From the NCBI GenBank assembly GCA_051294905.1, contig CM119372.1, positions 21,392,001 through 21,456,000 on the forward strand: a DNA stretch of 64,000 nucleotides. The letters are read 5' to 3'. Position 1 is the first letter of the stretch. Every line of letters begins with the position of its first letter. This document shows positions 1-64,000 of the stretch, in pieces. The notes beneath the pieces were generated by a model. It was given only the letters and a program-made list of their open reading frames with translations. It did not search any database and was not told the origin of the DNA. This DNA is from Botryllus schlosseri (taxonomy: Eukaryota). The position numbers and the translations under genes were made by a program.

Positions 1-328
1 GATATGAATGACGTGAAAAGTACAAATATGCTTATTCTATGCGGCCTCGAAGAACATAACAAGCCAGTTGTGCGACATTACAGATAATTTGGTGTTTTTC
101 TACTATACCTGTTTCATTGCACTTTGAGACAATTATGTGAGTTGATCACAACTTCACACTTATGTCATTTCCACTAACGTGCGTAGCTTTTTACTACATG
201 CTTCGTATATGCTGCGTGCAGCCAATCGAGGTTTCAAAGGCTTGCACAATGTGAAATAGTGTAATGTGCCCTAACTTTCCAGTTGAACGAGGAGTACCTA
301 TAGATATAGGTATAGATATAGGTATTGA

Positions 329-1678
329 CAGGACCGTAACTGCCGCACCCCAAGCCCCCCAATTAGGGGGAGCGATCTCGAAGGGGGCCCAAAATTATTT
401 AGTGAATTAGCATAAATGATAGAGTATTTTATGAAATTATGAAATTTTATGCAACTTTTTCAAATTTTGTTCGCGCATGGCGCGATTTCAAGTTTCCAAG
501 TGCCTTAATTATTGGGTACTCTTTCACCAATATCTAATACGCAAAATTTATCGAAGTGGTCATATCGGCGCTGGCCATGACCGCGCCACGACGCACGAAG
601 ACTTATAAAGTTTTAGGCCATGTAACATGCGACTTCAAGAAGTGTGCCAGAACGATCGACAGCGAGAAAACCTTGGCCGAAAAGGACTGCCCTTACTCGG
701 ACCGAACACTACGTTATGTATATACAAAATACATATATGTATTATTGACCATAGGCGCCTAAATGACTGGCGCCGAATGTTCCTGTCTTGGCAATCTGAA
801 GGTCACGAGACAAATAGGCTACCATCCCGCAGGGAAGAATTATATGCCAGTGAAGAAATACCAATTTGAAATCGTGTGCATCTTTTAGTTTAGTAAGTTT
901 GGGCGATTCTACATTTTTTGATATAGCAGACTGGAGGTCATGAAATAACATCATGTAACGAAGTCGTACCAACGGGTCCGCCCGTCCGAATATGTTTAAT
1001 TATTATTTACGGACCCTACAGTTTCCAAGACACTGCACCCAACTTTACCGATAAATGTGATTACGTGAGCAGAGAGGACAAGTAATTGATAGTAATATAT
1101 ATGCAATTCCCGATGTTATTGATCTATTTTATTTTGAATTATCGAACGTTTTCTCGCTCCACGCCGGCTCACTAAACGCTGATTCTGATTTCGTGGCAGA
1201 AGCGAACAACGGGCCGGGGGGTCGGTTTATCAATCTATGGGAGCTCAAGAACTAAGTTTTTTGGGAGCCTGACGAAGTGCTGTTTCGTTCCTGCCAACGG
1301 GTATACGCTCGACGATGTCTAATTATTATTGAGTGTTCCTACCTTTTCAAACACAACTCACTCGGCTCAACCTGTCAATCTGCTTACGTGAGCAGAGAGG
1401 GGATGAAAATTGATACCAATATATATGCAATTCCCGATTATATTGACCGATTCAATACTGAAATATAAAAAATTCTCGCGCTTGGCGCGATTAGTCGAGC
1501 GAAGCTGCCTTGAACGGACACCCAATTCAGATGATAAATAGCGGTTAACTGCCATCTAGCCTGAGGGGAGCCTGGGGGCTTCGAATTTCGGTTTATCACC
1601 CTATAGGGGCCCAAGAGCAACTTTTATTCTTTTTTTGGGGGGGGGGGGGGGAGCTGACGAAGTGCTGTTACGGCCCTG
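329..1678. mobile_element. Non-autonomous hAT-type DNA transposon (family A)
   Basis: TIRs are CAGGACCGTAAC...GTTACGGCCCTG, with an exact 8-bp TSD GGTATTGA (321-328, 1679-1686). Related reverse-orientation copies lie at ~33890-39109, ~49790-51780 and ~60970-64000. Confidence 0.8.
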
Positions 1679-2689
1679 GGTATTGATAACTAATTTACGG
1701 ATAGATGTGCAACAAGTGACTCACGATTGAATACGCCGTGATGCGTACTGCTTAGCCGAAAAAAGGCAACATAGTTGGTAGTCCTATAGCTCGCGACCCA
1801 AGCGTCCGAATAATTTGATATGTCGGTGTTTATAGAAAGCAAGTGTCGCACTGATTCCAAAAATACGAATTGAAATCTCGCCAGGGCAATAAAACTACTC
1901 CGAAATAGGCAGCAAAGGTTGATTCTTCTGAAAAACGGGAGCGCGGCAACACAATGGCCAACGGCGTCAAGCGAATGATCGGACTAATACAAATTTTCAT
2001 ATTTTGGTGACTATTTTGGGCTCCTTTCATTGCCCTTGTATTCGTGCGGCCCAGACCGTGCTCTGAAATTCTAAATTTGGCCCTGCCGCCGAAAAAGGTT
2101 GGGAACCACTGATCTAAAGCTACCGCTATTCCGCTCGTGGTTCTGGAAATTCCTAAAATCGACCTCGAATGTTGCATTGTAACGGAGTTTAGTATTGTGA
2201 CGCAACATTGCCATCTGAGCAGCTCAGGAGCAGGTGCGCACGAGAGTGAGAGTGTGAATGCTCAATCGGTTGCGCAACAATGGCCAATACGCTTTCGGTT
2301 TGCGCTGCTCCTCTCCTGCGTAATTCTGAAAGCTCTAGTACCGGCTAAGAAAACTGGTTGATTTGAAAATTTTTCTTCCAGAACTTCTGTGTTGACTAAA
2401 AAAAGTCTCGACTCCCAAGAAACCCGCCAACCCGCCAGTGTTGACTAAAAATGGTCGTCATTTTGATCGACTCCCGCATTACCCACTTTTCTCCAATTCT
2501 GCTTACCAATTCTGCCTGGAAGTCGACTTTTACATGCCATTTTAATACTTCTTCTGAAAAAAGAGGATAAATTCTCAAAAACGGGGACATTTAGGCGTCC
2601 TTCCTCCGAGGACACTTTCAATTTTGTGAAAAAAGAGGACAAATTCTCTTGACCCGACCCTCCACTCGTACACTACATGCGTACAACCA

Positions 2690-2990
2690 ATCAAGGTTTC
2701 AAAGGCTTGTAGTGTTGTTCTCTGTGGTATTATCATGGTGTTTGTCGACTACTATAAGGTCATTTACACCAGGCCTGAGGCCGATATTCCTTATTTTTGA
2801 TTCCACGTCTGCATGGCCCACATCTAGTTTTTTTGTAAGACACCGCTTACGCGGATAAGAGGGCGAGCAGGAGCCTAGATAAATCTCCAACACTATAGAA
2901 ATTATGGAGTCGACCTCGGTCGGCCTGGAACCCACAACCCATTGGTGTTGTAGCTGTGGATTATACCACCACTACGCTATTTCGCCACAG
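2690..2990 (-). mobile_element. tRNA-derived SINE
   Basis: The minus strand reads GTGGCGAAATAGCGTAGTGG (A-box-like) ... GGGTTCCAGGCC (B-box-like) ... GGTCGACTCC. The body is shared with a plus-strand copy at ~50580-51160 and a partial copy at ~51800-51960. Boundaries are approximate. Confidence 0.65.
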
Positions 2991-4827
2991 TGTAAAATAG
3001 TGTCGAAACTATAATTTTAGTTGACAAATTCTAGTACCTGTAATAAGCGTTTCATTTCAGTGCTGTACTCGAAAAAATCATCTTTCACTACTCGGCTTGA
3101 ATCACTAGAACCAATGCTCAATTCGATTTGAGTAGGCACTCGATTCATGGTGCCAAGTCCTAAACGTGACTTTCATCGCTCTTACATACTTGTTGGTCAG
3201 AAAATAGGGGGGGGGCAGAACACAAGTTGGAGCAGCGTATAATAAACTGGCGAGCTCTCCTCTGCCCACTCTTTTTGATGGTTCTGAACCTGAAAGCTTA
3301 TTTTCGCAAGCTCTCAGGCAGAAGCATAAAACTAAGATATGGATTTTGTAACACTTCGATGAACATGACGCCTCCGGGACCTTTGTGTCATAGCCTAACT
3401 CTTAAACACGATTTATGCTAGCAAGCATTTTTCACCAGCGGAAAGGTGCTTTATATTTTGTATAGATCTTTCGGTATAACAGTTTTCGGTTGGTTCGTGC
3501 GGATGAAATATTATTTGAAAAAAAGTGCGGATGGTTCCTAAAAATGGTTGAATAGCACTACTGTCTCATGTGAACAAAGTAGCTTAAACGAACACAACTT
3601 GTGTTGGCGCGTACTCAGGGCATGTGCCTTATCATGGTTAAGTCATAAGAATATATACAACCATAATGACGTGATTTTATTCCACGCCTGCGTGCTCAAG
3701 TGCTCATGTGTCGCACACTTCTTGAAATCTTTACGGCAGTTGAAAGCCGGTGCTCATTTAATTCGTTTTCTGGTGATACTAAAAATCGTCTCGGGCAGCG
3801 CAAGGGAAAACTCCCAAGTTCAATAAACCTGTCCTGAAAATTCTCTTAATACTATTCTAGAAAACTTTTATTGGCTCCATAATAAACAATATCTTGCCAT
3901 ATTTGTCATAGTTACACAACTACACCAATATATCACAGACCTGATGCAGTCGTGTTCTGGGCCTGTATTGCAAGGCGAAATTCTGCGTACCATCGAAGAA
4001 TCACAAACTCGAAACGATTCTGAACGAAATTGGGTCAGTTGCTATTGAAAGAGACAGGCTAGTATGCCCTATATTACCAATACCGTGTCTTCTCTCTAAC
4101 AAATTCATTTGAACTGCGGGTTGTGTAGCAACGAACCCGTACTTACGCGCGATACGAGTACGCGGATGGAATCTCAACATGATTTTAGATGATTATAGGA
4201 TCCCCGAATCCCAATTTTTGAGGCACCGCGAGCCCTCACCGTATGCGAAATAGGAATTAAGATCATTGAATTTGATCACATTCGGGTCGCGCGTATAACG
4301 CCCGAAAACTTACTGATCTTGCATGACGTCGCAATCAATTTGAAAATGAAATGTCATGAAGAGGTTGCGCAAGCGCGACAATGCCATGTCATGAAATGAA
4401 CGAAAACGTACATGGCGAAAGAAATCACTAAATAGATGCATTAGGCCTGCTTCATGGAAATTATTCATTCGAAATACATTCAGTTTGTTTCTAAGCTACG
4501 AAGAGCGGCAGCAGATGCGTGAAATAGTCGTATACGGCTTGTGAGTCACGGGTTGCCGACTCCGAGTCTAGACGAATTGACATTGCACGACGTCCGATTA
4601 CGATAATTATACTGCATAGTACTGAAGTAACAGTGACAAAACAATAACACATAGCTCTTCAGTTTTCAATGATGAATTAGGTATTGTATAGCCTACCTAT
4701 ATTCTGTAGCGATCTCGCTTTGCGATGATTCATTTGCCATAACTGAGAGTCTGTCAACAAGTGTGAGACCAAAAGTCCATAAATATAATGATCTCCATTT
4801 TCCACTCGGGATAATTTCTTCATTCTT

Positions 4828-5092
4828 TCACACAATTAGTCTTTCGCACATGGCTGAATATGAGCCTGCACATGGGGCATCTCCTAGTCCGACTCTCCCT
4901 CCTTTAGTCTGAAGCCAAACCATGCAACCCTCCCTTAATCCCATGTTCGGCTCTCCACTCACCCAGGCTGCGATATCATTCGTATCTATCACTACGGAAT
5001 CCTGGAAGATCCACGAGTTTTCGATGATGGCGTCTGACGCACCGACGTAGTAAACCGTACCGTCAGGAATCTTCATAGCAGATTTGTCGAAA
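4828..5092 (-). CDS. C-type lectin domain protein, terminal coding exon (C-terminal half of the CTLD, EPN type)
   Basis: The translation YYVGASD..ENSWIFQD..W..GEPN....EGC......LGDAPC......MCE* matches the CTLD pattern (WIGL-like strand, EPN, conserved cysteines). CAG acceptor at 5095-5093, phase 2. Stop at 4830-4828. Confidence 0.8.
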
Positions 5093-5118
5093 CTGACAGA
5101 TTGAAGACGAGTGTCAGG

Positions 5119-5420
5119 CAGAGGTGATCAAAGTAGTCAAGAAGTAGAAGTAGCGACGAAAAAATCTACTCAAGTACGAGTAGAAGTACGTCTCACATAA
5201 GCATCCTAAATCTATTTGAAGTAAAAGTAGAATTGACTGACTGTAAATCTACTCAAGTAAGTACGTAAGTAGTTGTGAAAACGATCGTAATTCGTTCGCA
5301 TGGACTGTCAAAAGCTGCAAATGGAGCTATACGAACGGTGTAGAGAGCTTGATTCATATTGATGCATCCCAGGAGGTGTTAATTTGTGACAGAATAAGCA
5401 GTTGTCCTCATCATGGGATG
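5119..5420 (+). mobile_element. Partial copy (left end) of the AGTA-rich non-autonomous hAT family B
   Basis: Begins CAGAGGTGATCAAAGTAGTC and is colinear with the start of the copies at 42699 and ~57051. The right boundary is approximate. Confidence 0.7.
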
Positions 5421-8400
5421 TAATTGATAGTATTGATTGGAGAATACGATTTTTTGTTGATAATTCTCGGATTATCCTTGATCCGGGGATTATCAACGAA
5501 AAACTCAAAAAGTTCCGCTTCTACAAGTCGGAATTGACTCAAATTTGTTTTGCATCGTCTTTGAAGACAGTGCAATTTTTTGGAATTAAAAACATAAAAC
5601 CTACTTTTGAAAATTGCTGAATAAAACCATAAGCTGGATAAACTGAGCTGGAACGGAAATTGATTTACTTTGAAACCTGCTCAATAATATATCAGGATTA
5701 CATAGCCTACGTCCCTCCCAAGCTTGTATGCGTAATGTAGATTTAAAATCAAGTCAACAATTTCATGGGGTTGACAGAAAAATTTGGGAATTTTTATTTT
5801 TTTATTTTTAATATTAATTTAAAAATTTCAATTCAAGATTGCACGGCCGTTACTGGTTGGAATTGAGTCAACTTTGGTGTGCATCGTTTTCTTAGACAAC
5901 CTGACGATTTAGTCATTAGGCGAGTCAGATTTGGAAAAAAAAAGTTTTTTTGAACAACTCTACTGAACAATGAACACTCGGGAACAAGGAAGAGATATTA
6001 TACCAGGTTAGTGATAGCACAGACGTCTGATTTTCAAATGCCACTGCTCATTATTACGTCAGAAGTATTTGCTTTGCTCGTCATTGCGTAAGAAGTATCC
6101 ACCCACCCCACACGCATTGAATATATATTTGATGTAGGCCTACATTGTAGTGTGATTGTACGAAGGCCTGCCATGCTGTACATCCGGTTATCAATACACT
6201 CCAGACGCCACTACCTGGCAGCAGGATAATATAATCACCGCACTCTGCCTAGTTTCAAATAGTAACTTATGTGTTTCTGTTTAGTTTTACTTAGTTAAAA
6301 TTAGTTTGACCGTTGCTGCTTGGCGAGCAGTAGGCCTATGTACGTACGGAGTACACCAGACAAGAATTTGAAATTTTGTATTCGTAAACGAAACATTACG
6401 ATTTCCACAACGAAGGATTATAAATCAACATCCGCTGATATATATCACAACCAAGCCGTTCTTTGCCGTTTCTCTTAACGGCAGCTTGCGGTACCTGTAT
6501 TAAGTGAAAAGCAGAATTTTATGTTCACTTTATCTTATCCTCATATGGCTCTACTTGAAACGGGGGCCAATCGCAGTTCGTCACTCGACATTTGGACCTT
6601 CTGCCAGACCCACACCATGTTAGCGAGGGTTGTAGCCAGAATCGGGACCAAAACAGAATTTCATTCCCCATTTCAAACGTTGGTCTTGGGCCCCCATATC
6701 GCTGTCGTTTTTCAAGTTGATGACTGAATTTCGTCAATAGTATTGATAATTGCATTATATTGCTATTCATGTTTGATCCTCTCCGAGCCCGGATGGTCAG
6801 ATTCACCAGTAGAGCTGGGGGCACGTAATTCATAATTAAAATATCTGGTATGTTAATTGTTATAATTACTTTATTGTATGTTGTTAATTCGTGACCACCA
6901 GTCTGTTATATAATCAAAAATATGGTAGTCGTCCAAACCAGAGATGGAAGTCGGGCCGGGCTTTTCGGGTTCGGGCCGGGTTCGGGCCGGGTTCGGGCCG
7001 GGTTCGGGCCCAAAGTTATAAAAATTATCGGGCTTGAATCGGGCCGAATAGTCACTACGAAAAGCATTGACTTCATATACAAATTTGATTTGCAATTTTG
7101 TTCGAAAGTGGCACAACTACATATAAGATACACCAATACCGTATCACGTAAGTATGGCAATATCTGTGAATAAACTTTATACGAAGTACGAACCCAGATA
7201 AACTTCATTATAAGACGGCCCGAAGACTATGATTGTAATGAAACAATGTCAGCTAAATAGTAAACAAGCGTCCCAAATACGCCAGACATTGATCGTTGTT
7301 CAGGCAACATTGTGACGAAAACATGAATTACGGATGGATGGATAACCATGCTGGAGCCTGGATTACTACCAATTTAGTTTTATTTTCGATGAGGCATGCT
7401 GAACTGAACAGCTAGAAGCAGGTGATGAGACGACGGCTTCCGTTGTGGCACAGCAGGATTGATCGATAGATGTGTTAAGGCGGTGTTAATATTTATTAAA
7501 AAAGCTTTTAGATGCGCCATAGTCAGGGGCGTAGCCAGCCGAGATAAAAAGGGGGTAGAACTGAATAAAGGGGGCAGAATGAGCCTCTATGCGTCATACC
7601 TTTAGCGATAGCGACTTCTGTATTCCGTACGCTTTTGAAAGCGTAACTAATTGGCGGATCTAATTACTGAAAGCGAGTTAGCAATCAACAGCTTGCACGG
7701 GATCGTGTTAGCAATCAACAACTTGCACGGGGATCATGTTACGATGCGCATGCGCTCATCCCGTGACAGTGCAGGAGATCTTATGGGTCAAGTGTAGAAT
7801 ACGGCCACCTCGAGAAAGTGATCCCCATGACCATCACCGATTAGTGTTGCACATGAACGTGTCGGAATTCATAGTGCTTCACGTAATTACCGACTGTGCT
7901 CCCCACAAAACCCTATAAATCAGGGGTTCTCAACCCGCGGGCCGCATGCGGCCCGCGACATCTTTCAATATAATCACAAAACCCTATAAATCGAGTCGGG
8001 GTTCCATATTATATCATATTATTGCCTCTTATAAACAACTCATCTTGAATTCACAGATACACATGCCGGTGATGAGCAAGATTACATTTTACATCGCTCG
8101 CTCGCATGCCAGATGAAGAACTTGTACAAGAAAACGAAGGAAAAGGGCAAGGAAGCGACTTACTCCGATCTCTTCACCACATTATGTATTGTGTATCGCA
8201 TTTTATCGAAAATTTAAAAAATACAACGCTCTTAGCGCCCACAACACTCATGTACAGACACTGACATAATAGGGTGTGATAATAGGTGCGGGGGAGATAA
8301 CGTAATGGTAACGATAAGCGCCCACTAATTTGGCGGACCCGGTTCGATTCTCGTCGGACGTTTATCCCCCGCTGTTGCCATTCTTGCAGTGACAAAAAAG

Positions 8401-8442
8401 CCCAGAAAATACCATGAAAAGAACTGGACATCAGGCACTCTA

Positions 8443-9108
8443 GGCGGCCAAGATACTCATGAAGGTACTCTCCAATAATAGGGCATGATACCAAGTGTAC
8501 TTTGCGGCCAAGATACTCATGTAGGTACTCTCTCACAATAGAGCATGATACCAAGTGTACTTTGCGGCCAAGATACTCATGTAGGTACTCTCTCACAATA
8601 GGGCATGATACCAAGTGTACTTTTCAGCCACCAAAGTTATGTACAGACACTCGCGTAGTCGGGTATGATACCAAGTGTACTTTTCAGCCACAAGACTTAT
8701 GTGAAGACACTCGCATAGTCGGGTATGATACCAAGTGTACTTTTCAGCCACCATAGGTATGTACAGACACTCGCGTAGTCGGGTATGATACCAAGTGTAC
8801 TTTGCGGCCAAGATACTCATGTAGGTAGCCTACTCTCTCACAATAGGGCATGATACCAAGTGTACTTTTCAGCCACCATAGTTATGTACAGACACTCGCG
8901 TAGTCGGGTATGATACCAAGTGTACTTTTCAGCCACAAGACTTATGTGAAGACACTCGCATAGTCGGGTATGATACCAAGTGTACTTTTCAGCCACCATA
9001 GGTATGTACAGACACTCGCGTAGTCGGGTATGATACCAAGTGTACTTTTCAGCCACCATAGGTATGTACAGACACTCGCATAGTCGGGTATGATATGAAG
9101 TGTACTTT
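8443..9108 (+). repeat. 60-bp tandem repeat array, left arm (~11 units, two subtypes)
   Basis: The core ATGATACCAAGTGTACTTT recurs every 60 bp, with two subtypes (..GCGGCCAAGATACTCATG.. and ..CAGCCACC/ACAAG..). Confidence 0.9.
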
Positions 9109-9917
9109 TTGTAATATGTTTCAATGTATTTAAAAACGTACCAGTAAAAACCGCACAACCAGTCCTCTCGCCCTCGAGCCCGTTCTGTCTATCGCGTGAC
9201 AGGAGCGTCGGGAGCACACACATAATAATTACGTTAATCACAATCACACTTCTTCTTGATCTAAAGATTACAAAGGAACCAAACACATAACGCAACGATG
9301 TAACTTCAAACGTGAAATCAAGTAAACAATTCTAAAAGTGTATATATGAAACGGCAAACTTCCCCTTGGTCTGAAGATCGCACGGGAAGCCAAGTCAACG
9401 TGGTAAGTGTGGAACGAAAACACTAATACGTACTGTACACATATCGATAGGCTACATCACACTGCAAGAAAATTTGACATATATGGTTGTGATTTATTGA
9501 CGGGGAAGGGGAATCGTTTATTGGTCTATCATTTATTGGTCTTCCTACCCCAGTGATCAATTGATCACTTAACCAAATTCAAAGCTTTCGAGTGTAACCC
9601 CACAGTGTATCGTATATAAGACTGTCTGGGCTAATTGTGAATAAATAGCACGAGTCGATTGATATTAGAAGCACACAAAGTGAAGCCCAAAACTAAAACA
9701 TACTGGCGTACAATAAAACAAACAACTGCGGTGTAGGTGTGACTCAAACGATGCACGAAAGCGATGATGACTGGAATTTGCCGCATACAGAATTCGCACT
9801 TGAAGGCTAAAACTTGTAAGGTACATGGAATCACCACAAGGCATGCCTTACATAAGCATTACGCACGAACAAAACAAATGTAAAAGATCACTACAGATAA
9901 TATAACCAAAATCTAGC

Positions 9918-10400
9918 CTACATAAAAATCAGCCAGCTATTGTGGCGGCGCTCGATCCCGATTTGGTCGCGATTCATCCCGTCAACCTCGACCACCACGT
10001 CGGCAACAACTCTATTCCATGTAGTAGTACATCGAACATTTGGTGGCTTCACGAACACTACATCGCCGACTTGGTATGGATTGGAACGATTTTGTCGGTC
10101 CCATCTCTTTCGGCTTGCGCGGATCATTGAAGATGGCAAACCAGATTCATAGCGGAACACCTTATCCGCAGGTACAATATCTTCTGAATTCGGGGTGTGA
10201 TTGTACCAATACACCATTCGTTCAACACTACCTCCAGATCTCGCAGCCATTCTTTTGATAGTTCTGTGATTCCGCTCCACAATACCATTTCCAGAATACC
10301 GGTACGCGCAACTGAACACATGTTCCACCCCACAACTGTTCAGAAACTGGCACATTTTCTGGCTAGTTTTTTTTCGGGCTGTTTTCTCACAAATGATTTG
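9918..10400 (-). pseudogene. Ty3/Gypsy integrase C-terminal fragment (relic) inside the foldback element
   Basis: The ORF contains SGNGIVERNHRTIK (catalytic E helix), YWYNHTP and a GPY/F-module-like PYQVGDVVFVKPP..W. There are no LTRs or other pol domains nearby. Confidence 0.75.
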
Positions 10401-10663
10401 ACCGCAACCGAAGCAATCGAAGTTTACGTTGTCGTAAACTAGTATAGTAAAGTAATTGAATAGCAAAATGTATATTACTGTTCTCTGTTCTTACCCTAAC
10501 CAAACCTATTGTTTTATTGGAATTGAATTCAAATAAATAGTTTATTATAGTCTTGAAACATTGGCGCAGGCTGGAATTGTATCATATCAATTTGTAAATG
10601 GATAATGTATTGCATCTTATCAATTTGTTTCTCTTTTCTCTATTTTGGCTGGTAACTATAAAC

Positions 10664-11096
10664 TAGGCTTACCATATTTTGGAAATCAAAAATGAGGACA
10701 CTTTTTCAGAAATTTGCAACTTGCAAAACCGGAGTAAAATTCTGAAAAACCGGTTAATTCTTCCCACTTTGTGATCGGTTGACTCAAAAAAAAAAAGGTC
10801 ATCACTTCCGCTCAGAGCTGAGAATATCTCCCCTTTGCCAGGTGGATGACTAAAAAAAAGGGCATCTTTTCGCTCAGAGCTAAAATCACCGTTTTTCACG
10901 CCGAAATCCCCGCCGGAGCTTCACTTCTGTGCTAATATGCGGCATATCACTCGCAATTTGCTCTAAATCTGCCTAAACTTTCAAAAAAGAGGACAAAATC
11001 TCAAAAAAGAGGACAAAAGGGCGTCCTCCGAGGACACTTTCAAAAAAGTCAAAAAAGAGGACAAATCCTCTTAAAAGAGGACGTATGGTAAGCCTA
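10664..11096. mobile_element. hAT-type MITE (GAGGAC-rich family C)
   Basis: TIRs are TAGGCTTACCATA...TATGGTAAGCCTA, with an exact 8-bp TSD CTATAAAC. Related copies lie at ~2370-2650, ~17230-17600 and 55947-56279. Confidence 0.8.
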
Positions 11097-11287
11097 CTAT
11101 AAACTGAGGCTATGCAATTACTCACGTAGATTAGCAATTCTACGTATATGTGAGCGATACAGCGCATTCTTGCGCGTATATTTAACTCTATATTCGTTCA
11201 TCGGCTCAAAATCAATGACCATTCAATTTGTATATCAGACACCTATCAAAATACAATGAAGTAATCATGCCTCATACTTCCAAAAGA

Positions 11288-11488
11288 CAACTTGACTTGA
11301 ATTGTGACTTGACTCGTGACTTGACTTGACTCGACTCGACTTGACTCGAGTCATCTCCAAAAATCTAGTGACTTGACTTGACTCGAGTCACTTTCGAAAA
11401 TCGATTGACTTGACTTGACTCGAGTCAAAATGTGCAATGACTCGAAATGACTCGTGACTCGAAGGTAGTGACTTGATCCCAACACTGG
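11288..11488. mobile_element. End of a GACTCGAGT/GACTT-repeat DNA transposon abutting the right repeat array of the foldback element
   Basis: Dense GACTTGACTCGAGTC motifs end in ...GATCCCAACACTG. Similar motif clusters lie at 17600-17770 and 19540-19730. Confidence 0.55.
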
Positions 11489-12483
11489 TGTCTTCACATA
11501 AGTCTTGTGGCTGAAAAGTACACTTCATATCATACCCGACTATACGCGAGTGTCTGTACATACCTATGGTGGCTGAAAAGTACACTTGGTATCATACCCG
11601 ACTATGCGAGTGTCTTCACATAAGTATTGTGGCTTGAAAGTACACTTGATAACATACCCGACTACGCGAGTGTCTGTACATACCTATGGCGGCTGAAAAG
11701 TACACTTGGTTAACATACCCGACTATGCGAGTGTCTTCACATAAGTCTTGTAGCTGAAAAGTACACTTGGTATCATACCCGACTACGCGAGTGTCTGTAC
11801 ATACCTATGGTGGCTGAAAAGTACACTTGGTATCATACCCGACTATGCGAGTGTCTTCACATAAGTCTTGTGGCTGAAAAGTACACTTGGTATCATACCC
11901 GACTATGCGAGTGTCTTCACATAAGTATTGTGGCTGGAAAGTACACTTCATATCATACCCGACTATGCGAGTGTCTGTGCATAACTATTGTGGCTGTAAA
12001 GTACACTTGGTATGATATGATACGCGACTATGCGAGTGTCTTCACATAAGTCTTATGGCCGAAAAGTACACTTATTATCATACCCGACTATGCGAGTGTC
12101 TTCACATAAGTCTTGTGGCTGAAAAGTACACTTGGTATCATACCCGACTACGCGAGTGTCTGTACATACCTATGGTGGCTGAAAAGTACACTTGGTATCA
12201 TGCCCTATTGTGAGAGAGTACCTACATGAGTATTTTGGCCGCAAAGTACACTTGGTATCATGCCCTATTATTGGAGAGTACCTACATGAGTATCTTGGCC
12301 GCAAAGTACACTTGGTATCATGCCCTATTGTGAGAGAGTACCTACATGAGTATCTTGGCTGCAAAGTACACTTGGTATCATGCCCTATTCTTGGAGAGTA
12401 CCTACATGAGTATCTTGGCCGCAAAGTACACTTGGTATCATGCCCTATTATTGGAGAGTACCTACATGAGTATCTTGGCCGCC
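11488..12483 (-). repeat. 60-bp tandem repeat array, right arm (~16 units)
   Basis: Reverse complement of the 8443-9108 array (core AAAGTACACTTGGTATCAT), with more units than the left arm. Confidence 0.9.
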
Positions 12484-15391
12484 TGGAGTGCCTGATGTCC
12501 AGTTCTTTTCATGGTATTTTCCGGGCTTTTTTTGTCACTGCAAGAATGGCAACAGCGGGGGATAAACGTCCGACGAGAATCGAATTGGGTTCGCCAAATT
12601 TGTGGGCGCTTATCGTTACCATTACGTTATCTCCCCCTCACCTATTATCACACCCTATTATGTCAGTGTCTGTACATGAGTGTAGTGGGCGCTAAGTACG
12701 TTGTATTTTTTAAATTTTCGATAAAATGCGATACACAATACATAATGTGGTGAAGAGATCGGAGTAAGTCGCTTCCTTGCCCTTTTCCTTCGTTTTCTTG
12801 TACAAGTTCTTCATCTGGCATGCGAGCGAGCGATGTAAAATGTAATCTTGCTCATCACCGGCATGTGTATCTGTGAATTCAAGATGAGTTGTTTATAAGA
12901 GGCAATAATATGATATAATATGGAACCCCGACTTGATTTATAGGGTTTTGTGATTATATGGAAAGATGTCGCGGGCCGCATGCGGCCCGCGGGTTGAGAA
13001 CCTCTGATTTATAGGGTTTTGTGGGGAGCACAGTCGGTAATTACGTGAAGCACTATGAATTCCGACACGTTCATGTGCAACACTAACCGGTGATGGTCAT
13101 GGGGATCACTTTCTCGAGGTGGCCGTATTCTACACTTGACCCGATCTTATTTGTATTCAAATAAGTAATCGACCTTGAAACAATACCAGAACAACATTTC
13201 ACGACGAACAATCTATACAGCGCAGAATCTGTTATATCTTCATGAATTTTGACATGACCCAATTCGCGTGTAAGAGTAACGTCTTCTCGGCGTTTTGATT
13301 CCATTCATTTCGAACATGGCGCATATACTAATTGTACCGGCGTGTGAATAATGACTTATTCGCAAAGCGAGGGAATCTCAAACAAGTTTCGGCGCGGCTA
13401 TTGAAGGCTGAATGCGTCCTGGTGGGATACCGATCACGAAAGGCATAATCTAGTATGACGTATACATGGTCATTGAGGTCAAGACAAGGCACAACAATGG
13501 CGTCAAAAATATAATGCGAATCGAATGTATTGTGTCTTCACGCTGTTTTGGGGAACAGGCTTGAGTTCGGCAAAGCACGAATCAGATGCGATTGCTTCAA
13601 AACATGATTTCATTCAGTTATAAGTTGTTATTTTCATGTTATCAATGTTCGTTATCGTTTACAATTTTTCATCGTGCGGTCTGACCTTGTCCCAGAGACG
13701 AACCCGACTGTCTCCAGTAACTGTTGAGGCTATTGAAATAATCAATTCTTCGTATAACGTGTGAATGCAACGCCCTTTGTATGGATGAAAGTTGAATTGT
13801 ATTTTGAACACACTATTTTTTCTCATCTTGGCCAATTTCATTCCTTTATTTCTTTAATTTAGTTTGGTATTGAACCATTTAACCCCTTTGAAGTCTGCGT
13901 CTATAAATAGACATGGATCTCAAGCCCAAGCGTCGGTAGCAAATTTCTCCGTGTGTATACGTGCTAGTTGGCCAAGGTTAGTTTTTATTGAAAGTCAGCA
14001 GTCTTCTGATTTAATTATCATAATATTTCCAATGCGTAGAGGCCGGCCAATTTATGTTGTTTTCAGTATAAACAATGGCCGCAAGTAGCTTATAGATAGA
14101 GAGTGCCATTAGAGTGGATGTTGTTTTGTCTGACAATGGTCTCACAATGTCTAACAATGCTTTCTGTTCTATCACCAAAAAGTCTAATTTGATTCTTGAC
14201 TTGAACACGAATCCTGTTGTTATGAACATTTCATATTGTGAGCGTCATGTATGTACATAGTTTTTAGGCAATTCATTCAAATTTTGTTCATATCTGTTAT
14301 ATGATTTGTGTCCAATGACTGTATCGTTGCAGGCAAGGTAGCTACAAGCCGTCGACATTGCGTAGGCATCGCGTAATCACTATTTCAAGAAGTGTTCACT
14401 CAGCCGTGATTACTCGGCATCGCATCGAGATATCAGGCCTACCGAAATTCTGTAAACCGAGGTCATAATTCCACACACTATTTCGAGACGAATAACGGTA
14501 AAGAAATCATTGATGTTTTGTTGAGAAGAGAAGATCATTATCTTTTCAAATAGCAACATGTTTGATGCCGCAGAACAGTTTATCAGGGTTCATCAGCAGT
14601 TATAAAAACAGAATTGTTGAGGAAAACTTAATATTTTCGCTTTCAACAGCCAATAGCCCTATGATACACCTTGCGGATAGCTTTTTCGATGGCATAATAC
14701 TGTAGAGGGCGATCTCCTTGTTTCTATGATACCAAAGACGCCACGATCGAGCATGCAGATGCGACTAAATCTCAATTATAGTGAACCGACTAAAATTCAG
14801 GGTAAAGTTGCAGACTAAGTTAACAGTGGGGCTGTTTTCAGCGTATTCTCATTCAGATATATTAAGCTCTCTTGCCATATGCAAGATTGCTATCGCAAGA
14901 AAACAAAGTTAGAGCATTGAAAGCGTTGAAATGCTCGAAATTTGAATCGTATATCAGCTTATTTGCTCGCAACAGTTGAAAATTGCTATTTGAACTTGGT
15001 TTCGGGCCGAAACGGGCACAAAACTCAACCGTCGGGTTCGGGCCGGGTTCGGGCTGAACTTGTCGGGTTCGGGCCGGGTTCGGGTCCGGCTCACCCGGCC
15101 CGCTTCCATCTCTGGTCCAAACGTAGCAGACTAAAAGAGAAACTTTCGTGAGACGCACACACACATTGTCATGTATTGCTTTCACAACTATACATTCATT
15201 GCAGTAAAGAATTTATTACCTCGAAGACTTTTCGTGTGCCCCTTATCGAGAGTTAACGGCACAATAATAAGCATACAGAGAGAGATTCAAACGAAAACCA
15301 AATTCATTTCTCTGTGGGTGCCCCGGGTGACATTTGTATTGTGGAGCTCATATTGGAAGGAGAGGACTATTCGCTATAGCTCGCTCCCAAC

Positions 15392-15800
15392 TAGGGTTGC
15401 ATTTGAAATAAAAATCAATTTAAAACAAACATGTTTAAATCGAGGCCCGTCTTTAAAACATGTTTTTTAAAGCCATGCCGTCACGAATATTCAATTGTGA
15501 CGCCATAGTGGATTGACATTGACAATTGAAAATATAGGGTAAATATAGCTCCTTTGACAAAATATGCGTACTATTGCTGTTAAACCGACTACTTTGATGG
15601 TTCCAACCATCCCATATCGATATACGTTGGCTATATCGGGTGCTAATTGTCCGTAGGCTCATACAACATGATTTTTTGAAAGTATTTACACAATTATGGC
15701 ATAATTTTACAACTAAAAAAAAACAATTTTCTAAAGGCCTTCGTTTAAAACACTGTTTAAAACATGTTTGTTTTAAATACAGCCATACTGCCAACCCTAT
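15392..15800. mobile_element. MITE with AAACATGTTT subterminal motifs
   Basis: Ends are TAGGGTTGCA...TGCCAACCCTA, with repeated TAAAACA/AACATGTTT motifs near both ends. The TSD is not clear. Confidence 0.5.
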
Positions 15801-17777
15801 TGGTGAGTTTAGGTGCGGTAGTTCCGGACCTGGCAAGAGTGTAAGCCGTTGGGTGCGATAAATCGTCCCCTATAAAGTTGGGAAATGGATATATTATGAC
15901 GTAACAAGAAAAAGACCTATCATTTATAAAGAAAGATGTTATCTCATTGGGCCTTTTCATCTCAATCCTTACATTGTTTTCCCATATATCTTCTAAGATT
16001 AGTTATGAGAGGCAAAATAAGTGTAAATGTGAGTAATCGTGATTACTTTTCCAATCTAATCGTAATCATAATTGCAATCGACTATTTTCTGATTTGGCTG
16101 TAATCGTAATCACGTGATTCAGAAGTAATCGTAATCGCAATCGATTACATTCATGAAGTAATTACCCCATGTCTGTTATTACCTGCGATCTCGAAGAGTA
16201 GAGTAAGACGATATGATTGACCAGATCAGTCCGTAGTTCACCGGTACCTGATCGTATCTTTCGAGAATATAGCGTAATCTACTTGGTTCGGTCTAGATAT
16301 AGTATGTGCTAGGTTTTTTGGAATGGTATGCATATAAAGGTGATTGTCGAAGTATCACGTCTCAGAAAATGAGCTTACTTCAACCTGGGAGGTTTTATCG
16401 ATCCCCATATGGGGTCCAAGACCAACGTTAGGGAGGTATAGGGGTGAGTGGGGGGGCGCTGACCAAGAGCTATTTCAGTCCTGCCCATACAAATGTTACT
16501 GGGATTGATTGTATATAGGTTACCACCATCGCTGTCCGCCGGAAACGAAAATATGTATCGAACTTTGTTGGTTTTGTGGTTCTTAGGGTGTTTTTCCAAT
16601 AGCTTGTGGTCCGACAGTGTTGACGTGAAACTACCTTCTTGGTTTATCGTTAATTGGTCTACTTTATGAGCTCTGTTGTGGGCAACTCGAAAGAATTTTC
16701 TAAATGTGCACATTTAAGCTGATGAAAATGTAAAAAATTATTTGAATCCAGCGTTACGCTACCTTGGAAAATCTATTTAGAAATGATACGGATGATGATG
16801 CTCACGAATTGCGACGACAAACGCTGTCGTACGAGTATTTTATGCCTGAATACGGCCCCACCCTGTTTGGGGCGTTATGCCAACACACTTAAAAACTTCA
16901 GTGCGAAAAATATTTTAAAAGAAGACAGTGATGGTACAGACTCCACAAGGGCTCTCTGCGATGAGAAGTCTCCAGTAGCCATTTTAACATGTATACTTCG
17001 CGCCTGGATAGTCCGCTGGGATACAGCCGTACGCTATGAGTAATTGAAATTCAGTCGTGAATAGCAAAAAGGTTGGCCACCTCTTATATATATATCGAGT
17101 TTCCTAGAATGAGGTTTGAAGTCATAAACTGCCTTGCAACGAAACTAGTAAATGCATACCAAAAACAACCATGAGAGACAACGTCAGCCTACCCTTATAG
17201 CAGCAGGGTTGAATCCAATTCACGGAAGATTACCATATTTTGGAAATAAGAATAGAGGACACTTTTTCAAAATTCGCAGACTTGCAAAACCGGAGGAAAA
17301 TCCTGTGAAAATGGTAAATTATTTTCATTTCGTGGTCGGTTGACTAAAAAAATATTACTTTTTCCTTTCATATTATCAGTTGGTTGACTGAAAAAAGGTC
17401 AACTTTTCAACTTTGCGGCCCAGCTCCCGAAATACCGGCAGGAGCGTTCCTTCAGTGCTGATTTAATGTATCACAGTCAAATTTTGCTCTATATTTAACC
17501 AAAATTCTCAAAAAAAGAGGACATTTGGGCGTCCTCCGAGGACACTTTCAAAAAGTCAAAAAAGAGGACAAATCCTTTTAAAGAAGTCGTATGGTAACCC
17601 CAAAGTCACAAGGATCCGAGTCAAAAGTCAATCTCACTTTCATAGTTTTGACTCGAGTCAGGTCGAGTCATTTTCAATTCACCGCCGAGTCAAGTCCGAG
17701 TCCAAGTCAGCGAGCAGAGGGTCGAGTCCGAGTCATGGTAGTATGACTCGAGTTCGAGTCCAAGTCCTTGTGGTGAC

Positions 17778-19327
17778 CAGAGTTGGATCAAGTGTAATTT
17801 GTAATTGAGCTGAATGTAAAAAATTACATTTTTCAATGTAATTGTAATGTAATTGTAATTGAAGCATTTTTATTTTGTGTATTTGTAATTGTAATTGTAA
17901 TTTGACAAAAATTTTGCTCAATTACAATTTCAATTACATCAAATTGCTATTGAGGCCTGACAAGCACAACATAAAATAATTGACTTATAATGCATTCTCT
18001 TTAAATGTCGACAAGGAATTTGGTGGATCCATTCGCGAAAACCCTTGCTGCGCCCTTGCTGGCGAAGTTTTTTTTATTTTTACCGCTATGCTGGCCTCGG
18101 CTGCCATTGTATACAATTTTTTGATTACTACCCAACGGATGGATTCGCAACACGTGACTCGCGATTGAATACGCCGAGAAGCGAACTGCTGACCCGTCTA
18201 AAAGCAGCAGAATTGATAGTCCCATAGCTGGCGATCCAAGTGTCGAAATTTGATATATATGGTCCTAATCGAAAGCTAGTGTCGCACTGATTCCGCAATA
18301 AAAGTATATTTCCAGGCAATGGTACTATCCCAGAATAGTCGTGAAAGTCTGGGAATCGGAATTGTTCTGAACAATCGCTGGGCGTAATTGGCCATTGTTG
18401 TGGTCATGCTGCTGCGGCGGTCTCACTATTCAGAACAGTCGGCCTTAAACGGCTATTTTGGAGCAGTTACATTGCCCTGACGAGATATTGATTTGTATTT
18501 TCGGAATTAGTGCATCAATAGCTTACGATAAAGACCAGATGCATCAAATTTGGACGCTTGGATCGCCAGCACTAGGACTGCAAAGTTTGCTGCTTTTAGC
18601 CGGCTCTGCAGTACGTTTGTCGGTGCATTCATCCGTGACTCACATCTTGCGCATCTATCCGTAGGGTGGCTATCTACAATACGATTTCAGATCACGATGC
18701 TGCATCGTTATTTCGTCTGGCTAGAACTAACCAGACCACTGGATATTATATAACGTCTTATCTGACAAAGCACGCTTTTGTTTTTACTCCTCATCCTAAT
18801 TCCCACGTCCCTCGATTAAAATAATATTATTTCTTTATTTATATACTATATACGCAAATCCAACACGTGCATATATTATAATACTTTTTTCAACGACATG
18901 CTGCACCCTATCCTTAATCCTAACCCATAGGAAATTACGGAAATAACATTTTACATTTCCAATTACGTGAGACATAATTACCGAGCATACAAAACACGCT
19001 TATATTACGTCGCAATGACATCTTACTATGTACGCACATAAACGCATTTATTACTACACAATCTGAACTAGACTTGAATTGTTGTTAAATACGACGCTAC
19101 GGTTGTCAAGGAGCACGGTTGAATTTATGATTATTCAATGACATGTTCAACAGCAGCAATTGTAATTGTAATTGTAATGTAATTGAAGCATGCCAGGAGT
19201 AATTGTAATTGTAATTTGATATTTTTAGCATGGAGTAATTGTAATTGTAATGTAATTGAAACATTCATGAAAGTAATTGTAATTGTAATTGTAATTGAAC
19301 TAAGATAATGTAATTGATGCAACTCTG
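17778..19327. mobile_element. Non-autonomous DNA transposon with (TGTAAT)n subterminal arrays, inserted in a GACTCGAGT-family element
   Basis: TIRs are CAGAGTTG..ATCAA...TTGATGCAACTCTG, with a degenerate 8-bp TSD (GTGGTGAC / GTGCTGAT). It contains an inner inverted-repeat MITE at ~18130-18668 that is related to ~1697-1980. Confidence 0.65.
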
Positions 19328-20029
19328 GTGCTGATGGCTCAGTTTCGAGTTAAAGTCTCGTTAAACCCAGTTTTTATAACTATGTTTGGTGATATTGAGT
19401 GGTTCGCATTTATAATATACTAATTTTCCTCACTTTTAGCAGTTTCTGGTCGCATTTTCAAGTACCAGTACCAACAGACGAAATCCCACTAGTGTGGTTA
19501 CTTTACTATTCTTAGAAATTACAATGAAATGTCAGTCTTGGTCGTCTGAGTCTCTAGTCATATGACTTGGTTCGAGTCATGCGCAATGACTCGAGTCCAA
19601 GTCGAGTCAATACACAGATTGACTCGACTTGAGTCGAGTCATTTCCGTATTTTGAGAAAATGACTCGAGTCTGTCAAGTCGAGTCATCAGAAAATCGTGA
19701 CACGAGTCGAGTGAGTCATTACAACCCTGTAGCAGGGTTAGAAATCGGTCCGAATTTACTGAGGAAATCCCTCAAGTCAACAGTATTGAAACGGACTTGA
19801 CTTGAGCCAAGCACGGGCCGTGTTATTTTTGGCATTTCGACAACCAAATGCCAAAACTGCCAACGATAAGAAAAAAGCTAAAAACAAGGCTTTTTGAAAA
19901 TATCGATTTTTATAATCGTTTTAGACAGTGGCGGCTCGTGACAATATCGGGTAGTGGGCAATGTTCCCTCTAATTTTTCGCGAGAGTAGTAGTATAGATC
20001 GGTCAACCGGTGGCAGGGGTTCTTATGGG

Positions 20030-20226
20030 CGGGGTGGTGAGCGGCTGGGAAACCGGGGGTGGTGAGCGGCTCTTATTTCTTATGGCGGGGGTGGTGAGCG
20101 GCTATTGCGTCTTATGGCGGGGGGTGGTGAGCGGCTCTTATTTCTTATGGTGGGGGTCGTGAGCGGCTAGAAAACCGGGGGTGGTGAGCGGCTTTTATGT
20201 CTTATGGCGGGGGTCGTGAGCGGCTA
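20030..20226 (+). repeat. Subterminal tandem repeats (7x GGGGT[G/C]GTGAGCGGCT, 25-33 bp period); mirrored at 33588-33784
   Basis: Counted directly. They are followed by dispersed ACCGGTAACCCTTTTCGGTATA-like motifs to ~20850. Confidence 0.9.
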
Positions 20227-23200
20227 TTGTGTCTTGTGGTCGAACGGTAACCCTTTTCAGTATAGGGATAGCTCGCACGCGGCTTCGTTGTTAGCATGTC
20301 GTACTTCGTGTTGAATATGTATCAAGTAAATAGTCATGTGATTGGTCCTTAGGTAACGTGTATATTCCAAATTACGGCGAGTACGACATTGATATATCGT
20401 TATTCTTATGGATGCGGCGATGATTCGTACTTTCAGGCATCTCGCGACCGGTAACCCTTTTCGGTATATGAATCGCTCAACCGGTGCTAGTATAGCCATC
20501 TCTCGACCGGTAACCCTTTTCGGTATATGAATCGCTCAACCGGTGTCGCGGTGGTAATTCATACTTTCGGGTATATGCATCTCTCGACCGGTGTTGAATA
20601 TGTATCAAGTAAATAGTCACGTGAATGAATCTTTGTTAATGTGTATATCGTGAAAACTCGCGGTCGTGACTCGCCTTTTTTGCTATAGGTGATCGCCGTT
20701 GTTTCTTATGGGTGCGCTCGCATGTCGCACTTTCAGGTATAGGCATCTCTCGCACATCGCAGACTCGCCATGTGTTCTTATGGGTGCCGCCGTGAATCGC
20801 CCTTTCGGTATAGACATCTCTCGCACGTCGTACTTTCGGGTATAGGCATCACTAAACAGGAAATTCACTAATCCGCAGTGCATTGTGCGATTTTGAAAAC
20901 CAGACGTTGGCGGTTGTATTTTGGACCTGTGTGACCCACTAAATACGTCCGTTTTGGAAATTCGGAGCGCGCACTATCGTATCGATTATTCCACTAATCC
21001 AGTCGGTGCTATTACGTTCGGCAGTATTCAGTATTCAGCAGCGTCACGAAAAGCGAGCAACAAATAACCGCGCTCGTAAATTGACACTTCAAAAAGTGTA
21101 AAATAGATTGCAAATCCCGCGATCACTAACAAGATAATGTCTCGAACATAACCATTTTTAGTGACTTGGTGTTAAAGACATACCGATCGCTCACAAGGTA
21201 ATATTTCCGCAATAAGTTTGTCACAGAGCCGGCGCAGACGGTGATTCGTAAACCAACAATTTGACACTTTCTGGTGGTCGCTATATGTTTTGACACTTCG
21301 AACAGTGGCTGACTTTAGTTGCGCGATAAGAATTATGAGAATATTCAATCAATGTATCAATTTGCCAACTCGAAATGAAACTTACTACACAGCTCAAGTT
21401 GATTCGTATCTGAATGTGTTAATTCGGTACAATTCTAATTATTTCGAGAAATCTTTTCGTGATCTTTTGATTCGACCGTAACTCGAATATTACTGACACC
21501 GACTTTCAGCCACATTGAATTATTCGCACACCAGCGCCGCTGTTTTCACAACTATAACTCTACAAGAATCAAGAATCACAAGTATGTGCATTATACAGTT
21601 ATTGTCTTTATCAACACGAAATCAAACTCTTAACAAAAACACGCATCTTATCACTCGTCAACTCTATCATGAAAATCCTCGAGTCCTTATCATCAAAAAT
21701 GTTATAGCGCGGCGTCGGAATCCATTCGTGGGATGTACTAAAGGTAAATCCAAATAATCCAGAATGAAATATTTGGACTTTGACATTGTGTGAATTGAAA
21801 TATGTTTGACAAACATGACTACCAACTTTCACCCAGTCACATTTCGAGATTATACGCACATTGATTTGAAACAAGTAATGAAACATTACAACTCTATTCG
21901 CGACCTGTCTTTACGTTTGTCAAAGAGAGTTTCAGAAATATTATCACTATGACATCTCAACATTTTAACATCTTGCCACCAACAAAAGAGTAAAATACAA
22001 AAAACCTTGTCAAGTCAATCCGTTTGTAACTCACCGAACCAAAGCAAAAAGTGTCCACACGAAAAGTAGACAAGACTACGCAAGTAATCACTACAACCCA
22101 CAAACATATCAAGTTCGGTTTTAGGTATATACCACCAACTCGTCTTTTTTGTTCAACTGTAAAAGTCGTTACTATACCGCAAGACTAAGAAATTACTATG
22201 CGGTATATTTTGTAAGACAAAAGTAATTAGTTCTCGGTGTCGGCGACTTGAGGTTAACATAATATATTTGAGTATACGACATTTGAAAGTATGACCATCG
22301 TAGTTTCTTACAATCGAACGCAGGTGTTATATCGAAAATTATCGTGATGTAAACATAAGGATTGTCACATCGATTTAACATATGAGATTTTGTAATGGTC
22401 TATCATGACTTGATTATTAAATTATTCGCGTTAATTAGACCCGGCGTTGTGGTAAAGGTTATTAGGACAGCAACAAACTTTTCAGTACCGTTGTTCTTAA
22501 CATATTGAGTTGTAAAACTATGCGTGTCTGAAATGTTCTTGAATGGAAAATTATTCCACCTTGGTACATATCACCCTGCGTATCGCAGATATCACTAACC
22601 AAGACTAAAGATGAAACAACAATTTCCTTTGTTAAACAATAACCGGTACAATACTTTATCATCGTAATCAGCAGTGAGAATTGAAACACTTTCGCACATT
22701 ATCCGGCGTCAAGATATCACACTAGGTGAATTGACATATCGCCGCTTGAATAATACCTAATCCGTTCGAACCATTTCACATACTTTGATCATTACAAAAG
22801 TAAATTGTGATATGTTTGTTAGATGCATCCAATTCAGTTAGAAGTGTCTAGTGCCCAACACTCGTAATATCAAAAAAGTACTTGCTACACTGTTATTTGC
22901 TAAACGTGTTTTGCATTGTTGTTCATTTGTAGTATTGATTGAAATTGTTCTTGAACCCTCAAATAATAATTCCCGACATGAAACCAAGCCGCTGAAAGTC
23001 GTTACCATCACGAAGATACAATGTGCACGATGTTTGTCAAATGTGTCCTACCTGGCCAACAGAAAACAATTTTCACTCACTCGAAATGAAACCAATGTGA
23101 TGGTCTCCATTCGATATTTTGTTTGTGTCAAATACTTTGCATTGAACACATTTGCGTGGTTGAGCTTTACATCATCAAGCTGTTATTTGTAAATCAAGAT

Positions 23201-25129
23201 TTCGGTAAACTTGTAAATGTATCGTTTAACTAACCGACATTTAGTGATTGGGAAACATACCAGACGATACACATCCATCTCCGAAATACTGCATTGATCT
23301 TAATTTCCATCATCGTGATAATCGAAGTACATTTCTTCCGAATTCGTAACAACCGACTATGACATGATAAATTTTTGACAAGTTATGCTTAAAAGATTGG
23401 TTGCATATCGCGAAAAAATAATATACCACTCATATTGATACTGTTACTCCATTGATCGATATTTTCAAACGAGTAAAATTTATTACTTGAGTTTCCCCGC
23501 TTAATGTAAATGAAAACTCAGCCGTCTTTTAACATCACAAAGACATTGATAAAAAGTAGGCAATCAAACACACTCTACGTGGTTAACATTCTCGTCGATT
23601 CTATTGTGATTAATGTATACTTCATGTGATCTGGATTCATTTCGATATGGTTAAACATTCAACCTCGACGGATACGAATTGTCACACACTCAAGTAATAT
23701 CATACCAAATAGTTATTTACAACAACCGAGACACAGAAAATTTGTTTTGGCCATTTCGATTTTATTACTGGAGATACTCATCACTTTGCTTAATACAATC
23801 TAGATTTAAACTCCATCGAACCTTTGGTGCCTATCGTTTTGTTGGATACGAATTATGCTAGTCTAAGAGTACACAATTTTCACTATCTTGGGTTATGAAC
23901 TCAGTGTGTTAGCGAGCATTCAATATTTTGTAGTATCAACTAGTTACTTCGTAATATACGAATGATCATCCTCACAACTCTTACAAAAGTACGAAGGATA
24001 TTTACATCACACAAAGTAATCGACTTTACTCAATATCCTCACACTACGAAACTGAATGGTTTGTTTGACTCTACAAACTGTTCTGATGTCACAAGAACTT
24101 TTTCATACGCATGGTTACGTATCTAAATATTCAAATAATCCAACACACAACTATAGTACTTACAGAAATATCATAGTTCTTGTAACAAAGTTGTATAAGT
24201 ATAATGTTTATCGTAAGTCCTACATAGCCATGATATCCGTCCGAGTTTGACTTTTAGAAAACATTATACCGACATCGCGACATCTTTCAAAATTAAAACC
24301 ACAGTGACTGCTTCAGAGACCTACCAATGATATCACAGTAATACAGTTACTTCCACAAAAGAGTATGTATTCGACTTACTTACCACAAATCTAACGCACA
24401 AAACAATTTACTTTGCTAACGAGAAGCGCCGAGCCTCACATCAAAACAACTAGAGGGTGGAACTATATTAAAAAACGTCGCTAACCTTTGTGCACCAGCT
24501 GTAAATCACACAAGCAACATGTTTCAAGATTCTGGTTATTGAAAAACGTTAAAGTGTTTCTCCTGCGCCAAGTCGTTATGTTGACAAAAGCATATATTGT
24601 AATATCATGATCGATTTGCATTCGTTGGTCCCAAACTGTCACTACTCCAAATAATTATTTTTCACCCAAACACAAAAGCATACTTGTCACCATTCGTTTT
24701 CATCAAGCACGAGTTCAAGAAACTTACTTACTACGACATGAATTTTTATTTTTATGTTGTGTAAATAGGTAATAATTAATTCAAGTAACACTATATCAAC
24801 ATCATCGAGTTGTGCTAATAGATTTACATGTGGTCTTGTGGTTTTCGTCGGGACATACAGCACGAACTAACTGTAGACTACTCTCTGTTGTACAGCTACT
24901 CGGTAATCGAAATGCATTAACATGTAAACAACGATCTTGTATCGTCACACCAAAAATATGTTCACTGTCGCGATACTCCGCACAAGACGTGCATAGCCTT
25001 TTCACACTCGTAATAGTATACCAACGTCAAGCGATAACGTTTAACAAGACCAACGACACTGAACCCACGACGTTTACCTATGTAAAATTACCACTTTCAC
25101 TTGCCAGTCCATCGTTTACCTGACTAAAC

Positions 25130-25765
25130 ATATTATTTTCCTTTGGAGATCTGACGTTTACCCAGAGTAAGAAACCATTTTCACTTGTAAATATTTTTTT
25201 TCCTCGGCTAACAAACCTTTTTTCACTTGGAAATATATTTTTTCTCTGGGTAACAAACCTTTTTCACTTGGAAATATATTTTTTCTCTGGTCAACAAACC
25301 TTTTTCACTTGGAAATATATTTTTTCTCTGGTTAACAAACCTTTTTCACTTGGAAATATATTTTTTCTCTGGGTAACAAACCTTTTTCACTTGGAAATAT
25401 ATTTTTTCCCCGGATAACAAACCTTTTTCCCTGAGCAACAAACCATTTTCACTTGGTGGTCCGTCGTTTACCCGAGTAAAAATATCATTTGCCTTTGGAG
25501 ATCCGGCGTTTACCCAGTGTAACAATACATTTTCACTTGGAAAAATACTTTTACCTAGAGTAACTAATCATTTTCTTCTGGGTAACAAACCCTTTTCGTC
25601 TGGAAACTATCATTTAACTGAGTACCAACACCGTTTTCACTTGGAAATACATTTTCTCCCGGGTAACAAACCCTTTTCGTCTGGAAACTATCATTTAACT
25701 GAGTACCAACACCGTTTTCACTTGGAAATACATTTTTTCCCTGGGTAACAATACCATTTTCGTTT
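25130..25765 (+). repeat. ~40-bp minisatellite plus an 81-bp higher-order duplication in the palindrome arm; mirrored at ~28049-28684
   Basis: TTTTCACTTGGAAATATATTTTTTCTCTGGGTAACAAACC recurs. The 81-bp unit starts at 25580 and 25661. Confidence 0.9.
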
Positions 25766-28700
25766 TGAAAACTGACAACCACACCGGCCAATTTGATATT
25801 TTTGTATATTGTTACAACGGACAGCGACAAAATATACACCAACAACGACTCCGATACATTTGTGTAATCGCATACTCACTTGCTCTGGCGCATCCCATCA
25901 AAATCGACGGTTAGCCACACACACACACACACACAAACACAATAACAATGCGCTATTTCGATATGACTGCGATGTCCGGGTTCGTGCTTTAGATTTTCCA
26001 GAACCAATCCGTCTAAAGTTGTAATCCCCCACCTTTGTTAACTGGTTGATACACGGATAACAATCTTCGGAAAATGTAGGAACGCATACTACCCATCGTG
26101 CTAACGATTCCGGGTTACTTGTGATTAATTTCCTTGCTCACCCTATACAGATTATACGTACAGCGATATGTAGCGGTAATCGGTTTGGTCAATACACATT
26201 GCCCCATTCAGTATGGAATTACAAACCCAATACAGGTCACTTCATAACCGGATCCGGATATTCAATGCAAAGCGATAAAGCAGAACCAATGACCAAATGT
26301 AATTAAACATGTAGATTTACAACCCTTGATTTTTTTTTCGTGAAAAATGACAATACATATCGAATATATATTTTACGATGGTTCAACCCTACCAAGTATT
26401 CACGTAAATGTGGTTTATGACATTACATACAATGTATCAGTGTATCAATGTTGGGTGTTTATGCACACATCGGTATGACCCATAGACAACATCATCATAC
26501 CCTCCAGGACTTCGTTATTGCATCGTGAGGTCAATAAAATCAATCGGTGGTATAGACGACAGAAGGCTTGGAGATCCAATGTAAAATTGAGACAAACAAA
26601 CGGATATATTTGTCCATCTTGGTTATTCACTCAACTACCATTGGTGCTCTCGATACAGCGAACGGTACAGTATGCAACGCATATCATTAGAGTGATATAT
26701 CCACAGGTAAATATGGGACCTGCCCACAATAATTGTATCGAGATTTAACCCAGATTACTATCCGTTCACTGATTCACTCGATGGTTTTAGCAACTTGTAA
26801 CAACACAAGATAGATACGACTGGAATTACTAATATTCATAATGTTTATGATAAGTGTCGTTACCGATCGTTCACTAAGTCGATATGAATATTCGAAAAAT
26901 CGGATATCACTACTCTCAACACCAGTGATTCGGTTTAAGTTTAAAATCGATTTGATAATGTAATCCAAGGTGTGTTTCTGTGGGATCTGCTAACCTTTAC
27001 GAGAGACTGCTGTCTCTTCGATACAGGAAACAATTATTATCAACCACACCTTGCGTGCATCGATTTGTCGGCGTCGTACAATTATTGTGGGCAGGCCCCA
27101 TATTTACCTGTGGATATATCACTCTAATGATATGCATTGCATACTGTACCGTTCGCTGTATCGAGAGCACCAATGGTAGTTGAGTGAATAACCAAGATGG
27201 ACAAATATATCCGTTTGTTTGTCTCAATTTTACATTGGATCTCCAAGCCTTCTGTCGTCTATACCACCGATTGATTTTATTGACCTCACGATGCAATAAC
27301 GAAGTCCTGGAGGGTATGATGATGTTGTCTATGGGTCATACCGATGTGTGCATAAACACTTAACATTGATACACTGATACATTGTATGTAATGTCATAAA
27401 CCACATTTACGTGAATACTTGGTAGGGTTGAACCATCGTAAAATATATATTCGATATGTATTGTCATTTTTCACGAAAAAAAAATCAAGGGTTGTAAATC
27501 TACATGTTTAATTACATTTGGTCATTGGTTCTGCTTTATCGCTTTGCATTGAATATCCGGATCCGGTTATGAAGTGACCTGTATTGGGTTTGTAATTCCA
27601 TACTGAATGGGGCAATGTGTATTGACCAAACCGATTACCGCTACATATCGCTGTACGTATAATCTGTATAGGGTGAGCAAGGAAATTAATCACAAGTAAC
27701 CCGGAATCGTTAGCACGATGGGTAGTATGCGTTCCTACATTTTCCGAAGATTGTTATCCGTGTATCAACCAGTTAACAAAGGTGGGGGATTACAACTTTA
27801 GACGGATTGGTTCTGGAAAATCTAAAGCACGAACCCGGACATCGCAGTCATATCGAAATAGCGCATTGTTATTGTGTTTGTGTGTGTGTGTGTGTGTGGC
27901 TAACCGTCGATTTTGATGGGATGCGCCAGAGCAAGTGAGTATGCGATTACACAAATGTATCGGAGTCGTTGTTGGTGTATATTTTGTCGCTGTCCGTTGT
28001 AACAATATACAAAAATATCAAATTGGCCGGTGTGGTTGTCAGTTTTCAAAACGAAAATGGTATTGTTACCCAGGGAAAAAATGTATTTCCAAGTGAAAAC
28101 GGTGTTGGTACTCAGTTAAATGATAGTTTCCAGACGAAAAGGGTTTGTTACCCGGGAGAAAATGTATTTCCAAGTGAAAACGGTGTTGGTACTCAGTTAA
28201 ATGATAGTTTCCAGACGAAAAGGGTTTGTTACCCAGAAGAAAATGATTAGTTACTCTAGGTAAAAGTATTTTTCCAAGTGAAAATGTATTGTTACACTGG
28301 GTAAACGCCGGATCTCCAAAGGCAAATGATATTTTTACTCGGGTAAACGACGGACCACCAAGTGAAAATGGTTTGTTGCTCAGGGAAAAAGGTTTGTTAT
28401 CCGGGGAAAAAATATATTTCCAAGTGAAAAAGGTTTGTTACCCAGAGAAAAAATATATTTCCAAGTGAAAAAGGTTTGTTAACCAGAGAAAAAATATATT
28501 TCCAAGTGAAAAAGGTTTGTTGACCAGAGAAAAAATATATTTCCAAGTGAAAAAGGTTTGTTACCCAGAGAAAAAATATATTTCCAAGTGAAAAAAGGTT
28601 TGTTAGCCGAGGAAAAAAAATATTTACAAGTGAAAATGGTTTCTTACTCTGGGTAAACGTCAGATCTCCAAAGGAAAATAATATGTTTAGTCAGGTAAAC

Positions 28701-31700
28701 GATGGACTGGCAAGTGAAAGTGGTAATTTTACATAGGTAAACGTCGTGGGTTCAGTGTCGTTGGTCTTGTTAAACGTTATCGCTTGACGTTGGTATACTA
28801 TTACGAGTGTGAAAAGGCTATGCACGTCTTGTGCGGAGTATCGCGACAGTGAACATATTTTTGGTGTGACGATACAAGATCGTTGTTTACATGTTAATGC
28901 ATTTCGATTACCGAGTAGCTGTACAACAGAGAGTAGTCTACAGTTAGTTCGTGCTGTATGTCCCGACGAAAACCACAAGACCACATGTAAATCTATTAGC
29001 ACAACTCGATGATGTTGATATAGTGTTACTTGAATTAATTATTACCTATTTACACAACATAAAAATAAAAATTCATGTCGTAGTAAGTAAGTTTCTTGAA
29101 CTCGTGCTTGATGAAAACGAATGGTGACAAGTATGCTTTTGTGTTTGGGTGAAAAATAATTATTTGGAGTAGTGACAGTTTGGGACCAACGAATGCAAAT
29201 CGATCATGATATTACAATATATGCTTTTGTCAACATAACGACTTGGCGCAGGAGAAACACTTTAACGTTTTTCAATAACCAGAATCTTGAAACATGTTGC
29301 TTGTGTGATTTACAGCTGGTGCACAAAGGTTAGCGACGTTTTTTAATATAGTTCCACCCTCTAGTTGTTTTGATGTGAGGCTCGGCGCTTCTCGTTAGCA
29401 AAGTAAATTGTTTTGTGCGTTAGATTTGTGGTAAGTAAGTCGAATACATACTCTTTTGTGGAAGTAACTGTATTACTGTGATATCATTGGTAGGTCTCTG
29501 AAGCAGTCACTGTGGTTTTAATTTTGAAAGATGTCGCGATGTCGGTATAATGTTTTCTAAAAGTCAAACTCGGACGGATATCATGGCTATGTAGGACTTA
29601 CGATAAACATTATACTTATACAACTTTGTTACAAGAACTATGATATTTCTGTAAGTACTATAGTTGTGTGTTGGATTATTTGAATATTTAGATACGTAAC
29701 CATGCGTATGAAAAAGTTCTTGTGACATCAGAACAGTTTGTAGAGTCAAACAAACCATTCAGTTTCGTAGTGTGAGGATATTGAGTAAAGTCGATTACTT
29801 TGTGTGATGTAAATATCCTTCGTACTTTTGTAAGAGTTGTGAGGATGATCATTCGTATATTACGAAGTAACTAGTTGATACTACAAAATATTGAATGCTC
29901 GCTAACACACTGAGTTCATAACCCAAGATAGTGAAAATTGTGTACTCTTAGACTAGCATAATTCGTATCCAACAAAACGATAGGCACCAAAGGTTCGATG
30001 GAGTTTAAATCTAGATTGTATTAAGCAAAGTGATGAGTATCTCCAGTAATAAAATCGAAATGGCCAAAACAAATTTTCTGTGTCTCGGTTGTTGTAAATA
30101 ACTATTTGGTATGATATTACTTGAGTGTGTGACAATTCGTATCCGTCGAGGTTGAATGTTTAACCATATCGAAATGAATCCAGATCACATGAAGTATACA
30201 TTAATCACAATAGAATCGACGAGAATGTTAACCACGTAGAGTGTGTTTGATTGCCTACTTTTTATCAATGTCTTTGTGATGTTAAAAGACGGCTGAGTTT
30301 TCATTTACATTAAGCGGGGAAACTCAAGTAATAAATTTTACTCGTTTGAAAATATCGATCAATGGAGTAACAGTATCAATATGAGTGGTATATTATTTTT
30401 TCGCGATATGCAACCAATCTTTTAAGCATAACTTGTCAAAAATTTATCATGTCATAGTCGGTTGTTACGAATTCGGAAGAAATGTACTTCGATTATCACG
30501 ATGATGGAAATTAAGATCAATGCAGTATTTCGGAGATGGATGTGTATCGTCTGGTATGTTTCCCAATCACTAAATGTCGGTTAGTTAAACGATACATTTA
30601 CAAGTTTACCGAAATCTTGATTTACAAATAACAGCTTGATGATGTAAAGCTCAACCACGCAAATGTGTTCAATGCAAAGTATTTGACACAAACAAAATAT
30701 CGAATGGAGACCATCACATTGGTTTCATTTCGAGTGAGTGAAAATTGTTTTCTGTTGGCCAGGTAGGACACATTTGACAAACATCGTGCACATTGTATCT
30801 TCGTGATGGTAACGACTTTCAGCGGCTTGGTTTCATGTCGGGAATTATTATTTGAGGGTTCAAGAACAATTTCAATCAATACTACAAATGAACAACAATG
30901 CAAAACACGTTTAGCAAATAACAGTGTAGCAAGTACTTTTTTGATATTACGAGTGTTGGGCACTAGACACTTCTAACTGAATTGGATGCATCTAACAAAC
31001 ATATCACAATTTACTTTTGTAATGATCAAAGTATGTGAAATGGTTCGAACGGATTAGGTATTATTCAAGCGGCGATATGTCAATTCACCTAGTGTGATAT
31101 CTTGACGCCGGATAATGTGCGAAAGTGTTTCAATTCTCACTGCTGATTACGATGATAAAGTATTGTACCGGTTATTGTTTAACAAAGGAAATTGTTGTTT
31201 CATCTTTAGTCTTGGTTAGTGATATCTGCGATACGCAGGGTGATATGTACCAAGGTGGAATAATTTTCCATTCAAGAACATTTCAGACACGCATAGTTTT
31301 ACAACTCAATATGTTAAGAACAACGGTACTGAAAAGTTTGTTGCTGTCCTAATAACCTTTACCACAACGCCGGGTCTAATTAACGCGAATAATTTAATAA
31401 TCAAGTCATGATAGACCATTACAAAATCTCATATGTTAAATCGATGTGACAATCCTTATGTTTACATCACGATAATTTTCGATATAACACCTGCGTTCGA
31501 TTGTAAGAAACTACGATGGTCATACTTTCAAATGTCGTATACTCAAATATATTATGTTAACCTCAAGTCGCCGACACCGAGAACTAATTACTTTTGTCTT
31601 ACAAAATATACCGCATAGTAATTTCTTAGTCTTGCGGTATAGTAACGACTTTTACAGTTGAACAAAAAAGACGAGTTGGTGGTATATACCTAAAACCGAA

Positions 31701-33928
31701 CTTGATATGTTTGTGGGTTGTAGTGATTACTTGCGTAGTCTTGTCTACTTTTCGTGTGGACACTTTTTGCTTTGGTTCGGTGAGTTACAAACGGATTGAC
31801 TTGACAAGGTTTTTTGTATTTTACTCTTTTGTTGGTGGCAAGATGTTAAAATGTTGAGATGTCATAGTGATAATATTTCTGAAACTCTCTTTGACAAACG
31901 TAAAGACAGGTCGCGAATAGAGTTGTAATGTTTCATTACTTGTTTCAAATCAATGTGCGTATAATCTCGAAATGTGACTGGGTGAAAGTTGGTAGTCATG
32001 TTTGTCAAACATATTTCAATTCACACAATGTCAAAGTCCAAATATTTCATTCTGGATTATTTGGATTTACCTTTAGTACATCCCACGAATGGATTCCGAC
32101 GCCGCGCTATAACATTTTTGATGATAAGGACTCGAGGATTTTCATGATAGAGTTGACGAGTGATAAGATGCGTGTTTTTGTTAAGAGTTTGATTTCGTGT
32201 TGATAAAGACAATAACTGTATAATGCACATACTTGTGATTCTTGATTCTTGTAGAGTTATAGTTGTGAAAACAGCGGCGCTGGTGTGCGAATAATTCAAT
32301 GTGGCTGAAAGTCGGTGTCAGTAATATTCGAGTTACGGTCGAATCAAAAGATCACGAAAAGATTTCTCGAAATAATTAGAATTGTACCGAATTAACACAT
32401 TCAGATACGAATCAACTTGAGCTGTGTAGTAAGTTTCATTTCGAGTTGGCAAATTGATACATTGATTGAATATTCTCATAATTCTTATCGCGCAACTAAA
32501 GTCAGCCACTGTTCGAAGTGTCAAAACATATAGCGACCACCAGAAAGTGTCAAATTGTTGGTTTACGAATCACCGTCTGCGCCGGCTCTGTGACAAACTT
32601 ATTGCGGAAATATTACCTTGTGAGCGATCGGTATGTCTTTAACACCAAGTCACTAAAAATGGTTATGTTCGAGACATTATCTTGTTAGTGATCGCGGGAT
32701 TTGCAATCTATTTTACACTTTTTGAAGTGTCAATTTACGAGCGCGGTTATTTGTTGCTCGCTTTTCGTGACGCTGCTGAATACTGAATACTGCCGAACGT
32801 AATAGCACCGACTGGATTAGTGGAATAATCGATACGATAGTGCGCGCTCCGAATTTCCAAAACGGACGTATTTAGTGGGTCACACAGGTCCAAAATACAA
32901 CCGCCAACGTCTGGTTTTCAAAATCGCACAATGCACTGCGGATTAGTGAATTTCCTGTTTAGTGATGCCTATACCCGAAAGTACGACGTGCGAGAGATGT
33001 CTATACCGAAAGGGCGATTCACGGCGGCACCCATAAGAACACATGGCGAGTCTGCGATGTGCGAGAGATGCCTATACCTGAAAGTGCGACATGCGAGCGC
33101 ACCCATAAGAAACAACGGCGATCACCTATAGCAAAAAAGGCGAGTCACGACCGCGAGTTTTCACGATATACACATTAACAAAGATTCATTCACGTGACTA
33201 TTTACTTGATACATATTCAACACCGGTCGAGAGATGCATATACCCGAAAGTATGAATTACCACCGCGACACCGGTTGAGCGATTCATATACCGAAAAGGG
33301 TTACCGGTCGAGAGATGGCTATACTAGCACCGGTTGAGCGATTCATATACCGAAAAGGGTTACCGGTCGCGAGATGCCTGAAAGTACGAATCATCGCCGC
33401 ATCCATAAGAATAACGATATATCAATGTCGTACTCGCCGTAATTTGGAATATACACGTTACCTAAGGACCAATCACATGACTATTTACTTGATACATATT
33501 CAACACGAAGTACGACATGCTAACAACGAAGCCGCGTGCGAGCTATCCCTATACTGAAAAGGGTTACCGTTCGACCACAAGACACAATAGCCGCTCACGA
33601 CCCCCGCCATAAGACATAAAAGCCGCTCACCACCCCCGGTTTTCTAGCCGCTCACGACCCCCACCATAAGAAATAAGAGCCGCTCACCACCCCCCGCCAT
33701 AAGACGCAATAGCCGCTCACCACCCCCGCCATAAGAAATAAGAGCCGCTCACCACCCCCGGTTTCCCAGCCGCTCACCACCCCGCCCATAAGAACCCCTG
33801 CCACCGGTTGACCGATCTATATAACTACTCGCGAGTCTGCGCAAACATGCCAACTCACTGCGCAGGCCCTTGGACAACAGTGCGCAACCAGGCCCCCCAT
33901 ATTGTGATAAGCAAAACCCCAGACCCCC

Positions 33929-34188
33929 TGTTGTATGTTTGGTGTCTAATTGGTGCCGACTTCAGTTTTGTTGTGATTACCTTTCTGTGTTAAAGATCAT
34001 TCGTCGTAATGTACTGGCGTGGACTGTAATGATTGCAGACTGTCTGCCTGTTTCGCGTACTGAGAACCGTTCTTCATTTATGTTGCTGTTGTCTTAACTG
34101 TTGGTATTGCGAGTATCGTAGTCAAGGTATTAGTTCATTTAAGCCGAAGTAATAAACTGCTTACGAATATTGTTTCGTGCTCACAACA
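33929..34188 (+). repeat. 5' LTR of Gypsy element 1
   Basis: TGTTGTATG...CTCACAACA, with AATAAA at 34151-34156. Direct repeat of 37847-38106. Confidence 0.95.
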
Positions 34189-34218
34189 ATTAAATTAACT
34201 AAAGTTCTTGACGATACA

Positions 34219-37200
34219 ATGTCTGAAGCACTGAAGCCGTTGAAACCGAAGGTATTGGAAATTGAACCCAATAGCCCGGCGTCAGAGAAAGAGTGGAAGC
34301 ATTGGCGAAGAATTTTCGAGAATTATCTTGCGGCCTTCGAGACAGGAAGTGCCAGAATAGAAAAACTCAAGATTCTTACAAACTTCTTATCGTATGTCCT
34401 TTTCGAGTATATCGATGAAGCTGAGACATATGAAACCGCAATTGCAACGTTAGACAACCTATTTGTCAAAGCACCTAACGAGGTGTTTGCACGTCATGTG
34501 CTGGCGACAACGAAACAAAAGCACGGACAAAGCTTGGATGAATATTTGCAAGAACTACGCAGATTGAGCAAGGATTGTAACTTTCTTGCAGTCTCCAAAA
34601 CTGAACACCGAGACGGATTTATTCGAGACTCCTTCATCAACGGCATTCTTTCGCATGCCATACGGCAGCGGTTGTTGGAGGAAACCGAATTGACAATTGA
34701 CAGTGCCTTTAGGAAGGCCCGAACCTTGGACATTGCACAAACGAATTCGTCCTCGTACATGTCTTCTGGCGGTGCCGAGATTCCAATAGCAACCGTCCAA
34801 TCTGAAGCAGCATCCGACAAAGAACGTGAAAACGCTGCAGCAGCTGTGCATCGTGGCGAGTGGAAATGTTATTTTTGTGGTGACAAAATTCAACATGCCC
34901 GTAAAAATTGTCCAGCACGCTCATCCACCTGTTACAAATGTGGGATGACGGGGCACTACTCGAAAGTTTGCAAAAGTGTAGCGGATGCATCCACTCGAAA
35001 AACACCATCCACGAAACATAGTTCGTCCTCGTCCTGCGCTATACAAGAAGCACCAAGATGTTTGCGTTACGCAATCATAGATACATTCCTAAAAGACGAG
35101 CGAATGTCAACGTTGGTGGATCCTGGAAGTGGCTTAAGCTACATCAATCCAAGGACAGTTGAAGCGATGAAATTGAAGGTGTTGCCCTATACAGATTGCG
35201 TAACGATGGCGGCAAAGTCTCTGAAAGAATCCATCTCTGGTCAATGCATCGTAGAGTTGGTGTTGAACGGGAAGGTTTACAGAAATGTCACGCTAGGCGT
35301 CATGAAACATCTCTGTTGCGATATAATACTTGGTCAAGACTTTCAGAAACGACATAAACGCGTGGTGTTCACGTATAATGGCAAAGACCCGGAACTCGTT
35401 ATATCATCTCAGGACCGTAGAACCTGTGCTGTTCTAGCATCTAACACGAAATGTCCACAACTCTTCAAGTCCGTTACGTCAGATTTCAAGCCAGTGTGCG
35501 TGCCATCAAGGCGTTATAGCGCTGCAGATACAGCCTTCATCGAATCTGAAGTTGACAAGCTGTCGAAAGACGGAATTATAAGACCAAGTAGTTCACCATG
35601 GCGCGCTCAGCCATTGGTCGTAACCAATCAAGAATCCGGTAAAAAGCGAATGTGCATAGATTATTCGCAAACTGTGAACCGCTTTACGGTACTCGATGCC
35701 TACCCTTTGCCTCGCATAGAATACATCGTACAAAAACTGGCAAAATACAAAGTATTTTCAACTTTTGATTTGAAGAGCGCGTATCACCAATTGGAGCTAC
35801 GAGAGTCCGATAAAGCGCCTACCGCTTTTGAAGCCGTCGGTCGATTGTGGGAGTTCAATCGGTTGCCGTTCGGGGTCACGAACGGTGTACCCGCATTTCA
35901 ACGAACTATGGACGCGATTGTCGATTCGGACAAACTGGCAGATACGTTTCCATACCTTGATAATGTCACTGTCGGAGGCCAGTCACAGTCGGAACACGAT
36001 AAAAGTGTTGAGCGCTTGCTGAATGCGTTGAGTGCAAGAAACATGATTCTCAACCACAATAAGACCATTTCATCGGTCGCAGAGGTGGATATATTAGGAT
36101 ACCGTGTTGGTCGTGGTGTCATAAAACCTGATCCGGAGCGATTGAAACCATTGCGTGAATTGCCTCCACCTACAAACAAGAAAGCTCTGAAGAGGGCGTT
36201 GGGATTATTTGCCTATTACGCAAAGTGGATACCGGCGTTCTCAGACAAAATTGCAAGTTTGATCAACTGTGTCGATTTTCCAATCAACGCGAAGTGCTTG
36301 AATGATTTCAATGCATTGAAAAAGGGCGTGGAGGACGCCGCTTTACAAGCGATCGATGACGACGAGCCCTTTGTGGTGGAGTGTAATGCCTCCGATGTCG
36401 CAGTGTCGGCGACGTTGAATCAGGGTGGCCGACCTATTGCTTTCATGTCCCGCACGCTCAACAATAGCGAAAAGCACTACCCTGCCGTCGAGAAAGAGGC
36501 GACTGCTATTATCGAAGCAGTGAGGAAATGGCAGCACTTTTTGGCAGGACGAAGATTTACATTGATCACGGATCAGGAAGCTGTTTCGTTCATGTTCGAT
36601 ATGCGAAAGCGGTCGAAAATCAAGAACAATAAGATTCAGTGTTGGCGCCTAGAGTTGGCGCAGTTCACGTACGATATTCGATATCGGCCAGGAGAATTGA
36701 ATTGTGCACCCGACGCCCTGACCCGAGCCCATTGTTCGTCCATTTCGACGTGTAATCTCGAAGAACTGCATCGAGAGCTATGTCACCCGGGAGTAACCCG
36801 GCTTCTTCATGTTGTTCGTTCGCAGAACTTGCCCTACTCAACTTCCGATGTGAAAAGAGTATGCTCGACATGTCAAGTGTGTGCTGAAATCAAGCCTCGG
36901 TTTTATCGCCGAGAACAGGGAGTCCTGATCAAGTCTACAAAACCGTTCGAGCGTTCAAACATGGATTTCAAAGGCCCCTTGCCATCGAACACTGGTAACA
37001 GATATATACTAGTAGTGGTTGACGAGTTTTCACGCTTTCCATTTTGCTTCGCTTGTCCAAATATGTGGTCATCCACTGTTATCAAATGTCTAGATGAGCT
37101 ATTTGCTCTTTGTGGTACGCCTAATTACATTCATTCAGATCGTGGTAGTTCGTTCATGTCTCGCGAAATCAAAGATTACCTGCTCTGTAAGGGCGTTGCA

Positions 37201-37830
37201 AGCAGTCATTCTACCGCTTATCATCCGACCGGAAATGCTCAAGTCGAACGCTATAATGGGATTTTGTGGGAAACGATCCGATTATACCTTCGATCATACG
37301 AGTTACCCGTCGAATCCTGGGAGCTAGCTTTACCTCATGTATTACGAGCGACTCGCTCCCTGCTTTGTACTAGTACAAATTCTACTCCGCATGAACTGTT
37401 TTTTGGTTTCAATCGCAGGCTACCCAGCGGAAAGACCCTGCCGACTTGGTTATCCCAACCTGGTCCTGTGTTCCTGAAACGTCACGTCCGTTCGAATAAA
37501 AACGACGATTTGGTGGAGGAAGTGGAATTGTTGAACGCCAACCCGATGTATGCGAACGTTCGCCACGTCGATGGAAGAGAAAGAAACGTTGCAATAACCG
37601 ATATTGCCCCGTGTCCTCGTACGCAAGTTCCGGAAGAAAGTCCGGTTGTTCCGGAGCTCCCCGATGCCATCGAGGGTTGCAAGCTCGTTACCCAGAAGGA
37701 TGAAGAACCGCCAAACGTAGCGGATAATTCTCCTTTCCGTTCAAACGAAATGCAAGTTGTACCTCGTCGCTCCTCTAGAACAACACGAGGCGTCCCACCG
37801 AATAGATACGGACAACCAGTGCCTCATTAA
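34219..37830 (+). CDS. Gag-Pol polyprotein (Gag with two Zn knuckles, protease, RT, RNase H, integrase), 1203 aa from the first ATG
   Basis: Motifs in order: CYFC..H....C and CYKC..GH..KVC; LVDPGS protease site; RMCIDY, FDLKSAYHQ, LPFG, YLDN (RT); VEC(N)ASD, EKEA, ITDQ (RNase H); H..H..C..C, MDFKGP, HSDRG, QVERYN (integrase). The PR-RT-RH-IN order is Ty3/Gypsy. Confidence 0.95.
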   Translation: MSEALKPLKPKVLEIEPNSPASEKEWKHWRRIFENYLAAFETGSARIEKLKILTNFLSYVLFEYIDEAETYETAIATLDNLFVKAPNEVFARHVLATTKQKHGQSLDEYLQELRRLSKDCNFLAVSKTEHRDGFIRDSFINGILSHAIRQRLLEETELTIDSAFRKARTLDIAQTNSSSYMSSGGAEIPIATVQSEAASDKERENAAAAVHRGEWKCYFCGDKIQHARKNCPARSSTCYKCGMTGHYSKVCKSVADASTRKTPSTKHSSSSSCAIQEAPRCLRYAIIDTFLKDERMSTLVDPGSGLSYINPRTVEAMKLKVLPYTDCVTMAAKSLKESISGQCIVELVLNGKVYRNVTLGVMKHLCCDIILGQDFQKRHKRVVFTYNGKDPELVISSQDRRTCAVLASNTKCPQLFKSVTSDFKPVCVPSRRYSAADTAFIESEVDKLSKDGIIRPSSSPWRAQPLVVTNQESGKKRMCIDYSQTVNRFTVLDAYPLPRIEYIVQKLAKYKVFSTFDLKSAYHQLELRESDKAPTAFEAVGRLWEFNRLPFGVTNGVPAFQRTMDAIVDSDKLADTFPYLDNVTVGGQSQSEHDKSVERLLNALSARNMILNHNKTISSVAEVDILGYRVGRGVIKPDPERLKPLRELPPPTNKKALKRALGLFAYYAKWIPAFSDKIASLINCVDFPINAKCLNDFNALKKGVEDAALQAIDDDEPFVVECNASDVAVSATLNQGGRPIAFMSRTLNNSEKHYPAVEKEATAIIEAVRKWQHFLAGRRFTLITDQEAVSFMFDMRKRSKIKNNKIQCWRLELAQFTYDIRYRPGELNCAPDALTRAHCSSISTCNLEELHRELCHPGVTRLLHVVRSQNLPYSTSDVKRVCSTCQVCAEIKPRFYRREQGVLIKSTKPFERSNMDFKGPLPSNTGNRYILVVVDEFSRFPFCFACPNMWSSTVIKCLDELFALCGTPNYIHSDRGSSFMSREIKDYLLCKGVASSHSTAYHPTGNAQVERYNGILWETIRLYLRSYELPVESWELALPHVLRATRSLLCTSTNSTPHELFFGFNRRLPSGKTLPTWLSQPGPVFLKRHVRSNKNDDLVEEVELLNANPMYANVRHVDGRERNVAITDIAPCPRTQVPEESPVVPELPDAIEGCKLVTQKDEEPPNVADNSPFRSNEMQVVPRRSSRTTRGVPPNRYGQPVPH

Positions 37831-37846
37831 AATAAGGAGGGGTGAA

Positions 37847-38106
37847 TGTTGTATGTTTGGTGTCTAATTGGTACCGACTTCAGTTTTGTTGTGATTACCT
37901 TTCTGTGTTAAAGATCATTCGTCATAATGTACTGGCGTGGACTGTAATGATTGCAGACTGTCTGCCTGTTTCGCGTACTGAGAACCGTTCTTCATTTATG
38001 TTGCTGTTGTCTTAACTGTTGGTATTGCGAGTATCGTAGTCAAGGTATTAGTTCATTTAAGCCGAAGTAATAAACTGCTTACGAATATTGTTTCGTGCTC
38101 ACAACA
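37847..38106 (+). repeat. 3' LTR of Gypsy element 1
   Basis: Direct repeat of 33929-34188, preceded by a polypurine tract. Confidence 0.95.
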
Positions 38107-39109
38107 CCCCCCTCAGGCTATACGCTGTTTCCCGTTACTTATCCGCTTCATTATGTCTGCGTTTACGGAGTCACCTTTTCTCGCCTGAACGCGCGAAGCG
38201 CGAGAAATATTTACAGTTCATGACTGAATCGGTCAATATGATCGGGAATTGCGTATATGTTCCTATCAATTTTTATCCTCTCTCTGCTCACGTAATCTGA
38301 TTTACCGGTAGAGCTGAGGGATGTGTTTTTGAAAAGGTAGGACCCCTCCATAATAATTTAACATCTCCCGGTGTATATACCCGTTGGCAGGAACGAAACA
38401 GCCCCCCCTCCCATCCCCAAAAACTTGAGTCTTGGGCTCCCATAGGGTGATAAACTGTCCCACCCCCCAGTACATTGTTCGCTTTTGCCACGAAATTATA
38501 GTTGTACTGTTTAGTGAGCCAGCGCCAAGCGCGAAAATTTTCGATAATTCATGATAAAATCGGTCAATAAAATCGGGAAATGCATATTTTTTGCTATCAA
38601 TTCCTTGTCCTCTCTGCTCACGTATAATCAGATTTACTGGTAGAGCTGAGTGAGGGGTCTTTGAAACTGCAGAGCCCGTAAACAATAATTGGACATCTTC
38701 GGGCGGGCGGACCCGTTGGTATGACTTCGTTATATGATGTTATTTCGTGACCTCCTGTCTGTTATATTAAAAAATATGGAACCGCCCAGACGTCCTAAAC
38801 TGAAATATCACGCGATTTCGGATTGGTCGCATGTTACATGGCCTAAAACTTTATATGTCTTAGTGCGTCGTGGCGCGGTAATGGCCAACGCCGATATGCC
38901 CATTTCTATAAATCTAGCGTATTTTTATTGGGGGAAGATTACCCAATAATCAAGATAATTGGCGACTTGAAATCGCACGCAGTGCGAAAAATTTTTGAAA
39001 AAGTTGCATAAATTTTGAAACATACCCTGTAATTTATGCTAATTCACGAAATAATTATGGGCCCCCTTCGAGCTCGCCCCCCCCCCCGGGTGCGGCAGTT
39101 ACGGCCCTG
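38107..39109 (-). mobile_element. Family A hAT element, reverse copy, interrupted by Gypsy element 1 (remaining part at ~33890-33928)
   Basis: Reverse-complement similarity to 329-1610. Ends in GTGCGGCAGTTACGGCCCTG. Confidence 0.7.
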
Positions 39110-41019
39110 CGACTTCGAAGTGGGAACAATGTACCATTTTCAGTATTTTCCTCCGGTATTGCAGAAGTGTCCTCTTTTCAGATTTCCAAAATGTGGTAAT
39201 CCTAGATATTACCTTATCGACAGAAAACTCCCGTTCAAACGAATTGAATAATATCAAATTTTTAAGCTGATGTAATTCAACGCCCTACAGTGCACAGTTG
39301 CCAGTTGATCAACGTTTGCAAGGGGATGGATTTTTCAACTATGTTGGTGCTTGTACTTGCATATTCTGCATATTATCCTATCTCACCATACGTGATCAGA
39401 TTTGCTTGATTGAAGTGATGACTTCGAAAATTCACGGCATGTAATTGTACGGTAAATCTTACGCAATGTTCATGCCACACGAAGAACACTATTCGTTAGT
39501 TTCTCGCAGATTAACTTCACGCTAGCCCATTGTTATTTAGTTAAACCATGTTATTTCGCCATTCCCAGAAAAGATTGTGCTACTGAAATGATATCAGTAT
39601 GGCTCACGCGTACGAGACCATACTAAAAGAAAAATCTCTATCGTGGGGCGCACGTCATTGCAAATTATCATTTCTTCACAGAGCGCAATATTTACCTTTA
39701 CTGGCCGCACTTGTACCTCGGTTTCAGACTTCACCGATAACACTATTGGCCCCTGGCAATGTTCCCTCTGATTTTTCACGACTCACGAGTCTGCGCGCTT
39801 GCACGGTCACTTGGAGAACAACAAGAAAAACAAGAAAAAAAAGTCATCCCTACGGATTTTTTGTGCGCAGCCAAGATTTTCTGTGCGCAGAGACCGGTTC
39901 AGCACTGCGCATTTGCGCACGTGCGCAGCTTAGAGGGAACATTGGTAGTGGGGCAAGGGCTGTAAGCCACTTTTTATTAAGATGACGTCACAATGGCATT
40001 TTCCAACGTAAACAAGTAACTTAATGATGGTACGGTAACATGAATTGCCGGCAACAGTGATTTTAACGTATGTGCCACGAGAGGTCCGCCGGTGAGCTGT
40101 GACTTGAAGTGTGGTAACTGCGTAAACGTCGTACGGAACAAAGATTCAACACGGTTCATGTTCGCACTAGACCTGGAAATGACTATAACTCGAGAGATAG
40201 CGTAAGCCTAACTGGAAAGGTCAACGAGTTCGGACAGATACGCAATTGTTATCTCATAGATTGGGCCTGTCATATTGAATCCAAAACATCATTCTGAAGA
40301 ACTAAGAATAGCAGCCTCAGAAATTCGGTCTTGGTACAGCATAGGAGATTTTGACCTTGAAACTGGAGACTGTAACATGACACATACGGCTTTATTACTG
40401 TCTATAGGTCTGCTACGAAATCGCCTTTGGAAAATATACTACCGAATAAATACGTGGACGAAAGCTTTAAACTTAGTACACTGTTACATGACATCACCGA
40501 GAAGTGGTCCCATGGCCCTTTTCGGTATGGTACACTGTCAAAATTAATGCGAACAGACCAACACCGAATTTTGCGTAAAATTTACTGAGGAATAGGCTGA
40601 TAAAGTGATCAGCTGTTAGCTGCCATCGAAAACGAAACAGCTATCGCGCTTGACAGCAGGGGGTTGTGAGCAAATGGCTTGAAGGCCACAATTTCACGGT
40701 GAAATTGACATTGGAGAATATAATATCAAAGTAAATATTTGAATGCAAACTGAGAATGATATCATCATCTCAATTAACGTTACCGAAGATACACCGGCTT
40801 TTGCGTGAAATCGGCAATGCGTTGTATGCTAAAGTGTCAGATCGAAGCACATCTCTACCATACTCGACCTTGATAACGAAATTACTGCCCTGATCACTGA
40901 GTATCAACCTTGAGACTTGGCACAGCGTTCGATACTAAAACCAAGACATACCATGCAAAAGTTTATGACGGATCTAGGTAAGGAGCATCGTTAAAATCAA
41001 TAGATACCAATACCGGCTT

Positions 41020-41390
41020 TAATAATAATAATAATATAATAATTTATAGAGCGCCGAATATAACAATATGTCATTACTACACTAGGGCGCTGTACATAAA
41101 AGGCAATAAAATATAAAAGTAAACGATATGTATAAAAGACGAAGTGCATAGTTGTAGGGCGGAATGAACACTACTCTAGTTCGAACGCTCGTGTGAATAA
41201 AACGGTCTTGATTTTGCGTTTGAAAACATATAGCGAGTCACATAGTCTGATAGAAATTGGAAGATTGTTCCACAGAATGGCGGCCGAGGAAGAAAAGGTT
41301 CTCACGCCGTAGGTCGATGTTCTGACTCTTGGAACTGACAAGAGCATTTGTGACTGAGAACGTAGCGCGTATAATCTGTTAGCGATAAAT
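41020..41390 (-). pseudogene. 5'-truncated L2/CR1-group LINE 3' end
   Basis: The ORF2 C-terminus LRS...VPR..TYGVRTFS..A..LWNNLP..IR...SL..FKRKIKT.LF is typical of L2/CR1. It is followed by a short 3' UTR with CAGCGCC..GGCGCT and an (ATT)n tail. Confidence 0.8.
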
Positions 41391-42053
41391 GAAGCGTCAG
41401 CTCTCACTCGAATTAGGAAACGAAATTACCGCTAACCCAGTTCAGTGACAAACTTGAAACTTGGTACAGCGTTCGATACTAACATCAAGACTTACCGTGC
41501 CAACTTTCATAACCGATCTCAGTATTGAACATCGTCACAATCAATGGATACCAATACCGGCTTTTGAGTAAAATCTGTTTGCGATACCTGACGGATCAAC
41601 ACACACTCAACTTCGGAAACGGAATTACTACCCTAAACTTCAAGTAGAAACCGTGAAATTTGGGGCAGTGTTAAATACCACCATCACGACATGACATACC
41701 AAGTTTCAAGAGTTTTCATGGTGTGAAACACCATCAAAATCGACCTATACCAGCAAAGGTCGACTAAACGCGTATTACAGTAATCGAGTTCAGATATGGA
41801 GACGATTGCTACATCACACCTTAGGGGCGACCAGGCATATTTGCCCCGCTTGCTCGGCCATTTTACGAATAGGAGAGAGTAAATCACCGTTTCTTTATTG
41901 TGCGCGGCTTTGAGAGAATCGATCGTGAAAGCTTGTTATGAACGCTACCGGGGCATGCCCCGGCTAGGCATTCGCAAAGTGAAAACACGGATGAGAATTC
42001 GATTTTCGCAGATATTTCGCTATATATATCGTTATATATAGATTGGTGTGCGT

Positions 42054-42614
42054 TAGGGTTGTTCAGAATTGACCGACTTTCAAAAAGTCCAGGTTTTCAG
42101 TCCGATTCCCATGCCTTATACCTTAAAAACATATTCCGGCTACTTTTTTTTGTAACTCGTCCCCTGCATCCGTGTGCACATTGAGCTGGAAGAATAGCAG
42201 CTGAAAATAGGGGATTCCCCTAAAATCTGAGTGTCACGATTTTACCTAGCCTAGTTAAAGTGACATATAACATCGATTTATGCAGCTGTTGCGGTTTGGA
42301 GTGCTACAAAACCCCACTATATAAGGCATTGCTGGTTCAGGATATCATTTCCATGTCCCACACTGCCTTAGAACTGCTCAAAACTACCTAAAACTGATAG
42401 TCATTTTGTTGGATCACATATGCTACACCCCTCAAACCTACCCGGCACTGTTCATCAATTTCCTGGATCCCCATGTGCAAGAATACAACTGTAAATGTAA
42501 CATCCACTCACAGCCACATTATAAACATCACAGGAAACGAAAAAATAAGGCAAAGAAAGGGATCAACATGGCAAAATATTACATAAATCAGGTAGATGAA
42601 ATGGTTGCTTTCGA
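42054..42614 (+). mobile_element. Isolated end of the hATm family (same sequence as 61173-61733)
   Basis: Near-identical to the left arm of 61173-63616 (TAGGGTTGTTCAGAATTG...). Truncated at GGTTGCTTTCGAG. Confidence 0.85.
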
Positions 42615-43793
42615 GTTACAAAAGGTTGCTAGAATATTCAGCTTTCCTTTTGTGAATATTAATAGTGACTCTCTGCTGTGAGCTTGACCAGCTATGACCA
42701 GAGGTGGTCAAAGTAGTCAAAAAAGCTACTCAAGTATAAGTAGAAGTAGTGACGGAAAAATCTACTCAAGTACGAGTAGAAGTACTTCTTCTATAAGAAA
42801 CCTAAAACTACTTGAAGTAGGAGTAGAATTTACTGACTTTAAAAGTACTCAAGTAAGTGAGTAGTTGTGAAAACGATCCTAATTCGTTCACATGGATTGT
42901 AAAAAGGTGCAATTGAGGTATGCGACAGGTGACGAGCTTGATTCATATTGATACATACCAGCAGGTATCCAATTCTCGATAGCAATAGCAATAAGCAGTC
43001 GTCCACATCATGTGATGAAAATGATAGTATTGATATGGAAATGCGATGCTAATCCTCTGTTTTCTCGAACAGCACGTTTTAGAAAATAGCATGGTATGGC
43101 GCCATCGCCATACTATAAGGCCCGCAGTTTAGTCAAAGAGCAACACGGAGAAGTTGTATAGGATACGGTGCAAACACTTTGCGCGATTAGTAAACGTTAA
43201 TAAAAAATATGGTGGACCGTAAAAATGCCATATTGTGTAGCTTTAGTTTAAGAAATTAAAGGCATTACTACACTTGCTTTCATACTTCAACAGGTATGTT
43301 ATCCAGACTAAAGAACTGGTATTAATTATGACTCAAAGTATATGATACTGGGAATTGAAAGTGAAATATAAATACTACTTCTAAAAGCAGAACATGTATT
43401 TCATGGTTTAAATCCAGAAAGTTTCAAAGGTGGTCTGCTAAAACAGCCCTAAAACTAAAAAAAGTCAGAGTCCACTTTTCCAGATTAGGACACGCCATGG
43501 ACATGCTAGATAACGATATTGGAAGTAAATGCTAGTGTTATGTCGTGCATTTACGTTTTAGTGTCGTACAACTCTTTCGTTCTATTGGATTAGTAATTAC
43601 AGCCAATCATTATTTCCTCGTGTGTCGTGCTTGTATTTATACCCTGTGTTCTGTTGTCTCGTCGTCTTTCATTTAACTGAACTCTGGATCGTGTCGCTGC
43701 CGTTAAGTTATTCTGCTGTTAATATATACTGATTTCATATTGCAACCTCGTCGTATTGAGTTATTGTTCAAACAAGATCAAGAACATAACAAT

Positions 43794-43813
43794 TGGTATC
43801 AGAAGTCGGATTC
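43794..43813 (+). promoter_or_regulatory. Primer-binding site of Gypsy element 2 (resembles the complement of a tRNA-Leu 3' end)
   Basis: TGGTATCAGAAGTCGGATTC lies 2 nt after the 5' LTR. The tRNA identity is from recall and has not been verified. Confidence 0.7.
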
Positions 43814-43846
43814 ATAGTTATTTCTGCGACGAATACTGTATATATC

Positions 43847-46800
43847 ATGGAAGCAAGTATATTAAAGCTTCTAGAGAAGCAACAGGAAATGATGGCGGAA
43901 CAGCGAGCACAGCACAAAGAAGAGCTGGCACAGCACAAAGAAGACATGAAGCAACAAAATGCTCAGCACAAAGAAGAAATGGCGCAATTAACGCAGAGGT
44001 TGAATCCCGGTGCATCAACATCTGAAGCTACCGCTCCCAAGTTTGATTCATTTGTAAAATCAAAGGAGAAATGGGACCAATATCTTCAGCGATTCAACCA
44101 TCACCTAGCAATATACGGCATTTCCAACATGGAGAAGAAAAGAGCGTGTCTACTCTCATGGGTTGGACCTGAAACGTACTCGCTCCTACGTAATTTGTTT
44201 GGTGCTGCTGATGTCAGTGCGCAATCCTTCGACGCGTTGACTGAGAAGTTGTCTACACACTTCAAGGACTCAATTCATGTGCAAGCAGCCAGGTACGAAT
44301 TTTACAATTGCAAAATGCAGCCGGGACAATCGTACGCCGATTGGATCGCTACTCTACGCGGAATCTCCAAGGATTGCAACTTCATATGCTCAAGAGATGG
44401 CTGTGATCAGAGCTACGTTGATGAGCTAATGCGCGATCTCATCATTAAAGAAACGCCGCACGCGGATGTGAGACGGCATTGTCTAACACAAACCAATCCA
44501 TCCCTTGACGACGTTCTCAAAGTAGCCGCAACATACGTGAGAACGCTGGAAACCGATAGGGTTATCCAGGGCGAGAGTAACGGTAAAGATACTTCCATCG
44601 TCAATAAAATGACGGGAAGTTATCAGAAGGGGAAAAAACCTTCCAAATCCAACCAAGGCAACTACCCGGAAAGACTGAAATCCTGCAGCCGCTGTTTCAT
44701 CGATCACCAGAGAAAAGATTGTCAATATCGACATGCAGTATGTCAGAAATGTGGTCGTAAAGGTCATATCAAACCTGTGTGCATGTCTACCAAACCTAGT
44801 ATCACGCAACAGGTCACATCCGTCAATTTCTGCTCAGTGCCTCTCCTCTCCTTCGACATCGATCAACTATATCGACGCGTAGGAAACCAGCTCTGGATCA
44901 ACTCCAGCATCAACGGCATTCCGTTGCCGACACAGTGGGACACTGGTGCACCCTCCGCCATGGTGGGATTGACTGGGTACAAAACTTTGGGCTCTCCGAA
45001 ACTCTCTGCATACCATTGTTCTTTCGTAGCGTACGGCGACAAGCCATTGAAAGTGAAAGGTATTTGTACTGTAACCGTGGAGGTGGGTTCTGAAGTTCGA
45101 ATCGGCTTAAAATTGGTGGTTCTCGACGAACACCGTGGGCAAAACATTTTTGGTCTTGATTGGAGCGATGCTTTCTCCATGACCGCTAAGGGAACGTCTG
45201 CTTTGGATGCAATTTCTTCGCAGATGGTCAAATCGCAATCATGTAATACTATTGACATTTCTGATTCGAACGACAAATTGGCATCTTTTCAGTCCAAATT
45301 TCCCTCTGTTTTCTCTAATGTATTAGGACGATGCACCAAGACAAAGATGACAATTCACTTGAAACCTAATGCCAAGCCCGTATTCAACAAGCCACGTCCT
45401 TTGCCTTTCGCAAGGCAAATCGCTGTTCAAACCGAATTGGATAGATTAGTCAATCAAGGTATCCTCGAACCAATCAATTACAGTGATTGGGCAGCACCAA
45501 TTGTTGCCGTCACTAAATCAAATGGATCAGTACGCATTTGTGGTGACTTTAAAGCATTGAATCAACAAATTCAGATAGATCAACATCCCCTGCCCTCCTT
45601 GGATGAAATTCTTCACAAGTTACAGGGTGGTTGTATTTTCACGAAAATTGATCTTGCCGATGCTTATTTTCAGCTAGAATTAGATGATGATGCGAAGAAT
45701 TTGTGTGTCATCAACACGCAATTCGGTCTATTCCGTTATCGACGCATGTGTTTCGGAGTCGCATCTATAGTCCCGCAAATTTTCAACGCTGTATTGATGC
45801 CATGATCGCCGGCTTACCCGGTGTTGCTAGTTTTATCGATGACATAATCGTTACTGGCATTGATGAACGCGATCATTTTCGCAACTTATCGCTACTCTTT
45901 GAGCGCCTCACCGAGTACGGTTTCACCGTCAACTTCGCGAAATGTGAATTTTTCAAAAGTAGTATCGAGTACCTTGGTCACATAATCGACAAGGACGGCA
46001 AACGCCCGTCTCACAAATCCGTCGAAGCAATCAAACAGTTGCCTAAACCTCGGGATGTTCGCCAGCTACAGGCATTCCTGGGCAAAGTCAATTATTATCG
46101 CGCGTTTATTCCTAATTTCACGAATAAAGCCGCTGCCTTGTACCGCCTTCTTCAAAAAGACGCGAAATTCATTTGGAATACGGACTGTGACGCAGCTTTT
46201 CGCATTCTCAAAAACGACGTAATCGACGCTACGCAGTTAGCTCATTATGATGTAAACAAGCAGCTCATTTTGTCAACTGATGCTTCTCAATTCGGAATTG
46301 GCGCTGTCCTCTCAATCGAGCACAATGGCGAAGAGAGACCGATCGCGCACGCATCCAAAACACTTTCCGATTCGCAAAAATCCTACTCTCAAATCGAGAA
46401 GGAAGCTCTGTCAATCATTTACGGAGTCACTAAATTTCGTCAATTCTTGTATGGTAGAAAATTTACGCTCGTAACGGACCACAAACCGCTTTTAGCTATT
46501 TTCTCGCCAGACAAGAAAATTCCCGTGATTACAGCGCAACGCTTACAGCGATGGGCACTAACGCTCATGGCTTATCAATACGATATTCGCTATAAACCGA
46601 CTAATCAGCACGGAAACGCCGACGGTTTATCTCGCCTACCAAAGGGCCCAGACCCTGAGTTTGACGAACTGGAAATTCGTGAAAACGCGGAGATCGTTCA
46701 CGCTATTATTATGGCATTCGATGGCTTACCGTTAACTCGCAATGAAATTCGCGACGCGACGCTGAAGGACAAAACCATGAAACTAGTGAAATTATCTGTC

Positions 46801-47999
46801 ACTCATGGTAATTGGAATCCAAAGACGCACATTGATGATTTTTCTTGGTTTTCGACTCGCAAACATTCGCTTTCTCTGCACGAAGACATAGTCATGCTTA
46901 ATATTGATGGTTTTCAGCGCGTAGTAATTCCGCAGTCACTTCGCTGGCGAGTCCTATCTCATTGTTGCACGAAGGGCATTGGGGTATCGCGAAAATGAAG
47001 CAGATGGCTCGACGTTACATCGCATGGCCTTCCATTAATCGCGACATTGAAAATCTCGTTAAGAGTTGCGACGCTTGCCGTAAGGTAATGAAAGCGCCTG
47101 ATCGTCAGTATCGCGAATGGCCTAAAACTTCTGAAAGCTTTGAACGAATTCACTTGGATTTCGCAGGTCCAATAAACAATAAGATGTTTCTTGTCATCGT
47201 CGATGCGCATTCGAAATATCCTTTCGTTAAAGTAATGAATGTCGGTTCTACCACAGCCTTGTGTGTGGTCAACGCTTTGAGGGAAGTCTTCTCTATCGAA
47301 GGCTTGCCCATAACAATTGTCACGGATGGCAGGCCGCAATTCACATCGAATGAATTCGATACGTTTTGTTCTAATTTGGCAATCAGCCATATCGTATCAC
47401 CGTCTTTTCACCCTGCCTCGAACGGGGAAGCGGAGCGTTTCGTCCAGACTTTGAAAGCTGGATTAATAAAAAATTGCGACGGGGGAAAAGATCTCAACTT
47501 CGCGCTCCAAACACTTCTCGCTACGTACCGATGTGCACCGCACCCGGGCATAGACTGGAAAACGCCTGCCGAGATTTTACATGGTCGACAGCCGCGCAAT
47601 TTGTTAAGTTTGTGCTCGCCCTTCGACAAATCGAAACCCGTTACGCCTGGACAATCAGTCACTCATTTCGAGATTGGTTCCGCGGTTTACGCTCGCAGTT
47701 ACCGAAGCGGACCAAAGTGGGTTGCTGGCGTGGTGACGGAAATACTGGGGCGTGTTGTGTACATTATAAGAACAGATCATGGGTATTGGAGAAGGCATAA
47801 AAACCAACTCCAACCACGCTTGATTTCCACAAGTAATGATACAGCCACACAGGAAGTTGCTCAGCCACAACAGTCCCAAGCTGAGCAACCATTGGTCAGG
47901 AATAGGGCACAACGCCCTGCAGCTAGTTCTGCCCGTACGTCGGGTAGACGTTATCCTCTCAGGAACAGAAAGCAAACCGATTTCTACAGACCCACGTAA
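43847..47999 (+). pseudogene. Gag-Pol of Gypsy element 2, broken by two frameshifts (~45765 in RT, ~46960 at the integrase Zn finger)
   Basis: Three overlapping ORFs carry Gag Zn knuckles, WDTGA (protease), RICGDF, IDLADAY, FIDD (RT), STDASQ, EKEA, TDHKPL (RNase H), and HEGHWG..C..C, HLDFAGP, VTDG, EAERFVQ (integrase). Confidence 0.92.
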
Positions 48000-50579
48000 A
48001 TGTGGGCAACCCTCTTAACTTATAGGGGAGGACTGTTATGTTCGTGCATTTACGTTTTAGTGTCGTACAACTCTTTCGTTCTATTGGATTAGTAATTACA
48101 GCCAATCATTATTTCCTCGTGTGTCGTGCTTGTATTTATACCCTGTGTTCTGTTGTCTCGTCGTCTTTCATTTAACTAAACTCTGGATCGTGTCGCTGCC
48201 GTTAAGTTATTCTGCTGTTAATATATACTGATTTCATATTGCAACCTCGTCGTATTGAGTTATTGTTCAAACAAGATCAAGAACATAACAGCTAGATTGC
48301 GAAACATCAGTTTCAAACGTTATGATGAGCCCTATATACTGTGATTAAATATTTCATATGGGTGAACGGCGACAATGTGGTGTGAACGGAACCACAGCAA
48401 CCCTCTACCTAAATTATATTCACCCAAACTTTCGTGAAATCACACTGGTCACTCCGTATCCACTGCGCGCGAAGCACGACGAAAATTCTTGACTTTACTA
48501 AACTTTTATGAAAATAAAATGTTGATACTCCGTAAAAACAGCCCTGAAATTCCTCAGGCTATCTTCCTGATTGGAAGATTGAACTACTTCTACTTGACAA
48601 AACTGAAAATAGCGAAAAGAACTGAAAATAGCGAAAAGTAAGTAAGTAGATCACAAAATATTACGAAGTAGAAGTAGAAGTAGCGAAAATCAGATCTACC
48701 TGAGTAAGTACCAGAAGTAGAGGAAAACTACTTGAGTACTTCGAAAAAGTAGAAGTACTTCGTTACTGACCACCTCTGGCTATGACGCAACATCAATAAC
48801 GAAATACACTACATGTAGGTAGTCCGCGAATGATGCTCATTCAACCAATCAATGAAATTGATATAACGAATACATCTTTGTCAAATGTAGAGAATGTTGC
48901 AGGCCTACGGGATAAGTCTTGATTTGATTTGTTTATTGTATCATAAAAACCAAATCAGTGCGATTGGGGTGGCGGCTAACTTGTTTATGGGGCAATATCG
49001 GTAGGAAGTATATCAATGTAGCAATGTCAGTGCAGCAAAAGTCATAACGTTAAGACGTAAGCTTATGTTCGAATATTCCCTTGCAATTCATCATCGAAAT
49101 TGATGCCAAAGTGACGGAAGATGTTGATTTTATAGGATTATTATAGGATTTGTTTGCTCCAGTTGATACATTTGTTGACGTTTAAAAAGTCAGCACTCAA
49201 CATGTACTTCAGCATTGTGGCACAATGTGGGTTGAATCGTCGCTACGTATCGTACAACTGAAATGTACGGTTGGAAATAGCAATATGTAGTCACGTGACG
49301 TCATAGGTTCACGTTCGCGTTCACACAGAACCTTTCAAAAAGGTTTGGGTTGTATGAGAAGCGCAACTAAAGATTCAGAAATTTGATGAATTGGTAGAAG
49401 TAAAAATTGCAACGGTAATTCAGGAATATATAAAATTACAGCTCTACTGTTGGCTACTACCATATCTTCCAATGTGATCTACTACACCATCTATACTGCT
49501 ACGACATTGCTCTTTGGCGCCCTTAGCGTCCCAGCCCCCACATCACCCCCTGAGGGCATCCGCCTCTTCAAAATCTAAATCACCCCCTGGTAGTCGCTGG
49601 CGGCCAGGTTAAGAACCGCTGTTATAGATCATACTGTAACTAAAACAGTGCTTCTCAACTTGTTTCAGTTCGCGAACCACTTTTCATCCAAATTTCATTG
49701 CGCCACCCACCATACTCCCTTTCAAGGCTAACGTTTTAACCATTGCATGTGGGGTCTAGTTGTCATGTTGTCAGTGTGTTTCAGTTATTTGGTCGCCCTA
49801 GCGTGAACATATTCCGGAATTCATGATTGAATTCGGTCAATGATATTGGGAAATGCAAATATTACTACAAATTTTAGTTCTCTCTTAGCCCAGGTGATCA
49901 GATTTACTAGTAGATCTGAGGGGGGAGGTGGTGTATTTGAGAATCTCGGCCACATAAATAATTATTAATAATTGGATTTTCGGACGGGTCCGTTGTTAGT
50001 AGGCCTAATTACTTGATTCCAACTTCTTGTGTCTTGGTGTGTCGTGTCGCGGTAATGGCCTACACCAGTGGTTCTCAACCTTTTTGTCTTCGCGGACCCC
50101 TTTTGGACCGACACGGACCCCCTGAAGTTTTCGTTCAAAATTAGCTCAATTATCGTGCAAACGTCATCTGTCGTGTGCAAGTAATAATTATAGGCTACTG
50201 ATAAAGAGCCACGGAGTGACTTTTCTTGAAAATGGTACAACACTTAAGTAGAAATTGGGTTGACATTTATTATTTCGAAGCGAATTTTGCAGCGTCTTCG
50301 ATTTGATATGAACGAGTGCCGAAAATCCATTTCCACAAATATAGGTGGTGGCGAATGTAATATTAACGCGTAACGATTCCGACGACAGCTTTTGGTGTGA
50401 GTTTTCGATGAACATACCACGTCCAGCATAGTCATTTCACTCATCTTGCAGATATTTAGTTATAGTTGGTTATATCACAGGAAAAAATGGATTTCGTATG
50501 ACGAATTTTCAATTCCTTCATTGGGACAGATTAGGAAACAAATTCAGGAATTTCTATTTCTAACGACCTTTTACTATTT

Positions 50580-51160
50580 GGTGAGGCGAGATAGCGTATT
50601 GGTATAATCCAGGGCTACATTATTATTATATTCTTTATTCACAGTAAAACTGGTACAACACAGTGGCGCTTATCGCTTTTTCAAGCTATGTGCTGCCACG
50701 ACATGAATTGTGATTATGTTCATAGTGTCTTTGTCTTCCGTAATCTTGGGGACGGCTTTCATTCTCTTCTCCTAGTCAATCCTCAGTCACCCTCACTAGC
50801 ACGCGCCCCCAGCGTTGTCTCAGCTGCCGACTTGTAGCACGGCTCACTTTCGGTCTGGGCTTTTCAACGCACTACCGTAGTAGTGGGATCGGCGATGAGG
50901 AGCCCAGAGAAGAATCCAGGGCTACATCACCAATGTGTGTGGGTTCGAGTCCGACCGCGGTCGACTCCAGAATTCCTACCTAAGTGTTGGAGGTTTATCT
51001 AGGCTCCTCCACGTCATCTCATCCGCGTAAGCGGTGTCTTACAAAAAGCCTAGAAGTGGGCCGTGCTATAAGTCAGCAGATACGGAATCACAAATAAGAG
51101 TATCGGGCTGGTATAAATGACCATAGCAGTCGACAAACACCATGACTACCACAAACAAAC
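50580..51160 (+). mobile_element. tRNA-derived SINE split by a retroposed insertion
   Basis: A-box-like TAGCGTATTGG at ~50592 and B-box GGTTCGAGTCC at ~50942. The body is homologous to 2690-2990. Confidence 0.7.
50621..50912 (-). mobile_element. Short non-LTR retroposed insertion (probably a 5'-truncated LINE tail)
   Basis: Flanked by an exact 15-bp TSD AATCCAGGGCTACAT (50606-50620, 50913-50927). The minus strand ends AATAAAGAAT(ATA)n. Confidence 0.75.
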
Positions 51161-53919
51161 TAATTTGCTGAGATTGACAACTCCAAATCCAAAATATTTT
51201 GCAAACATTTCGTAGTCAGCCTGTTAGACCTTGCTATCTCCAACATTTCATTTTTCCACAAACCCCAACAAAACATATCTCAATAGAAATGTGTTTGCAT
51301 TGACAGGCTATTGGCAATATGACAATTAAAATGAGTTTGAACAGTCGGATATTTCATCTCAGGCGACTATTTTTATGATGTGAGTCCAATACGTTTAGCA
51401 ATTATGGAACGAAACTGTCTCATGCGTTCTCTGATTACAAAAAATACAAATTAGATTTTCAATCATTTTACAACTTTAGAGGCTTCGCAGACCCCCTGAA
51501 AATGCTTCGCGGACCCCCGGTTGCGAACCGCTGGCCTACACCGAAATGCCTATTTCTATGGCTTATCCATCTTTTTTATTAGAGGGAGATGTAACCATAT
51601 TGAATTCAAGACATCTAACGGTGTTAAATCGCGCAAGGCGAGAAGAAAATTTGCATAAAGTTGAGTAAATCTCAAAAAAAAAATATACTCCATAATTGAA
51701 GTTGATTGATGAGATCATTTTGGCCCCGCATTCGATCCCCTTAAAATTGAGGGTTTTGGGTGCGATGGTTACGGCTCTGCATGTAACAAATGATTACTAA
51801 CGAGGAGGGTCATCCGAATTGCGTAAGCGGTGTTTCAAAAAAGCCTGGGAGTGGGCCATGCTCCAAATCGGCAGATGCGAAATCATAATAAAGAATAAAT
51901 ATCGGCCTCGCGTAACTGACCATGACCATTGTAGCCGAAAAATATCATGGATAATGCAAACACCAACAATAGAGAAAGCGCGTATCCAATCAGTAATTTG
52001 ACTTTTATTGGAACACAAAGTGGTTGTGAGTAGCTTGCCCAACGGCAAATCGGGCTGGATGGCTGCATTTCCCTATCAACCTTCGCAAAGCCTTTGACGA
52101 AATTAAAGAATTCCAATTCTGAAGCATTCACAATAACGCACTGTCCGATTTCACGTTCCCACCAAAATGACTGTCACGAAAACCTGCCTTATGAAATATT
52201 GTAAGCACGAAAACGTGGCTTGTGGCGCTTATGGACGCACAAATAATATAATTTGAGGCAGAGAACGTGTATTTGCCCGTGTAATCTTGATAAGATAAGG
52301 TGTTTGAAATATTTGGCAAAATTAGTTCGATACTTTAACATTTCGATATTCTTGGCGACTCACCTGAAATAGCTTCGCGACACACTGGTTGGGAAGTATT
52401 GAACTAGTAATAGAAGACACGGGTCGAAATAACTAGCTGCTAAAGTCACAGATGAAAAATATGAAACTTGGATATACATCGAAGCACCTGCTAATCATAT
52501 CAGGGGTGGCCAATCTGCGGCCGTAGAAGGAAAACTGTGCAGTATCTTCATGTAATTCACTTAGTATGCGTTGGCGGCCGCCAACATGCAATTTACATTT
52601 ACGAATTGTGGCATTATGTGGCCCGAGTCGTCGCTATGTATCGTGTCGTGTGCATTAATATATATCACTTCACTGAAATGTAGGGTTGGAATTTATACTT
52701 AATGACGTCACGTTGCGCCATGAGGTTCACGTCCGCGTTCACACAGAACCTTTCAAAAATGTTCGCGTTCACACGAATCTGATCCTTTCAGAGGTTCGCA
52801 CCATCCCTAATAAATTCATCTTTTTCATAGCAGTATTCACAACGTCATGCTCACGTTCGTGGTTGTCGTGCAAACCGCGATATTTCAGAGGTTCGCGTTC
52901 ACAAACGAACCTTGTAAGGTTCTACATCAGAGGTCTCAAACTCAAATGTGCTCGCGGGCCAATTTCTTAGTTGTTGATGAGCCGCGGGCCGCATGATCAA
53001 TAATAGGGGTATTCAATGTAAAATTTCCAAGATGGCCTTATTTGATGGGACCTTGCAGACAGGCATTCCACAAACAACGTGGAAATAAAATTTAATAAAG
53101 TATTATTCACGCTTGACACGGAAAAAATCACATTTTCACATTTTCAAATATTTGAATGAAATTGATTTTGTGCCGGGCATAATTTTTTAATCATGACATC
53201 GTAAAACTCTCGGGTTATAATATTGCAGCTTGTGCTTCCAATGAGATTTCCCTTAGCCCCTGGCCATTTTCAACACAATTTCTGATGGTACCTATATTAA
53301 AACCAGAAAGCCCATTCACATAAAATCGCGCGTATCGCGAGGACTATTTTCCAGTTGAATAAATTGGTCAAGAAAATATTCCACAGCATATAGGCCTAAT
53401 TCCACAATGCATCTCGTACACTCTGATGTGGTGCTTCGTAACCCGATAGGGTCTACGGACCCTGGTTATAAGAGCCGCTGGAATAGAAATGTCCGATTGG
53501 CAAAGAATTCATTTGTGTTACAGCTGTAGAACGTACTGCTACCTTACTCGCCACCGATAATAACATGAATAAAGAGAACAAACAACACCCAGCATGTAAC
53601 CAACTATACGACACGGCTCACGGGGGTCACAGAATGCCAATGATAGCCATACTGACCTGATTAGACAGCTATGTACCCTATGCAGCGCAAGCTACGACCT
53701 TTTGATAAATTACTCTATTTCCCATTACAGTTTCATAGATTGTTGCGTCCTAGGGATAACCAAGTCACCGTTGAGTCGCAAGTCCTCTTATTTAAACGTT
53801 TGACCCGACTCAACTCGAGTCATTTTTATTTAATCACCAAGTCAATCCGAAATCGAATAATTTTACGAGAAGGTCACACCAAACCAAATCAAAATTTTCA
53901 GTCGCGAATCATCAACGGG

Positions 53920-54177
53920 CAGAGGTGGTCAGTAACGAAGTACTTGTACTTTTTGAATTACTTGAAGTAGATTTTGCCTACTCACACTGCTTTTTAAGTA
54001 GTTATGATTTGAGACTACTTTTACTTCTACCTGACAGTTTTCAGTTTTGTAGGCAAAAATAAGCGTAGAATACCTACTTACTTGTGAACCACCGCTCCTA
54101 CTTCTACTTGAGTATAAATTCCGGCATTACTTCTACTTCTACTTGAGTAGCGACGGTGACTACTTTGACCACTTCTG
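53920..54177 (-). mobile_element. Short MITE relative of family B
   Basis: CAGAGGTGGTCA...TGACCACTTCTG with an exact 8-bp TSD TCAACGGG and TACT-rich repeats. Confidence 0.85.
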
Positions 54178-55946
54178 TCAACGGGTCATGTTTTATCATC
54201 ATGAACTAGGAATGTGACGTAATAGCTGATCTTCTACCGCATGGTAGCTTTTAAAAGGGATGAGATGGTGAAGTTTGTTGAGATTTCAGTGATTTTTTAT
54301 AGTAGTTTTAAGATGAACTTCAAGTTCTTATATCTAAAAAGATATATGGCACTTGAATATATTGTTGAATACTTGAAATTCTAAAATGCCGTTGCGGGCT
54401 GCACAAAATGACCATGACCAAGAAAAAACTAACTAGCATTAGCCTAACATTTGATGGCATGCCTACGTCATCGTTGAGTGCTTGGCCCGTTGGTCTAAAA
54501 TGAAATAATGAGTTTTACCCGCGCACTGAGTAAGGTTATTCATTATTGATGAAACTACAAATGACAGTCAAGTTCCGCGCTGCCAAATTGTTCTTGGGCT
54601 GAAAATATTCCTTGGAAATCCCTACAATATTGGGCGCGGTGAAGTGGCCTTTGGAGGGAGAGAACTAACCCTGAATTTCAATAAAATTTACCGACAAGTT
54701 CTTATAAAATAATGATAGGCCATTTCGCTCCAGTCACACCGTCGTGAGTGCCATCTTTCGAATGATACCAAGCGCACTCTAATTACTGAAGGAGGATTAG
54801 TAGGCCTACTCAGGCGATATCTTTTACAGACAGGTAAATTAGGTTTACCATATTTTTGTGGCTCAAATTCCGGACACTCTTTAGCGTCCACTAGCGGGGT
54901 TTACGATGAGGTATGAACACATTGTCAGTCAGTATGACGTCACACTAGTAAAGCTTCGCCTATCTACTGTATACTAGTATACAGGAGTGGAGAGGACCAT
55001 AGGTTATAAATTGAGCCATCTCTATAGTGAGCTCTGGTGTTTGCTTGGTTCTGCAACAGATTTCTTCACGGACAGGATGAAATCGTCTGGTGGACCTTAT
55101 CCGGTCCGCCGATCGTGTGTTTGACAGTCTTGATATATTGTCAGGTCGCCACTGTTATCTGCTTGTGTGTTGTAACCAGGTCCGGAACAAAATTTTTTCA
55201 TCCCCCTTCCGCCCAAAAATGCACTGACCTTGAGCCCACAATAGGGTAATCGATGCAGCTTACTGTATGCATTTGATTGTGAAATTTTGTGAATTAATTC
55301 TGTCAATAATATTGGTTCTTCCATATATTACTATAAAAAGCATCGGAAGGTTGCACATCCGGGGATATCCAAATTGTTATGGTCGCGACCTCATTTCCAA
55401 ATTGAAAACGTTCCGTGGTCCAGCTCAAAAATTGATAGGCTGATTACTAAGAAAGGTCAGCTTACTCAGAATCACTCGCGGCCTATTTTGGAAGCTGATA
55501 ATGTTCAACATCTTCGCGATCCCCAGGCTAAAGGCAAACAACCCCCAGGTTTAGAACAACTGTCTTTGAATAAACACTAAGCATCCAAACCGCCTTAACC
55601 AACTCAATGAATATACCGTTATCTTAAAATTGCGATTACAATTATAGACTTATTTCAGTAAACGATTGTTATTTTTATTAATTTTGATTGCATTTTCTGC
55701 GAGGGCGGTGCGCGGTCCCTGCATTAATATGAATATAAGTTGCACTAAATGAACATTTCAAATATCATATATTTGCTTTAAAATACTATTGTTTATGTCC
55801 ATTTACGAAAAATATTTGAGCCTACTTCAAGCCTTCAAAATTCCGGACATTTCGGCATATTTTAAATTTCCTCCCGGACGCAGTTTTTACAGTTGAATTT
55901 TGGACATGTCCGGGAAATTCCGGACGTATGGCAAGAGCAACCCTAA

Positions 55947-56279
55947 TAGGGTTAACATATTTAGGAAATCTGAAAAGACGACACTTTTTAAAATTTACAG
56001 ACTTGCAAAACCGGAGGAACATCCTGAAAAAATGGTACATTTTTCCCACTTCGTGGTCGGTTGACTAAAACAAAAAAATCAACTTTCCGTCCATGCTCCC
56101 AAAATACCCGCCGGAGCGTTACTTCAGTGCTGATTTACTGTATGTAAGTATATTTTGCCATATATTTAACCAAAATTATCGAAAAAGAGGGCATTTGGGC
56201 GTCCTCCAAGGACACTTTCAAAAAAAGTTAAAAAAAAAAGTGGACAAATCCTCTTAAAAGAGGACGTATGGTAACCCTG
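55947..56279. mobile_element. Family C MITE
   Basis: TAGGGTTAACATA...TATGGTAACCCTG. The body is homologous to 10664-11096 and 17230-17600. Confidence 0.7.
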
Positions 56280-56395
56280 CCATACAACATCCGACACATA
56301 GACGCTAGTCCGAATCCGGATTCGAGCCTCTGTCATTGGTGTCGTGCCGCTGGTGCTTAATCAACTGCGCCACTTGCTTTCCCACAACTACGCAC

Positions 56396-57024
56396 TAGGG
56401 CTGGGCACAATGATTCGAGTGCTCGAATCTGAATCGAGTATCAATTTTAATGATTCGAGTCGAGTAGTAAAATACGATTTTTTCGAGTACTGATATTATA
56501 CGCTCCTCGTCACTGAAGTAGAAGTAGAAGTAACGACGAAAATAATCTACTCAAGTATGAGTAGAAGTACTTCTTCAACAAGCCGACTAAAACTAGTTTT
56601 TCGAGTACTGATATTATACGCTTCTCGTCACTGAACGTTAATTTATTAACGAGGATTATAGTTTCCATACCATTTCCCACTGCAGAAACCTTGAAGCCTT
56701 GATTAGTCGTGTTGCAGCATGCGAAACATATAGTTCAAAGCTACGAACGTTGCTGGAAATGATACATTTCTGAATTACTGATCATCCCCCAACATTGTCA
56801 CAAAGTGCAATGAAGTCGGTACGGTCGAAAAATTACCAAAGTATCTTTAAAATGATCGATAACAGACGTTATATTCTGAAAATGTCATAAAAGGTACATA
56901 TTTGAACTTTTACATATTGCATTCTGTTATGACATCATAATGAGTGGTACTCGAATACTCGACTCGACGCTAAATACGCGATTCAGAACCGAATCACTCA
57001 GTTATTCGATTTTGCCCAGCCCTA
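56396..57024. mobile_element. MITE with TAGGGCTGGGCA TIRs and ATTCGA/CTCGA motifs
   Basis: TAGGGCTGGGCACAATGATTCGA...TTCGATTTTGCCCAGCCCTA. The TSD is not clean. Confidence 0.6.
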
Positions 57025-57050
57025 TAGGCACGTACTAGCTCAGCAAAGCT

Positions 57051-58221
57051 CTAGGTGGTCAAAGTAGTCAAGGAACCTACTCAAGTAGAAGTAGAAGTAG
57101 CGACGAAAAAAATTACTCAGGAACGAGTAGAAGTACTTCTTCAACAAGCCAACTAAAACTACTTGAAGTAGAAGTAGAATTGACTGACTTTAAATCTACT
57201 CAAGTAAGTAAGTAGTTTTGAAAACAGTCTTAATTAGTTCACATGGACTGTCAAAAGCTGCGAATTGAGCTATGCGGAAGGTGCAGAGAGCTTGATTCGT
57301 ATTGATGCATCCTAGGAGGTATCAATTTTCGACAGAATAAGCATTCTTTCGCATCATTGGATGCAAGTTATAGTATTGATATGAAAATGCGATACTAACC
57401 CAATGTTTCCTAGAAAGCGCCGTTTTAGAGAATATCATGGCATGGAGCCCTACCCCATATTATAAGGCCCCAAGTTTAGGCGAAGAGCAATACGTAGAAG
57501 TTGTATCGAATACGGTTTCATCACTTTGCGTGACGTTAATGACAGATATTGTAGATCATAACAGTTATAATTAGTGTAGCTTTGTTTTCAGAAAATAGAG
57601 GCATTAATACTACACTTGCATTTATGCTTCAACATGTATGTTCTGGAGACAAAAGAACTGAAAGTAATTAGAACTCAAAGTATGGTACTCGCAATAGAAA
57701 GTGAAATACAAATACCACTTCTAAGAAGCGGAAAATATATCTCATGACTTTTGTCCATAAAGCTTCAAGGTGATCTGCTAAAACAGATGTAACGTTCAAA
57801 AAGGCTGGATTTTCCAGATTAGTAAGACACGTGATGGGCCGCTAGATTACGATATGATAGGTAATTGCAAGATCGCAAAACGGTAGTTTCAAACGTTATG
57901 GTGGGCCTTATTTACTGTGATGAAATATTTGATTTGGGCGACAATGCGGTGTGAGCGGAACCAAGCAATCCGGTACCGGGGCCTACGATAAGTTGTCAAA
58001 AAACCCTGAAATTCCTCAGGCTATCTTTCTTATTGGGAGAATAGACTACTTCTACTTGACAAACTGAAAATAGCGAAAAGTAAGTAAGTAGATCACAAAA
58101 TATTACGAAGTAGAAGTAGAAGTAGAGAAAATCAGATCTACTTGAGTAAGTACCATGAGTAGAGGAAAACTACTTGAGTACTTCCAAAAAGTAGAAGTAC
58201 TTCGTTACTGACCCCCTCTTG
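57051..58221 (+). mobile_element. Family B hAT element, uninterrupted diverged copy
   Basis: Colinear with 42699-43535 plus 48291-48778. Termini are degenerate. Confidence 0.8.
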
Positions 58222-58556
58222 GTATACATAATGCAGTGATAAATGGTATTTATGTTAGTTACCTTCAATATGAACCGCATTGACTTTCACGAAAAGAACT
58301 TTGCATTATTGCATTTGATATCACATTTTTCGCAACGGATATGATGCATCGATTAGCAATGCCAAGTCGATGGTCATCAATTTTGATAAGAAATATTGCT
58401 ACAGCATTTGGTTGCTTTTTGAGCAGGTTCGAAGTGAATAAATAATAATCTTTCCAACGTTCATTTTTTGTGCATGCGATTTTCCAAATTTCCAAGGTGC
58501 GCATACCAAGTAGGACAACGAACTATGGTTTCGCACAGTCCGTACATGTAACCGAC

Positions 58557-58716
58557 CTGGATAGATCGCCATTTCTTGCTGCCACCGTGGCGAGACGCGC
58601 AGTTGAGTCCATACTTGAGCAGGAGGACGTTGCAGCGGTGTATGATGTTTTAGTGCTCAAGTATCTGTATTCATATCCATTCGTATGACGATACCATCCA
58701 TCACTAGTGAACCCAA
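58557..58716 (-). CDS. C-type lectin exon (N-terminal half of the CTLD)
   Basis: Acceptor TTTTTTTCAG (58719-58717) and donor AG|GTCGGT (58556). The translation GWYRHTNGYEYRYLSTKTSYTAATSSCSSMDSTARLATV fits the CTLD beta1/alpha1 pattern (W....Y.Y......Y..A...C......LA). Confidence 0.7.
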
Positions 58717-61172
58717 CTGAAAAAAAGCACAATAACGCTGAAGTAACGATTTAGACCTAACTGGGGGGGGGGGGGAGGGGGGAGGCATCTGAAGGGGCGC
58801 GAAGAAGCGGTCAACTGAAAAATATGTTCGCGCTCTGCGCGATTTACGTCCAATTCAAGCGTGTTTCTCTAAAAATAGACCGAATTTCATATTTTTGAAT
58901 TCTCTCATCAACAGTCATAACCTTCCATGCCATCAAACAATCTGTTCGGGTTGCTAGCATCCCGGTTGGATTTTGTGATATGACGATAAGGGCGGCGCGA
59001 AAATTTTCAGTATCATAAAGGGGGGCGTGTTTAAAAAGAGGTTGAAAACCACTGTTCTAGGAGGTACAGAACTTCATTATTTTACATTTATTTACATTTT
59101 ACATTCAGCGTATCGCATTCTTTATTAATCAAGTACTCAAATCACTGCAGTAGGAAAATCACAGATATCACACTCCCGTTGTTCTCAATATGTTCGTTGC
59201 TTTTTGCGGCTGTATCGTGCAGTGATTTCCTTCGAAGCTTAAAGGGCGAGCCCAAGAACAATATTCCTTCGAAACAATATCATTTTTCCACTAAATCTAC
59301 ATGTTACGTTATCGCGATATGAATGTGTTCGCATTTCGAACGCACAATAGAATGAAACTGCACTTGAATCGTAGCATCAATGTTGCGAATAGGATCTTTG
59401 GTTAGTTTTCTGACAACATTCGAGAAGATGCTTCACCGTAGAAAGGCATTTTAGCCGATGGGATGGTACGGTGGGCGTTAAAAACAGGAATGCAATGCTA
59501 TGCAAACCCACACAATCCGAGTCATAGATAACGGTTATTTATGGATAGGCTTTGGCTTCATTCACTTCTTATCTATGCAATACACAAATCAACAAATCTT
59601 TCAAGAACAACGTGCAGTATCCTCGTGGTTGCAAAGCCAACACTTCCACCTTCCTGAATAATTATTACTTACATACACAAGATTCACGATTAACACACAG
59701 TTATATCGGCCAGGATTGCCAACTGCGGGATGGCTCTTAGGGGTATCGCAGAATATTGACAAACTGACTGACAAGATATGTATGATTTGGAAATAAGATA
59801 CTAATGGTGGTGGACTTGCATCATGATTGAGGATTATTTGCGTTCCATCATACCTGCAGATTTCTCAGTTCATAGACCCAAATCATGCAAACAAAACCAC
59901 TTCGGAAATTTTTTGAAGTGTTTCCATCCTTTTATGATCTATCCTTTTTGTTAGCATGTTTGTAAGTCCAATAAGGAATTATGTGGATTATTACAGGGCA
60001 ATTTTGAGTAAAACGAGAAGTCATAAAAAGTGACATTTCTCACAGACTAGACTTCAGATTTTTTTTGTATTTTAGTGATTGGTTTGAAACAGCAAAAAAC
60101 AATACCTAAAAATTTTACTTCACTAAAATTTTGCAAAATTTTGTTACATGGTGATATTTTTCGTTCATAAAAGAGAAGATTTCTCATTTCACAGACGCAC
60201 GTCACGAAAACAAAACCACTTCTAACCATTTTTAAAGTGTTGCATTGTTACTTGATGCATGAGTAAGCTATATTTGTTCATATTCTTCTTTTCATTAGCG
60301 TTTTCCTACGTCAAATAAATAATTATTGTGATTAATACCGAGAAATAATGAGTAAAATAAAAACACAATAAATAAACAATTTTGGCCAACTAAAACTTTT
60401 GAAGTTACATGGTGATATTACAGAGTTTGTAGTAGGCTACAAACGAAGGCGGTACGAATACGAAGTAGGCAAATTTTTCCTATGGATCAGCAAGTCTAGT
60501 GGCCTCACCAGGTAATGAAATATATGCCTATGCCTCAACGATCTAGACTCGACCTGAGATCATCAGTCCAAGAACAAGAAAGCGTGTCTAAGCCTTAATG
60601 GTGTAGTTTGCATTACAAGCAGGCTATTTCAATGGTCAGTAGTAGTATATAAACTGCTCAGTTACTTAATAATTCGATGTAATGCAATATACAGATTCAT
60701 CGGACGTAAGACATCAATGTGCTTACTCTAATTTTATTTTTAACAACCTCTAATACTTGATTAGATACACGAGTAAGCAACACCTGTAACAAATCTCATT
60801 CACTAATTGTTATAGTTGAAGAAAGTCGCAAGCAAGTGCCAACGTGATAAACGCAAAATTCAGGTGCCAACCAACATGAATAGCCTATGTGCCAAAATTC
60901 CAATACTTTGCATTCAAACATGCCAAATGCAGGACCTAAACAGCATTTCGACAGCCACCCCAAAAAAGTGTTGGTCTTGGGCCCCAATAGGGTACTAAAC
61001 CGAACCTCTGGGGGCTTAGCCCCTCCAGACCCCCATCAGGTTGTTCGTTTTTGCCGCAACTCGGAGATTTGTTGTACAGTTCAGTGAGTCGTCTTATTTC
61101 GTCGCGTGAAGCGCGGATATTCCTAATAATTCATGATTGCTCGGACAATATGATCGAGAATTGCATGTATAT

Positions 61173-63616
61173 TAGGGTTGTTCAGAATTGACCGACTTTC
61201 AAAAAGTCCAGGTTTTCAGTCCGATTCCCATGCCTTATACCTTAAAAACATATTCTGGCTACTTTTTTTCGTAACTCGTCCCCTGCATCCGTGTGCACAT
61301 TGAGCTGGAAGAATAGCAGCAGAAAATAGGGGATTCCCCTAAAATCTGAGTGTCACGATTTTACCTAGCCTAGTTAAAGTGACATATAACATGGATTTAT
61401 GCAGCTGTTGCGGTTTGGAGTGCTACAAAACCCCACTATATAAGGCATTGCTAGTTCAAGATATCATTTCCATGTCCCACACTGCCTTAGAACTGCTCAA
61501 AACTACCTAAAACTGATAGTCATTTTGTTGGATCACATATCCTACACCCCTCAAACCTACCCGGCACTGTTCATCAATTTCCTGGATCCCCATGTGCAAG
61601 AATACAACTGTAAATGTAACATCCACTCACAGCCACATTATAAACATCACAGGAAACGAAAAAATAAGGCAAAGACAGAGATCAACTTGGCAAAATATTA
61701 CATAAATCAGGTGGATGAAATGGTTGCTTTCGAGAAATCTGCATATCTGTTCCGGTGATCTTCCACAGCTTGTAGGAGGCTCGCTCGCTGTTTTTTGTCA
61801 TCTGTTATGAACGCAGCATAGTCGGTATTCAATTTTACCACACGCTCTGCTGCATCATTAACTACTTCAACAGTATTCACATATTCTTGAGCAGTCACGA
61901 AATCCGGATCAGTATGCCATTCCGAAACTGGAAGACTCAACCAATCATGTTCCACATGTATAGCATCAAATAGAAACCACGATTCTGGCCCAATCAAATC
62001 GACCATACTCATTGACTCAGAGACAGAGTCAGAGATCAGACTGAGAGGCATACCTCTGCGAAATTTTTCAGGGATTGGCATTTTCAGCAATTTAGCAGCC
62101 ATCGCTGCCTTCAGTTTGTCAAGAATCTTTGGATTAGCTGAGAACATGGTAAATACCACCATTTCCTCAGTTAGATACCAATGATGTTTTCGCAATTTCT
62201 TGTATGCCACATCAGCAACAGTGAGATCGCATAATGAAAAGTTTTTCATGTCATGAATGAATTTGAGATCATTCCAAGGTGTGTCACATGCAATACCAGT
62301 TTTCAACCAAGCTGGAACATAAAACAAAGCAATGAATGTATTGATTTGTTCCAACTTTTCAATGAACTCTTCAGAATAGTCCATTTGCTCACTCCACATG
62401 AACATTTTTTGACAGTACAGGACTTGACTCGTCCATCTAGCGCTATGAGTAGCACCAGGCTTGCGAAAACGATGCTCAACATATTTGTCATCCAAAATCG
62501 CCAAGGTCCCTGTTGCATATTCTCTGTAGTCATCTCTTATCAAGACTTCTTTCTTCTTTCCATCATTGGGTTTCATCAGTGGAATTATTTCTTGCTTTAC
62601 TTCATCAGCTTTCATCGCCAACCAGCTGCCTTCAATAAACTTCTGCGTTTTATAGTATCTTGATTTATCAATATGTTTCCACTTCTTCTTGAAGGTATTC
62701 AAATCCTGTTTTCATGGCCTGTGGTTGTCGATCCAAACAAACACTTCCAAACCTCTCGAATGACCAGTTCATAAATATGATGGCGACAGGCATTGTAGAA
62801 AACTTTCCTGTTAATCAATTCTTCAAGTAACGGAACCGCACCTTTGTTTTTACCAGTGTTTGAGGATGTTGTGTCAAACACAAGAGCTCTAACAGATTTT
62901 GTTAAATTCCAAAGTTCCAGCAGTTCAAATGATGCATCAGCCTGTGCTTTTCCTGTAGCACTTTCCGACTATGCTGCGTTCATAACGGATGACAAAAAAC
63001 AGCGAGCGAGCCTCCTACAAGCTGTGGAAGATCACCGGAACAGATATGCAGATTTCTCGAAAGCAACCATTTCATCCACCTGATTTATGTAATATTTTGC
63101 CAAGTTGATCTCTTTCTTTGCCTTATTTTTTCGTTTCCTGTGATGTTTATTATGTGGCTGTGAGTGTATGTTACATTTACAGTTATATTCTTGCACCTGG
63201 GGATCCAGGAAATTGATGAACAGTGCCGGGTAGGTTTGAGGGGTGTAGGATATGTGATCCAACAAAATGCTATCAGTTTTAGGTAGTTTTGAGCAGTTCT
63301 AAGGCAGTGTGGGAAATGGAAATGATATCCTGAACTAGGAATGCCTTATATAGTGGGGTTTTGTAGCACTCCAAACCGCAACAGCTGCATAAATCCATGT
63401 TATATGTCACTTTAACTAGGCTAGGTAAAATCGTGACACTCAGATTTTAGGGGAATCCCCTATTTTCAGCTGCTATTCTTCCAGCTCAATGTGCACACGG
63501 ATGCAGGGGACGAGTGACAAAAAAAAGTAGCCAGAATATGTTTTTAAGGTATAAGGCATGGGAATCGGACTGAAAACCTGGACTTTTTGAAAGTCGGTCA
63601 ATTCTGAACAACCCTA
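61173..63616. mobile_element. hATm-type foldback derivative with ~653-bp inverted arms
   Basis: Termini are TAGGGTTGTTCAG...CTGAACAACCCTA, with an exact 8-bp TSD ATGTATAT (61165-61172, 63617-63624). Arms are 61173-61825 and 62965-63616. It is inserted in a family A copy. Confidence 0.88.
61707..62964 (-). pseudogene. hATm-like transposase, C-terminal portion (5'-truncated, frameshift at ~62700)
   Basis: Motifs FDTTSSNTG, ACRHHIYEL, KPGATHSARW, HHWYLTEE and VVNDAAERVVKL. The N-terminus is replaced by an inverted copy of the 3' end. Confidence 0.8.
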
Positions 63617-64000
63617 ATGTATATTGCTATCAATTTTTTATCCCTTCTGCTCATGTAATCTGATTTACCGGTAGAGATGAGGGAGGTGTCTTGGCAACTG
63701 TAGGGTCCGTAAATAATAATTAAACATATTCGGGCCAGCGGACCGGTGGTATAATGACTTCGTTAGGTGATGTTATTTCGTGACCTTCTGTCTACTTTGT
63801 CAAAATATATTGACATCGCCCATACGTACTAAATCTAACGACGCTCACGATTTCAAATTGGTTATTTCTTCACAGGCAAATTGTTTTTCCATGCATGATG
63901 ACATTTGTCTTGTGGGATTCAGATTTGCAGGACAGGAACATTCGACGCCAACCATTTAGTCGTGAAGGTCTTCTCGCTTCGATCGTTCTGGCACACTTCT

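Follow-up and report, generated by a model that had tools for sequence, protein, structure and literature searches.

How does an animal chromosome come to carry a transposon that consists almost entirely of a palindrome, and did that palindrome form by accident at a single site or is it the inherited form of a mobile family? The question is raised by the 64,000-nucleotide stretch of Botryllus schlosseri DNA analysed here (the window), in which positions 19985–33829 form a 13.8-kb element flanked by a perfect 6-bp duplication, CGCGAG. A reading made from the sequence alone had described two near-perfect 6,753-bp arms, a 339-bp spacer, AGT-repeat ends and the exact CGCGAG duplication, all of which we recovered; it had also proposed that the element was copied back from one Polinton end and integrated. 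We conclude that the element is very probably a young transposed copy from a gene-less subfamily of a large, old, palindromic and non-autonomous Polinton/Maverick family.

Structure of the palindrome and reality of the assembly

An inverted-repeat search listed arms at 19981–26737 and 27077–33833 (6,757 nt, 100% complementary, with 339 nt between them); the outermost 4 nt of each listed arm are partly self-complementary flank and lie outside the element. The left boundary reads CGCGAG followed by AGTAGTAGTATAGATCGG..., and the right boundary reads ...CCGATCTATATAACTACT followed by CGCGAG, so that the limits of the element and its perfect 6-bp duplication are fixed at both ends. The arm-versus-arm alignment covers 6,753 nt with zero gaps and six mismatches, two at the extreme terminus (arm positions 7 and 8) and four adjoining the spacer (6469, 6470, 6694 and 6734). 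The termini begin with 5'-AG and carry a terminal tandem repeat (AGT) within the 1–3 bp expected of Polintons (AGTAGTAGTATAG and AGTAGTTATATAG). Removal of the element may restore the end of a host repeat, a putative hAT element in the sequence-only reading: 27 nt of the left flank match 39755–39781 at 92.6%, where the sequence continues into ...ACGAGTCTGCGC. The features are collected in Table 1.

Table 1. Features of the palindromic element and its borders, in window coordinates.
Feature	Position	Strand	Basis or remark
Left 6-bp target-site duplication, CGCGAG	19979..19984	.	Both ends read
Left arm, 6,753 bp, without recognisable coding content	19985..26737	+	Arm alignment, ORF and Pfam search
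Terminal 459 bp, 97–98% identical to both autonomous Polinton ends	19985..20443	+	Starts with AGT repeats AGTAGTAGTATAG; right end AGTAGTTATATAG
Subterminal tandem repeats, period 32/57 bp, GGGGGTGGTGAGCGGCT core	20053..20239	+	Mirrored 33575–33794
118-bp block, arm positions 865–982	20849..20966	+	Mirrored 32848–32965; ~81% to the autonomous element's right end only
Internal tandem arrays: 41 bp x 6.4 copies, 42 bp, 81 bp x 2.5 copies	25167..25770	+	Mirrored 28044–28646
Axis-proximal stretch with all 4 non-terminal arm differences (6469, 6470, 6694, 6734)	26453..26718	+	
Spacer (axis), 339 bp, non-palindromic	26738..27076	+	100% identical at 5 loci, 97–99% at at least 35 more
Right arm, inverted copy of left arm	27077..33829	-	Arm alignment
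Right 6-bp target-site duplication, CGCGAG	33830..33835	.	Ends read

Missed adapters in long-read libraries are a known source of long perfect palindromes, and a chimeric read of the fold-back kind, or a repeat that was collapsed or misjoined in assembly, might have generated the structure. We give this explanation practically no chance: the boundaries of the palindrome coincide with transposon termini and a 6-bp duplication; the same palindrome is found at the C10 and C6 loci with other flanks and other 6-bp duplications, and the same structure recurs at many loci with flanks of their own; and contigs from independent runs (other studies, other organism labels) contain the spacer together with its arm junctions. 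One of these contigs (X2, 399 nt) spans 26708–27106, which takes in the whole spacer and 30 nt of either arm, 1 letter below the 31-letter bridging rule, and another (X13, 458 nt) crosses the right spacer–arm junction; this read-level check of the structure consists of contigs, not of long reads spanning the locus. RNA reads for the element numbered one. The palindrome is real and not an assembly artefact.

Coding content and autonomous partners

The sequence-only reading had seen no ORF for pPolB, integrase, ATPase, protease or capsid, and this holds: the longest stop-to-stop frame in the arm and spacer is 123 aa and lies within a tandem repeat, and a Pfam search with the 23 frames of at least 70 aa from the same region returned zero matches above threshold. 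No rve-family integrase is encoded in the window element as judged from its frames, Pfam and comparison with coding elements, and searches of the arm found no transposase-like frame. Gene-less, with 6.75-kb arms around a 339-bp centre, the element cannot be autonomous. An OB-fold-like gene is present twice, and intact both times, in many of its relatives; the window copy has lost it.

Co-resident elements of 15–16 kb have the same AGT-repeat termini and 6-bp duplications and code for an ATPase, an rve integrase and pPolB. One element of 16.2 kb that shares these ends contains rve plus a chromodomain (E 2.7e-16) and DNA_pol_B_2 (E 2.2e-7). The strongest matches of its ATPase frame are to general P-loop NTPase families (AAA_14, E 4e-5, 24.1 bits, under the curated cut-off; RNA_helicase, E 1.5e-4, 22.6 bits, just above the 21.5-bit cut-off), and the packaging-type Pox_A32 (E 0.0023, 17.9 bits) falls under its cut-off of 22.8. 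Among the proteins sought in a partner with the same termini, pPolB and the integrase were found; for the capsid there is, as a lead only, a 432-aa frame of the 16.2-kb element that resembles clusters with a double-jelly-roll domain. In the genome, pPolB has 37 full-length matches (437 candidates) at 92–100% identity, most of them stop-free, and uninterrupted pPolB frames together with these ends mark many autonomous partners.

The first 459 bp of the arm are 97.6–97.8% identical to both ends of the 16.2-kb element, and a related palindrome (C7) is 99.6% identical to the same Polinton ends over the shared terminal region. The identity of the window ends to those of elements encoding pPolB, rve and ATPase supports the assignment of the element to the Polinton/Maverick type, as had been suspected from its termini. 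Polintons are described as 15–20 kb long, with ~10 genes between inverted ends of 100–1,000 bp, termini that start with 5'-AG and bear a short tandem repeat, and a target duplication of 6 bp (PMC4196379, PMC4028283). The window element shares the 6-bp duplication, the AGT-repeat 5'-AG termini, the subterminal repeats and the pPolB/rve/ATPase-encoding partners, but it has 6.75-kb arms instead of 100–1,000-bp ends and a gene-less centre of 339 bp.

The interior of the arm is not recognisable as Polinton coding sequence. Beyond the ends and a 118-bp block, tblastx found no similarity between the arm and polymerase-bearing elements, and comparison with three autonomous copies likewise found none outside the terminal 459 bp and this block; the descent of the window arm from a Polinton end is argued from its relatives. 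The arm of the C15 palindrome is colinear over positions 1–1540 with the autonomous right end (95.1%, one subfamily against one autonomous lineage), a stretch that includes a Polinton gene, and its match to the autonomous left end is confined to positions 1–782 (the TIR). In the window element, the 118-bp block (~81%) has its counterpart 2,212–2,329 bp inward from the right end of the autonomous element, not from the left, and is retained in both arms. These matches support a derivation of both arms of the relatives from one specific Polinton end, as a copy-back origin predicts; a snap-back defective genome is defined as a symmetric palindrome from one genome end (PMC13506859).

Long, internally repetitive inverted arms that make up nearly the whole element are also what would be expected if the element belonged to a different superfamily of foldback transposons (FB, P/Galileo or MULE-like) and its ends merely resembled those of Polintons. 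We regard this as exceedingly unlikely, given the terminal 459 bp (97–99.6% identical to the ends of pPolB/rve-encoding elements), the colinearity of C15 with the Polinton right end and its gene, the lack of transposase-like frames in the searches and the 6-bp duplications in 12 of 12 elements. Drosophila FB and Galileo, which are non-coding or nearly so, share with the window element very long, internally repetitive inverted arms that form most of the element; they differ from it in that its arms consist of unique sequence with short arrays and its ends are those of Polintons. FB and Galileo belong to other superfamilies (Galileo to that of the P element) and have other duplication lengths. 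A partner of FB, P or MULE type was rejected, since the partner encodes an rve integrase and pPolB and the duplication is 6 bp.

Family size and origin of the palindrome

Further palindromic copies with 6-bp duplications of their own, which had been suggested as a check, were found at C10, C6 and more loci. Five loci share one axis: their 339-bp spacers are 100% identical and their arms 99.8% identical, whereas flanks and duplications differ from locus to locus. The spacer is present at at least 40 loci. All 12 elements with ends read (window, C10, C6, C2b, C7, C15, three coding elements, C16, I_C5 and S_C13) have AGTAGT... termini and their own perfect 6-bp duplication, all different, and the two ends of a single copy differ in how many AGT units they have or in their first ~10 nt. 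Other subfamilies are represented by seven further full or partial palindromes (arms 4.7–6.6 kb, 99.8–100% identical), and the subfamilies differ from each other by 5–25%. Of the 24 palindromes that were measured or sampled, 21 are 12.6–14.7 kb long, two have a length of 9.5 kb and one, which is rearranged, a length of 11.7 kb; the coding elements are 15.4–21 kb.

In a census that used a single degenerate motif and drew its sample from one contig, the terminus motif occurs ~2,400 times genome-wide (1,304 + 1,167) versus 6 + 12 for the control, and 14 of 20 sampled terminus pairs spaced 13–15 kb apart were mirror-symmetric at 4-kb depth (4,114 of 4,115 aligned nt identical), the other six being not symmetric at the tested offset. 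The family probably comprises several hundred chromosomal copies of 13–14 kb; by rough extrapolation, its share of the genome would be ~1–2%. Our literature search found no publication describing this palindromic family.

Because at least five copies share the axis and an identical spacer, and diverged subfamilies share the architecture, the palindrome is inherited and transposes as such. The sequence-only reading had instead taken the window locus for the product of its own template switch, that is, a fresh snap-back defective genome that was integrated once. The palindrome, the Polinton ends and the 6-bp duplication are indeed as that proposal states, the arms are nearly identical, and the arms of relatives both come from one Polinton end; however, it is contradicted by the same-axis copies, whose different flanks and duplications also argue against segmental duplication of the window locus, by the wide distribution of the spacer, by the diverged subfamilies with the same architecture and by an arm interior that is not current Polinton sequence. 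A one-time event at this locus is thus very improbable. What survives of the proposal is copying back from one end, with C15 arms that match the right end beyond the TIR; what does not is the window locus as its own accident.

We propose, in keeping with an inherited palindrome, that two copies of one Polinton end were placed head to head around a short spacer by an ancient fold-back or copy-back event on that end and have been inherited since; the window copy itself underwent no fold-back of its own. The AGT terminal repeats, followed by the subterminal arrays, would provide the origin expected for protein-primed initiation, and the shared ends suggest that the polymerase and rve integrase of the partners may act in trans for replication and integration. 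The arms are held identical by copying one from the other, which may take place mainly in the chromosome by host repair or mainly during extrachromosomal replication by snap-back of a displaced or nascent strand.

Identity of the arms and kinship with known systems

The conclusion that the arms are copied is based on sibling-separating substitutions that sit in both arms and on an arm at C5 that was re-synthesised from its partner. At arm depths below 5.9 kb, differences are mirrored in both arms (8 of 8 versus C10, 9 of 9 versus C6); the outermost mirrored difference lies 18 nt from the terminus, and copies at different loci have such differences in common. Position 460 is T in both C10 arms, and at C5 the left-arm position alone is covered. 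Across eight palindromes, 17 of 18 non-terminal arm differences lie within the axis-proximal 30% of the arm, although some of the 18 are shared by descent and the independent events are fewer. I_C5 has nine arm differences at positions 34–184; at the C5 locus, 12 differences fall within the first 165 nt of the old left end.

At C5:24845465–24857149, an element is inserted with the duplication ATCTTT at the exact break in a host element. It contains, in inverted orientation, the 2,080 bp of host sequence that border its other side, followed by a complete mirror arm, including the terminus, which meets the old left end at depth 326. This arrangement can have arisen only after insertion; at this locus, one arm was re-made on the template of the other within the chromosome, and the synthesis went on past the terminus into host DNA.

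Chromosomal recombination by the host, through arm-to-arm gene conversion or fold-back, break-induced repair of the kind seen in other long genomic palindromes and independent of Polinton replication, could account for arm identity in general, and we judge the chances of this to be evenly balanced. In its favor, the C5 arm and inverted flank are necessarily post-insertion, arm differences cluster at both edges of homology (as expected if conversion needs flanking homology), and all 14 symmetric sampled copies have essentially identical arms despite the divergence among subfamilies. However, C5 is a single event at a single locus, the window lineage has no outer edge effect, with mirrored changes almost to its end, and all of the copies could simply be young.

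Regeneration of one arm in each round of replication, with the nascent or displaced strand snapping back near the axis and being copied outward to the terminus, is a possibility that we hold tentatively, at less than an even chance. New copies would then be born with perfect arms, and the axis-adjoining stretch alone would escape the reset; the near-terminal mirrored differences common to different loci and the axis-proximal position of nearly all non-terminal differences are consistent with this. The single-stranded 'racket' intermediate proposed for Polintons would for the window element be a full hairpin (PMC4196379). On the other side, two elements have arm differences in the outer ~185 nt that a full reset would erase, and the sole copying event caught, that at C5, occurred in the chromosome.

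The family resembles large genomic palindromes in having arms at least 99.9% identical despite divergence between copies, with the differences at arm edges, and in including one locus (C5) where arm-templated synthesis overshot into the flank. The arms of primate sex-chromosome palindromes are kept identical by arm-to-arm gene conversion; those palindromes are not mobile and are without termini or target duplications. Palindromes also form by fold-back priming at inverted repeats. With snap-back or copy-back defective genomes, the family shares a palindrome from one end and a replication origin carried twice; unlike snap-back defective viral genomes, which are transient and occur in virus stocks, it is heritable, integrated and diversified, probably in several hundred copies. 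Daniell is said to have described snap-back structures in the inverted-repeat DNA of incomplete adenovirus particles in 1976. Adenoviruses likewise have protein-primed replication, and their packaging signal is near one end (PMC12090768).

It is conceivable although rather unlikely that an active endogenous Polinton virus serves as helper to the family, which would then be a true satellite, parasitic in the manner of defective interfering genomes. If so, a one-ended ~7-kb replicon doubled head to head would gain two origins; at 85–90% of the length of the helper genome, it could rely on the helper for replication, packaging and integration; every cycle would renew the arms by snap-back; two OB-fold single-strand-binding genes from the helper's end would let most members aid their own strand-displacement replication; and the window copy, reduced further and gene-less, would in turn parasitise the satellite system.

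Polintons are regarded as transposons and viruses at once, and to our knowledge their replication has never been observed; palindromes from one Polinton end with arms that change in lock-step record, in nature, how these elements copy by fold-back and initiate at their termini, and the family is a DNA-transposon counterpart of snap-back defective genomes. Long perfect palindromes are usually unstable; an animal genome that tolerates very many of them is therefore a good system for palindrome maintenance.

The palindrome and its dispersed copies

The dominant inverted repeat between positions 18000 and 36000 of the window, as located by an inverted-repeat search, consists of arms at 19981–26737 and 27077–33833 that are 339 nt apart. 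Because the end sequences (left, ...TTTTTCGCGAG|AGTAGTAGTATAGATCGGTCAACCGG...; right, ...CCGGTTGACCGATCTATATAACTACT|CGCGAGTCTGCGC) are flanked by a perfect 6-bp duplication, CGCGAG, we place the bounds of the element at 19985–33829. The arms align to each other over 6,753 nt with no gap and six mismatches: two are at terminus positions 7–8 and four are at positions 6469, 6470, 6694, and 6734, that is, no more than 285 nt from the spacer; positions 9–6468 contain zero mismatches. Subterminally, each arm carries 32/57-bp repeats; arrays with units of 41 and 81 bp lie further in. A 36-nt empty-site string has no match in the window at three or fewer mismatches. Two further repeats lie close to the element: 260 bp of the right flank (33929–34188) recur in direct orientation 3.9 kb downstream (37847–38106; 99.2% identity), and just upstream (18118–18679) there is a separate inverted repeat with 181-nt arms that are 76% complementary and 200 nt apart.

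The sequence-only reading had described the element as devoid of Polinton genes, and this holds: the arm contains no frame longer than 123 aa, and none of the 23 frames scanned has a Pfam match above threshold. The sole Pfam hit, GnsAB_toxin (E 0.008; 16.5 bits vs a cut-off of 27), was taken as chance. In tblastx against three autonomous copies, the similarity is limited to the ends and a 118-bp block. The RNA evidence, a single read from a single-cell RNA run, is too sparse to bear on expression.

When the assembly (495.5 Mb, 219 contigs), in which the window occupies C2:21392001–21456000, was searched with the terminal 916 bp of the element, these were found on many contigs as oppositely oriented pairs 8.9–21.7 kb apart; nine pairs were examined in detail. 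The copies on contigs C10 and C6 (coordinates in the table) are the same palindrome as that in the window, with arms of 6,753–6,754 bp and 99.8% identity across arm plus spacer; further copies on C5 and C11 have the interior in common and a spacer that is 100% identical. Two loci found via the arm interior are also palindromic, on C11 (arms ≥5,987 bp long, 100% identical) and on C5 (arms of 5,724 bp). Palindromes of other subfamilies on C2 (C2b), C7, and C15 have arms of 6,018–6,608 bp that are at least 99.9% identical and spacers of 908–960 bp; between subfamilies, spacer homology (339-bp vs 908–976-bp spacers) is confined to blocks of 33–52 nt. The palindrome on C13 is shorter (9.46 kb, 75-bp spacer, duplication ATGATT). 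In all 12 elements with ends read, AGTAGT... termini are flanked by a perfect 6-bp duplication, each different.

Locations of the family members and features discussed in the text
Feature	Location	Remark
211-aa gene	L030:6462-7097 (+); L035:1214-1825 (-)	frame at extreme right end of autonomous Polinton
Palindrome, same as window	C10:6415753-6429593	
Palindrome, same as window	C6:31099100-31112939	
Other-subfamily palindrome	C2:21164103-21177098	
Other-subfamily palindrome	C7:1305780-1319893	
Other-subfamily palindrome	C15:12185081-12198828	
Palindrome found via arm interior	C11:15836000-15849000	
Palindrome found via arm interior	C5:16088000-16101000	
Shorter palindrome	C13:15013665-15023125	
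21.7-kb element	C16:20941722-20963468	L037-L039
C5 host element	C5:24843939 to ~24865270	axis near 24860440; L086-L096, L107, L108
Insertion in arm of C5 host element	C5:24845465-24857149	
Triple nest	C1:16768420-16810257	

Independent public sequencing runs supply junction evidence in the form of contigs, not spanning long reads: in run X2, a 399-nt contig spans the spacer together with 30 nt of arm on either side, and in run X13 the right junction lies within a contig of 458 nt. The arms, spacer, termini, and CGCGAG duplication are thus as the sequence-only reading had described them, with the same palindrome at other loci and junctions in public-run contigs; the window element is a transposed unit, neither an artefact nor unique.

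At least half of the sampled words from the axis region (window 26300–27500) occur in contigs of sequencing runs that bear four coded organism labels, and the same is true of two runs from seawater metagenomes; the palindrome family is not limited to one species label. A 21.7-kb element on C16 with the same termini (duplication CTTGTA) has inverted ends of 2.7 kb and, internally, another inverted pair of 1,078 bp; an 872-bp unit occurs in it three times. It is a rearranged or compound family member.

Polinton partners and descent from one end

Passages of two papers (PMC4196379, PMC4028283) describe Polintons as 15–20-kb elements that encode pPolB and a retroviral-type integrase, are flanked by a 6-bp duplication, and have inverted ends of 100–1,000 bp with a terminal tandem repeat of 1–3 bp. 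Three of the examined terminus pairs are 15.4–16.5-kb elements in which the inverted ends are only ~800 bp. One of them, an autonomous element of 16.2 kb (L029+L030), encodes an rve integrase with a chromodomain and a 1,241-aa frame with DNA_pol_B_2. The best matches of its ATPase frame are general P-loop NTPase families, with AAA_14 under its curated cut-off, RNA_helicase barely over its own (22.6 vs 21.5 bits), and the packaging-type Pox_A32 under its own (17.9 vs 22.8 bits). The language-model neighbours of its 432-aa frame carry a double-jelly-roll domain (score 0.98), which is a lead only. The first 459 bp of the window element are 97.6–97.8% identical to both ends of this element, and the end of the C7 palindrome is 99.6% identical to them. 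The assignment to Polintons made from the sequence alone is therefore supported by ends shared with elements that encode rve and DNA_pol_B_2, by the AGT termini, and by the 6-bp duplications; a search with the termini recovered both further palindromic copies, with their own 6-bp duplications, and the pPolB- and rve-encoding partner that the reading had anticipated. The polymerase has 37 full-length genomic matches (437 candidates) at 92–100% identity, most without stops; therefore, helpers are plentiful.

The number of AGT units or the first ~10 nt can differ between the two ends of one copy (e.g., AGTAGTAGTATAG vs AGTAGTTATATAG in the window element, and three units vs two in the C6 copy); this variation may be a trace of slide-back initiation.

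In the C15 palindrome, arm positions 1–1,540 are colinear with the autonomous right end (depth 9–1,559 from the terminus) at 95.1% identity; the match to the autonomous left end is restricted to positions 1–782, that is, the inverted repeat itself. The 118-bp block (arm 864/865–982) is present in the window, C2b, and C7 arms and matches right-end depth 2,212–2,329 at 80–82%. Because of the C15 colinearity and the right-end block, we conclude that both arms descend from one particular Polinton end, which is the signature that a fold-back or copy-back event should leave. The sequence-only reading had proposed that a polymerase switched template and copied back to yield a snap-back genome, which was then inserted at this locus; for the ancestor of the family, this idea gains support from the one-end descent of both arms, but for the window copy it fails because the same axis is present in no fewer than four other loci, and a fresh accident is not supported here.

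At the right end of the autonomous element, the outermost gene is a 211-aa frame with its reading direction outward. The C15 palindrome retains it intact in both arms (203 aa, ~96% identical), and the window subfamily has lost it. Among the 150 genomic matches listed (348 candidates), at 93–100% identity, 149 are stop-free; counted by hand from the table of matches, 45 minus/plus pairs with members 9.3–16.7 kb apart account for 90 of the 150, several with a window-type spacer at the centre. These pairs of outward-reading inverted copies are the two arms of palindromes, in at least 45 elements. Two database searches with the 211-aa protein returned a single relative (97% identical), which suggests that it is nearly an orphan, and a PDB sequence search gave no match. 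Because Pfam gives only an OB-fold hint (E 0.1), the language-model neighbours in a protein atlas are RPA-like OB-fold clusters (0.93–0.95), and the alignment-free fold prediction is poor (mean pLDDT 37), a single-strand DNA-binding role is only a lead, not a finding.

In function the window element resembles a non-autonomous Polinton and in form a foldback transposon, and its ancestry is the one that a snap-back defective genome would have. Among the openly accessible papers searched, none was found to describe non-autonomous Polintons of palindromic or foldback form.

Concerted evolution of the arms

All eight differences between the window and C10 copies at arm positions 18, 21–24, 135, 167, and 460 are mirrored in the other arm, as are all nine differences between the window and C6 copies at depths less than 5.9 kb. 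The left arm of the C5 copy has the position-460 variant too; therefore, mirroring preceded the dispersal of those copies. The four near-axis differences in the window element are unmirrored and seem to combine states found in C6 with others found in C10. In eight palindromes, 17 of the 18 non-terminal arm-to-arm differences are in the axis-proximal 30% of the arm, with some shared by descent and hence fewer independent events; the outer ~185 nt also differ between the arms in two elements.

A locus on C5 records the rebuilding of an arm. The host is a 9.65-kb palindromic element with an insertion inside its arm: the host sequence ends at window-arm equivalent 1472 on the left and restarts at 1467 on the right, and the 6-bp overlap (1467–1472) is the duplication ATCTTT. 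The first 326 bp of the insertion are its old left end, which matches the other ends of the insertion at 314 of 326 positions, with all 12 differences in the first 165 nt. After the old left end, the insertion contains an exact inverted copy of 2,080 bp of right-hand host DNA (300/300 sampled nt 1 kb out and 280/280 nt up to the boundary 2 kb out), followed by a complete mirror arm that starts with the terminus. Because a copy of the right flank is inside the insertion, the left half was re-synthesised after integration with the right arm as template. Synthesis continued past the terminus into flanking DNA, and its product was rejoined at depth 326. This event shows arm-templated repair of a fold-back, break-induced type, in place in the chromosome.

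Copying of this kind in the chromosome may be what keeps the arms identical, and the C5 left half, rebuilt from the right arm after insertion, argues for it; we regard the balance of probability for this route as about even. Snap-back during replication would be a second, compatible route to identical arms, which we consider possible, if somewhat doubtful.

Abundance of the family

The motif AGTAGT-N(3-8)-GATCGSTC has 1,304 + 1,167 occurrences in the genome (reversed control, 6 + 12); some rows at AGTAGTAGT are counted twice, and the totals also take in one motif class that is unrelated. Plus and minus hits were paired by eye among the first 100 rows, that is, contig C1 to 19 Mb, giving 31 pairs, 21 of which span 12.9–15.0 kb. 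Seven of these 100 hits read AGTAGTTTTGGTCGATCGCTC; none of the seven is paired, and every one is on the minus strand. They probably belong to another repeat with a terminus-like segment.

We sampled 20 of the 21 pairs, leaving out one inside a triple nest (16.77–16.81 Mb) and the 10 pairs outside the size range, and for each pair compared the 300 nt lying 4 kb inside one terminus with the 300 nt lying 4 kb inside the other. The two sides are mirror images in 14 of the 20 (4,114 of 4,115 aligned nt identical); one other pair aligns over 75 nt only, and five are without alignment at the 4-kb offset. All but one of the 20 left-hand pieces have homology to interior sequence of the palindromes examined in full, and the best-matching elements listed for each piece, at most five, include no autonomous element. 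Polymerase matches fall within the larger C1 pairs (18.3 and 20.9 kb). Because the sampled pairs are mostly mirror-symmetric and the larger pairs hold the polymerase, extrapolation from C1 suggests that palindromic members probably number several hundred. In the triple nest, three terminus pairs (41.8, 28.7, and 14.7 kb) lie one within another; self-insertion seems to be frequent in this family.
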